Position numbers and translations under genes: made by a program. This document shows positions 1-64,000 of a stretch of DNA of 64,000 nt, one piece after another (position 1 is the stretch's first letter; every line of letters begins with the position of its first letter). The notes under the pieces are model-generated. The model saw only the letters and a program-made list of their open reading frames with translations. It did no database searches and was not told the DNA's origin. The stretch lies in contig JBEWZL010000077.1 in the NCBI GenBank assembly GCA_045837725.1, positions 620,001-684,000 on the forward strand, written 5' to 3'. Origin of the DNA: Vermamoeba vermiformis (lineage: Eukaryota).

Positions 1-364
1 AAAATGGGAGCGTTTAAATACACGAGTAGATTTCCTATTGTGATTAATATGGCTCTCTATTGGTTTTTAGTGCGAACAATGAATTTGCATTAAAAATCAG
101 CCGTCACTTTTCATGTCAATCACGAAACAGCGAGATTATTTTTAATTTCAATTCTTATAATAGACGCACATCACCTTCGCCTATCTGGCCAATCAAACCA
201 TAATAATCGGGCTTGGACACGTCCAAATACTGATTGCCACATCGAATCCAGGAGAGCTTTACAAGTTTAGCCAGTATTCATTAAAAGATAAGTATTATTA
301 ATTTGAGCGTGAGGTATTGCATTCATTGAAAATAACTTTGCAAAAATTTAGACTGATTTCATGT

Positions 365-2829
365 TTATTTTCGGATGTGTATCTCTTGTTCGTCCTCATT
401 ATCCAGCGATAACTCAACGGTATCAACATCAAGCTCGAGTTGATTATCTTGCTCTTGAAAAGTAATTTGTTGCAATTCGGTTGATTCAGTTTCGTTTGTA
501 TCTTCCGTATTGCTACTACTAATAAAGCCAATATTATCGTTATTATTATCCTTAATTTTAACGCGATCCAATGCTTCTTGCGTCGCTTTTTCCCAATCAA
601 TGCGAAGCACGTAGACAGTCACCGCGAGGGTCGCCATTATCAGGCCAACTGTGCCGGATGTAAGTAAAAGATAATAATGAAGTATTACAGAACGTACCAA
701 GGAGGCCGACCCAAACACCATAAACGCCCCAATCAAAATAAAAAGTTAAAAGAATGCCCAACGGAATGGCAAAAACATAGTGGGCCACGAACTGCGCCAC
801 TGTTCCTGGCATAGGTCTGCCAATTGCACGCAGGATTCCTGTTAAGGTAACGCTGATTCCATCCAACATTGCAACAGGAGCCGTCAGTGCCATCAACTTA
901 CTATAATATGGGATATATTAGTCCTATTCTAAGAGTTCTATAGGGTCATAAAATAGCACTCTGACACGTGTAAAAAAACTTGCATTCGAACTTACTCTGA
1001 TAATCCTATCGATGCTTCGTCGAATGTAAACGCCTTGGCGATAGGTGTTCTTAATAAATATAATACTGCTCCTTGAAAAGCCATCCACGAGATTGCTGAA
1101 ATGATAACCATTCGAGCGCATTTCTTGGCCTACAGCAATCCGTTAGAATAAGTCCAAGACAGCCGCTAATAATCTTACTGATTCGCTGTGACCAGCACCA
1201 AGCAATGCACCTACACGGGTTTGCCCACCGATTGACCAACTCAACTAAACCAAATCCGGATTAGATCTGCAACGGATTCGGTACCTCATACTTACTGGTA
1301 GAATGAAAGAGAATACTAAGACGTTATAGCATATCGAATGTGCTGCTAAAATAATTTCGTCGCCCAACAGACCAATCAACAACGCGATTCCTTCGAATGC
1401 AATGTTCTCGAACAAAATAGCAGCCATTGATGGAACACCGAGCTTCAAATATTCCCATATATTTTTCCAAGAAATAGATCTGCAATTATATATTATTAGT
1501 AAGAGCTACGCCAGTGAAAGATATTGCAAGATCAGTACTTACTCCTTGTAAAATCCGGTACATGTCGGCAAATGCAACTTCTTCATATATACATAGCCCC
1601 ATAATAGTATGGGCATTATAGTACGACTTATTGATGTTGACAGCGCCGCACCTAAATGTACAGGGTCAGATCCATTTCTTTACAAAATGTTTCACGGAAT
1701 GACGCGTGTCAAACGCAAGCTCGTACCGTCAAGTCCCCAACCGTTCCAATCACCAACGCCCCACACGAAAAACCATTTTATGCCTGCGTTAAATACCAGC
1801 GCGATAAATCCAACGACCATTGCCGGCGTCATGATCCACTGGTTCATTAAGTAACGAGATATGGTTCGATAATAAGCCATAGGCAACATGCCAATAATAC
1901 TCCACCTGTATAAAAATAATCAGTACCTCTTACTGAAATTTCTTTTTTGAGCAGATCTTTTCGGCTTACTGCGTGTACGTGCCAGCTAACCTTGCCAATT
2001 CTGGAGGCTAAATATTGCAAAAATTTAACGCACGTTGTACTAAAAAAGGAAAACACTATGTTTAGCATACCTGGTGTAACAGTACTAACAGCGGTTCAGT
2101 GAACCACCAAAAAACCATCACCGGTATTGTTGATAAAGTTACAATTAATAGCGATGTTTGAAACGAAGCGCCTATCAGTCTCCAGTTCTCTAAAGTACAA
2201 TTTACCATATTAGTACAACTTGCCAAATATGGTAATATCGATAAAAAAATTGAGTCTCGTTACGTACTTGCGCCGAATGCTTGCGAAACCAAAGTGTCCA
2301 ATGCAAAAATCAATCCTATTCAATAATGTTATGAGGTATATTATATTAGAATAAGCATATTATTTTATTACCAATTGGAATTGTAAACGAGAACCAGCCC
2401 CAAGATCCGGCAATACTCGCTGCTGCTAGTTCTGCGCCATGGTTACATCATCCACATGATATTATTTCAATTCTTTTAATGCTTACCTTTTGCTCCGATG
2501 TGACCCTAGCGAAAGAATGTCGTCAAAAAAGAAGCTTCGGTTGCAAAAAAAAATATCGAACAATAATTTGATTACTAAATAAATTTTACAATAATATGCC
2601 TTTTAATTAGCACTCCTGCAAGGCAAAATTTGGCTGATCCTTAGTTAGTTAAATTGGATCGGATTTGTGTTTTCGGTTTGCTTACCACAAAAAGTGTATC
2701 TGTGACAATCATAAATAATCTAGCAAATTCTGCGACTAAAACTGGAAATGCGGCTTTCAAAATTGTCCATAACTCGGATTTAGCGCTCGTGTAACCCACG
2801 ATCTCTTCTGTTGCACGCTTATTTCGCAT
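365..2829 (-). CDS. MATE-family (SLC47/DTX-like) multidrug and toxin efflux transporter, multi-exon
   Basis: Exon translations ELWTILKAAFPV, KLGVPSMAAILFENIAFE..LAAHSI, DGISVTLTGILRAIGRP..HYVFAIPLG..GVYGVWVGL and RIDWEKA match the typical eukaryotic MATE layout. Introns are GT-AG, e.g. 1906-1969. Confidence 0.9.
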
Positions 2830-3037
2830 TATATTTATTAAAGTTTAGAATAAATACTAATTAGAAGTGCATTGTCGTTATCCAAAATCATATAATAGAA
2901 AATCTATTGAAATCACTCGTTTTTGGTTTTTGCGCGCGAACTGATCTCGAAAATTTCTCTTTATCAAAGTGTATCTGTACATTTTCGCAGTATGCGAAAT
3001 TGCTATTGACTAATTACATCGAATAAATAACACGTTT

Positions 3038-6000
3038 TTAAGCGTTTAAAGTCGTAGAGGCTTCCGTAGCGGCGACAACTTTTGGAGTGGGAATATTTTC
3101 AACACTTTCCTTCAGATCTGACCAAAAACGTTAGAATATATGGAAAATATTATATGCGTGTATAATCTTAAACTTACCTTTCTTTTCAGAAAGTTCGTCT
3201 TTCTTTTCGGATGTTGAGTTGGAAGTGGTTCCGTTTACTTGACTCTTCTCAGCATGTTCCTTATTAATTTGAATATCGACGTCTTCTTTTTCCTCTGAGG
3301 AGTTGGACTCGTCGATTGATAAGTCCTCGTTGTCCTTGTCAACATACTGTTCGATGTATTCGTCTCGTTTCTCGACAGGCAAGAACGGATTATCCGAAGT
3401 GACGAGCTGTTCAATAGTTTGTTTATGAAACGGATGTTTCTTTGTTTCAGTTTCGACCTGAGCGAGAGTAGGTTTGGTGAACCTCCGCAACTCCCAGGCC
3501 CACTGTACGGCCCAAATAGATAAAGGACGCATGTAGCCGATAGCGCGGTATCGGCCTTCAGTGTCCCATGCCTATAAAAGGAAATCGCTATTAGTATCGT
3601 TCTATACACTAAAGGTGTCAGCTACAACATGCCACGTGCCACCACGATCGTTGAAAATTCTCACGCGCAGGAAAAAATGAGTAAAAAGTACGTACCTCGG
3701 GTGTCTGGAAAGCATAGCCTTGACGATAGTAAGTCACATCGACAACGCCCTTCAATGTTTTGAAACCTTCTTCAATGAGGCCTTCCTGGATCATAGCCCT
3801 ACGAACAGATTAAGTTAATATTGTGAGGTTCAGTGAACCGTTGATAAAACTTACGCGGCAACGCCGTAAGTAGTGCCAGTCCAAACTTCAGCAGATTGCA
3901 TGCTAGATTTGTCAACAGAGCCGCTCAATCTCATGCCGTTCATAGCACCCATCGTTCCGTTCTTGAACTTCATGACATTGTTTTCAAAGATTGTGGCCAA
4001 TGCTTTACGTGCATTCTCGGGCGGAACAACGTCACCGAGACCACAAGCCTTGCTGTACCATTGACCGGCCAACATGTCCGCTTGAATGGAGTCAAAGTGC
4101 TTGCTCTTAGACTCGTCGTAGTTGTAGTAACTTCCATTCCAAAGCTTATGTTCGTAGACGTCCTTCGCCTTGTCAAACCACTCGGTGTAATGTTGCTTCA
4201 ATTCCTCTTCTTCAAGAACTGACGCCATTTGTGCCATGGCCTTGAGCGCGGCAAGCCATAAACCACCGCAATAGGCACTGACTCCTGTGGCTGCCCAAGC
4301 ATCGTACGTTTGATCGGGAAAACCTCCGTTCTCGATCATGCAATCACCGTCCGTGTCAAATTGTTCCGAGTAACGCATGACTTTAACCATAATGGGCCAC
4401 AATTCTACGAAGAAAGAGGTCAGATCAAGTTTCGTTTTTAAAAATCTCCGTGATTTTTTTACCTTTCAAGAATCTCTTCTCGCGGGTCACGTAATAATCT
4501 CGGTAGATTTGCAAAACAAACTTTGAGTTTAAATCTTTCCAGTGGTCAATACGTTGGAAGTTGTACGCGTTTGGCAACTTGAACGGATCTTCGCCAGGAT
4601 TGCCGATGTCGTGCGGAACACAGTCCTTGGCCTTACGCTCCATCGTATCGCCGGTATGCAGCGCCATTCTTTGCGTCGGAATTTCTTCTAGAGTGGCCTT
4701 CCCAATATCGCGCTAAAAGATCGCTCATGTAAGTCACCATATAAGGCAAAAAAAGTATCGTAAAGGTACACACCTGCAATGACAACTCCAACATGGGCCA
4801 TAACATTGCCAGAGCAAAAGAGGCGTAGAAATGCACGTCGTACGTGTTTAACATCAAGTATTCGTGGCCTTCCAAGTAAGCAAAGTGACCCATATAGTTC
4901 TCTTCCGACTGACAGTGCTTGCGTTCGGTTTCTGGATCCGCTGGACATCCGTTCGTCCAAATGGTACCACCATCAGTAATAAAGTATAATTCGTTGAATA
5001 ATGCCATTTTGTAGTAATGTGGCATCTCAGGATCTAAATAAAATGTCAATCTATGCACGTTCACTGAAAATTTATCAACTTACCATTAATGATTGGATCT
5101 TGCCATTTTTCGATTTCTTTCTCCCATTCACGCCAAGAATAGATCGCATCTTGAGCAATTTGAACAGCAGCATCACCGTCTGTACCATAGAAGCGAGTGT
5201 ACCGACGGTAATATGCATTGCCAGAATAAAATCGGATCAAGGGACAATCCCAAGACAAAGCGAATTCAAAAGTAGCTGTTTGGCCTGCTTTGACCTAAAT
5301 AAATAATAATTAGATTTCACGTAATTATTTCAAATTTAAAAAATGAATACGCACGACTTTCTTGATCGCAACAGCAGATGCGTAAATTTCGCCTTTTTGA
5401 GAAACATCGGACTCTTCTTCTTTAAAGTCCAAGACGCCAGAGTCTGAAAATTGTTGCCACAAGTTCTCAGCAGAAGTTTTATCGTTCGCGAGCCACTTTG
5501 ATTTGAACGAGACCAGCGAGTCTTTGTCCTCCTTGTCGATCTTAGTAACGACTGCAAAAGACAGCGGGTCTCTGTGAGTGACGTCTGCCGGCTTTGCCTT
5601 CTTGCCGTTCTCCGTGACACTTGCCACTTGACGCGAGGTCTGGCGCCAATCGTGGTTCAACAGCACACCGCAGATTTCATCGAAGTTCTCGACGACATCG
5701 CGCTTGGCTTCTTTATCTTCGACAGGCAGAATACGTTCAGTGTTGACGATATCGTGCTCGTCAATGTTGTTCTTGGCTCCATTGGCACCGCACGACTCGC
5801 TGTTGCATCCACCGTTCTTGTCGTTCGAGGTGTCAATGTTGTTGTTCTCCATTTCTTCCTTGGATTGTTTTTTGACCTTCTGTCTGAAGCTCTTATTCTG
5901 GTGGCCGGCTTCTTTGTCAACTTGATCGCCTGTGCCGTTCTGCCACGTGAACATGATAGACACCTCTTTGTCGGTTTGTGAGGTGTTTTCCTTTAACGAG

Positions 6001-7448
6001 TTAGGCCTATATTAATATGGTAATATGAAGTACTTACCACCGTCCATACGAAGACACCAACGGGGTAACTGCTTTCCTTGTAGTTGTGAGGTAAAATAGG
6101 CGACAACTGCTTGCACGTCACTTTCAAGTCTGGATCCGGCTCGCCGTTGTAGACATTCCAAGAACGCGGAAACAAAGCGTGATACTCGGTATTATTGCCT
6201 TGAATTCCATTCCAATTCCACGATTGCAACGGTGATTTCTGCACGGAATTAGATTTTGACACTTTGACACGCGTCATGTTTTAAAGATGTCAACACTTAC
6301 CTTATCCAAATCCTTTCTTCCGTTTAATACAGCAGCACGTTTCTAAGAAAGGATTGTTAGCGAAAATTGGTTTGTTTGCAAGACAAAAAAATTATCGGAG
6401 AAATTCACTTACGCCGTCCGGAAGCACCTGATATTTCTTCTTTGACTTTTTGGATCTCTTCTTAGTTTTTCTTTTTAACTTGCCACTAGCGGTCATTGAG
6501 CCACTAGCACTCAGAGAGGCGCTAGAATTTAAAGAGCTTGGACCACTCGCAGTTGATCCTGAAGTGTCCGATCCAAAACTGCTATCCTTTTGGCAGACAA
6601 TAGGTGCGCTATATATAGAAAATTGATTGGCATCCACGATTCGGTAATTTACAATGCCTCCAGGAACTAAAGTCCATCTGACAAAAAACAAGGTTAAAAT
6701 TCAAATATTTTTAGGTCGAAAAGCAATTTCCAAATACCTGCAGAAGTCGCCTCGCCAGCCTCTATTAATAGCACCGCTTCCAATGCCACCGATCGGCACA
6801 CCCATGATAGATCCTAAAAAGGAAAATCAGCAACAAATTCAACTGAACAAAGTCCGTTACCAATTTAATGGTAAATCCTCAAATATGCTGCGTAACATCA
6901 AGGGTAAAACATGCAGCCAATAAGGTATCGCGATAAGATCATTCTATCGAAATTTCAAGTTTTGCAAATCCGGATGTGTTATTATTACGAGCTGAATCAA
7001 TTATTAATACGCACCAATGGGCTTCAATGGATCTACTAGAGGATCCATCATAGGCAATCGCCCCTCGGAGCGTTCTTGTTTAATGTAGCGCCATAAACGC
7101 CAAGCTGATTTTAACATGGAAATGGCTTGCATCGGAGTGACCTAATAGTATTATATATAATTACTATACGTGAAAAATACCATTGTGTACTGATAATATA
7201 GAGAATTATGATGTACAAAGCGAGTTAATAATTTTTTAATAATTTTTAAAGACAGATCCGAAAGTTCTCGTTTGACACGGCCTTACCTTAAATTCCTTTA
7301 CGGGCATTAATTCATCGCCATATTGTCTGACCCATGTGCACTTAGGAATGCCCTCGGGTCGCTCACCCTTCGCGTCAAAAGTATTTACGAGCGTATCCGG
7401 GTTTAATTTCGGAGCACCACTCGTCGTTGTAACATTCGTATTATTCAT
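3038..7448 (-). CDS. GBA2: Non-lysosomal glucosylceramidase (GH116, GBA2-like), multi-exon
   Basis: Motifs [84 protein letters not shown] and [11 protein letters not shown]. Confidence 0.95.
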
Positions 7449-7930
7449 TCGTGGTAACTTCGTATTGCGTGTAAAAATTATGTGTTGCGCATTGTTCGGG
7501 TCGCAATCATAAACTGCTCATGAATTTTGATCTATTTTCAGTGAATTCTAGAGAACTATTCCAAAACAAAAATATCGGGCACAACTCACGTTAAACGCTA
7601 TCGTAGAAATCAAACCCGTGCATACCGATCTTCATCTAAGCAGCGCGTAAAGCTCATCTTGATCTCGATCTTCCACATCCCTTTGCTCTTTGCCTCAATT
7701 ATTGCACAAGAAAGAAAAAAGCTTTTCGGGGAGAATTTCAACAAAATGCCTGAACTGGGCGCGGCTAGCTTCATTTTTTTTTGTGGGAACTCGAAAAACA
7801 TTGGAAACTGTTCACCCGTCAAAAATATTGTTTGATAAATTAGATAGAAGGCACCACAGATACACAGGTAAAATATTGTTAAAGAATTTTAATTAGAGGC
7901 ATTTCTAACGATTTTTTCGGTTCTCACCAG

Positions 7931-9634
7931 ATGAGAAAAGCAGCACGTAAGCAGAAAAAATTGGCTAAATTAGAATCAAAAGAAAAAGAGTCATTGCTAG
8001 TTAAAACATCTATAGAACTGCCAGAATTGAAGGAATTGAGCATATATTCAGCTCGCAGTCGATCCGTATTCAACCCAAGTGGCGGGATTTTAGCAGCCCC
8101 CCACGACTATCCTGGCATTGCGTACGCTATCTCACGGAGCAATATATTGCATAAATTAAATTGCCAGAGTGACATCAAGTTACTCGAATGCATTAACGAA
8201 GCGTTAAAGATCAACACATCCATCAAATTTCTCACTTTTACCCATCACTTCGTAACGACGGAAGATTTAAATCCCTATATGCAAGCATTTTTTCCAATAA
8301 TTCGAGACATATTACAGTATAACAACTTGACAACGTGCAACGTTCTATTTGACGCAACTTTTCCCGCACCCCCCAACATCGATTCAGAATTAATTATTGG
8401 CCTAAAAAACAACACGAGCCTGACTTCATTAACAATGCCAAGCTATAGATATACACCAGAATCAATGCACGCATTGGCAGATGTCATTAGTAATCACCCG
8501 AACCTGGTAGATCTGACCTTCTTTTCGGGACATCAAGCCTCGAAGGATGGATGGAAATATATGGCTAGTATCGTACTCTCCAATCGCTTGCGTAAACTAT
8601 CCTTTGGAACGAGATACAATGTTTGGAAAGATACTTTCGGTCCCGTTTTTGACGCCCTTCAACACAACACATCATTGACGTTTCTGTCATTCGAACAACA
8701 AGGCGCGGGCCTACGTGACGAATGTTCTATTTCAGAGGCCGAGTGCGACGTACTATCCAACTCGTTACGTGCAAATCAAACACTCACTAAGTTAAACATC
8801 AATGGCATGAAACTCGGATCCAACAAAATGTCAAAAATTTTCGACGCGCTACAGCACCACACAGCACTAACAGATCTCAATTTCTGGGAAAAAAACAAAT
8901 TGGATGCAGATATTGCGCCGTCTCTTGGCGCCTTCTTGCAAGTCAACGAGTCGTTAACAGAGTTGGATCTGTCTTATTCTAACATCACAGCTGAAGCTTG
9001 TCAACATTTCGGACCGGCGCTGAAAAACAACCGATCGATTACATCACTCAACTTGTTCATGAATCCTATTTGTTCTGAAGGCTGCAAATATCTCGCTGAA
9101 GGATTGAAATTTAACAAGGCGTTGATCCGTGTCAACCTCAAGGACTGCAAGATCCAAGACGGAGGATGTGTCTATTTAGGAGAGGCAATCAAAACGAACC
9201 AATGCTTATTGCATCTTGATATTAGCGGCCATGAAATCAAAACTGAAGGATATAAAGCACTAATCGAAGGAATGAAAGAGAATGATTCGTTGACAGATCT
9301 GACACTCTCAAAAGACAGATCCGTGCCAAGCGAACTTCACGATGAAATTGTGACTATTCAAAATAGAAACAGGCAATATCAGCGAGAGCTGAAAGTGACT
9401 ACGATTACAATGTTGATCCAGATCGCACGTTCAGATGCGTTTGACATGTTTCCATTGGAGATATGGCTTCGCATATTCAAGCACTTTGTATGCGGAGGTG
9501 TGCCAGGCTTCAATCACATTGCTGAATCGATATTGATGCACTCGGATGTGGTGGATCTGACATCGTTGTGTAAAATGAGAATTGTCAGAATCAACGGCAA
9601 GAGCCATCTTGTACAAAAGAATACAGATGAATAA
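7931..9634 (+). CDS. Intronless RNI-like leucine-rich repeat protein with C-terminal F-box-like motif
   Basis: 567 aa ORF with 28-residue LRRs (LKxNxSLTxLxLxxNxI) and C-terminal FPLEIWLRIF. Confidence 0.85.
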   Translation: MRKAARKQKKLAKLESKEKESLLVKTSIELPELKELSIYSARSRSVFNPSGGILAAPHDYPGIAYAISRSNILHKLNCQSDIKLLECINEALKINTSIKFLTFTHHFVTTEDLNPYMQAFFPIIRDILQYNNLTTCNVLFDATFPAPPNIDSELIIGLKNNTSLTSLTMPSYRYTPESMHALADVISNHPNLVDLTFFSGHQASKDGWKYMASIVLSNRLRKLSFGTRYNVWKDTFGPVFDALQHNTSLTFLSFEQQGAGLRDECSISEAECDVLSNSLRANQTLTKLNINGMKLGSNKMSKIFDALQHHTALTDLNFWEKNKLDADIAPSLGAFLQVNESLTELDLSYSNITAEACQHFGPALKNNRSITSLNLFMNPICSEGCKYLAEGLKFNKALIRVNLKDCKIQDGGCVYLGEAIKTNQCLLHLDISGHEIKTEGYKALIEGMKENDSLTDLTLSKDRSVPSELHDEIVTIQNRNRQYQRELKVTTITMLIQIARSDAFDMFPLEIWLRIFKHFVCGGVPGFNHIAESILMHSDVVDLTSLCKMRIVRINGKSHLVQKNTDE

Positions 9635-9968
9635 AAGAATAGAATTTCCTATTAGTTTAATATTTATTTTTGTTGTGTCATTTATTTGGGACCAGAAGTT
9701 CGCTGTCAAAAATATTTTAGGACACCACAAGAGGTTAGTCTTATTAGATTATGAACGTTTAAGACATTCCTTCGTATTGAAAAAGAGCATTGTAGCAATA
9801 TTGCAAAAGCGTTCTATCTTTTTTCTGGGGATGATGGGACCGAATGTGTACTCTTTTTTAATCGTCGCGAAAAAACCGCGCAGCGTAATGACCGTCGATA
9901 ATTAATGACCACGAAGGATATTTGTTCTATAATTAATTATAGCGATCGGATCCAGAAAGAAGATAGTA

Positions 9969-11621
9969 ATGAAACATTTAAAATACGCTCGTACGAACCA
10001 AGCCACCAAAAAATTGCCAGCTATACCCGTCAGAGATCTGATATTAACAAAGAAAATAATTCATATCTCTACCATCAATGATCGTTCATCTTTTAGCCTG
10101 CAAGATCCGTCTAGCCATACGACAATTTATTTGGCAAAAGGAGATTATAGCGACATCGCCCAAGCAATTGAAGAGAGCGAAATTTTGAAGCATTTAGAAT
10201 GTAGAATTAATCCTGCCTTCTCCTTGCAACTTTGCAATGCTCTGAAAGTGAACAAATCCGTTCGATCTCTCAAGATCTCCCCGCCAAAACTCAATACCCA
10301 GCCTCACTTCGTCATCAACCCTCTTTTGGACGCTTTAGGTGAATTATTGTCGGTTAACAATTGCTTGACTCGGCTAGACTTATCATCAAGCGAGTTTTAC
10401 GAAAAAAAGAATGATCTGTTCCTCAAGTTCGCCAATGGACTCAAAAACAACACAACGTTGAAGTACTTGTCAATGCCAGATATCAATTATGGAGTAGAAG
10501 ACATTACACCGGTCATTGAAGCGATCAAAAATCATCCTGAATTAAAACCTGCAACGACCAAATTTCAATTAGGTCCGTGGAAACGCCAAAATGAAGCTTT
10601 GGCACTATTAATTAAAGGAAATGTCATTGACGAGCTCACGATAACAAAATATTATTTTAGTTCAGAACAGAGTATTATTCCTTTTTTTGAAGTGCTCCAA
10701 GAAAACACTTCGATAACGGATCTGCGCCTAGCATGTAATCTAACTGCAGAAGAAGTGAATGTCTTTGCCGATGCACTTAATCTCAATCACTCCTTGACAA
10801 AGCTGGACCTCAATAAAAACAAACTTGGATCCTGTCACCTGTCAAAAATTCTCAACTCACTATTACATCACCCTTCACTGACGCTACTCACATTCTGCGA
10901 TAACAACTTAACAAACAATATTTCACCATCAATAGGATCATTAATAGAGATGAATTCATTGACACAATTGGATCTGAGAGAAATTGGAATCACCGCAGAA
11001 GGTTGCAAATTTATTGGACCAGCGCTAGCAAAGAACAAATCGATCACGTGGGTAAATTTATCTAAAAACCCCATTGAACTGGAAGGCCTTAAATGTCTGA
11101 CCAAAGGCCTCAAGCACAATAAGACATTAATTGGCTTAAGTTTACATGACTGCGGGATTGGTGAAGAAGGCTGCAAATACATTGGAAAGGCTCTCGCAAG
11201 AAACAACGGCTTATTACAATTAGATATTTCATCTTCGGAAATTAATATCAACGGATACAACGCTTTGATCAAAGGATTAGAACAAAACACTTCGTTAACT
11301 TATTTAAATGTGATAGCTGATCGATTAGTCGCTAAAAAAAGACGAGATTTGGTCACGAAAATTCTCGCGAAGAACAAACAACAGCGAAAAGACCTCATCG
11401 TGAACGGCTTTACAGCTTTGATCCAGATCGCTCGATCTTTTTCCAACAGTTTGTTTCCTTTGGAGATCTGGCTTAGAATCTTCGAATACCTCTCATGCGG
11501 TGCAGTACCTAGCTTCAAATACATCGCTGAAAAGATTCTGATGGACGCGGACGTCCGAGATCTGAAGACTTTATGCAAAATGAAAATTGGAAGAATCAAC
11601 GGAAATAGCCATTTAATGTAA
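9969..11621 (+). CDS. Intronless RNI-like LRR protein, tandem paralog of 7931-9634
   Basis: 550 aa ORF with the same LRRs. Its C-terminus (LIQIARS..FPLEIWLRIF..CG.VP.F..IAE.ILM..LCKM.I.RING.SHL) closely matches the upstream copy. Confidence 0.85.
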   Translation: MKHLKYARTNQATKKLPAIPVRDLILTKKIIHISTINDRSSFSLQDPSSHTTIYLAKGDYSDIAQAIEESEILKHLECRINPAFSLQLCNALKVNKSVRSLKISPPKLNTQPHFVINPLLDALGELLSVNNCLTRLDLSSSEFYEKKNDLFLKFANGLKNNTTLKYLSMPDINYGVEDITPVIEAIKNHPELKPATTKFQLGPWKRQNEALALLIKGNVIDELTITKYYFSSEQSIIPFFEVLQENTSITDLRLACNLTAEEVNVFADALNLNHSLTKLDLNKNKLGSCHLSKILNSLLHHPSLTLLTFCDNNLTNNISPSIGSLIEMNSLTQLDLREIGITAEGCKFIGPALAKNKSITWVNLSKNPIELEGLKCLTKGLKHNKTLIGLSLHDCGIGEEGCKYIGKALARNNGLLQLDISSSEININGYNALIKGLEQNTSLTYLNVIADRLVAKKRRDLVTKILAKNKQQRKDLIVNGFTALIQIARSFSNSLFPLEIWLRIFEYLSCGAVPSFKYIAEKILMDADVRDLKTLCKMKIGRINGNSHLM

Positions 11622-11710
11622 CCAAAGTTATATATATCACCAACATTTATAATTAAATATCAATTGCTAAGGAGCTGCCTTTATTCCATTATGTACAACA
11701 AAACTTGTCT

Positions 11711-20467
<8,757 letters not shown>

Positions 20468-21052
20468 TTGGTCATGAGAGGAGCCTGTATTACGATCTAT
20501 AGTTTGGCTAAAAAGACGAAAAAGCGACCCTAAAAAAAGAACAGAAACGAAATCATTTTGATACGCCTCGTTCAATGAAACAAACACAAATATATTGTTG
20601 TAACTCCACCCATAACATTTTAAATCATTCAATGGATTATTAATCGAGGAATAAACACTTGTGCACGCACCGCAAAGCGTGAATCTGAAACACATTATCG
20701 GACCAACCCGACTCAGTTCTTAAGTAAGCCCTATTATCCACCGTTTAATTTTCAATTGTAAAATTACATCATTCGTCATGTTGCGTATTTTATACTAATT
20801 TTTTTTTCTTTCTGGTTGGGAATTTGCTTCATTATTCGACCTAAAAATTACCATAAATAGACCATTACGCGACATTATTGCCGTATTCCCAACTCACGAT
20901 TTTTACGTGTGCCTTTTTGGCTAAATCCAAAAATTTACTGAAAATTACCTGCAATGCCCCTCGATTTTCTTGAGAGTGCCAGCGCCGTTTTACTCAATAT
21001 AAGATGTCGTTACGCGATTCGTTATTTCAATAACTTTATGACAATTGACAAC

Positions 21053-22087
21053 ATGTCTCGCATTAAAACTGCCTTCAATGCTACATCTCTGCGCCAATAC
21101 TTCGTTGAGTTCTTGGGCACGCTTCTCTTCGTGTTCATGGCCACCGGCGTCGTAGTGTCTACCACTTACGTTGGCGGAATGAACTCAGGCGCCATTGTGG
21201 CTATTGGCCTTGGATTCGGATTTAGCTTAGCGGCGATGATTTTCGCAGCTGCTAATTACTCAGGGGGTCATATTAATCCAGCAGTCACTGCTGCGTTTAT
21301 GGTGACAAACGACATTCACTTCTTAAAAGGCATCTTCTACATTCTATCGCAACTCGCTGGAGCAATGGTCGGATCTGCTTTACTTCGTGCAACTACACCA
21401 GAAGTTGGTAAGCTCGACATATCTCAATATATGACCCACCTTTGTAATGATACTCATAACTTTTGTTTTAAGCTTGGAGAGCTGCCAACTTGGGCGCAAC
21501 GAAAATTAGCGCAGATCTATCTCTCGCTTCTGCGGTATTCTTCGAGTTGATTATCACTTTTGTGCTCGTGTATACCGTGTATACTACCGTAGATGTACCT
21601 AAAAGTAAGTATTAGGTTGCTTGTAGCTTCAAATTTATGTGCGCATGATCTCGAACCAAAAACTTACCGTTACAACAGAAAAAGATGGTGGTGTTGGCAA
21701 ATTGGCTGCTATGGCTGTTGGTCTCGCTGTGCTTGCTTGCCATTTAGTAGGAGCACCATTCACTGGTCCTTCACTGAATCCTGCTAGAAGTTTTGTAAGT
21801 GTCAAGGACGCGCCACATCCAGGGAAACACAGTTCCAGCGCTTTCTATACTAGTATAGCGCTCATAATGCTAATTGTTCGCTATCTCAGGGACCTGCAGT
21901 CGTGTCGGGCTATTGGCAGAATCACTGGGTCTATTGGGTCGGTCCTTTGGCCGGCGGAATACTCGCGGGCGTGATCTTCAAATACATCTTGATGAATAAG
22001 ATGCCGTGGCAGCAGAACCCTAATTCAACGCAGTCTACTCAACCCGATAAGGCTGACGAAGATAAACAAGGAGATGAAATGGCTTGA
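21053..22087 (+). CDS. Aquaporin / major intrinsic protein, multi-exon
   Basis: EFLGT, SGGHINPAVT, GPSLNPARSF and HWVYWVGP motifs, including both NPA boxes. Confidence 0.95.
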
Positions 22088-22529
22088 ACAATTCAAAAGC
22101 AATGAATGACGGATTGATCAAAAATATTTTTTAAAATTGTAAATAATAGCTTGCTGGCTTCTGTAAATAATTTTCTTAACGTAAAATAAGAATCACAATC
22201 ATATAGTCATTAATAATAATATTTATACCTGTCAGAACGCTCGTTTGAGTTTTGAGGTAACGGTCACTTTTGCTGATCCGATCTTGCGGCTTTTTCGGTC
22301 CTGAGTTCTCATAATCTTATAAGATTCTATAGGCAAGGAATGTTCTAGGCGCTGACTCGTTACCCAAATATAGCCGATGACTGTGCATTTCAGCTTCTTT
22401 CGAATTACAAAATATCGAAAAAACCTCCGCTCCGTTTTTTCGGCCTTTTTTTTTCTTTTCCTCCCTAGGCAGTTAACCAACGCAGCTCTCGAGCGTACAA
22501 CACGGCATTAATACTATAATCACAACACA

Positions 22530-25500
22530 ATGGGTTTCTTAACAGATGGAGACACGTTAGATTGGGAAGATGCTAAAAAAGTTAGAGATTACATTAAAGA
22601 GCACGGCATCTTGCAATTTTTGTCTATTTGGAGAAAATTAAAGGACCGCGAGAACGATATTCTGTTGTGGGGTGATGAAGTAAGAAAATTCAAACTTTGT
22701 GACCCCGCGATCTAACCAATTCTAAATTTATTTTAACTGATAGATTGAATATATTATTCTTCATTTCGACGAGGAGAAGAAGAAAGTTACAGTATCTTTG
22801 CGAGGATTTGATATTGTCCATGAACTGGATACCTTGACCGAAAATGATCCTGAGTGGAAAGCGTATGTAAATTTAGCAAACTATTAATTTAGCATATACC
22901 ATCAATCTTGCATTTATTAAAATTAATAATAGTGAAAAAGAATAATTTTAAATTACCGTTTTCGGATCGGCATGGAAGCTTCTTTTCACTTCCATGAAAT
23001 TAACATGCCGATTGAAAACGCGATTACTAGCATTTATTGTGATATTATTAATGATATTGTGATAATATTCGTTGAGCAAATACTTATTTCTTAATTTTTA
23101 AAAGTCTGTTCGCTTGGAGACCCGAGTACGGTACTCATATGATTGAAGGTACGTTCATATATGTTATAATAAATTAGTACTATTTATGGTAATATAATTA
23201 TCGTTATTTTCGATTTTCTTGTGTTATTTAGATAACGTCTAGAAGGCGGCGCTCGTTCGGTTTTGAGAGCTCTATTAACTGTAATTATCGTAGGTACCCC
23301 CGGAAAGCCTTTCAATTGCAAAGATTTCGCTCTCGTTGAGTCTAATATGAAGCTAAGGCAAGTTCACCATCGAACTTCAAGATCCGTTACACGCGATCGA
23401 AAACTGACCTTTAATGAATTAGACGTAAGGCTATCAAGTCTCAGCTTAGAGAAAATGAAGATGTGATCACATTAACGAACTTCCCATTGTTCGGCGTGGG
23501 CGAATTTACGACTCCGGCTCATTTACCGAATGGTCCCATCGCTATGTCTTTGTTTACTCCTGATGAGATTATTAACCCTCACAAACGATTCGGGTAAGGC
23601 TATATAACAATGACCGAGCTTATCACACGAAGCCGTAATTGCTAAGCTAAACTACATGAATTTCTTTTTGCCTGATCTGGATTCACTAACTCCGGTTTAT
23701 GAACAGCACTTTGACTGCCAATATTCGCAAGCGTCGTGGCGGGAAGGTTGTTATCCAATCTCCGTTATATATGGATAAGAACACTAAGCCATTGATCTAC
23801 GATGAGCTTCGAGAGCAAGGTGTTCCTGTGAAGGACAATCACATTTATATGGACTCGATGGCCTTCGGAATGGGTCAATGTTGCTTGCAATGTACCTTCC
23901 AGTGCGTCAATGTCGAAGAGGCCCGTAATTTCTACGATCAATTAGCCGTGTTGTGCCCAATTATGGTACGTGTACTATGAAACTTCAGATCCACCAGTTT
24001 ACTTCTAAAATATTCTAAAATATGAATATCCGTTCATAATAATAACAACGATGTTTTATAAGCGATGAACGAGTATATTAGGCTATAATACTAATTTCTT
24101 CGTAGTTGGCGCTGACTGCTGCAGATCCAGTTTTGCGTGGTTATTTGGCTGACACTGATGTTAGATGGCACATTATTTCTCAATCAGTCGATGACAGAAC
24201 TCAAGAAGAGTTGGGTGTAGTAGTAAGTAGCTGTCTGAAAGTTCTTATGTTAACTCGTCAGATCGCGAGACACGCTTGGTCAAATACTAATGATTTAATT
24301 TTATAGCCTCTCGAAAACGACAAATACGTCTTGAAAAAGTCTAGATATGGCCCTATTGACTGCTACATTTCTCAGCACGTCAATCCTAAGTTCAACGATG
24401 TGCCTATTATCTACGACAATGCTTATTATCAAAAACTTCTCGATAACGGTACACTAAATCTACTCGGATTTGAATGAAGTATATTAACATGATTATTATC
24501 TAGGCGTCGATGAGATTATGGCCAAGCACATTGCTCACTTGTTTGTGCGTGATCCTTTGGTCGTCTACAACGACAAGATCGAGATCGACGACGAGACTCA
24601 CGTCGATCACTTTGAGGTACGATATTAAAGATGTTACATGATATTGTTAGTGGCTGTATGTTAATAACATTCTCGGTAGAATATTCAATCCTCAGTTTGG
24701 CAGACGGTCAGATTCAAGCCTCCTCCACCCAACAGCCCTATTGGTTGGCGTGTAGAGTTCCGACCTATGGAAGTACAAGTAAGCATATTACTATTAAATA
24801 AACTTTATATCCTGATGCTGATACGAGAGTCAAAAAAGATTATTTTTGGATCGAAAGCGCGCATCTAACATTTTCTTTTAGTTGACCGACTTTGAGAATG
24901 CAGCATTCGCTTGCTTCGTTGTGCTCTTCACTCGTGCATTATCTACATTCGATATGAACTTGTACATTCCTATTTCAAAGATGGAAGAAAACATGGAGAA
25001 GGCCTTGTTGCGCGATGCTGTTCACACTCAAAAATTCTTCTTCAGAAAGAATATTACTAGCAAAAGTAAGTATCCGACACCTCCGACCACCAGTATATAT
25101 ATCTTTGTTGAAATGTAATTATGAGCGGAGACTAAACCTTGTTAATGTTGTAGTGAGCGCGAATGATGGATTGTCTTTGTGCAGCACTCCAATGTACTCG
25201 CCTGGCAAGACACGTGACGATGAGTATGCCGAGATGACTATCAATCAAATTATGAACGGCTGTGAGGTAAGTTAAAAAATTCATCGAATCTGAGGAGATC
25301 TCGAAGAAAGAGTGGCTCAAGATCTTACTAATCCATGCTTTAGAAACTTGGTTTCCCTGGTCTTATTCCTCTCGTCAAGGCCTACTTGGACAAGGTTAAC
25401 TTGGATTGGGAGACACGATGTGTCTTGAACCGTTACATGAAGTTGATCTCACAACGTGCATCTGGTAAGAGTCGACTTCCGTTTTACTGAAAATACTATA

Positions 25501-25825
25501 AATATAGCCAATATATGTTTGATGAGTAGTAGCTAATGTTACGCGTCTAGGACAATTGCAAACTATGGCTGCTTGGATGCGAGATTTTATCACCAAGCAT
25601 CCGGACTATCAACACGACTCAGTTGTTAGCGAGTCAATCAACTACGATCTTGTTAAGACTTGTTTGAAGGTATGCAACTCATCATATATTAGCGGTTATT
25701 ATGCAGAGCTAACAGACCGAATCTAGATCGTGAACCACGAGGAAGTGGAGTTGGCCAAGCCGTTGTTGGGAGACTTGTACAGCGACTCTGTTAACAATAA
25801 CAACACGAACACCGGTTCGAACTAA
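22530..25825 (+). CDS. GCLC: Glutamate-cysteine ligase catalytic subunit (eukaryotic type), multi-exon
   Basis: [61 protein letters not shown] and [31 protein letters not shown]. Confidence 0.97.
23358..23422 (+). other. GC-AG intron in GCLC
   Basis: AG|GCAAGT donor, CTGAC branch-like site and TTAG acceptor. Removal gives [19 protein letters not shown], matching GCLC. Confidence 0.8.
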
Positions 25826-26002
25826 TATGCCAATAGAGCCAATAAATTATTCTCTCGCTATTTTTAACTTGTGATCGAGAATCTTGTTTAAAATTTGTGG
25901 TTTATCTGACGTCAATTTATTTCAAATGTCAACTGGCGAAGCACCACAAGTTTATGCCCGATAAAGTTCATATTTATTTATTGTCTTGCATAAATAGAGG
26001 TG

Positions 26003-28406
26003 ATGGATCGGTTCTTCGCTCTTGCATCTTTGACATCTACAGGAGTCGGTAGAATAGCGCTTACTTATTACTTTCTATCGCTTCTAAATACGCCATTATT
26101 ATTATGTATGCTACTTTCAGTCTCATTAGCACTATATGGTGGTTTACAAGCGTGGATGTGCGTACCCAATCCAAGTAACGAAGGCTCCAGGCGCTTGTCA
26201 TTCGAGCTGGTAACTTATAATGCCATGGAAATATTATTATTGGGATTATCGGCAGGCCAAAAAAGCTTATTGGACATGGCATTGGTGCAGGTATGAGAAA
26301 GTTATTAATTTCATAATAATAAAGCCACAATAATTTAAGAGATAAGAGTTAAACTAGGCATATCATTATTTAAATATATACTATTTAATTCGATTCAGAT
26401 TTAATATCTATCTACGTTACTAAATGCAATCTTTTTACAGCTGTTGACACTTTTCGTCATAAACGCTACAACAAGAGCAGATCTAAAGTCAATTAAATAT
26501 CCAGTATCAGTGCTTGCAGTAGTACTTGGAGTTTTAGTATTGACTGTCGACAAAAACTTGGCGTTCTTTCCTCGAGTCGAAACAGTTGCTTGGAGCGTAG
26601 TTACCATTGATATACATTCACATATCATTCAAAATGGCAATTCTTTATCACAACGAACAATTTTTCAGTCGGAAGCAGTTGGCGCGGTCGTGTCATTCAT
26701 GATCTCGTCGCTGATCTGGGTCAACAATGTGGAGCGCTTACAACTTTTGCCCGTTGAATATGACATGTACTCGACACTGCTGCTTATTGCCGCGACAGCT
26801 GGATTGGTCCATATAACATTCAAGCGGCTGACAGTCACGTTGCCGAGACGGATTCAAAACCCGATCCAACCAGCAACCACCTTCGTATTCATTTCAATAG
26901 CTTCAGCGATCATTTACAGTATTAATCATAACAAAGAGGTTTCATGGCCCGTAATAGCATCGATTGTCATGTTAGCGACTGGAGCGTATTTGTCAGCAAG
27001 TGCCAGATCCGACGTTCGACCATCAGTTCTTCGAGCCCAACGATACGAAGAGCAATCAATTTCATTCATTAGAATAGCGGTCCTCATTGGCGTTACATTT
27101 TTAATACTCTCGACGTACTCTACTGCAACTATCAATGCCGAGATCCGCTCAAAGTTGAGCAACAGGACCGATGATGAATATCTCACGATCGAGGATGATT
27201 TTGACACGAAGACGTATATACCCACAAATATCAATAATATTACATATGACACGTCGCCTAAAGAAATCGAGCGTCAAGAACAGCGCGAGCAATGTTTTAT
27301 CAAAACACACAAGTTGATCATGGACACTGTATTTCCGCTAATTCCGCGCAACAAAAACTTCACGGCGGTAGATTTCCCGATGAATTGGGACCTTGGTTAT
27401 CAACAGATTTGGGTTGGGCAAGAACGCTTGTGGCACATCTACGGTCAATTCCCGCTACGCATGCCAGCGATGAATCAACGTGATATTCCTTCCATTGAAG
27501 AGGTAATCGTTATTTTATTTATCATAATGTTAAAAATAAGTTACTAATTGGATGAATTTGTAGTTCCTGAAGGACGGAGCAATTTTCTTGCCTGGTGGAA
27601 GCAATTTTGGTGATTTGAATGAGGATGCGATGGAGTACAAATTATCAGTTTTGAAGTCCCACGCTGGTAATCCCATCGTTTCGTTGCCGCAAACGATGCT
27701 TTTTTCATCCAACGACAAAGTTGCAAAGCACAAGTCTGCAATCAACTCGCACAACCAGTTGACATTACTATGGCGAGATCAAGAGTCGCTTCAATTGGCT
27801 AAAGAGACTTACAACAATGTTAAGTCTTTGTATTGCCCTGACATGGCCTACACGCTTGGTCCAACCCTGCCAAACAGCTTGCCACAAATCGATGTGATCT
27901 TCGTGATTCGACGCGATGCCGAGAAGACCGCTAGTACCGCAGACATAGCTAAGGCCAAGAAAGCAGTAGAAGATGCCGGCCACACTGCAGAGGTATGGGA
28001 TTTCCCGACTCAAGGCTACCCTATGTACGAAGACAGTACGACAAAGGAGGTGGTCTACGACTATAGAAAAATTTTGCCTGGAAGAATTGCCCCGAAAAAT
28101 GAGCCCAATAACGAGCTCTATTCAGAATTGCGCCTTCAAGTCGGAATGAATTTGATTAGCCGCGGAAAAGTCATCGTTACAGATCGATTGCACGCGTTGA
28201 TTATGGCACAAATGATTGATCGACCTGTCATTTACTTTGACACCAAGTACAAAAAATTGACACGTGTCAGAACAGCTCATGTCAATGCAGTCAAGGAGTG
28301 TCAAGATAAGGTCTTCAATTCCAAGAAAGTCCAATCGATCAACGAAGCCGCTAAAAAATCCATCGAATTGATGAGCGGATCCAGCAAAAAAACACCTTCA
28401 GTGTAG
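26003..28406 (+). CDS. Fusion protein: multi-pass transporter-like N-terminal domain plus polysaccharide pyruvyltransferase (Pvg1/EpsI-like) domain, copy 1
   Basis: Three exons join in phase 0 (LVQ|LLT and IEE|FLK). About 10-11 hydrophobic segments precede GGSNFGDL, LPQT, WRDQES, CPDMA, RRDAE and VTDRLHALI. The pyruvyltransferase call is strong; the transporter call is tentative. Confidence 0.8.
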
Positions 28407-28482
28407 AATATAGTTCTAGTTGTAAATAATAGCTTTCTAATTTTAATAATTCATTTTGTTTTGTTCTGACTTCCACGACGCT

Positions 28483-29405
28483 TTAGCTATTAATTTTTTT
28501 AGCTACGCCGATCATGCGAATATTTTCGGGCTTGGCGTTGTATTTGTCCATGAATTCATTCAATTTGTCCAATATCGATGTGTAACAGCGCCGTTTTGGA
28601 ATCTCCCATGATAACACATAAATGCCTGTCCGAGTCTGTATACTCGTTGTGAATTCTGCACCTTGTTTTTTAAGCTAAATAATAAAATTACCGTCCGTAT
28701 ATGATATATAAAATTATATGATGATTATTTACGTCTTCAACTGTAGTGTCAAGATCTGCAGGTTGAACCATCGTTCCGGCTTTAATACTCGACTCCCAAC
28801 CTCTCCTGCATCACATAACCATTTAAAATGAATCAATAATTAATTAAAGTATTGTACTATGGCTAATTACCAGTCTAAAATCTCTTTAAATGTCAAATAA
28901 GAAATTCCGGTGACTTGAGGCAACGTCGGCTGGTTCCAGCTAGCTATTAGTTGTGATATATCGTCTGATGCATCAATGGGTGCGCCTCTTAGTGGCGCAA
29001 TTGAAATATCATCGGAGCTGGGTAGATTTGGTTAAAAAGGGTTGAGATCTAATTTTAAAATGAAGAGCGTGCGTAAAATTTAAATAATAATTAAATAAAT
29101 AAAAATATGTATGATAAATGCAGATTAAATTACTAAAGTTCTCCCACTGGAAAGAGCAGAATGGCCTCTTTTTTTCTTATAATAATTGAATCTTCTGGGC
29201 TTGTATTCCAATATTCTACGCCATTTTCATTTAATAATTGGAGCCTTGTAGGGCATTCCCACGATTTTATGATCTTGTTTTGGAGCTCTGTAGGCAATTT
29301 GGTCACATCCAATTTACATTCGCTGATTTTTAGTTTACATAATGAGCTGAGTGCGAGAATATTCGGTCTAATCTCTATAAATGCATATATTGTCGTGTTG
29401 TTCAT
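28483..29405 (-). CDS. Small 4-exon hypothetical protein with SOCS/BC-box-like segment
   Basis: Exons splice in frame via GT-AG: MNNTTIYAFIE..LSSLCKLKI..LPTELQNKII..| SDDISIAPLRGAPIDAS..SYLTFKEILDW | RGWESS..| ..KPENIRMIGVAKKINS*. Confidence 0.6.
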
Positions 29406-29647
29406 GTGTTTTCCTGTGCAGTATCTGGTGGAGAGTAATTTTTTTTTTCAGTCCATTTTTGACCCGAGATCAAGCCCCCACGCCGGGCTTGACCCAATAA
29501 TTGGCATAATTAATCAGTTGAAGTAGTAATCAAATGCCGAATTATGAACATGTTACAGTAGGAAAATGATCGGCTTCGAATTGTTATTGTGAATTTTGAG
29601 TTTTCCGAGATTTATTTACAAGTGTTTGCAGGTGGTATTTAATAATA

Positions 29648-32073
29648 TTAATACAATAGATCTTTTTTCAAGGTAATGAATTTGATCGCTTTGTTGACAG
29701 CGTTCTTTGCAGACTGCTCGTAGAACATATTGAACGCTGAATCAGTGCACTCTCCAATCACTTGCGTCAATTGTTTTCTGACGGGCTCGTTTTTGCCACT
29801 TTTTTCGTTGATATAAACAACAGGCTTATCCATTAAGTTTGCTATAATAGTCGCATGCAATCGATCGGTCACGATGATTTTTGCACGACTGAACAAATTA
29901 ACGGCAATTTGCAGTCTGTATTCAGGCGCAATATCCATATTTTCTTCCTTCTTTTCTTTCAAAATTAATCTATTCGGAAATACTCTCGAATAATTATACC
30001 AGACGAATTCTTCGCTGTCCTGGTACACCGGGTATCCCTTAAAAGGAAAATCCCAAGCTTCAGCGTATAGCCCTTGTTCTTCAATTGTGCCAAGTAGTGA
30101 CTTGATATCGCTGTTTGATTGCGTTCCTTCGTTGTCTCGGCGGAACAACAGCAAGATGTCAATGTACGGCTGCGAGTTGGGGAAGGTAGGACCAATCATC
30201 CAAGTCGTGTCAGGCACGTACATCACATTGGCTGTCGTAAAATGTTTCTTCGCGAAATCGATCGATCCTTGGTCTTGCAACAAAAGTGTCAACTTTTCGT
30301 GTAAATTGAACGCTTCAATTTGGTCCGCTAGAAGTGTTGGATCTGATTTTCCGTAGTTAATGATATCAGGCATAATCACTACTGGGTTGTATTTAAACAT
30401 ATCAACGACTCTAGTCTTCAAACGAGCTCTGTCAGCTGAAGCATCATTCATTGTTCCGCCGCCAGTCAAGAAAATTGTTCCGTTTCTCATATGCTGATCT
30501 CGATACTAGACACGATCTTGATTAGTAATATATCACGGAATATATTTGCTTTTCGGCTTACTCTCTTCAAGTTCGTGGTACTATTGAGTTCCCAAGCAGC
30601 TTCAAATCGAGCGGGAAATTGTCCGTACACGTGCCACAACTTCTCTTGTCCGAGCCACACAACGGCGTCGGTAATGTTGTAATTGTACGCGTAGTCCATG
30701 GCTGTAAAGTTGGCGTATCGGACGATCAATGACGTGACTTGCTTGATGATGTACTGCCGTGTCTTGTGCATGCATTGGTACCGCTGTTCTTGTCGTGCAA
30801 TCTCCCCGGGAGATATGTCGTATTGAATGTCAGTGTAATTGTATCTCGATTCTTCAAATAGATCTGCAAATGGAGATGTTGTCGAATTTGACTTATTCTC
30901 TTCGACATTGAACACCACGGAATTTATCGTGGATGAGCTGTAACCGACCAATAATAAGAAGGCAAATCCTATGACTGCAACGGTCTTGACATTCGATATA
31001 GTGTCGTTTGCACGAGCCGATTGAATGTTGTTGTGATGACTTTCGTTGACCACGGGAGTTGTCAGGTACGCGCCAGTGATGAACATTGCAGCTGCTATTA
31101 TCGACTGAGGCGTGACTGTAGTGGCGTTCATAGCGACAGATATGACTAAGGCGACGAGTACTAGCAGTGTTGAAGTTGTTTCGCGGAAAGAGTGCTTTGG
31201 GATCTGATCCGCCAAGCGGTTTTTGCCGAACAAGAGAGCTCCGACAGCCAGGGCTTTTATGGACAAAGAAGACAAAGAATCCGCTGGCAGTTTGACCAAA
31301 TATAATCGCTCGCTATTATTAACCCATACCAATAAGGATAAGACGAAAGCCACAATTGATCCAAAAATTTCGGATTGGAGATGCGATCTTTCGGCATTGG
31401 GAGTTCTTCGTTGAGTATTGATGGCATTCAAATCGGATGATGCCACGCTCCATATAACAGCAGCAAAGAACGGTAAGCCACCAAAAGTGAAGTGAGAAGT
31501 GTACAGGATGTAGCATCCAACCGAAATAATTAAAAATGCGATGCCGTTACGAAGGGTGAACTTGATTTGCGTGGATTTGGCCATAATATTGATGAAGAAC
31601 ATCGACAAAAGCTAAAAAGATACGAAGGTTAGATTTGGTGTACGGTATGAGGTACATCCGGATCACAAACTAAAGTAAAGCTTCGAAATTTATCCGAACG
31701 GGACCCATTAATATAAGCATAGTTAATAAGTCATATTTAACGTTACAAGCTCGTACAAATGTCATTTAAAGTTGGATGAACGTACCTGTACCAGAACGAA
31801 GGAAATTAAATTCGGATCCTTCAGCGCAAAATTTAGAAAAATTATATCTAGAGCTGTATAAGCAATGTGGTGCATGGAGGGCTGAACAGGATGTTCTGCT
31901 GATGTTGTTGGCGTCATCATCCAAAGTTGCGCCAATCCAAAAACAGCCAAAGTTGCCGAAACCACGATTGATAAGAGCAATGGGGTAGCCATGGTAGATA
32001 AGAAATTATAGGACAAAAGTAGCCGTCCGACGCCCACGGCAAAAAGAGAACCGAAAGCCAATACTCGATCCAT
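29648..32073 (-). CDS. Fusion protein: multi-pass transporter-like domain plus pyruvyltransferase-like domain, copy 2
   Basis: Paralog of 26003-28406 with shared motifs MDR..A, QSE, WVNN.ER, RQEQR.QC, WH.YGQFP, E.WDFP..GYP.Y and VTDRLHA. It has the same two intron positions. Confidence 0.8.
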
Positions 32074-32654
32074 CCGCTCCAATTACGATAGATACAAATA
32101 TGAGCTCGGTCAGGGTTAGGTATTAGTTAATAATATGTTGCTAATACCTGACAAAGATAAAAGTGAAATGTTCGGCAATCTGTTTTGGTAATTTGCGTTT
32201 TATTAAATTTATTCTTGGGAAAAAAAATCACAACGTCAACCGCCAAAAGCTATTGAAGCCAATGAACGAACCTCAGTTAGTTAAAACTAACATAAAACAG
32301 GTTACCAAGAGGCAAATACAGATCTTTTAACCCAAACGACGGTTGAATTTTCACCGAAAGTAGCGCTGAAGTCGCAGATCTGCTGCACAAATCGTTCGCA
32401 AGAATAATTCTCGTTGCCATAGAATTAATTAAGCTAGTCGATATATGAAATGCTACCTTCTTTTCTATTTTTAGTACTAACCGGACCAAATTTACGTCTC
32501 GTTTTCGGGGTGGTGCTCCCACGCAGTATGTGGTCTACGATCATTTAATAATTGCATAATAATAATAATAGCGATTCCGATAAATTTCTCGTAAATAAAA
32601 AGAAGCCGTCGTTGTGTGATCTAGATCATTCGTGCATTCCACCTTATTAACACA

Positions 32655-35600
32655 ATGGGAGATAATTTTGACAATTTCTTAGAACAATTGGAGCCATTTG
32701 ACGACGTTCAGGTACAATTATAACATCACCTTCGTTTTATTTATTTTGATGGCAGATCGAGTTTGTCGGCTTTGTGAAAGCTCGGTTTACATAATGATCG
32801 CATTAATATTAATTACTGTATTAATTATATATAAAGTGATGCGCAAATCTTTTTTTCTAATTTAAGAAATTTAATTTTATCAGGATGAAGACGGCGAGAA
32901 CATCCTTACAGGTAAGTTTAGATGCATAAATAAGCAAATTTTACATAGATCTTATTAATCAATATTATTTGATAATTAGGAAGCAATTTTGTCCAAGAAG
33001 ACGAGATCAAATCTGTTAATCGCTTCAAAACGCTTGATAACTCACCTCCACCGTTATCCTCGCTTTGTATTGTTAAAATAACGTCATGGATGAACGAGGC
33101 TGCCTGTCCTTCTTCCTACGGTCTTGCCCTCAAAGTCTTTAACAACATCCCGATTGCTCGTGTTCAAAAATTCTATCAACAACGAGTTAAACTGTTGCCA
33201 GATGATCTTCAAGCTAAAATAATATCGCAGCTCTCATTTACAACGCTTAAATGCATTTACCAAGATACAATTTGGGACTTGGATCCGATCACCCTTGCCG
33301 GAAGGTAAGCTCCTCGCATTTTTTGCTTAATAGCGATAAATATTAACATAGTATTCGAATAGTATTAAGCAAGAAGAAGATATGCTTCGTTATCTGTATT
33401 GGAAGAATCCTACAGATCCGTTGCTGAGGGAGTTCGAAAAGACACTCATACTCGACGTGTTCGGCGATAAAAGAATATGGCAACTTTTAAATAGCAAGCA
33501 CCTCCCGCCTACTAACCATGTACGAAATATCACTTAATTATAAGCATTCTAACGGACGTGACTGTAGTTCAAAGAGGCACTCGTGCAATCGTACCTCAAA
33601 GAATGTTTTAACTACAAGTTCTGTGGAAAAGATCAATTCATGAAAACTTTTCACGAAATGACGAACGGTTGTCTGAACAAGTTGAATTGGAATAATGTGC
33701 TTGTTGTCGGGGGATCCGTTCTTAAATCACTACGACACGAGATCAAAAAAATCGGAGAGCCACATTACCGATACGGACAATATAATACGTCTGATATTGA
33801 TATATATATTTATGGATTATCAAAACAGCAATCACAAGCAAAAGTTGAAGAAATTTACAAATCCGTTGCGTTGTACTGGAAAAAACCCGTTGGAATTTTC
33901 AAAACAGCGAATACGATCACCCTAGTTTCAGATCATTCTTTTAGAAACATTCAAATAATCCTTAGGTACGTCGTTGAACTCCTAATTTGGTGACCAGATC
34001 TGATTTTTTTGCAGTACTTACGCATCGCCTTTGGAAATTTTATTGGCCTCTGATATGAATTCATGTTCGAGTAAGTATTTGAATGTTTTTACAATGTAAT
34101 TGCTCGTAATAACAATTATTTGCAGTTGGATTTAATGGCAGTACAGTGCTCACGATTCCACGGTAACGCTTATGCGGACTCACTTTTCGACGAATTTTCT
34201 GACAAATTATTGCAGGTTTTTGTTCGGAGCGATGTACGGCTCTAATGTACTCGACAGCAGCACTAAATTTGGAACAAAATTGCGGTGGGAGCGAATTGCT
34301 AAGTACTTCCACCGAGGCTACAACATCGTGTCACCGTTACACATTCGCGTGCATGGCAACGGCTCATTCAGTGCGTGATACAAATACAAGCTATATATTA
34401 AGCTTAAAATAGTTAAAATATTCGCAAAGAATGTCAACACGGATTCTAATAATTTTTTTTGCAGATTCGGAGGAGCGGATCGACAAAAATATTCATCCGA
34501 GCACGCGTCAAATGGTCGAGTTAATGTGCTTAAACAAAATAGCATTGCTTCGGATCTCATTCAACTACGAGAATTTTGGCACCAATCGTGAAAGCGAATT
34601 TGACAATTGGCCGAGTACGTACAATGGCACTTTTGACACGCAATATATTTATGACATGTAAAGTGACACGTGTCAAATTCTAACGATTTATAGTGCGATG
34701 GACCCGTGGCGTGCAAATTATGTACCGTAGCTTTTTGAACAGCTGGGAAAAGACAGAATATCAACATTTATGTGAAGTGTTGCCTAATCCACCCGACTGG
34801 GTCAAGGACTACTATAAAAGGTAATGAAACTTCATCGATTTTCATGAATCAGCTATTAATCAACTTTGTATTTTAATAGTGCTCAGAATTTGACGTTGCC
34901 TGCGAATTCAATTCGTGAAGCACCTCGTTATGCAGAAGAGATGAGAACGATCGACCAATTAAATTGGGCGTAAGTGACTTATTCTTCAGTTGATAGTATG
35001 AAATTTTATTAATTTTATTGCAGGCACCGAAAAGACGAGCGCAATTTTGACCCAGCTGAATCGAGAAAAATCGAGAAATACGTCGAAGAGCACTGCAAAT
35101 TTGACAATTATAATGAAAGTAAGAAATTCGTAATTATCTTAACTTTACTGGTCTTAATTTGTTTTTTTAAGGTTCGCTACAATGCTTCCATTTGAATTTA
35201 TTCGTGGAAAAAGAACAAAAACAGGCCAATCCGTATCGAGAAATGAATACGAGTCTAGCAACAGTACACTACAAATTGCAGACCGTCCCGTTGGTCGTCA
35301 AAGATTTTCTCAAATTTTTGAACGGCGAGATCCAAACAGTTTCATCGATGTTTTCTATCAATGATCGTCGCTGGTACGTTTTTAATAATCAATTCATAAA
35401 TAATGATCTTCCGTTATTTCTAACGGAAATGTTTGTAAAAACAATTCTAATGATTTACCTTTTTAGGAAATTATCCTTTGATGGAGGATCTAATGGAGTT
35501 AGTTTTATGTCGTTGACTAAAGAAGCAGAGGATGAAGTGGCTCACGCGACCCACCTCGACAATTCACATCCACATCCGCATAAGTTTTTCGTCAACTTCT

Positions 35601-36022
35601 TGATCAGGATTAAGAACCTTAAAAAAGTGCAGCTTCAAGAGAGAAGTTGGCGTAAACTACCTGGAGACATAACTTATGGTACGTTAATGGAAAATTGCCT
35701 TTGCCTAGATCCGATCTAAATTTTTAAAGATCTTTAATTTTATTTTCTTTGTTTTAACATTGCACTAATGACTTTTTATTATTAAGATGGCTCGCAAGTG
35801 TTCACGTACACTCAGCCAAGCAATACGTGGATGACCTGGATCCGCAACGATTATTTCCGAGGAGGTCAATTGAATGTAGTGTCCGAACAGTGGCTTGATT
35901 CCATAATGCGCGAGGAAAATATTGATGGAAGACCTCAATACATCAATAATAAGGATGGAACTATGAGTTTAGAAATCACAATGCAGTTCATCGAACCTCA
36001 GATTAATGTTCCCAACTTGTAA
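32655..36022 (+). CDS. Uncharacterised pol-beta-like nucleotidyltransferase-fold protein with N-terminal BC-box-like motif, multi-exon
   Basis: LNWNNVLVVGGSVL..SDIDIYIYGL..TANTIT..IQIILR..ERIAKYFHRGY provides the GG + DxD nucleotidyltransferase signature. The N-terminal region has PPPLSSLCIVKI. The 3' exon structure is approximate. Confidence 0.65.
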
Positions 36023-36182
36023 CGCAGTTAATATTTTTGAAGGATCAATCGATTGAGTTCATAACAAATGAACTATTAAATTAATTAATATAATTGTTTA
36101 TTATTTCGCAAATATTTAAAAATACATTATAATTCGTGTTGTAATATAACAAAGTAATTTACAGGAGGTTTGTGTATATTGT

Positions 36183-39100
36183 TTAAGCGTTATTGTTTTG
36201 ATAGAACGGGTTAGAGCCTTCTTGGAACTTGCTCTGGTACAACGCAGAGGTCGTAGTCGCGTTCATGTTGCTCGTCAAGTCCTCGAAGTAGTTGTCAACT
36301 TGTTGGTTCTTCTTGCGTCTCAAGCGCCAGACGAGAACTGCGACACCAGCTACGGCGGCACCAGCAGAGACTGACAGAGCGATTGTCAAAGTGTTGTCGG
36401 GAGTGGTGGGAGTGCTGAGAAGGCCAGTGTCTTGCGCGATCAAGATGGTGAAGTTGAGCTGAGCGGACATAGCAGTGTTGTTCCAACCGATGTGGCCCAA
36501 GTCATCAACCACGATGGAAACAGGGAGCGATCCAACGCTAGGAGTGACGAAGTACAGAACGGGCATTAACGTGCGAATCTCAACTTGTGAAGTGGTGCAG
36601 TTGACGGTGATTGCTTCAGTTCCGTTGATGAACGTGCACGGATTGAAGGTGGACACGAGATCAAAGTAGCCAGCGGGGTCTTGAACTGTGATGAGCAAGT
36701 TGATGGGCTTGAGACCGCTGTCAATGTCGGCAACCACAAAGGCACCAAAGCCAGTGCGGGACAAGCCACTGTTGGAGTCTTTGACAGCTGTCACTGAAGT
36801 CGAGTTGGTCGAGATTGTAGGCGCGTCATTGACTGGGCGAACACGAATGATGGCGCGAACAAGACTTGAAGGAGCTTCAAAGTCATCATAAGCTTGCACG
36901 GCGAAAGTGGCAAAGTTTCTGTCGTCGTAAGCGTTAGGATCAGGCACGAACAACACCTTGAAGATGCCGGGAGTGATGGCAGGGACTAAGGCAGGAGGGA
37001 CGATCTTTTCGCCACGAGCGCACTCGTCTCCATTGCTAGTGTCGCAGAGGTACATCGCAGCATTAGCAGGCAATGTCGAAGTGATCTTGGTGGTCAAGCT
37101 GTCAAGAGGCGAGTCGATGTCGGTGACGTTCCATTGGAGCACGTATTCAGTGTCTTCGTCCATCACAACACGCTGAGGAACAACGTCGTAGAAGGGCACA
37201 ATGACTGGAGGATCGTTAACAGGAGTGACGTTGATGGTCACTGTGTAAGTAGCGCTCTGGAGGCCTTCGGAGTCGTACGTCACGAATGAGTACGTGGTGT
37301 AGTTGTTGCCGTTCTCGTTGGGCAAAGGAGTGAACAGCACTTGATGGAGCAAGTTCTCAATGTAGTCGCCGTTGGCAACAGGGATGCGGTTGCAAGGCTC
37401 AACATCGGCTTCACACACAAAGAGCAAGCCCTTGGAGACAGTTTGAGTGACACGCACTTGAGCAGGAGGCGGTGAGTCGGGATCGCGAATCGCTGCACCC
37501 AAGTTCATTGTGAGGGTAGCGTCTTCGTCACCAGTGAAAGTGAGAGGTCCGTTGTATGCGGCTGGTTTGTTGATGTGGTTCACGAACACCAAGGCAGTGT
37601 AAGTGGCAGCACTGATGCCTCCTTCAGTGTCGTACACTTGGAACTTGAGTTTGGCAAGAGGAACATCGTCAATCGTGTAAGTGTTCAACACAGGGACGTA
37701 ATAGAAGGACTTGGCATTGTTGGGCAAGAAGGCGTTGGATTGCACAGTAGCTGTCATGCTCTCGTCAGTGTAGAGCGTGCCAATGGTCGAAGGATCGATC
37801 GACACAATCTTGATGGTCAAGTTTGCAAGGGGAGTCTCCAAGTCGATTGCTGAGAGCGTGACGAGTACTGGAATGTCTTCGTCAGTGTAAGTCACTGAGT
37901 CTTGACTCTTGGGCAAGGTGTTGCTGTAAGAGATGTAGATCAACACAGTGTAGACGCTAGAGTCGTTCGTTCCGTCGAACAATCTGAAGGTGAAGCGAGT
38001 GAAGGGAGTCGCGGGATCAACGTAAATGCTGTCCAAGTTGGGAGGAGTGTAAGTGAATGACACGGCACTGGCAGGAGATGATGACGTGGTGAGGTCCAAA
38101 GTACCAGCATCAACGTTAGAGATCACATTCAAGCTGATATCTTCGGGGTTATTATCGACGTCTTCAGCAACAAAGTTTGTGATGACAACAGGAGTGTCGC
38201 GCGAAGTAACAACGACCTTGTCAGCGGAGACTGGCGGATCATTCACAGCTTGCACGTGAATGGTAGCAGTGACAACAGACGAGGTAAGACCAGACGGGTC
38301 GATGGCGTACCAAGTGAAGCTGTCGTCGCCATTTGAGTTCAAGAAGGGGCTGTACGAGATCTGCGACGTCGAGGCAGAGATCTTTTGGCCTTGAGTCACT
38401 TTAGCGCCACCAGATGTTACTATCAATTGACCGTTTGAAGGCAACGATGCAATAACAATCTGGAGCTGTCCAACGGTGTTGTCGACGTCATTGACTGAGC
38501 TGGAGAACGACAGAGCCACAGGTGTGTCTTCGAGAGTGTTAAACTCAACGTCACTGGCGGTGGGCGGTTGATTCACAAAGTTCACATTGATAACGCAAGT
38601 GTAGATAGGAGACTCGTTGTTTAAGGCACCACTCGAGTCGCGAATCTTGAAAGTAAACGTCGCGTAAGGAGTTCCGTAGCCATTCAAAACAGGAACGAAT
38701 TGAAGGTTCCAAGAGTCAGAAGGGCTGAAAACTCGTCCGGCGGCAATGTTACCGTTGCTTGCATCCTTCAAAGTACCAATGGTAGGGAGCGAGACAATCA
38801 CCAAGGACAACGTGTCAATCGTGTCGACGTCATCAGCAGGGAATGAGCTGAAAGTGTAGGCGATGTTCTCGTTGGTGGTTACGTTGAGATTTCGTGAGCT
38901 TGGCGCGTGATTGACGTGGTTGATAGTGATAGGAACTGTCACCACCGAAGAAGACGCGGTCAGTACGTCTTGCACAACGTAGCTGAAGGAGTCAGTGCCG
39001 TAAGTGATCTTCTTCGGGATGTACACGAAGGAGAAGCTTGTCAAGCCGTTGCCTGCAGTACCAGCGTAAGGAGTGGCAGTGGCAACCGAAGAGTTGCTAG

Positions 39101-42100
39101 GAGATTGCAACAACGTGCCAAGTTGAGGCAGTGACACGAGCATAATCTTCAAAGTAGTCGCGTGCACGCTGGAGTCAACATCAGTGCCAGACAGAGTGAC
39201 GATAACGGAGGTATCTTCGTCCACTGTAACAGGGGAAGCACTTGAGGTGGGCGGGGTGTTGGGCGTGACCGTCAACTTGACGTTGACAAAGTTGCTTGCA
39301 GCTGATGGAGGCGGTTGACCGATATCAGTTGCAAAGATATTGAAGCTGATAACGAGGTTATCTGGCGCGTAGTCAGAGGCCATCCATGACATTTGGAAGG
39401 ACATGGCGCTGCCGGTCGGGTTAGCCATGTTGGACTTCAAAGTGAGTTGAGAAGCGGTGTTAGTAAGGGCAGTGCCACCAACTAACTTGACAACACCGTT
39501 GGTGGTGCTTGCAAGAAGGGTGTGATTGGCAAGGAACACGCTAATGGCATCACCGTCATCGACGTCTTGCACAGTGACAGTGAAGATTACGGCAGTGTTA
39601 CGAGTGGACACAACACTCAAGGGAGATACTGACACCACTGGGGCGTTGTTGACAGCAGCCATGTTGATCGTGACTGTGTAAGGTGTAGCGCTGAACAAAG
39701 CACCATCGAACACGTAGTAAGTGAACGAAGTAGCACCGTTCCAGTACTGCGTGGAAGAGAAGATGATGGTCTTGTTGGAGAACAATTGGTAAGGCGCGTA
39801 ACCAACAGTATCGCTTGGAGAGGCAATCAAAGAGCCTGCAGTAGACGAAGGCAAGCTGCTGAGTTGAATTTGCAGATCAGCCTTGGTATTGTCAACATCG
39901 TTGATGTAGCTTGTGAAGTCGATGATCAAAGGAACATCTTCGGAGCCATTAACAGTGAAGCTCGAGCCAGTGGGGGCTTGGTTGACAAAGTTGACGTTCA
40001 CTGTCACGTTATACTCAGGGGAAAAGGCGCCAGCTGAATCTTGCATCTTAAACGTGAAGTACGTGTAAGGTGTGCCATAACCGTTCAACACGGGGTTGTA
40101 ACGGATTTGCCAGCTACCAGCTGCGATGCTCGTAGGAACGGTCGAGTATGGAGTGCTAGAGGCAGCAGGCAGAAGGGATCCGAGTGGCGGCAACTTCGTG
40201 ATGATCAATGTGTGGGTGTCAATCTTGTCAGGATCGCTGACAGAGAACTGAGTAATGGTGTAGACTGTATTCTCGTCCAAAGTGATGCTGAACGGCGCAG
40301 ATGATGGGGCGTGGTTCACGTGGTTAATGGTAATGCTAACAGTGATCACGTTGGAAGTAGATCCAAGCACATCGGTGAAGTAGAACGAGAACGAATCAGA
40401 TCCGTAAGTGTAAAGAGTGGGGCGATAGTTCAACAAGTAGTACGTCGTGTTCGAAGTAGTGCTTGCAGAGCTCAGAGTAGTCGCAGTAGTGACGTCATTG
40501 CCGGCGTTGACAAGAGTACCGAGCTTAGGCGTGGTCAGCAAAGTCGCAACAAGAGTCGTGCCTTGACCAGCGTCAGGGTCGTAGCCTTCAATGCGAATGC
40601 CGCTGAACGTAGTGTCTTCGTTGGTTGTTACGGCTGTCGTCTGATAAGCAACAGGAGGCTTGTTCTGGCTGACAGTCAAACTGACAGTCACAGAGCTCGA
40701 CAGCGAGCCTTGATCAGCGACAGTGAGGGTTACGGCTCCAGAGAGCGTGTTTGATGAAGAGGCAGATGGAGTCCAAGTCAAGTCAATCTTCTTGGATGTA
40801 CCGTCGTTGTTCGAGTAAGTGATAACTGACACAACAGCCAAGTAACCAATGTTGGTTGCAGGAGAAACAACAGCAACAGCGCCGTCCGATGAAGTAACGT
40901 TGTTGCCCGAGGCCGTGACGGTCAGAGTGTCACCGACGTCAAAGTCTTGCACATAAATCGAGAAGGTGCGAGCAGTCAAGCGATCAGCAAGAACAGATGT
41001 GCTCGTAGAAGTGATAACAGGAGCGTGGTTGACGTGGTTGATTGTAACTTGAACAGTGTAAGTGGTAGCCGAGAAGAGCAAGCCATCAAACACGGAGTAC
41101 GTGAAGCTGATAGTGCTGTACTTGTACAACACCAAATTCAAGTACACGGTCTGACCGTTGAGCGTAGTACCAACTGACACGTCATCAGTAGTGCTGCTGG
41201 ATGATTGGCGAAGAGTGGCGTAAGTACTCGAGGGCAGCGAGTTGATGCGAATCTTCAAAGATGCCACGCTGTTATCAACATCAGCGATCAAGCTCGAGAA
41301 ATCAATTGTGATCGGAGTGTTCTCGTTGGTTGACAAGCTGGTGTTTGAGCCAGTTGGAGCCTGGTTGACGAAATTGACACTGATAGTTACAGTCGCAGTG
41401 CTTGAATCACTGTTGGCTGTACCACTCGAGTCACGGATCTTGAAGGTAAAAGTAGCGTAGTTGTCGCCGTAGTCATTCAAGCCAGGAGTGTATTGTAGTT
41501 TCCAAGAGACGTTAGGGGCGAAAACTTGGCCGGCTGAGATTGCACCACCAGTGCTAGTCTTCAGGGTGCCCTTCGTGGGAAGACTGACGATCACCAATGA
41601 CAGAGTGTCAATGTTGTCCACGTCGTTGGCAGGGAAGCCACCGAATGTGTACACTGTGTTCTCGTCAAGAGAGATAGCAAAATCGTTGGTAGTGGGGGCG
41701 TGATTGACATGAGTCACATTGATAGGAACGACTGTAGTGGCAGAGGAAGCGCCAAGAGGGTCAGTAAAGTAGAAGCTGAATGAGTCGCCGGGATTGTTCA
41801 AGTAAGGCTTGTAAGACACTGAGTAAGTTGATGAGCTTGCGTCAGTCGTGCTCGGGACATTGAACGAAGATCCAGCAGTGACTTGAGTGCTTCCGAACCA
41901 GAGCTCACCATTGTTAGGAACGGTGACAAAAGTAATGGACAAGCTAGTGGCTTGAACATTTGAGTCAGGATCAGTTCCCTTCAAGTTGATCGCGTTGATT
42001 GTCGTGTCTTCGTCAGTGGCAGGATTGTAGCTACCAACGACAGTGGGAGGTTGATTGCTAGCAACCTTCAATGTAACGCGAACAGAGGCGCTGGTGATTG

Positions 42101-45100
42101 AAGGAGCGGGCTGACCTTGGTCCTTAGCAGCCAAGTCAATGTAGGCGCTGAAGCTGTCAGGAGTGAGATCACCAGGGATCCATGTCAAACTAACACCCAA
42201 CGGAGAACCATTTGGATTGACAATAGTGTCAACATTTCGGTTGGTCAATGAGCCGCTATTGAGAGTAGTGCTGCCGTACTTGAGCGAACCGGTGGTTTGT
42301 GAGGGAGCCGCCAAGTTCGAGCCAACAATGACCAAAGTCAAGTTGTCGTACCAATCTAAGTCTTGCATGGTAGCCGTGAAGCTGCTGCCAGTAACTCTAC
42401 GTGCAGTAACTGTGGCAGGTGCAGAGATGGTGGGAGCGTTGTTAACAGGGTTAATGACGATTGTCACTGTCGCAGGACTGCTCGACAATTGCCCATCAGA
42501 CGACTGGTATCTGAATGTCGGGTTACTGAACCAGAGTCTGTTCACATAAGCAACAGGAACGAAGGTCACAGTACTGGTTGCAGAAATCTGGGTACCCACA
42601 GAAAGTTGAGTAGTGCCGACCATTAGTTTGCCCAATGAGGAATCAGGGAGCGATGCAATAATGATTTGCAAGGGACCATTCTCAACGTCAGCAATGTTGC
42701 TTGAGAACGGAAGAGTGACTGAAGTTCCTTCGTTCGTTGTGACAGTGAAGTCCGAAGCAGTGGGAGCTTGATTGACAAAGTTGACGTTGATAGTAGCAAC
42801 GAAAGTCCTTGAGTCATTCTTGCCGTCGTTGAACTTGTACTCGAATGTGGTGTAGGGCGATCCATACTCATTGAGAGCTGGGTTGTAGATCAAGCCAAAG
42901 TCTGACAGGGTAGCAGGCAGAGAACCGAGGGCGGAGCCGTCACTGCGCTTCAAAGTGCCCTTAGTTACCGACTTGGTGACGATCATAGTGATAGGGTCAT
43001 TATCAATGTCAGTTGCGCTGATTTGAGTGATCGTCAACTGCGCGTTCTCATCGACTGTCAAAGTCACGTTGCTGGAGGTTGGCGGGTAGTTCACAAAGTT
43101 CACCACGATGGTAACGGTGCCGACGGACGACTGCAACAAGCCAGTGTCTTGAGCGTAGTAGTTGAACGATGTAGTGCCATAGTAGTACTGAGTAGGAGTA
43201 AACAGCACTTGGTTGTTCAAGGCGGCGTTACCAGCGGACAGTTGAGTGGAGAGCGAAGCACCGCCAAACAACTTGCCAGCAGTAGATGAAGGCAGAGTTG
43301 ATAAATAGACTTGAGGAGTCGGACTGTCAATATCAGCGATGTAGTTAGCAAAGTTGATCGTGCGAAGAGCAGTGCTAGGCTCATCTCTGTTAATGGTGAT
43401 AGTGAAATTTTGCACGGTCGGTGCTCTGTTCACGTGAATGATGTTGACTTGAATAGAACCTGCAGTCGTTGCACAACCGTCATTAGCCAAGATAGGAATG
43501 GTAATGTTGCCGTAGAAGCCCGGCACATTTACGATGTTGAATAGCGTGGATGTAGGGTAAAAAGTGCTTGTGATGGCAGTTAAGCCGAAAGCCGTGGTGA
43601 TGACAGCATTTGAGGGAAGAGAAGTGAAACTGAAGCTCAGAGTATTCGAATCAGCATCAGTGATAGCGCTAGCGAGAGAGAACGTAAGCGAGCTGTCATC
43701 GTTGAAAGTCAAAGTCGTTGGCTGAATGACTGGAGGACTGTTGACAATAACGTTGACCTTGGCAACTCCGTAGCCCCAAATAGTGAAAGGGAAGACCATC
43801 GGTGACGCGGTAGGAGTTTGGCCAATCGGGAAGTTCATGGTGACGTTCAACCAGTTCACACCGAGAGAAGTAGAGGTGAGTGTCATCGGGGTAATCAACG
43901 AAGTCAAGCTGGGGTTAGAAGGAGTAATGGCAGCGTAGGTAGCAAGGGTTGCAATGAGCGAGTTGGCCCTAGTTGCAAAGCTCGGGAAAGTGGTTGTTTC
44001 GCCGAAGCCTCCGAAGGGAATGTTCAAAGCATTCCAAACGGAGGTGCTTCCAGTAATAGACACTCCAACAGGCACAACATTCGCATTTGATGCCGCGAGA
44101 ATGAATGAGCTAGCACCGGCAGAAAAAGAGTTCGGATTCTTGGTCACGATGACCAGAGTGGAAAGGGCAGAAACACCGAGGTTGCTTCTCCAACCAATAG
44201 TAGCCGTGTTGATGATTGTAGTGACAGGAGGAAGGATCGATGCAACAGTAGGAGTACCCAAAGCGGCGTTGTTAAATTGATTAACAATGCTCGTTCGATC
44301 GGTGCTGAGAGCAACGACATCCGTGGAAGTGCCGCGCAATACAGCGTAACCGACTTGAACAGTGGAGTAAGCAGATCCAACAAGGTTGACGAGAGCATTG
44401 AACTCAGTCCTATAAGTCATCGTTAGTACTTATATCGTGACGAGAGGAGTGCAGCTTGATCTTACTTGGCGGTTGACCATTCGGCCGCAGAAAAGCCTCC
44501 TGCATCGAAAGCAACGAACAAGTCAAGACGGCGTGCAGAGTTGGCGACAACGTTGATGGAGAATGGAACCAACAAAGGAGAAGAGATCGTGTTGGACAAG
44601 AACACCGTGTAACTAGTAGGGTCCAACGTAGCGCTTGTCGTGACTCCAATCGGTGTACGAGTGAGGATAAAAGAACTAGTGTTGTTATTGCAAACTTTGT
44701 TCTCAAAGCCAGTGCAGCCAGAAACTTGGTAGTTAGATCGAAGCAAGATGCGGTACTTGCAAGGCGTTGTTGAAAGCGGAGCGTAGCAAGTGTTATCTTG
44801 AGAGAAGGTGTTTACACCGATCGTAGCCGGAGAACAGGGCGCTCCGGATGGAAGATAACAAGCCCCGTTAGCCATGATCAAAAACGAAGTGGATGCTGAT
44901 CCCGACCAGACGAATTTGCTTGAACCAACAGCAGCAAGGTCGGCAAGAACGTTAGTAGTCGGACTGGCAATGCTATATCCAGCGGGAATCCGGATAAACG
45001 AGGAACAAGCTAAAAATAGGAAATTTAGCACTTTGCGGATAAATTCCCAGTGATTACACATTAATCTCACCTTGAGAACCGGATGCTTCCAACAACGCGT

Positions 45101-46156
45101 ATTGATAGCAACTGCTGGTGGCCGTCGTGAGTAATGAGCCGGCAAGACAACCTTGCACAGTGCCTATCAAAAAATTAATTTACGTTAATACCCGTTAACG
45201 CTGCATCCGATAAATTACAATTTGTTAATTAACTTGTTAGTGATAAAAATTAGTGCGGATATTTTATCTTACCGTTAATAACCGGCGGAATGGGAGTCGA
45301 ATTGAAAGATCCGCTGACCATGTTGAAAAAGAACATTACGTCGTTCTGCAATAACTGTAAGTAAAGTTTTTGATGTAAAGATAATATATGACTTACGTAA
45401 TCGGAATCACCAAGACTGCCGTCTTCGAAACCGAAAACGACGCGATCGTTGAACATAGCCCAACTTGTGTGCTTGTATCCGTCATAGTTTGTGATTAAAG
45501 GGGTGGTCAAACTGTACAATATCGACCTTGTAGCGGTGTTCACTGGGTTAGTATTGTTGGTCCAAGCGTTTACGAGGATATAGAAGCCGATGATGGTGTT
45601 GGCTGGGAACGGGCCAAGTGTCACTGTATAGCCTGCATTCATGCAGCCGGCAGGGCCGTAGACAGGGGCCACGTCCTTCAACAAATTGTAGAGCAGGATA
45701 GGTCCGGGAGCAGCAATGCCTCTGGATGTTTGATTCAAAATGAAGTAGCCGAACGAGTTTCTGTTGCCCGTGATTGACAGAATGTAAGTCAAATTGAACA
45801 CGGCGTTATCGCTAGTTGTCTGGAGATACACGTCCGTGTTCGTGTTGATGATTAAAGGGTTCGGTTTTAGCGTTTCAGGAAAAGTGTTGCGGATCGTTGC
45901 AACGAAATCTGAAGTGACCGCAGGATTCGGGAAGATGTTGGAAATATTGACCGCAGAACGCTCTAGATTTAACAATATAAAGATTAAAAATTGCCGCGTT
46001 GCAATTTATGTGGTTTATAAACTTACGATTAGCAACGCACATTGACCAACTGATTCCATTAGCAAAAGTCACGTTAGTATACTGCCCGTTCAGTATTTGA
46101 GCGTCGGAGCTTGCAATCCAAAAGATTACTAGAAGCAACGCATAATGGATCCGCAT
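36183..46156 (-). CDS. Giant (~3200 aa) type I membrane adhesin, Sib (similar to integrin beta)-like: signal peptide, DUF4114-like segment, VWA-like domain, ~21 cadherin/Big-like repeats, TM and NPxY tail
   Basis: Signal peptide MRIHYALLLVIFWIASSDA, GFEDGSLGDSDYNDV after splicing, LDLFVAFD VWA-like strand, N-x-[AP]-P..DxD repeats, TM SAGAAVAGVAVLVW and tail ..SALY..NPFY. The terminal exon is 36183-44409. Confidence 0.85.
38240..43092 (-). repeat. Coding higher-order repeat: 4-domain unit of about 1.39-1.40 kb, ~3.5 copies
   Basis: Equivalent repeat starts NYPP/NHAP..[DN]EN fall at ~43092, ~41705, ~40316 and ~38912. Each of these domains ends in VNFVNQ. Confidence 0.75.
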
Positions 46157-47148
46157 TGCAGTTGTGGGCTTCGTTAATTTATGGTTTAAAAAGTTCGGAA
46201 AATTTGGCAAGTAAGTATTTAACGTGGAATTAATCCACCTCCGTCCGAGATTAAAGCCATATATGGAAGTACCCGTTAATAAATCTCAAATTACGCGAGA
46301 TTTTAAACCACGGAACCTCGGATCTGAATGCCACAGCGAATTGCAAAGCGAATCGAATTGCATCTCAATTCCTAAATAAATGCACGTAAGTAACAACTCG
46401 GAGAACACAAAATGTTTTCTTGAATAAAGCTCGCGAGCTTTAATTGGGAGATGTGGAGGCGGGAAACAGCCGGTTGACCTCGAAAAATCGAATATAACGT
46501 GATAAAATTAGTAAAATTATTGTAGTTAACAGCCATAATAATTCCTTAATTTACGCATACCTTACCGCGGATTTAAATTTGAGATATGAGGTTCGTTGAT
46601 GCAACTTATTCATCTGTATGTAATCATCCTATTTTTTGTTGTTATTGCGAATGAGATGCAGTTGTCGTGTTGCTGTTGTAACAGATCGTATCTGGACGAT
46701 TTTTGTGGATTAATGGCCGTGCAAGATATCTGACGCGATTACCGCCGAAAAAATGAGTGAATTTTCTCGTCATCATTTGGTAATGATAAGGACAGCGTTG
46801 ACTTGAACGAATGTCATGACTCTTTTAAAAAAAATTGTGATCTGGATTTACCAGGGCGCCGATGTTCTAGAACGAAGCAGCTGTCTTTTTTTTACTCCTG
46901 TAACCTGAACGTGATAAGGCGTAGTATTTATAACGCAAAGGGTTCCTAATTACAGGTGCCCAGATTATCACGATCCGAAATCCAGCCAGGTAAAAACAAC
47001 AATACAGTAAATAATACCTTGCCGTCAATTATTTATTATGCGTTATGGGAATATAATATAATTAACATTATTAAATGTCACCAACTTTTGATACAACCTT
47101 GGCAAGCAATTACATTACATCTGTAAAAATTAATTTAAAAAATGTAGA

Positions 47149-48809
47149 ATGCAAGTAGAAACAGCTGAACAAGCAGCGGAGGTCGGAAATGCCAAGATCC
47201 AAGAAGGAAAATTTTCTTTGGCTCACGAAATATTAAAACTCGGCAACGAACGCTTCCCAAACCACCCAGCAATTTTACGCTTCTTAGGCGTAGCAAAATT
47301 TCATATAGGAGACGATGTAGGAGCATTGCAAGTATTATTCAAGGCCCTAGAATCAAATAAGTCGGATGTGATGGTTTTGAGCTACCTTGGCGCAACAGAA
47401 TTTATGGTTGGCAAATATACAGAGGCCTTAGAACATTTAAATAATGCCTTGACGATCGATCCGAACCACGTATTCACATTAGTCAAGCGCGGAGAAGTCA
47501 AACGAAAATTAGGCGAATTTGAAGACGCCATTAAAGATTTCGATAGAGCCTATGAATTAGATCCGTCAGATTTATTCAATCTATCATTTAGAGGCGAAGG
47601 TAACACGATCATATTTAATATCTAATATTATCTTTGTAAATATTTTATTGTCTAAATTTCGTCCATAATAATAATTTATACTGTCAAGTCTTTGCAAGGA
47701 TTTTTTTGCTCTTATTAATATTATATTATTTGCTAGCGAAGAGATTTATTGATCCCCGAGCAGCTCTTGAAGATTTTAACAAAGTTCTTGCCGTCCAACC
47801 AACCCAAGTTTTTGCCCTTCAACGACGCGGAGAAATTAAACGAATGCTCGGAGATTATCAAGGCGCGTTAGAAGATTTAAATCAATGTTGTAGTTTGGGC
47901 GAGCCAGACGCGTTTACCTTACAGTCACTCGGATCTGTCAAGCGAACGTTAGGCGATCTAGAAGGATCGTTAGACGCGTTCAATAGAGCTCTGAGATTAC
48001 AACCTACAAGTTGGTATATATTACGTGGCCGCGGATTAACAAAAATGGACTTAGAAGACGACGCTGGAGCACTGGAAGATCTGGCACGTGCGAACCAAAT
48101 CGAGCCAAATGATAAAGGCACGCTGCATCAAATGGGCATAGCACTATATAATTTGAAGATGTTCACGGAGGCTATTAATGTCTTGACGAAAGCTCTGCAA
48201 ACGAACGGATATGACGAAGGCGATGTTGAAATTTACAAGTTCAGAGGACTTTCATTTGCACAATTGAAACAATATGAACAAGCGTTCCACGACCTGGATA
48301 TATCACATCATATAGACTCGTCTGATGTATTCGTACTGATGACTTGCGGCGGCTTGAAGCGGATGTGCGACAGAAAAGAAGAGGCTCTCGAAGACTTTAC
48401 TTTAGCATTACAAATCGAACCTAACAACGTTGAGGCGTTGCAACGAATAGGTAATTATTGTTCCTTAGACTGCTCTAATTGTACAACCTAATTGCATCCT
48501 ACTTGGATCCGGCAGACAGCTTTTTTCCTAACCAACGATATTTTAAGCCCATATTAATTTCGTAATATAATAGGTGAAGTTAAACGTGCATTAGGAGATT
48601 TACATGGATCATTGGTGGATCTTAACAAAGCTGACGCGATTGAGCCAAACGATCCAGACACGCTCAAACAACGAGGAGTCACTAAAAAGATGATGAATGA
48701 CATTAAAGGTGCATTCGAAGACCTTTCTAAGGCTGTTACACTCGCGCCACATGATACTTTCGCAAAAACACATCTGCAGGGTGTCGCGTTGTTAATGCAC
48801 CCGAAATAG
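47149..48809 (+). CDS. Tetratricopeptide repeat protein, 3 exons
   Basis: Tandem 34-aa TPRs of the form RGEVKRxLGDxxGALxDFxRAxxLxP. Confidence 0.9.
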
Positions 48810-48928
48810 CTTTGATTGTAGAGCCATGTTAATAGTAACGCCATAATAGGCAATTCAATGTGAATAAAGACAAAATTGTTTCATTTTATTATTTACAAGC
48901 CGAAAATATTTTATAAATAAAGTCGATG

Positions 48929-51900
48929 TCACATCTGGTTTCGCGGATAGGCATCTTGCATTGTAGCATTACTATTCACATTAGCACTACTTCGTTGTTG
49001 CATTTGTTGTTGTTGTAACATCATTTGTTGTTGTTGATAAGCAATCATGTCGTTGTATCCCGGCATTGGTTGATTTTGGTTGGATCCGGTCATGTATTGC
49101 GTAATAACCGGTGAGGGCGTGTATTTATCATAGTACCCGTATACGTCTTGCACTTGACCTTGTGATTGTCCTAAAATGACGGTATCGTTAGTTCCAGATC
49201 TTACGCCGTTCACTGAACGGATTAATTCGAATTTATCGTTGTATTCGTTTTTCAGTATTTAGTTTAAGGTAGCTCGTTTTTCTTCGTCATATTGAGAATA
49301 AGACAAATGCCGAAGTCATCATAGAACAAAATAATAACGATAAAACTAAAACTAAAATAATAAAGTCTATTTTTAGCCAGTCAATCAATTTCACATTAAA
49401 TTTTCCGTTCGTTACATACCAAAATTACCGTTCGGTTGTTGCAATGATCGCTGTTGCGTGGATTGTTGTCCAACTGCATTTTGTTGTTGCACGTAGCTTG
49501 CACCAGCGTGCACGAAGTGGTACTCATTCAGCTGCGGCAAGATGATGCCTTGTTCGTATAAAGCTAATTGATGCAAGCACAACTTGGCCATTTCAAAATG
49601 TTGCGCGAAGTACTTCAAAATCTCGCAGACCTGGTTGAGAAGAGTTAGATCTATCTCGAGGTACGAAGGTCTAAAAAAGGAAAAAAACCATTGAAATTTA
49701 AAGTGCGTAAGAATCAATATTACGAGGCGTCCGTGACGAGATGTTAGAAAAACTTACGTGTAGGAATTGTTGATTGCGTCCTCTAACAAAGTAAAGTTGG
49801 CCCAAACAGAAGATCGGATACAGCAAGTAGAAGAATCCGCAGTATGAGATATCAAAAGCTTCAAGAGCCATATTAGCCATCTTCTCAGCGAGATCTAACT
49901 CGTTGATCTTCATATACATAATCGACATAAGACCGTAAAGTCGAATAAGCAATGTTTGCCTGGATGGATGCGCAAATTAGTAAAATTCGATTGAAATCTA
50001 ATTATTATAAGAATGACATTTTTGGTCATTTCTAATTGCGAGAATATATCCGATAATCCGATAGACTTACTTAATGGTCGAATTGGGCAAAGCTACTGCA
50101 GATTGGATGACAGTTCTCATAGCTCCGAGTGCTTGTTGATAGTTCAGGTCTTTTGAAGGGCAGTAAATAACCTCGCAGCAGTACTACAATATCTAGCGTT
50201 AGTACGTCTAAGAGGCTTCAAGACATCTAAAACAAGATCCACGCCCGACACTGGATGTACACGTGCCGTACTTGGCTAGTATGTCTAAATATACTCATAG
50301 CTTGCTATATATGCTTACTCTAATCAACTGGAAGAAGACTTCAAATGGTGAGCCGGTAACTGAAGTGAGCAACAAGGGACCGAAGTGCAAGAAGGCCAGG
50401 TACGAGGTGGATCTACAAACACGAGTTAGAAACACTATCACTTCAGAAACGATCATCATAATAATAATTAATAAAAGGTGCACGATATAATGTAATTATG
50501 GCATTAGGAAGAAATAGAGATAGTTTCAGTCTGCGATCAAGCGACGCCGATTTTACGATTAAAAACTGATTCCTCAGTTGTTTGTAAATGTCTATTATAA
50601 GCCAATATATTATATGCTCGTTGCAAATAAATCATGATTTTGGCCATAAAGAAGTAATTATGAATGGTACGTACTTGTTTCTGTTGATCAAGATCTGAGT
50701 AGCAAAGCTGTGCGCAACAATGTAGTTGACATCAATTTGAGCCTCGATAGTCTCAATCTCCTCAAGCATGCCTTCTCTGTTGCGCTTCCAGAACCAAGTG
50801 TACGAATCCGTAGCGCTCTTTGTAACGGGGGACGCAGATGAACCATTTGTGGCCAGGACCGTGCTAGAATTAGCTGCAGAGCCAGCAGTAGTCTTAGCAG
50901 TAGCCTGACGGTCTTTAGGTGATTGCGGTCCGTTCGGGGAGCTGACAACAGATCCATTTTGGCCCGAAGAACCGAGTTCGCGTTTAATGCCAGTCTTTTG
51001 TTCCTTGCTTTGCAATTCTTTCCATAAGTCGCAGACGCGTTGATGATATTGCTCGACGAGGTCAAAGTTGCCAACAGCCAAGTGGAACACACCCAAGTTG
51101 TGGATGCCTCCCAGGGCGATCTTGTCCTTCATCGCATCCGCATTACTGGCTAATAATGCACTGATAATGAAAAAGTTCTAGTTAGTACATAATATCTTCC
51201 CTAGTCGTGTATACCAAGAAGAAATTTGTTCGCGGTGACTCCACAATTAGAGTTAAATAATCGAAAAAATATCAGCAATGATTACTTGTGGCGATGAAAT
51301 TGCATTGTAATACTAGAAAATAATATACATCACCATAATATAGCATAAACTTACGTAGCGGTATCAATGAACTGCTTGGCTTTGTCCATGTGGCCCAAAA
51401 TTAACGCGCCGTGCGCGAGAATTGTGTTCATCGTCATGGCGCGAGAGAACACTACATAAGACCGTTAGATCAATCATAGGCAACATATGAATAAGGTATA
51501 CAATTAACGAGTTCGTGGGAACTGCGAATGTTCGCGTAATTCGCGTAATTTGTAAAATGCCAAATAAAGAAATCGTTCAGAACGCGAAAATTACGCTCAG
51601 ATCTGCATTAAAGTGTCCGTACCTGAATCATCGATAAATTGCACCAGATCGCTGTATGGCACAGGAACGCCAGTTGTGAAGTAGATAAATTCCTCATATT
51701 TACGGATGTAGTCCCAAAAATCAGCTGATATGCACAAGCGAGCGGCGCTCAACAATTGTTCCAATTTCTGCGCGGAGTAATTATTAGTAACACATATCAC
51801 ATGAGTAAATTATAAACTTCGCTGATTTCGCTGATTGACAAGCGAATCTGAATCAGATTTGATCAATTCAATCGTGTATTGTCGTCATTCATAGGAATTT

Positions 51901-52446
51901 CCATTCAAGCAAGAAGCTCATGAATGAGTCATGCCATCGGAATGCAGTCGGAAATATTCAAAGTTGTGTAACGTTACCTGATGGGATTGCTCGATCTCAG
52001 CTTGGAGTCGCAGGTTATCTTGCTCTAATTCGATATTTTTCTTCGCGCCTTCTTTTACGGTCACTTCGAGCGATTTGACACGATCCTCCAAAAGTGCCTC
52101 AGCTACAAACGAATCGTCAATTCGCGTGCCTATTAGATGGATGCGTAATCTGCAACTTACTTGCGCTGTTGGCATAAGAGCAGGATTTTCCTTTCCCAAC
52201 GCATTGAGAGCAAGGGAATTTACCGTCGCCTAGAATAAACGTAATCGTGAGACAGAATTCGATTTTAGAATTATGAAGATTCGACAAAAATAATTATTCA
52301 ATACTGTTATTTTGTGGATTCTCCTTCTACTTATTGTTTCTGTGCTTACATTTAATATGAAGCTTCTGGCAAATTTTGCAAGCACGAGTCACACGTTGTC
52401 TCTCGTAACTTTCCTTGTCTCTCTCATCTTGACTTTTTGAATCCAT
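48929..52446 (-). CDS. Zn(II)2Cys6 binuclear-cluster transcription factor with coiled coil, helical middle region and Q-rich C-terminus
   Basis: Spliced exons 1-2 give RVTRA-CKICQKLHIKCDGKFPCSQCVGKGKSC (C-x2-C-x6-C-x5-C-x2-C-x6-C), followed by LEDRVKSLE and a QQQQMMLQQQQ tail. Confidence 0.85.
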
Positions 52447-53034
52447 TTTCTGTTGTTATATTTGTTTATCGCTTCGTCTGATATTAATTTTCCGACGTTT
52501 CAATAACTGATTTAAAGCTTGATTGAACGGATTGCACTGCTGCTAATAAATAAATCAATCCTTGGGATGTGACAGCAAAGATCTTAGTATTAGTTTAACG
52601 TTAAATAATAGAACCACCAGCACGAGTGATGTTTCTCCGCTGCGTGGAGAGGTATGAAAATGAATTTATTGGTTTTCTTTCGATTTTATTCATCGAACCA
52701 GGGCCAGCTATGTTTTTCCTTTTATAGTAATTGACATAATTTGAATAAAACGACGACTCATTGACACGATGATGAACTCATGTTACGGTAATTACAAAGG
52801 GCACCCTATCACGATTGAGCGGCAAACGGGTCCAATTTCATGTTCTGTTAACAAATGCGGAGTTTTGTGTTGGCAAAACCTGTAGTTTAAATTGTTAACT
52901 AGATTTTAATGAAACGTATACCATTAATCTCGAGATGATGTGGTTGACGCTGTCAAACAATCAGAATAATCTGATATAGCTAAAAATAGACAATAAGAGA
53001 TAAACCCGGCAAAGTGGCAGTGTCATATTAACGC

Positions 53035-56000
53035 TTATTTTTCTTTATCTTCCGACGCAAACATTTTTGAGTACATTGCTTTGCTCTTTTTGTTGTAATT
53101 TTGTTGTTTTTTCTTCGCTTCTTCAATTAATTTTGGCACCATCGCGTTTTTCGGATCCAGCTCTAATGCTCGTTTGTAATCTTCTAATCCTCGCTCGAAC
53201 TCACCTAACCCAACGAAGCACTGACCTCGTCTATAAATAGCCTAAAACAATAAATAAGCTCCGTTAGCCAAAATCGGTAAAAAGCGTGCACGAGCTCGGA
53301 GATATTGTTTCACGAATAAGCGTGACGGTATATTCCTTTATACCTTATCTTATGCGTTATTATACTTGTATAACGTACCTTGACAGCTTTCTCGTCCAGA
53401 TCTAGCGCTGACTCGCAACAAACTTTGGCCAGTTTCCAGTCCTGTTCTTGAATCTTGCAAGCTGCTTGATTTGATAAGCAAACGCTCTTCACTGCATTGA
53501 GTTTAGCACGATCTGAATCTTCTTTAGGGAACATGTGTCGAAATACATCCAATGCCTAGTTTTTACAAATTATGAAATTAATATTAAAGTATTACAATTT
53601 AATGATATAACCTCATATTACAGTTAAAAATAGCAAATAATACGGTATTGAATAAAGAATGAAATCAGAACGTTTACGGAGGGCACCTCCGTTGACAAGC
53701 ATTGTCCGGCGCGTCAAAATCTGACACTCGCAACGCTAATCTTTCTATATTAAGGGTGAATATTCAAGATATTATCTTTACCTTTTCGTACTTCGCGAAT
53801 GCTTCAGCGTACTTCTTCTCGGTATACAGCTTGTTTCCTTCTTCTTTGATTGCGTTTGCGATGGGCACAAACTCTTCAACTGTAGTGGGCGGCTATAATT
53901 AATAGTGAGTTATGCATAGCTGGTTGCCAAGTACGACTCTCAAAGCTTCGAGATCTGCCGATCGCGAACAAAAAACTAGATCTTGATTCACAAATTGGGA
54001 CGCGATGTGGTAATTTTGTACGTAAAATAGTGCTAATAAAGGAGCAGTGGCACTTACACGTTCAATTTTGACAATTTCCATTTCAAAGCGGAGAGTGGCA
54101 TTTGCCGGGATTTGAGGAGGGCTACGAGCGATAATATGGTTAGTAATGAACGCGAGATATGCAGTTAATATATTATAGATAATCTTTGATTATTTCAAAA
54201 TCATTTCAAAGGAATTTCAGCTTAGATCAGACAAAAAAGTTTTTGGATCTGAGTTTAAGAGCTCGAATCATCAAAAATACACGATGGATATTGAAGAGCA
54301 AATGGACAATATTCAGCCAAACACAGCGTTGGGCGACCAACACTTGGCTATCATTCAGGAGATCTATAAAGTCTTCAGAAAACGACAAGGAGACAGCATT
54401 CTCCATTATTTCAATCCAAATGTCGTTTGGATCACTCACGGAAATGAAGAATACATGCGTACAGTTGGTAATAATATTTTCAGACAGTGTTATGTTAATT
54501 GAAGATGGCACTTAGTTAAAAATTAATTTGACCGGATCTGACTAATTAGATTAAAGGTACGTTTCGTGGAATAAAAGAGGTTGGAGACCATATGACAAGC
54601 TTAAAGAAGGATCTTGATTTTGAAGATGTCAGAATTCAAGAAATTATCGCATCTCTTGACGGCACTCAAGTGATCGGTTACGGCGAGTTTATTTTAGCTT
54701 TGCGTAACAACGTCAGCTATGGTTCAGTAAGTATCAAATTTTCCTGCAAGACACATTCACATTTACCAATTACTTAGTAATTCTGCGTTCACGAATTTGT
54801 ACAGAAAGTTTTTTTGCATTGTTTTTGCCATCCTAGGCAAATCTGTATATCGATGATATCGATCATGCTAATTAATTAAAAAATAGAGGTTTAACAGATT
54901 CGTTGACATTTGGACGTTCGACCCAGAATCACATCTAGTACAGCAAGTGGATGTGTACATCACACCTTACGCAATCGAGTTTCAAGCAGCTTAATCATTG
55001 TATATCAATTTCATATATATATTTAGCAATAAAGATCGCGAGTAATGAATTTCAAGCGCCAAACAGAGGAATAAATTAAAAATACTTCCTGAAATTTCAA
55101 TCATTTTTCTAGCAAATGCGCACGAAAGCAAACGATGCGTATTGTGACGTAAATAAGAAACCAGTTTTGCGACAGTTTTAATACTCAATCAGGCTTAAAC
55201 GAAAGCAACAAACCAATTTTGTGTCAACAGATGGATCTCAAAACCACCAAGCGAGTAAAGAGCTTGTACGAGTGCTTCAAGAAGAAGGACTACGAGAAGA
55301 TTGTGCAACAGGTTGATAGTAACTTTACTTGGTACGCTTTTGGCGGTCATGAATTCAATCCTATTGCTGGTAAGTCTCGGATCCCAATCTGGATCTTACT
55401 TTTCACGAGTAAAATCATTTGCACAATAGTCGATAGATGTAGTGTCGATGTCGGTATAATCAATATCATTTGCGTTGTATATTTGAGTAATTAATGGCGC
55501 TCCAATTCTTTCGAATCAAAGTTTAACCAATTCTTATGCAGGAATCTATCGTGGAAGAATGGGCTTCGAGGACTTGTTCAATATTATCGAAAACACCGTA
55601 TTTTATGAGGACTTCGAGCCTGAGCAGTTCATTCCTTCTGCAGATGGCAAGAAAGTAGTCGTCGTCGGACACACGAAATCCAAATCCAAACTGATTCCAA
55701 ATTCCTCATGGGTATGTATTGATATATATAGAAGCCACTTATTCTTATAGTAATACCGAATATGAATGCAATTGATTGCTTCATAATCAGAATTCGTTTC
55801 AGTTTTGGATGTGATCCAAGCTAGTGTAACCTTAACAACTTACTGATATGCTTCATTAACAGAGAAACGATAAATGGGTGCATATTATACAAATTAACCC
55901 TAAAAGCGAGCTAATAGAAGAGGTTCAAGATTTCTTAACTCCCGACGAAATGACTCCGTCAGCAATTTACGAGTAAAATCTTGCGAACATTGAAACACTA

Positions 56001-56645
56001 GTCTAATTTTTAATTCTGTATAATTGTAAATAAATCTTTGCGGAAGAATAAGATCTTTTCGATTATTGTTGGTCAAAAGATTTCGTTAAAGACGATCCTT
56101 ACCTGCCCAAGGCTCCATAGCCATATTCAGGTTTGCAAATCACTGTAGCCTTTTCATTAAGCCCCATTGTGCTTAGTGCAAGTTCCCAACCACGGATAAC
56201 GCTTCCTACAATGCCAATTCATGTCAGATCGAGGTTTTTACAGGATGCAAATGGCCTGTAACGCTAGCATTATTATATTTACCTTCTCCCATAGTAACGG
56301 GCAAAGGTTCTCCTCGTTCTAAGCTTGAATCCAGCAGTTTGTCTTCAATAAATAATTCGTAATGCACTGCAGAGGTTCAAAAATCAGTAAAAATATGGAA
56401 ATATATTCAAATAATATAGCAAACGGGAATATTGCAAAATAACGTCAATTAGGTAATTTATTGGATCAGCGATCGAAACTTTGGAATTGGAGAAAATACA
56501 ATTATTAAATAATGGTTGCAGCATATTTGTAAATAATATTACCATGCACAATATTTTTTGGTTTAGGGAGGTCGCCCGATCCAGCTTTATGAACCGTTTT
56601 TACGACGCCTTCGTCCTCCGTAATTAGAACAATCTTCTCTTCCAT
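53035..56645 (-). CDS. FKBP-type peptidyl-prolyl isomerase with TPR domain (large immunophilin); contains a 1981-nt intron with nested genes
   Basis: EDEGVVKTVHKAGSG, VHY..DSS, VIRGWE, PEYGYGALG|SPPQIPANATLRFE, TPR segments IKEEGNKLY, LSNQAAC and KAIYRRGQ, and C-terminal MYSKMF. Confidence 0.92.
54284..54994 (+). CDS. SnoaL/NTF2-like domain protein, nested antisense in the FKBP intron (copy 1, 3 exons)
   Basis: IIQEIYKVF..FNPNVVW..|GTFRGIKEV..VIGYG..|FVDIWTFD..VQQVDVY matches the SnoaL-like pattern. Introns are GT-AG and in frame. Confidence 0.75.
55231..55976 (+). CDS. SnoaL/NTF2-like domain protein, nested antisense in the FKBP intron (copy 2, 3 exons)
   Basis: VKSLYECF..D..FTWY..PIA|GIYRGR..FEPEQFI..GKKVVVVG..|WVHII..IEEVQDF, with intron positions equivalent to copy 1. 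Confidence 0.8.
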
Positions 56646-56766
56646 TTTTATATACAACGAATAGTAAGCTTTGTTAGTATTAACAACAAATACGTCAATT
56701 GAAATGTAGGTCAAGCCAAAAAAAGAAAAATTGGACCAATTTTGGTCGGCAAATATTTACAAGGAT

Positions 56767-59010
56767 TTATTCATCGCTATTATTATCTTCATTATCTTCA
56801 TTATCTTCGTTATCTTCATTGGTATTGTTATTACTGCCCTCTTTGGCTTTCTGCTCTTTCTGTTTGATGAATTCTTGCATCACTCTTGACTGCAAGTTCG
56901 GAGGCGTTAAAAAGAACCTATTGATATCGTTCATCATTATCCGCGATGGCCTTGCCTATTAGTATAAGAACATCGTTAGTATCGATCCAAACGAAACGAT
57001 GTAGCGGATCTTACCTCCGGGCAAGATGATGAAATAACGAAGAACAAATTCCTTATCATCTGCTTATCAAACTTCGTTCTAGGCTCAGGCAGCATTTTAA
57101 CTGTAAATAATGTCCATTAGTACTATTATTGCAATAATATTTCGTTACAGATCGGGTCACGTACTGGAATTATCGAAGTACTTGATTATAACAGAGAAAG
57201 CGATGCAAGCAGGAGTATCGATATCTATCACAATAATTAGGCTGCCGTGACTATACTAAAGCATAGTATATGTGGTAGCATACCTTCGTAAGCGTGGATC
57301 AGGATCTTTTTGCCGCTCGAAATTAACGAGAAAACAAACTCAATGGCCTCGGGTAATATCTTCGATAATTTATTCTTATCTTTCTTTCCTCCCTAAAAGA
57401 TAGTAAGTAACGTTGTATTTCATTATTTGGAAGTCTTACTTCAGCAGGCAAGTGCAAATACTTTTTCGCGTTTTCTTTCGTTGATAATTTCTCGTAATTG
57501 TGCATCGAGCAGTTCAGCACTGCATCGAATACTTCCCACACCACTTCTGAAGTGCCTATAAAATAATTCGCTTGAGTATTTTGTGGGCCGGATCCAGATC
57601 TAGATGCGAGATCCAATTTTAGTAATCGTTTTTGTGGGTGTCTTACCTTCAACCGATGCACCAATTGCCATTCCAGAATCACCAATAAAATGAACATTCC
57701 TCAATAGTTCGTCTTTTTCAGTAACTTCGTCTTCATCTTTCGTATTGATATTTTCAACAATGTTCCACTTCTCTTCTTCCAAGATTTCTCGTAAATTTTC
57801 GTAAATATCTTGTTTTGAGCTCAATAACAGATCCGAATTCTCCCAAAATATCTTCGGCGTTAATCCTTCAGCCCAGGACTCGTGATCATCTGCCGCGCCT
57901 TGAATGTACGTGAAGTCTGATTTCTTTTGCATGCCGTCATTAGTCACTCGAGAGACACTTAAGCATATCACAGGTGTGTATGGCGCGTCTAAGCCAAAAC
58001 ATTAATATCATCGTTGTTAAATTTCAAAGTGAATTAAACTTGGCGGATCTGCTATTCTTACCGGCCCAATTGACTTGTAACTCGCTGTTTTTAGTGTCTG
58101 GATTTACGCACATGGCCTTCAAAGGCTTTCTGTTAAAAGAAATGGGGTTAGATCTGTATGTCTGGTTAGATCTTACTTACTTAAGCGCTAATAGTTCGTC
58201 TAATTGGTTCTGTGGTGTCAAGTGCAATACTCCGAGTAACTTTTCTACGAATTTCGGCATTCGTTCTTCAATTTGTGACTTCTCTGAGGCCGAGATCCAT
58301 CGAGGCATGTTGAGTGTTTGCCAGTCATAGTCGTTAGCATTGTCATTGTCATTTTTATTCGTGCTGTTTTCAGTATGTTCTATTTTCAACTGATGCAGAG
58401 TTCTATTGATAACGCAAGTCCAGATCGGGATCGTGCGATTGAAGCTGTCAGGAAAATGTTTTCCTTTTCGCGTAGAATCCACTATAATAGCTCCGCCGTG
58501 TTCGATAGCAATTTTAACGACGGATAAATTGAGTCTGTGAAGCGAGTTTGGGTAAATAAATGTCATTTGTAGATCCAAATCCGTACCTGCTCAAGTTAAA
58601 TTGCCAATGACCATGGTGCCCGTCAGTACTCTATATAGTAAAATATTTAAATGCTCTATCTAGGTTATTAAACACATTGTCTGGAGAGCAATTTACCTTG
58701 AAGTAGCAAGTGTAATCGAATTTCGGGCTGTACCAGAGCCCGCACCGTAAATTGGCTACCAAAGGATAGTTTGTGGGGAATTTACTGCGAATATAATTTT
58801 AGACAATTATTTCAAGCATTTCTCAATTCGGAAAAATTAGTTTAAGATCTGATTTCGGTTCTAATGGGTCTAAAATTGATATATTTACCTTCTAATATTC
58901 TCTAAAAATTCATTGTCTTCAATTATAGACCTTAAAATATTGTACATATTTCTGTCGTCTTTTTTGAGTTGCCGTTGGATCTTTGATATCGACCAATCGT
59001 TCGCCTCCAT
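56767..59010 (-). CDS. RIT1: Initiator tRNA A64 2'-O-phosphoribosyl transferase, multi-exon
   Basis: PLVANLRCGLWY, CYFK|STDGH..W.F, RLNL, GGAIIVDSTRKGK.FPD..TIPIW, YIQGAADDHESWA.GLTP..FW and ARPSR. Confidence 0.93.
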
Positions 59011-59147
59011 TTTAAGTTTGAATTGAGTGTACACGTGGTTTGCAGTTGGCTCAAGAAAAATAAATGCAACACAAAATGAAACTGATTAAACTTTTAAAAA
59101 ACAATTTCGTTCACCACAGGAGCACAGTCCCAACATCAATAATAATA

Positions 59148-61030
59148 ATGGAAACCTTAAAAGAGACAACGGTGAAGTCGAGAGCATTAGGCTCTATTTT
59201 AGGAGCTTGTATCGGTGCGTCGCAACATCCACGTTGTTTCAATGATAATTTGAAACAGCGTATTTTTATTCATAATAACGTTAGTACAGTTTTTTTAGGT
59301 ATTTATAAAATTCTAACAATTTTTCTGTAGGAGACGCTGCTGGAAGTGTCTTAGAAAAATTAGGCCGAAAACCTACGCTGCAAGAAGTGAAGGTATAATT
59401 TCATCTATCTTTTCATTACTGTTTATATAATTTTTAGATGTATTAATCATTAATGCAATTCCAATTTTTTTCTGTCGATCCGAGCTGAAATTTAAAGTTG
59501 AATTGCAGTTAAGCTTACACAATTGTTTCTATGCTAGTATTAATATATATTAGATGGCTATGTGTCTATTAGGAGGTGGAGCATTTCAATTAGCTCCAGG
59601 CCAAGTTACTGACGACGGCGAATTGACTCTTTGCACTGCTCGAGGTCTGATTGATTGTGGCAAGCAATTTAACTTAGAAAAAGTCGCGCATTCGGTATGT
59701 AACACTCGATTCTATATATTTTGGATTATAATTCATTATTTAAAATAATTTTAAGCTTGATTTATTTTTGAGAAGATCTATTTTAAGCCTCGATCCGCCT
59801 TCTAATCCTTTCAAATACCAATAATTTTAACATATTTTTCTTAGTATGCAGAGTGGGTTTTATCTCCACCGTTCGATATGGGCGTTACTATCGGTGGTTC
59901 AATGGGAATTATTTTGATGGGAGAACGCAATCACGTGTTTAAAGAACAAGCGTTGAATGTCGTTGGTTACGCTAAAGGTACATAACAATATACTATATTT
60001 GATCTATATTATTGGTTTTCAAGGAATAATGATCATTCGAGATTGTTTTGAGATTGAGCTGAACGAATCTGTGTTTTTATTTTTAGCTATGCGCTATGCC
60101 GCTCAGTCAGGCGAGGCCAAACTATCAAAATCAAATGGCAGTCTTATGCGCAGCAGTCCTATTGGCATTTATGGTCACAAATTACCGAGCGAACAAGTGG
60201 CGTACATCGCAGGCCTCATTTGTGGCTTATCTCATCCCAATCCTACCGTCATTTACGCCGTACAATCATATTGCATAGCTATTGCTCGGCTAGTAGAAGG
60301 TGTTGCGCCGTTAGAAGCGTTTAATATAACAAAAGAATGGTTGACAGCGAAGGCGCAAGATCCGGGTGCGCAAGAAGTTTTGCAATGGCTAAACGAAGCA
60401 GAAGAGTTTGCTAATGACGCTGCAAATGGAAAAAGAGAGCTAGGAGTGCCAGAACATTTGCACGTGCCTTATCATCCTGGATCTGGATTTGTCCGCATTG
60501 GCTATTATCACGCATTCAAACACTTGTTGATGGGCACACCTATTTACGGTGCCATTGCTGAAGTTATTGCCGGAGGCGGAGACACAGGTAATATTCGTAG
60601 CAATATAATATAATTCTACTAATTGTTTAAACCTCGACATTTTGTTCGCATCCGAACGGATTTGGTTTATGGTCCAAATATTAATTTGTGCTTTAGATAC
60701 AAATGCGTGCATTGTCGGAGGATTAATCGGAGCTGCGCTCGGAGCTGAAAATATCCCAGAAGTATTGAAAAATGTAAGTTTTTAACCAGATCCAAATACA
60801 GATCTAGCAGTTTTAATTTTCGTCGCTCGCTAATACCCTATTTTCAGCCTATATTACACTGTGATCCTGCACGTGGCTCAAAACATCGACCAGATTTCTT
60901 GTACACGAAGCACTTACCTGAGTTAGTGGACAAGTTGCTGGATGTCACACCTGAGGCCGTTGAAATGACGCCATATGAAGATATTCGCGGATTTCCTAAA
61001 ATAGACTTTGCTAAAAAGCCAACGAATTAG
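59148..61030 (+). CDS. ADP-ribosylglycohydrolase (ARH/DraG family), multi-exon
   Basis: GACI|GDAAG, PGQVTDDGELT, SPPFDMG.T, SNGSLMR, SHP and GGD|TDTNACIVG; the acidic metal-ligand motifs are intact. Confidence 0.93.
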
Positions 61031-61246
61031 TTTAAAGATGATAATAAAGCGATAAACCGAATCCAAAAAAATACTTAGCGGATGCGATTTCAGGACAGTC
61101 GTTTTATCGAGGAATAGACAGTGCTATGGTCGAATATGAATGTACTGATAATAATGATCTGAACTGTACGCGTAGTAGTATCTATAATTACATTGTACTG
61201 AGATCCATTCTTTTCGGCTAGATCAGTTAGAGGTGCGACAGGACCT

Positions 61247-64000
61247 TTATTTATTACTGTTATCGTAATGACTTGAGATGTACTCCATAATATCAGAAAA
61301 TGCACCTCCATACGATGCAGCTATTTCATACAGCTGGTTACTGTTGTCTTTTGTAATCATTTGCTGAAATTTCTCGGTCAGATCTGCGTAAAAACGATCA
61401 TCGTCAATCATGTAAAATGAGGCTTCAGAAGCGATGTGAAAATAATCTTGCGGCTCAAATGTGAGCTCTGAAGAGTATACGTAGTCTATAATAGAGTTGA
61501 AGGCACTGAACGGAATGTGCAGTGAATGCTCGTTAACTTCGACAGATCCGCTCGCACTCTGCGTTAGTTTGTTGGTTCCAAAGCCAATTAAACCTCTGAA
61601 ATAGGGGAACCTAAGAACAGTATCGTCAAAATTGCGTAATTTTTTTCTTAGAAAAAAAGCCGCTAATTTTTGTTGCGTATATTTTTTTTTTAATTTGATA
61701 GCATATTGATTCGCTGAAAATTTAATCTCTATTAGGCTGTATATAAATGTATTATTACTTACCTCAAATTGATTATGAACAGATGTAAATTTAACGGTAT
61801 ATCGTTTGCTTTGACAATAACGTCGGAATATTCGGTCATTTGTCTGACACGCAATAAATCACGTGACAATGTGTGCGTGTACTCAACGGTAGGTCGTTCA
61901 GTCGGAATTTCAATCGCTTCAAGTATATGAATTACTTCATCGTTTGTGCTAATGTCTTCTGCATCTGGCAAACAAGCCCAGATCCAAGCACACCTTTTAC
62001 GAGAAATTAGTAAGTCTAATTAAATAATAATAGTAATAGTACTTACATCTTCTTGATACGTGGGGTTATTATTGCATAATCAATATCGAAGAAAAGTAGT
62101 TCCGGATTCAGTCTTTGCATAACTTCAACTTCGACCAGATCCAACAATCCAGCAATTTCATACTTGCAAGCAAACTCCAATAGCTTATGTAACAGTTCTA
62201 TACTATACTTTTCAATACCACTAATTTTGTCTTCGTAGATCCACTCGGACACTGCAGCGAGCAATTCTTTTGGTAGATCCACCTCGTTATTTCCGCGAAT
62301 TTCTTTTAATAACACAGGCACGCGTGCTGCGTAAATAACTTCGTGGCCTTGTACTGTCAGATCCTTATTTTTGTTCGAGATTGTGAAATCGTGTGCTGCA
62401 CTCTGGCCCAGTCTAAGAGCTCTCATGTCGTGTTGAAACTTTTCGAATAGTGTCTTGGGCTTGTATTCTTTGTGCACTACTGGCAACGCTAAAAAATAAA
62501 AAAAATTCCGTCAGATCCAAAATAAAAATAATTATTTAAAAAATCGTTTCGTTTTTCGAAAGTTTTTTACTCATAGTAAACTTTATATATTTGGTAATCT
62601 CAGATGTTATTAATAACATGACTTACTTATGCAATGAAGATCATCGAGTGGCTGTGCAGCAGATCCACCGACCAAGTACAACACGTTGTCATCGAGCACG
62701 AGTGCGTTAGCGTAGCGTCCAAAATTTGTGAGCTTTTCATCGTCAGTGATCTCTCGCCACTCATTTTGTTCTGTTTAAACAATACTTAGTACGCGGTTAT
62801 TACCCATTAATTTCAAATAACGACCAGAAAAATGAACAAATTTATTCAATCATCCGTAAAATGATCGGGGAATAAGTAAATAATTTGTGCACAAAAAGCC
62901 GCGGCGGATCTGAGAGCTCTTTGAAAAAGTTGCTCGAGTTGACTGATCCGGTGAATTTCGATAGCAAAAATAAGATAAATTATAAATAATAATTGTTTCT
63001 GGTTGTTTTTTGATTTAAAATTCGTGTAATAGCTTCAATTTACCCTTTACCCTAAAAATAGTTATGTGTACGTACCAATATCGTAAGACCAAAAATCATT
63101 CAAATATTTCTTGCCGCCTTCACCGCCGTAAATGTACAACTTGCCGCCGTACTGCACCATGTAATCTAATTGTCGCGCTTGCGGTCCATTTTTGACTTCA
63201 ATTTGAGTCCATGTACTGGTCTCTGCATATGCACTTAATATTAACAAAAATAGTGCCAGTAAAGTATGAACGTAGTATATATATATCAGAGGATTATAAA
63301 ATCATACTGTTCGCCGCATTAAAATTCAAAATACCCAATTTTTTCACGTAAACAACGATATGTCAGTGCTCGTGCCATGATCACGTGGGACTTTCCTAAT
63401 TAGGCATACCTGGAGGTATACCCAACGGCATTGTTGCCATATGGGATTGATATATAGATGCGATGCTTAGGTAGGTCGGGAGAGTGCGCAACATTAACCC
63501 TCAATCCGAATGCCTTATTAGGAAAGTCCCACGTGGCTATGGGTTCGCGTGACGAGCGCCGACATTTTCGTTGTTTTCGCAAAAAAATCGAGTTGTACGA
63601 ATTTAAAAGCGTCCAAAAATAGACAGATCGGAGCTGTTCCGAAGTACAGTACGTACCAAAATCAAATTTGTAAAAGTCGCCAAAAGTCTCCACGCCGTTC
63701 CAACCGCCAAATATGTACATCGACTCTTCGTAGACAGCTGCGCCGTGTGCTCTGCGTGGCGACGGAATTTCACCTTTGGCTTCAACTTCTGTCCACGTCT
63801 CTGTCGCTGAAAATAAAAGTAAATTAATGATGCGGGTGCAAATGTTTTTGCAGTGGCAAAATAAATCGAACCTAGTCACAACTAACGAAAAAAGGGGATA
63901 TTAAATTTTTCGTACGCGCCAAATTTTGTTCGTTGTTTTTCTTAACGTTAGCGCGTTCGGGGGCACAATGCCCGCAAACTATATTTTTACATATATCAAC
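61247..64000 (-). CDS. Kelch-repeat plus tandem BTB protein (LZTR1-like architecture), 5' end beyond the window
   Basis: Kelch repeats PSPRRAH..MYIFGG..DFYKFD and LYIYGG..NDFWSYD. BTB segments HDFTI..GHEVIYAAR and YSDVIVK..LHLFII..RFPYF..IIDYVY. Confidence 0.85.

Follow-up and report, generated by a model that had tools for sequence, protein, structure and literature searches.

The 64,000-nucleotide stretch of Vermamoeba vermiformis DNA analyzed here (the window) contained two convergent three-exon genes, which we designated A and B. Gene A occupied positions 26003-28406 on the plus strand and encoded a 730-aa protein, and gene B occupied positions 32073-29648 on the minus strand and encoded a 731-aa protein. 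Both gene models were built from stop-to-stop frames and from direct reading of the sequence. The spliced products were 35% identical over 733 columns (blastp E value of 3e-154), and the resemblance was therefore not due to chance. In addition, the positions and phases of the introns were identical in the two genes. An initial annotation had placed two genes at this locus, each encoding a multi-pass membrane protein followed by a further anchor helix, a stem, and a pyruvyltransferase domain. Both genes yielded spliced models at these coordinates, and hydropathy, helices in structure models, and matches to PF04230 bore out a common layout in which 10 membrane helices are followed by an 11th helix and a stem, with a PF04230 pyruvyltransferase domain after the stem.

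Exon 1 of gene A (26003..26290, plus strand) extended from the ATG at 26003 to a GT donor at 26291 and coded for residues 1 to 96, which included helices 1 to 3 and the start of helix 4. Intron 1 (26291..26440; 150 nt, GT..AG, phase 0) was missing from transcript open reading frame (ORF) P0001, and the exon 1/2 junction (LVQ/LLTLF) agreed with transcript ORFs P0001 and P0010. Exon 2 (26441..27502) coded for residues 97 to 450, covering helices 4 to 11 and the stem and ending ~75 residues into the pyruvyltransferase domain. Intron 2 (27503..27563; 61 nt, GT..AG) had a TACTAAT-like branch site, and the exon 2/3 junction (IEE/FLKDG) corresponded to VQE/FLKEG in P0001. Exon 3 (27564..28406) coded for residues 451 to 730 and the stop, and it contained most of the pyruvyltransferase domain, including the matches to PF04230 and to Pvg1 structure 5ax7.

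In gene B (minus strand), exon 1 (31786..32073) coded for residues 1 to 96, with the ATG at 32073-32071 and a GT donor at 31785. Exon 2 (30562..31611) coded for residues 97 to 446, and a single open frame in it took in helices 4 to 11, the stem, and the beginning of the enzyme domain. Exon 3 (29648..30505) coded for residues 447 to 731 and the stop and contained a divergent pyruvyltransferase domain that matched PF04230. Intron 1 (31612..31785; 174 nt) matched intron 1 of A in position and phase, and intron 2 (30506..30561; 56 nt) matched intron 2 of A in branch-site spacing. At the exon 2/3 junction of B, an alternative in-frame acceptor was located 12 nt downstream. Two B-type orthologues, P0127 and P0016, were 66% and 68% identical to B, respectively, in the membrane part and stem.

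The proposal that an importer-like part and a transferase form one chain held up at the level of both the genes and the transcripts. An uninterrupted frame in A (26405-27547) took in everything from helix 4 up to the enzyme's N-x-G-D region; exon 2 of A was thus one open frame from helix 4 into the enzyme domain, and the fusion junction therefore lay inside this exon. Because exon 2 alone spanned this region, the fusion was independent of splicing. The B frame 30487-31611 likewise crossed the fusion point without a stop. The whole fusion was present in P0001, a 732-aa ORF from a Vermamoeba Trinity transcript, which aligned end to end with the spliced A model (80.5% identity, two gaps) and thus confirmed both A splice junctions. 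P0010, P0012, and P0014 were also uninterrupted 732-aa ORFs, located on transcript-sized contigs (~2.3 kb) from relatives, and genomic versions from the same cluster read into the intron. An artifact of gene modeling, in which two separately expressed genes in head-to-tail order, one for a membrane protein and one for a type II pyruvyltransferase, have been joined, would fit the lack of an exon-bridging read from the window's own organism and the fact that three RNA runs of the same species label placed almost nothing on A or B. However, the junction within a single exon, the arrangement common to two paralogues at 35% identity, and the four full-length ORFs made such an artifact highly improbable. 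The fusion architecture of A and B is solid, and we did not find in print an arrangement in which an eleven-helix membrane domain, a possible transporter, and a lumenal pyruvyltransferase are part of one protein.

The kinship of the catalytic domain to Pvg1 was also upheld. PF04230 matched exon 3 of A with an E value of 4.7e-17 (63.2 bits) and exon 3 of B with an E value of 6.1e-12 (46.5 bits), both above the cutoff of 25.3 bits. The Pvg1 structure (5ax7) was matched with an E value of 4e-11 using a single sequence and 1.8e-65 using the family profile. The VTDRLHA motif was present in both genes as annotated, but it did not mark the end of the domain, since ~70 residues followed it. Outside the family, the enzyme domain had its nearest relatives in bacteria (23-34% identity over 58-99% of exon 3), and 531 loci of such homologues were confirmed in prokaryote genomes. 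Bacterial polysaccharide pyruvyltransferases (CsaB, proteins named EpsO/EpsI, and Rhizobium, Sphingomonas, and Gemmatimonadota homologues) had a motif set in common with the A and B domains. In contrast to A and B, they were soluble, cytoplasmic proteins of 320-360 aa that had neither the membrane domain nor the stem, nor the cysteine pair described below.

Hydropathy and the helices in AlphaFold models indicated 10 membrane helices up to about residue 285. In A, this ten-helix domain (26003..27007, residues 1 to ~285) was split by intron 1. The sequences quoted in the initial annotation, IASIVMLATGAYL in A and IIAAAMFITGAYL in B, were located in helix 10. The 11th helix of A (27059..27127, residues 303 to 325) followed an Arg-rich loop (5 K+R) and was predicted to lead the chain to the lumen; its B counterpart (30925..30981, minus strand, residues 307 to 325) was placed by hydropathy and charge count. 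The acidic stem of A (27128..27277) contained the sequons NRT 337 and NIT 362, and two sequons were conserved across the stem and enzyme domain.

A lumenal catalytic domain, as anticipated, was favored by the distribution of charge and by the cysteines. Lys plus Arg counts in loops on the N-terminal side versus the other side were 15:4 in P0001, 15:5 in A, 14:4 in P0010, and 11:3 in B. Cys381 of A (27293..27295) and its partner Cys696 (28299-28301) formed a pair that was found in 5/5 eukaryote-type rows of the alignment, and bacterial rows had the first cysteine in 2/36 cases and the second in 0/36. The spacing of the pair resembled that of C68 and C373, which are reported to form a disulfide in Pvg1. 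Together, the loop charges and cysteine pair supported the prediction that the enzyme domain is located in the secretory lumen. S. pombe Pvg1p (5AX7) resembled A and B in having a lumenal PF04230 domain that keeps the Arg and His of TDRLH and the Lys of GK, an anchor helix and stem before the domain, and a similarly placed cysteine pair. Pvg1p is also a lumenal enzyme in need of imported PEP, as A and B would be. Unlike Pvg1p, however, A lacked the D106 equivalent, B lacked the R217 equivalent, and both had ten further helices in the enzyme chain, whereas the S. pombe transporters Pet1p and Pet2p are separate proteins.

Several observations argued that the membrane domain is functional and more than a plain anchor. 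A and P0001 were 78% identical in the membrane domain and 82% identical in the lumenal part. When A was compared to a ~96%-identical strain, 20 of the 22 listed differences in exon 2 were at codon position 3, as were 16 of the 17 listed in the membrane domain. Invariant polar residues in the alignment were located in helices or at helix ends; these were an Asp in helix 6, a Gln at the start of helix 7, and W-x-N-N-x-E-R. The W-x-N-N of this last motif (W189-N192 of A, 26717..26728) was at the lumenal end of predicted helix 7, and we consider it a lead only. Based on work on the plastid TPT, an anion carrier is expected to hold PEP or phosphate via Lys or Arg in its helix cores. The helix cores in the family alignment had no invariant Lys or Arg, and the invariant intramembrane residues were Asp, Gln, and Asn.

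The initial annotation had implied a DMT/SLC35 fold for the membrane domain, and this idea found its support in language-model look-alikes, not in sequence or structure comparisons. In sequence searches, the domain was an orphan: there were five matches among 1.84 billion representatives, three of which were real relatives, and a profile search yielded five. DMT-clan Pfam families did not match the four membrane-bearing exon translations (E ≤ 1) or the membrane parts of five relatives (E ≤ 10), NCBIfam gave no credible match to the membrane part, and no PDB sequence matched the domain at E ≤ 10. Both AlphaFold models were unusable (pLDDT of 38.4 and 39.6), and a fold search with the second, low-pLDDT model returned helical-hairpin noise alone (best Z of 7.1). 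An internal 5+5 repeat was not detected in the membrane domain (probability of 0.2%). Alignment to a bacterial EamA alignment with hhalign was unstable (P of 4e-4 to 2e-3 for a 19-row alignment and 0.02 to 0.06 for a 21-row one), and single EamA sequences showed no advantage over proteins of five other membrane families (p of 0.96 in a one-sided Mann-Whitney test, 21 versus 33 proteins). The language-model look-alikes provided the positive evidence. With residues 1 to 330 of P0001, every listed family-bearing row in the ESM Atlas was UAA, EamA, TPT, Nuc_sug_transp, or SLC35F (scores of 0.91-0.92), and the first match had 182/256 features in common. With helices 4 to 11 of B (~30% identical), 29 of the 30 matches were in EamA sets (scores of 0.92-0.93). 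These results are to be read with the caveat that agreement of all ten matches is also seen in one-third of shuffled proteins, the method being uncalibrated for parts of proteins.

Ten helices with both ends predicted to be cytosolic fit the DMT pattern, and carriers of this group (EamA, SLC35, and TPT) are similar to the A and B domains in these respects, in length (~290 aa), and in having the nearest language-model features. They differ in that A and B had no HMM match and no usable structure model, that no 5+5 repeat was detected, and that single-sequence hhalign showed no preference for EamA; indeed, no family, including TPT, was detectably related to the membrane domain in sequence. On balance, the ten-helix domain is probably a highly divergent DMT/SLC35-like carrier.

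Pvg1 positions were mapped onto the enzyme domains to assess the catalytic residues, with the D106 mapping taken from the 5ax7 alignment (chain index +53). Equivalents of R337, H339, and K361 were kept in A and B, and the equivalent of R217 was kept in A. In A, these residues corresponded to Arg658 and His660 of Arg658-Leu-His660 in VTDRLHA (28185..28193), Lys681 (28254-28256), and Arg521 (27774-27776), respectively. At the Asp106 position of the N-x-G-D motif, A had Tyr416 (27398..27400). This position was Asp in 36/36 bacterial rows, in P0023 (a more distant eukaryote-type relative), and in B (Asp411, 30667..30669, minus strand), and Tyr in 3/3 A-type rows. The position of Pvg1 Arg217 and CsaB Arg148, which is involved in PEP binding, was Arg in 36/36 bacterial rows, P0023, and the A-types, and Gln in B (Gln523, 30275..30277, minus strand). 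Almost no activity was reported for Pvg1 D106A, and CsaB R148Q and R148K were reported to lose all activity. A set of 36 bacterial homologues had 30 invariant columns. B deviated at 12 of these (the R217 equivalent, CPDMA, and the Q of LPQ among them), A at 5 (including the D106 equivalent), and P0023 at 1. Each enzyme copy lacks a normally invariant catalytic residue. Judged by these residues, the catalytic competence of A and B is uncertain, and the losses weaken the reading of the proteins as a pyruvylation machine.

The Pet proteins of S. pombe are members of the TPT/DMT group. S. pombe Pvg1p is reported to depend on Pet1p and Pet2p, which supply PEP in the Golgi as separate transporters. 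We propose that A and B are two old paralogues in a Vermamoeba-like amoebozoan, and that each would be a single membrane protein of the secretory pathway. Both ends of the ten-helix domain would be cytosolic, and the 11th helix would take the chain across the membrane to a short, acidic, glycosylatable stem and a lumenal Pvg1-type ketal-pyruvyltransferase domain. The ten-helix domain might bring the donor PEP to the fused enzyme. PEP import might run in exchange for the phosphate released by the transfer reaction, and transport and catalysis would then be stoichiometrically coupled. As a whole, this fusion of a possible PEP carrier with a lumenal pyruvyltransferase is a tentative reading, to which we give somewhat less than even chances. 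The part in cyst-wall glycans that the initial annotation suggested would be speculative.

The membrane domain might instead be a lineage-specific module that does not import the donor but serves to anchor, sort, or oligomerize the enzyme, or to present a lipid-linked or membrane-bound acceptor glycan to the catalytic domain, with PEP supplied by a separate TPT-type carrier, as in S. pombe. We consider this unlikely but a serious contender. It would accommodate an orphan domain with three real relatives in 1.84 billion representatives, the lack of a family, PDB sequence, or fold match, the negative or unstable EamA profile tests, and helix cores without an invariant basic residue. Moreover, the closest relatives of the enzyme domain (23-34% identity) are bacterial, and the characterized bacterial enzymes CsaB and WcfO are reported to need lipid-PP-linked acceptors. 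One helix is enough for a plain anchor, however, and Pvg1 is described as having one. The ten extra helices of A and B have been kept at 78% identity, with 16/17 listed strain differences at silent positions and with invariant polar residues, which argues for a specific activity, and both ESM queries pointed to DMT-clan carriers. Such a carrier could also move another solute, such as a nucleotide sugar for the residue that is later pyruvylated, and the fusion would then couple two successive steps. The ESM look-alikes were indeed mostly nucleotide-sugar and EamA carriers rather than specifically PEP carriers, and assemblies of Golgi transferases with nucleotide-sugar carriers have been reported (PMC6453868). 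The GDP-mannose carrier Vrg4 is reported to recognize guanine by FYNN on TM7, which the W-x-N-N at the predicted end of helix 7 resembles by eye over four residues. Nevertheless, no GALNK-like motif was seen, and the donor of the fused enzyme is PEP, not a nucleotide sugar. PEP is therefore the simplest functional link, and a different solute seems quite improbable.

It is also improbable, though slightly less so, that the catalytic domain of one copy or of both has ceased to be a ketal-pyruvyltransferase, with B acting as a pseudoenzyme or a regulatory or lectin-like partner and A having changed its reaction or acceptor. The deviations at invariant columns (12/30 in B and 5/30 in A, versus 1/30 in P0023) and the reported effects of the CsaB and Pvg1 substitutions would be expected in this case. 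However, A keeps the equivalents of R217, R337, H339, and K361, and the role of the missing Asp may be taken over by another that stands three residues ahead of it (D-L-G-Y versus N-x-G-D). The Tyr is kept in 3/3 A-types, and A and P0001 share 82% identity in this domain; therefore, the A enzyme domain is under selection. The B membrane part and stem are likewise 66-68% identical to those of orthologues. Within the proposed carrier-transferase fusion, the A-type is the likelier working enzyme, given that all four PEP-binding residues are kept, although the acceptor-side Asp is replaced, and B would be a degenerate or repurposed copy.

A further comparison is provided by the bacterial AT3-SGNH O-acetyltransferases (OafA, OafB, and OatA). 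These families are unrelated to A and B (P of 0.14-0.19 when the membrane domain was compared to 11 AT3 proteins with hhalign), and they use acetyl-CoA chemistry in bacteria rather than PEP in a eukaryote. Their layout is nonetheless the same: 10 helices are followed by an 11th, and a linker then leads to a catalytic domain on the opposite side of the membrane. The AT3-SGNH ten-helix domain, with both ends cytoplasmic, is reported to pass the donor group across the membrane (PMC9833829), and by analogy the A and B proteins may work in this manner, with the membrane domain passing the donor across.

We built models of the two paralogous genes from stop-to-stop open frames and a direct reading of the window sequence. 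Gene A (plus strand; exons 26003-26290, 26441-27502, and 27564-28406) encodes a product of 730 aa, and gene B (minus strand; exons 32073-31786, 31611-30562, and 30505-29648) encodes a product of 731 aa; the two genes are oriented convergently. Their introns are short, have the GT..AG ends typical of a eukaryote, and interrupt A and B at the same codon positions. Aligned over 733 columns, the two products shared 35% identity (E 3e-154); the membrane part taken alone reached 32% and the remainder 40%. On re-reading, the initial annotation proved correct in its coordinates, its helix count, the peptides it quoted, and its VTDRLHA motif.

Exon 2 is a single open frame that covers helices 4 to 11, the stem, and the enzyme as far as its N-x-G-D motif, so the joining of the membrane and pyruvyltransferase domains does not depend on splicing. 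The closest long relative was P0001, a 732-aa ORF marked "complete" in a Trinity transcriptome labelled Vermamoeba vermiformis (EukProt). Spliced A aligned with P0001 from the first to the last residue with 80.5% identity and 2 gaps, which indicated that both A splice junctions were right. In a second cluster of relatives, which were 75% identical, three members were 732-aa ORFs that ran without interruption on contigs 2310-2385 bases long, and other members read through the second intron. Such a pattern would be expected of one gene sampled both as transcripts and as genomic copies. Contigs from sequencing run X1 covered the A exons piecewise at about 96% identity and bridged no intron. On balance, it was very improbable that the fusion was an artefact of the gene models.

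The PF04230 scores of A exon 3, B exon 3, and P0001 were 63.2, 46.5, and 61.5 bits, respectively; A, B, and their relatives exceeded the curated cut-off of 25.3 and thus belonged to the Pvg1-type family. The sole solved relative found by sequence search was the Schizosaccharomyces pombe Golgi enzyme Pvg1p (PDB 5AX7), which was matched by P0001 (E 4e-11) and by a profile of the nearest homologues (E 1.8e-65). The nearest proteins outside the A/B-type fusion family were soluble bacterial pyruvyltransferases of 320-360 aa with 23-34% identity. The search that found them returned 106 matches, every one of them PF04230. Prokaryote genomes contained 531 confirmed loci homologous to the enzyme domain, and Rhizobium, Sphingomonadales, and Gemmatimonadota records were frequent among the 80 of these loci that were retained. 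Two distant phage-type loci of the enzyme domain were found in viral contigs. A 404-aa fragment, P0023, contained a membrane helix, a stem, and the enzyme domain; it was 33% identical and may represent a more distant eukaryotic pyruvyltransferase. Because P0023 had a hydrophobic stretch at its start, ahead of the anchor helix, and because its ORF filled the whole contig, whose end cut the N-terminal side, it may be another fusion.

With eleven helices, Lys and Arg were far more numerous in the N-terminal-side loops than in the loops across the membrane (15:4 in P0001, 15:5 in A, 14:4 in the A-type relative P0010, and 11:3 in B). Therefore, both ends of the ten-helix domain were predicted to be cytosolic and the enzyme domain was predicted to be lumenal. 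Hydropathy, the model helices, and the charge bias all predicted ten helices with cytosolic N and C termini, which is a feature of DMT carriers. A Cys pair (C381/C696 in A and C376/C699 in B) was found in all five eukaryote-type rows of the alignment, and the two positions held Cys in 2/36 and 0/36 bacterial rows. The cysteines were located 35 residues before the D106 position and 38 residues after the R337 position (Pvg1 numbering, which is the 5ax7 chain index plus 53). This spacing resembles that of the C68-C373 disulfide described for Pvg1, for which the corresponding values are 38 and 36. Two sequons (NIT/NYT and NFT) were also conserved. Thus, A and B were predicted to carry a Golgi type II-like, lumenal, disulfide-stabilised catalytic domain, as Pvg1p does. 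A cytosolic catalytic domain, for which the initial annotation had stated that no import would be needed, was not borne out, since the charge bias and the Cys pair both predict the lumen.

For the ten-helix domain, we used residues 97-326 as the query of an exhaustive HMMER search, in which 1.84 billion representatives yielded 5 proteins at E <= 0.001. Three of these belonged to the fusion family: the window's own protein, one B-type protein, and P0019, a 123-aa fragment that was 28% identical and represented a third type of membrane domain. The other two were repeat proteins and were rejected as chance matches. A profile search added one A-type protein (57%) and one B-type protein. Metagenome contigs contained no relative when searched with the A plus B membrane profile or the B-type profile, and viral contigs contained no relative of the membrane domain. 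Searching PDB sequences with the profile of this domain gave 0 matches at E <= 10, NCBIfam gave no credible match on the membrane part, and no Pfam family of the DMT clan matched any membrane part (thresholds E <= 1 in the exons, E <= 10 in five relatives). As judged by these searches, the membrane domain appeared to have no detectable relatives outside the family. The absence of a match to a DMT family model would still be compatible with a very divergent DMT member. Source databases had named membrane fragments either "dolichol kinase" or "apolipoprotein N-acyltransferase"; neither name had Pfam or NCBIfam support, and hhalign against CTP_transf_1 gave P >= 0.17. Because the two names contradict each other and had no model support, we regarded both as annotation noise.

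The initial annotation read this domain as an importer expected to have a DMT/SLC35 fold, an idea that ESM Atlas look-alikes favored and that Pfam, NCBIfam, and single-sequence hhalign did not. With residues 1-330 of P0001, every row that carried a family among the ESM Atlas matches listed belonged to the DMT clan (scores 0.91-0.92), and the first match had 182/256 features in common with the query. With helices 4-11 of B, 29/30 matches fell in EamA sets (scores 0.92-0.93; 161-176 features in common). The ESM Atlas was the sole positive pointer to DMT, a moderate one that by the tool's own calibration is a lead and not a test. Profile comparisons did not confirm it. Specifically, we used hhalign against alignments of EamA, AT3, FecCD, CTP_transf_1, MraY-type, and BPD_transp_2 proteins from five bacterial genomes. 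EamA was the best of the six families (P 4e-4 to 2e-3 with 19 rows and 0.02-0.06 with 21 rows; the other five gave P 0.14 or worse). Single-sequence hhalign did not favor EamA (Mann-Whitney p 0.96; 21 EamA versus 33 control proteins). An internal 5+5 repeat was not detected: when hhalign was used to align the two halves with each other, the probability was 0.2%. When the halves were compared with an EamA half-domain profile of Neff ~2, the C half gave P 0.0074 in global mode and the N half gave P 0.09-0.32; reversed controls with this shallow profile gave P 0.09-0.7. AlphaFold2 produced unusable models for full-length P0001 with no alignment (pLDDT 38.4) and for residues 1-338 with a 10-row family alignment (pLDDT 39.6). 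Because both models failed, the fold search was meaningless; VIA-align of the second model against 48,161 chains gave helical-hairpin matches only (best Z 7.1) and was uninformative on fold. Overall, we consider it fairly probable that the membrane domain has a DMT-like fold.

In the yeast system, lumenal Pvg1p works with the separate transporters Pet1p and Pet2p. A and B could be a single-chain version of this system, in which the carrier-like domain supplies PEP; we favor this reading tentatively and put it somewhat short of an even chance. In such a protein, the carrier-like domain would pass PEP to the lumenal enzyme on the same chain, plausibly importing it in exchange for the phosphate freed by pyruvyl transfer. 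The architecture was read from the gene models and the topology from the charge bias; we infer transport, the donor, and activity.

The membrane domain was conserved at the level of the enzyme (78% and 82% identity, respectively, between A and P0001). In the strain represented by the X1 contigs, third codon positions accounted for 26/34 of the differences listed in exons 2 and 3 and for 16/17 of those listed in the membrane part, with 37 further differences lying beyond those listed. Invariant polar residues (W-S-x4-D, Q, and W-x-N-N-x-E-R) lay within helices 6 and 7 or at their ends. Based on the conservation, the nearly all silent-position strain differences, and the invariant polar residues, the membrane domain is probably more than an anchor. 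It could still be a module that transports nothing, which we judge to be rather unlikely although a serious contender; the lack of family matches and the unstable or negative EamA comparisons fit with such a module, and the ESM Atlas look-alikes do not. A carrier of some other solute is quite unlikely. The W-x-N-N that closes helix 7 resembles, by eye, the FYNN motif reported on TM7 of the GDP-mannose carrier Vrg4, and this likeness, if it points anywhere, points to a nucleotide rather than PEP.

TPT-type PEP/phosphate carriers work by counter-exchange and hold phosphate in a central cavity with basic residues, and an anion carrier would be expected to have invariant Lys or Arg in its helix cores. 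None was seen in the family alignment, which sits uneasily with an anion carrier. PF03151 (TPT) was found in 0/5 of the bacterial genomes that supplied the comparison families.

We compared catalytic residues in an alignment with 36 bacterial homologues. We took R284 of TDRLH, R164, and D53 of N-K-G-D in 5ax7 to be Pvg1 R337, R217, and D106, respectively. The PEP-binding residues R217, R337, H339, and K361 of Pvg1 correspond to R148, R306, H308, and K328 of bacterial CsaB. A and two other A-type proteins kept all four. B kept three and had Gln523 at the R217 position, which was Arg in all other aligned rows; the relatives searched contained no B-type orthologue covering exon 3, so Gln523 was seen in B alone. 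In the case of the D106 position (the acceptor-side Asp of N-x-G-D), Asp was present in 36/36 bacterial rows, P0023, and B, whereas 3/3 A-type proteins had Tyr, with an Asp three residues earlier. Substitutions at both positions have been described as damaging: Pvg1 D106A left almost no activity, and CsaB R148Q and R148K, at the R217 position, lost activity fully. Of 30 columns that were invariant in the bacterial rows, 5 were changed in A, 12 in B, and 1 in P0023; P0023 kept the Cys pair and the residues missing from A and B. Because all four PEP-binding residues were kept, A is likelier to be a working enzyme than B, which looks degenerate or re-purposed. B is nevertheless conserved, as its exon 2 was 66-68% identical to that of its orthologues. 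A loss or change of enzyme function in one or both fusions, to which the D106 and R217 positions might point and against which the PEP-binding residues of A might be set, is unlikely.

Bacterial AT3-SGNH O-acetyltransferases are laid out exactly like A and B, with ten helices followed by an 11th and then by a linker and a catalytic domain on the outer side, and their membrane domain is described as passing the donor across the membrane (PMC9833829). Only the layout is alike: the A/B membrane domain had no Pfam match to AT3 (PF01757), its hhalign comparison with 11 AT3 proteins yielded P 0.14-0.19, and the domain was not placed in that family. A broader version of the single-chain reading, which we find doubtful, is that the ten-helix domain is a new lineage-restricted, DMT-like branch that acts as an enzyme-tied PEP/phosphate exchanger. 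The phosphate freed by each lumenal pyruvyl transfer would drive the next PEP import, and the fusion would be a eukaryotic counterpart of the AT3-SGNH principle for another glycan modification. A and B, each of which lacks a different invariant catalytic residue, would act as partners.

Golgi enzymes that modify glycans rely on carriers to import their donors into the lumen, and a standing question of glycobiology is whether the two are physically coupled. Pyruvylation in eukaryotes is known mainly from fission yeast, and amoebae are environmental hosts of bacteria and giant viruses. Non-covalent enzyme-carrier assemblies have been reported in the Golgi (PMC6453868). The initial annotation knew of no described example of the fusion in protists. 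In the full-text literature searched, which includes few subscription journals, we likewise found no pyruvyltransferase described as fused to a carrier or multi-pass domain and no account of amoebozoan pyruvyltransferases. If the single-chain reading is true, a natural carrier-pyruvyltransferase chain would be a "Rosetta stone" for carrier-enzyme coupling and a compact module with which sialic-acid-like negative charge could be engineered onto glycans, and it would extend pyruvylation from fission yeast to amoebae. Should the membrane domain prove not to be a carrier, what remains is a conserved ten-helix domain without known relatives that is joined to a known enzyme.

From three RNA runs that bear the window's species label, 17, 23, and 45 reads aligned, nearly all of them at the 3' end of the gene upstream of A (25700-25805), and next to none of the reads from these runs fell in A or B. 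The aligned reads had 90-99% likeness and loose ends; therefore, the runs seem to derive from a diverged strain or species and not from the window's own organism.

The neighboring genes were ordinary eukaryotic ones: a GH116 glucosylceramidase-like gene (3851-6011, minus strand), a MIP aquaporin (20942-21550, plus strand), and an ADP-ribosylglycohydrolase (59957-60613, plus strand), with the end of a glutamate-cysteine ligase gene (25526-25726, plus strand) directly upstream of A. We saw no further glycan-pathway gene, and no DMT carrier, in the window's long open frames. Between the fusion genes, an X1 contig skipped 28805-28869, a stretch with CT..AC ends that reads as a GT..AG intron of 65 nt in minus-strand orientation; a small spliced gene therefore seems to lie at 28700-29450 (minus strand), and its open frames had no Pfam match. 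In a JGI relative, the A-type and B-type fragments listed the same longest contigs (484847, 387026, and 35474 bases), which suggests that the paralogues are linked there too. Finally, an uninterrupted open frame of 2748 aa (36183-44429, minus strand, with 44462-46005) contained bacterial cadherin-like, Big_9, and SibA-like Ig domains. The G+C content of this stretch was 0.49-0.50 with a GC skew of +0.2, and that of its surroundings was about 0.37-0.42. The frame looks like a bacterial-type giant adhesin within an amoeba contig and is thus a possible case of gene transfer.
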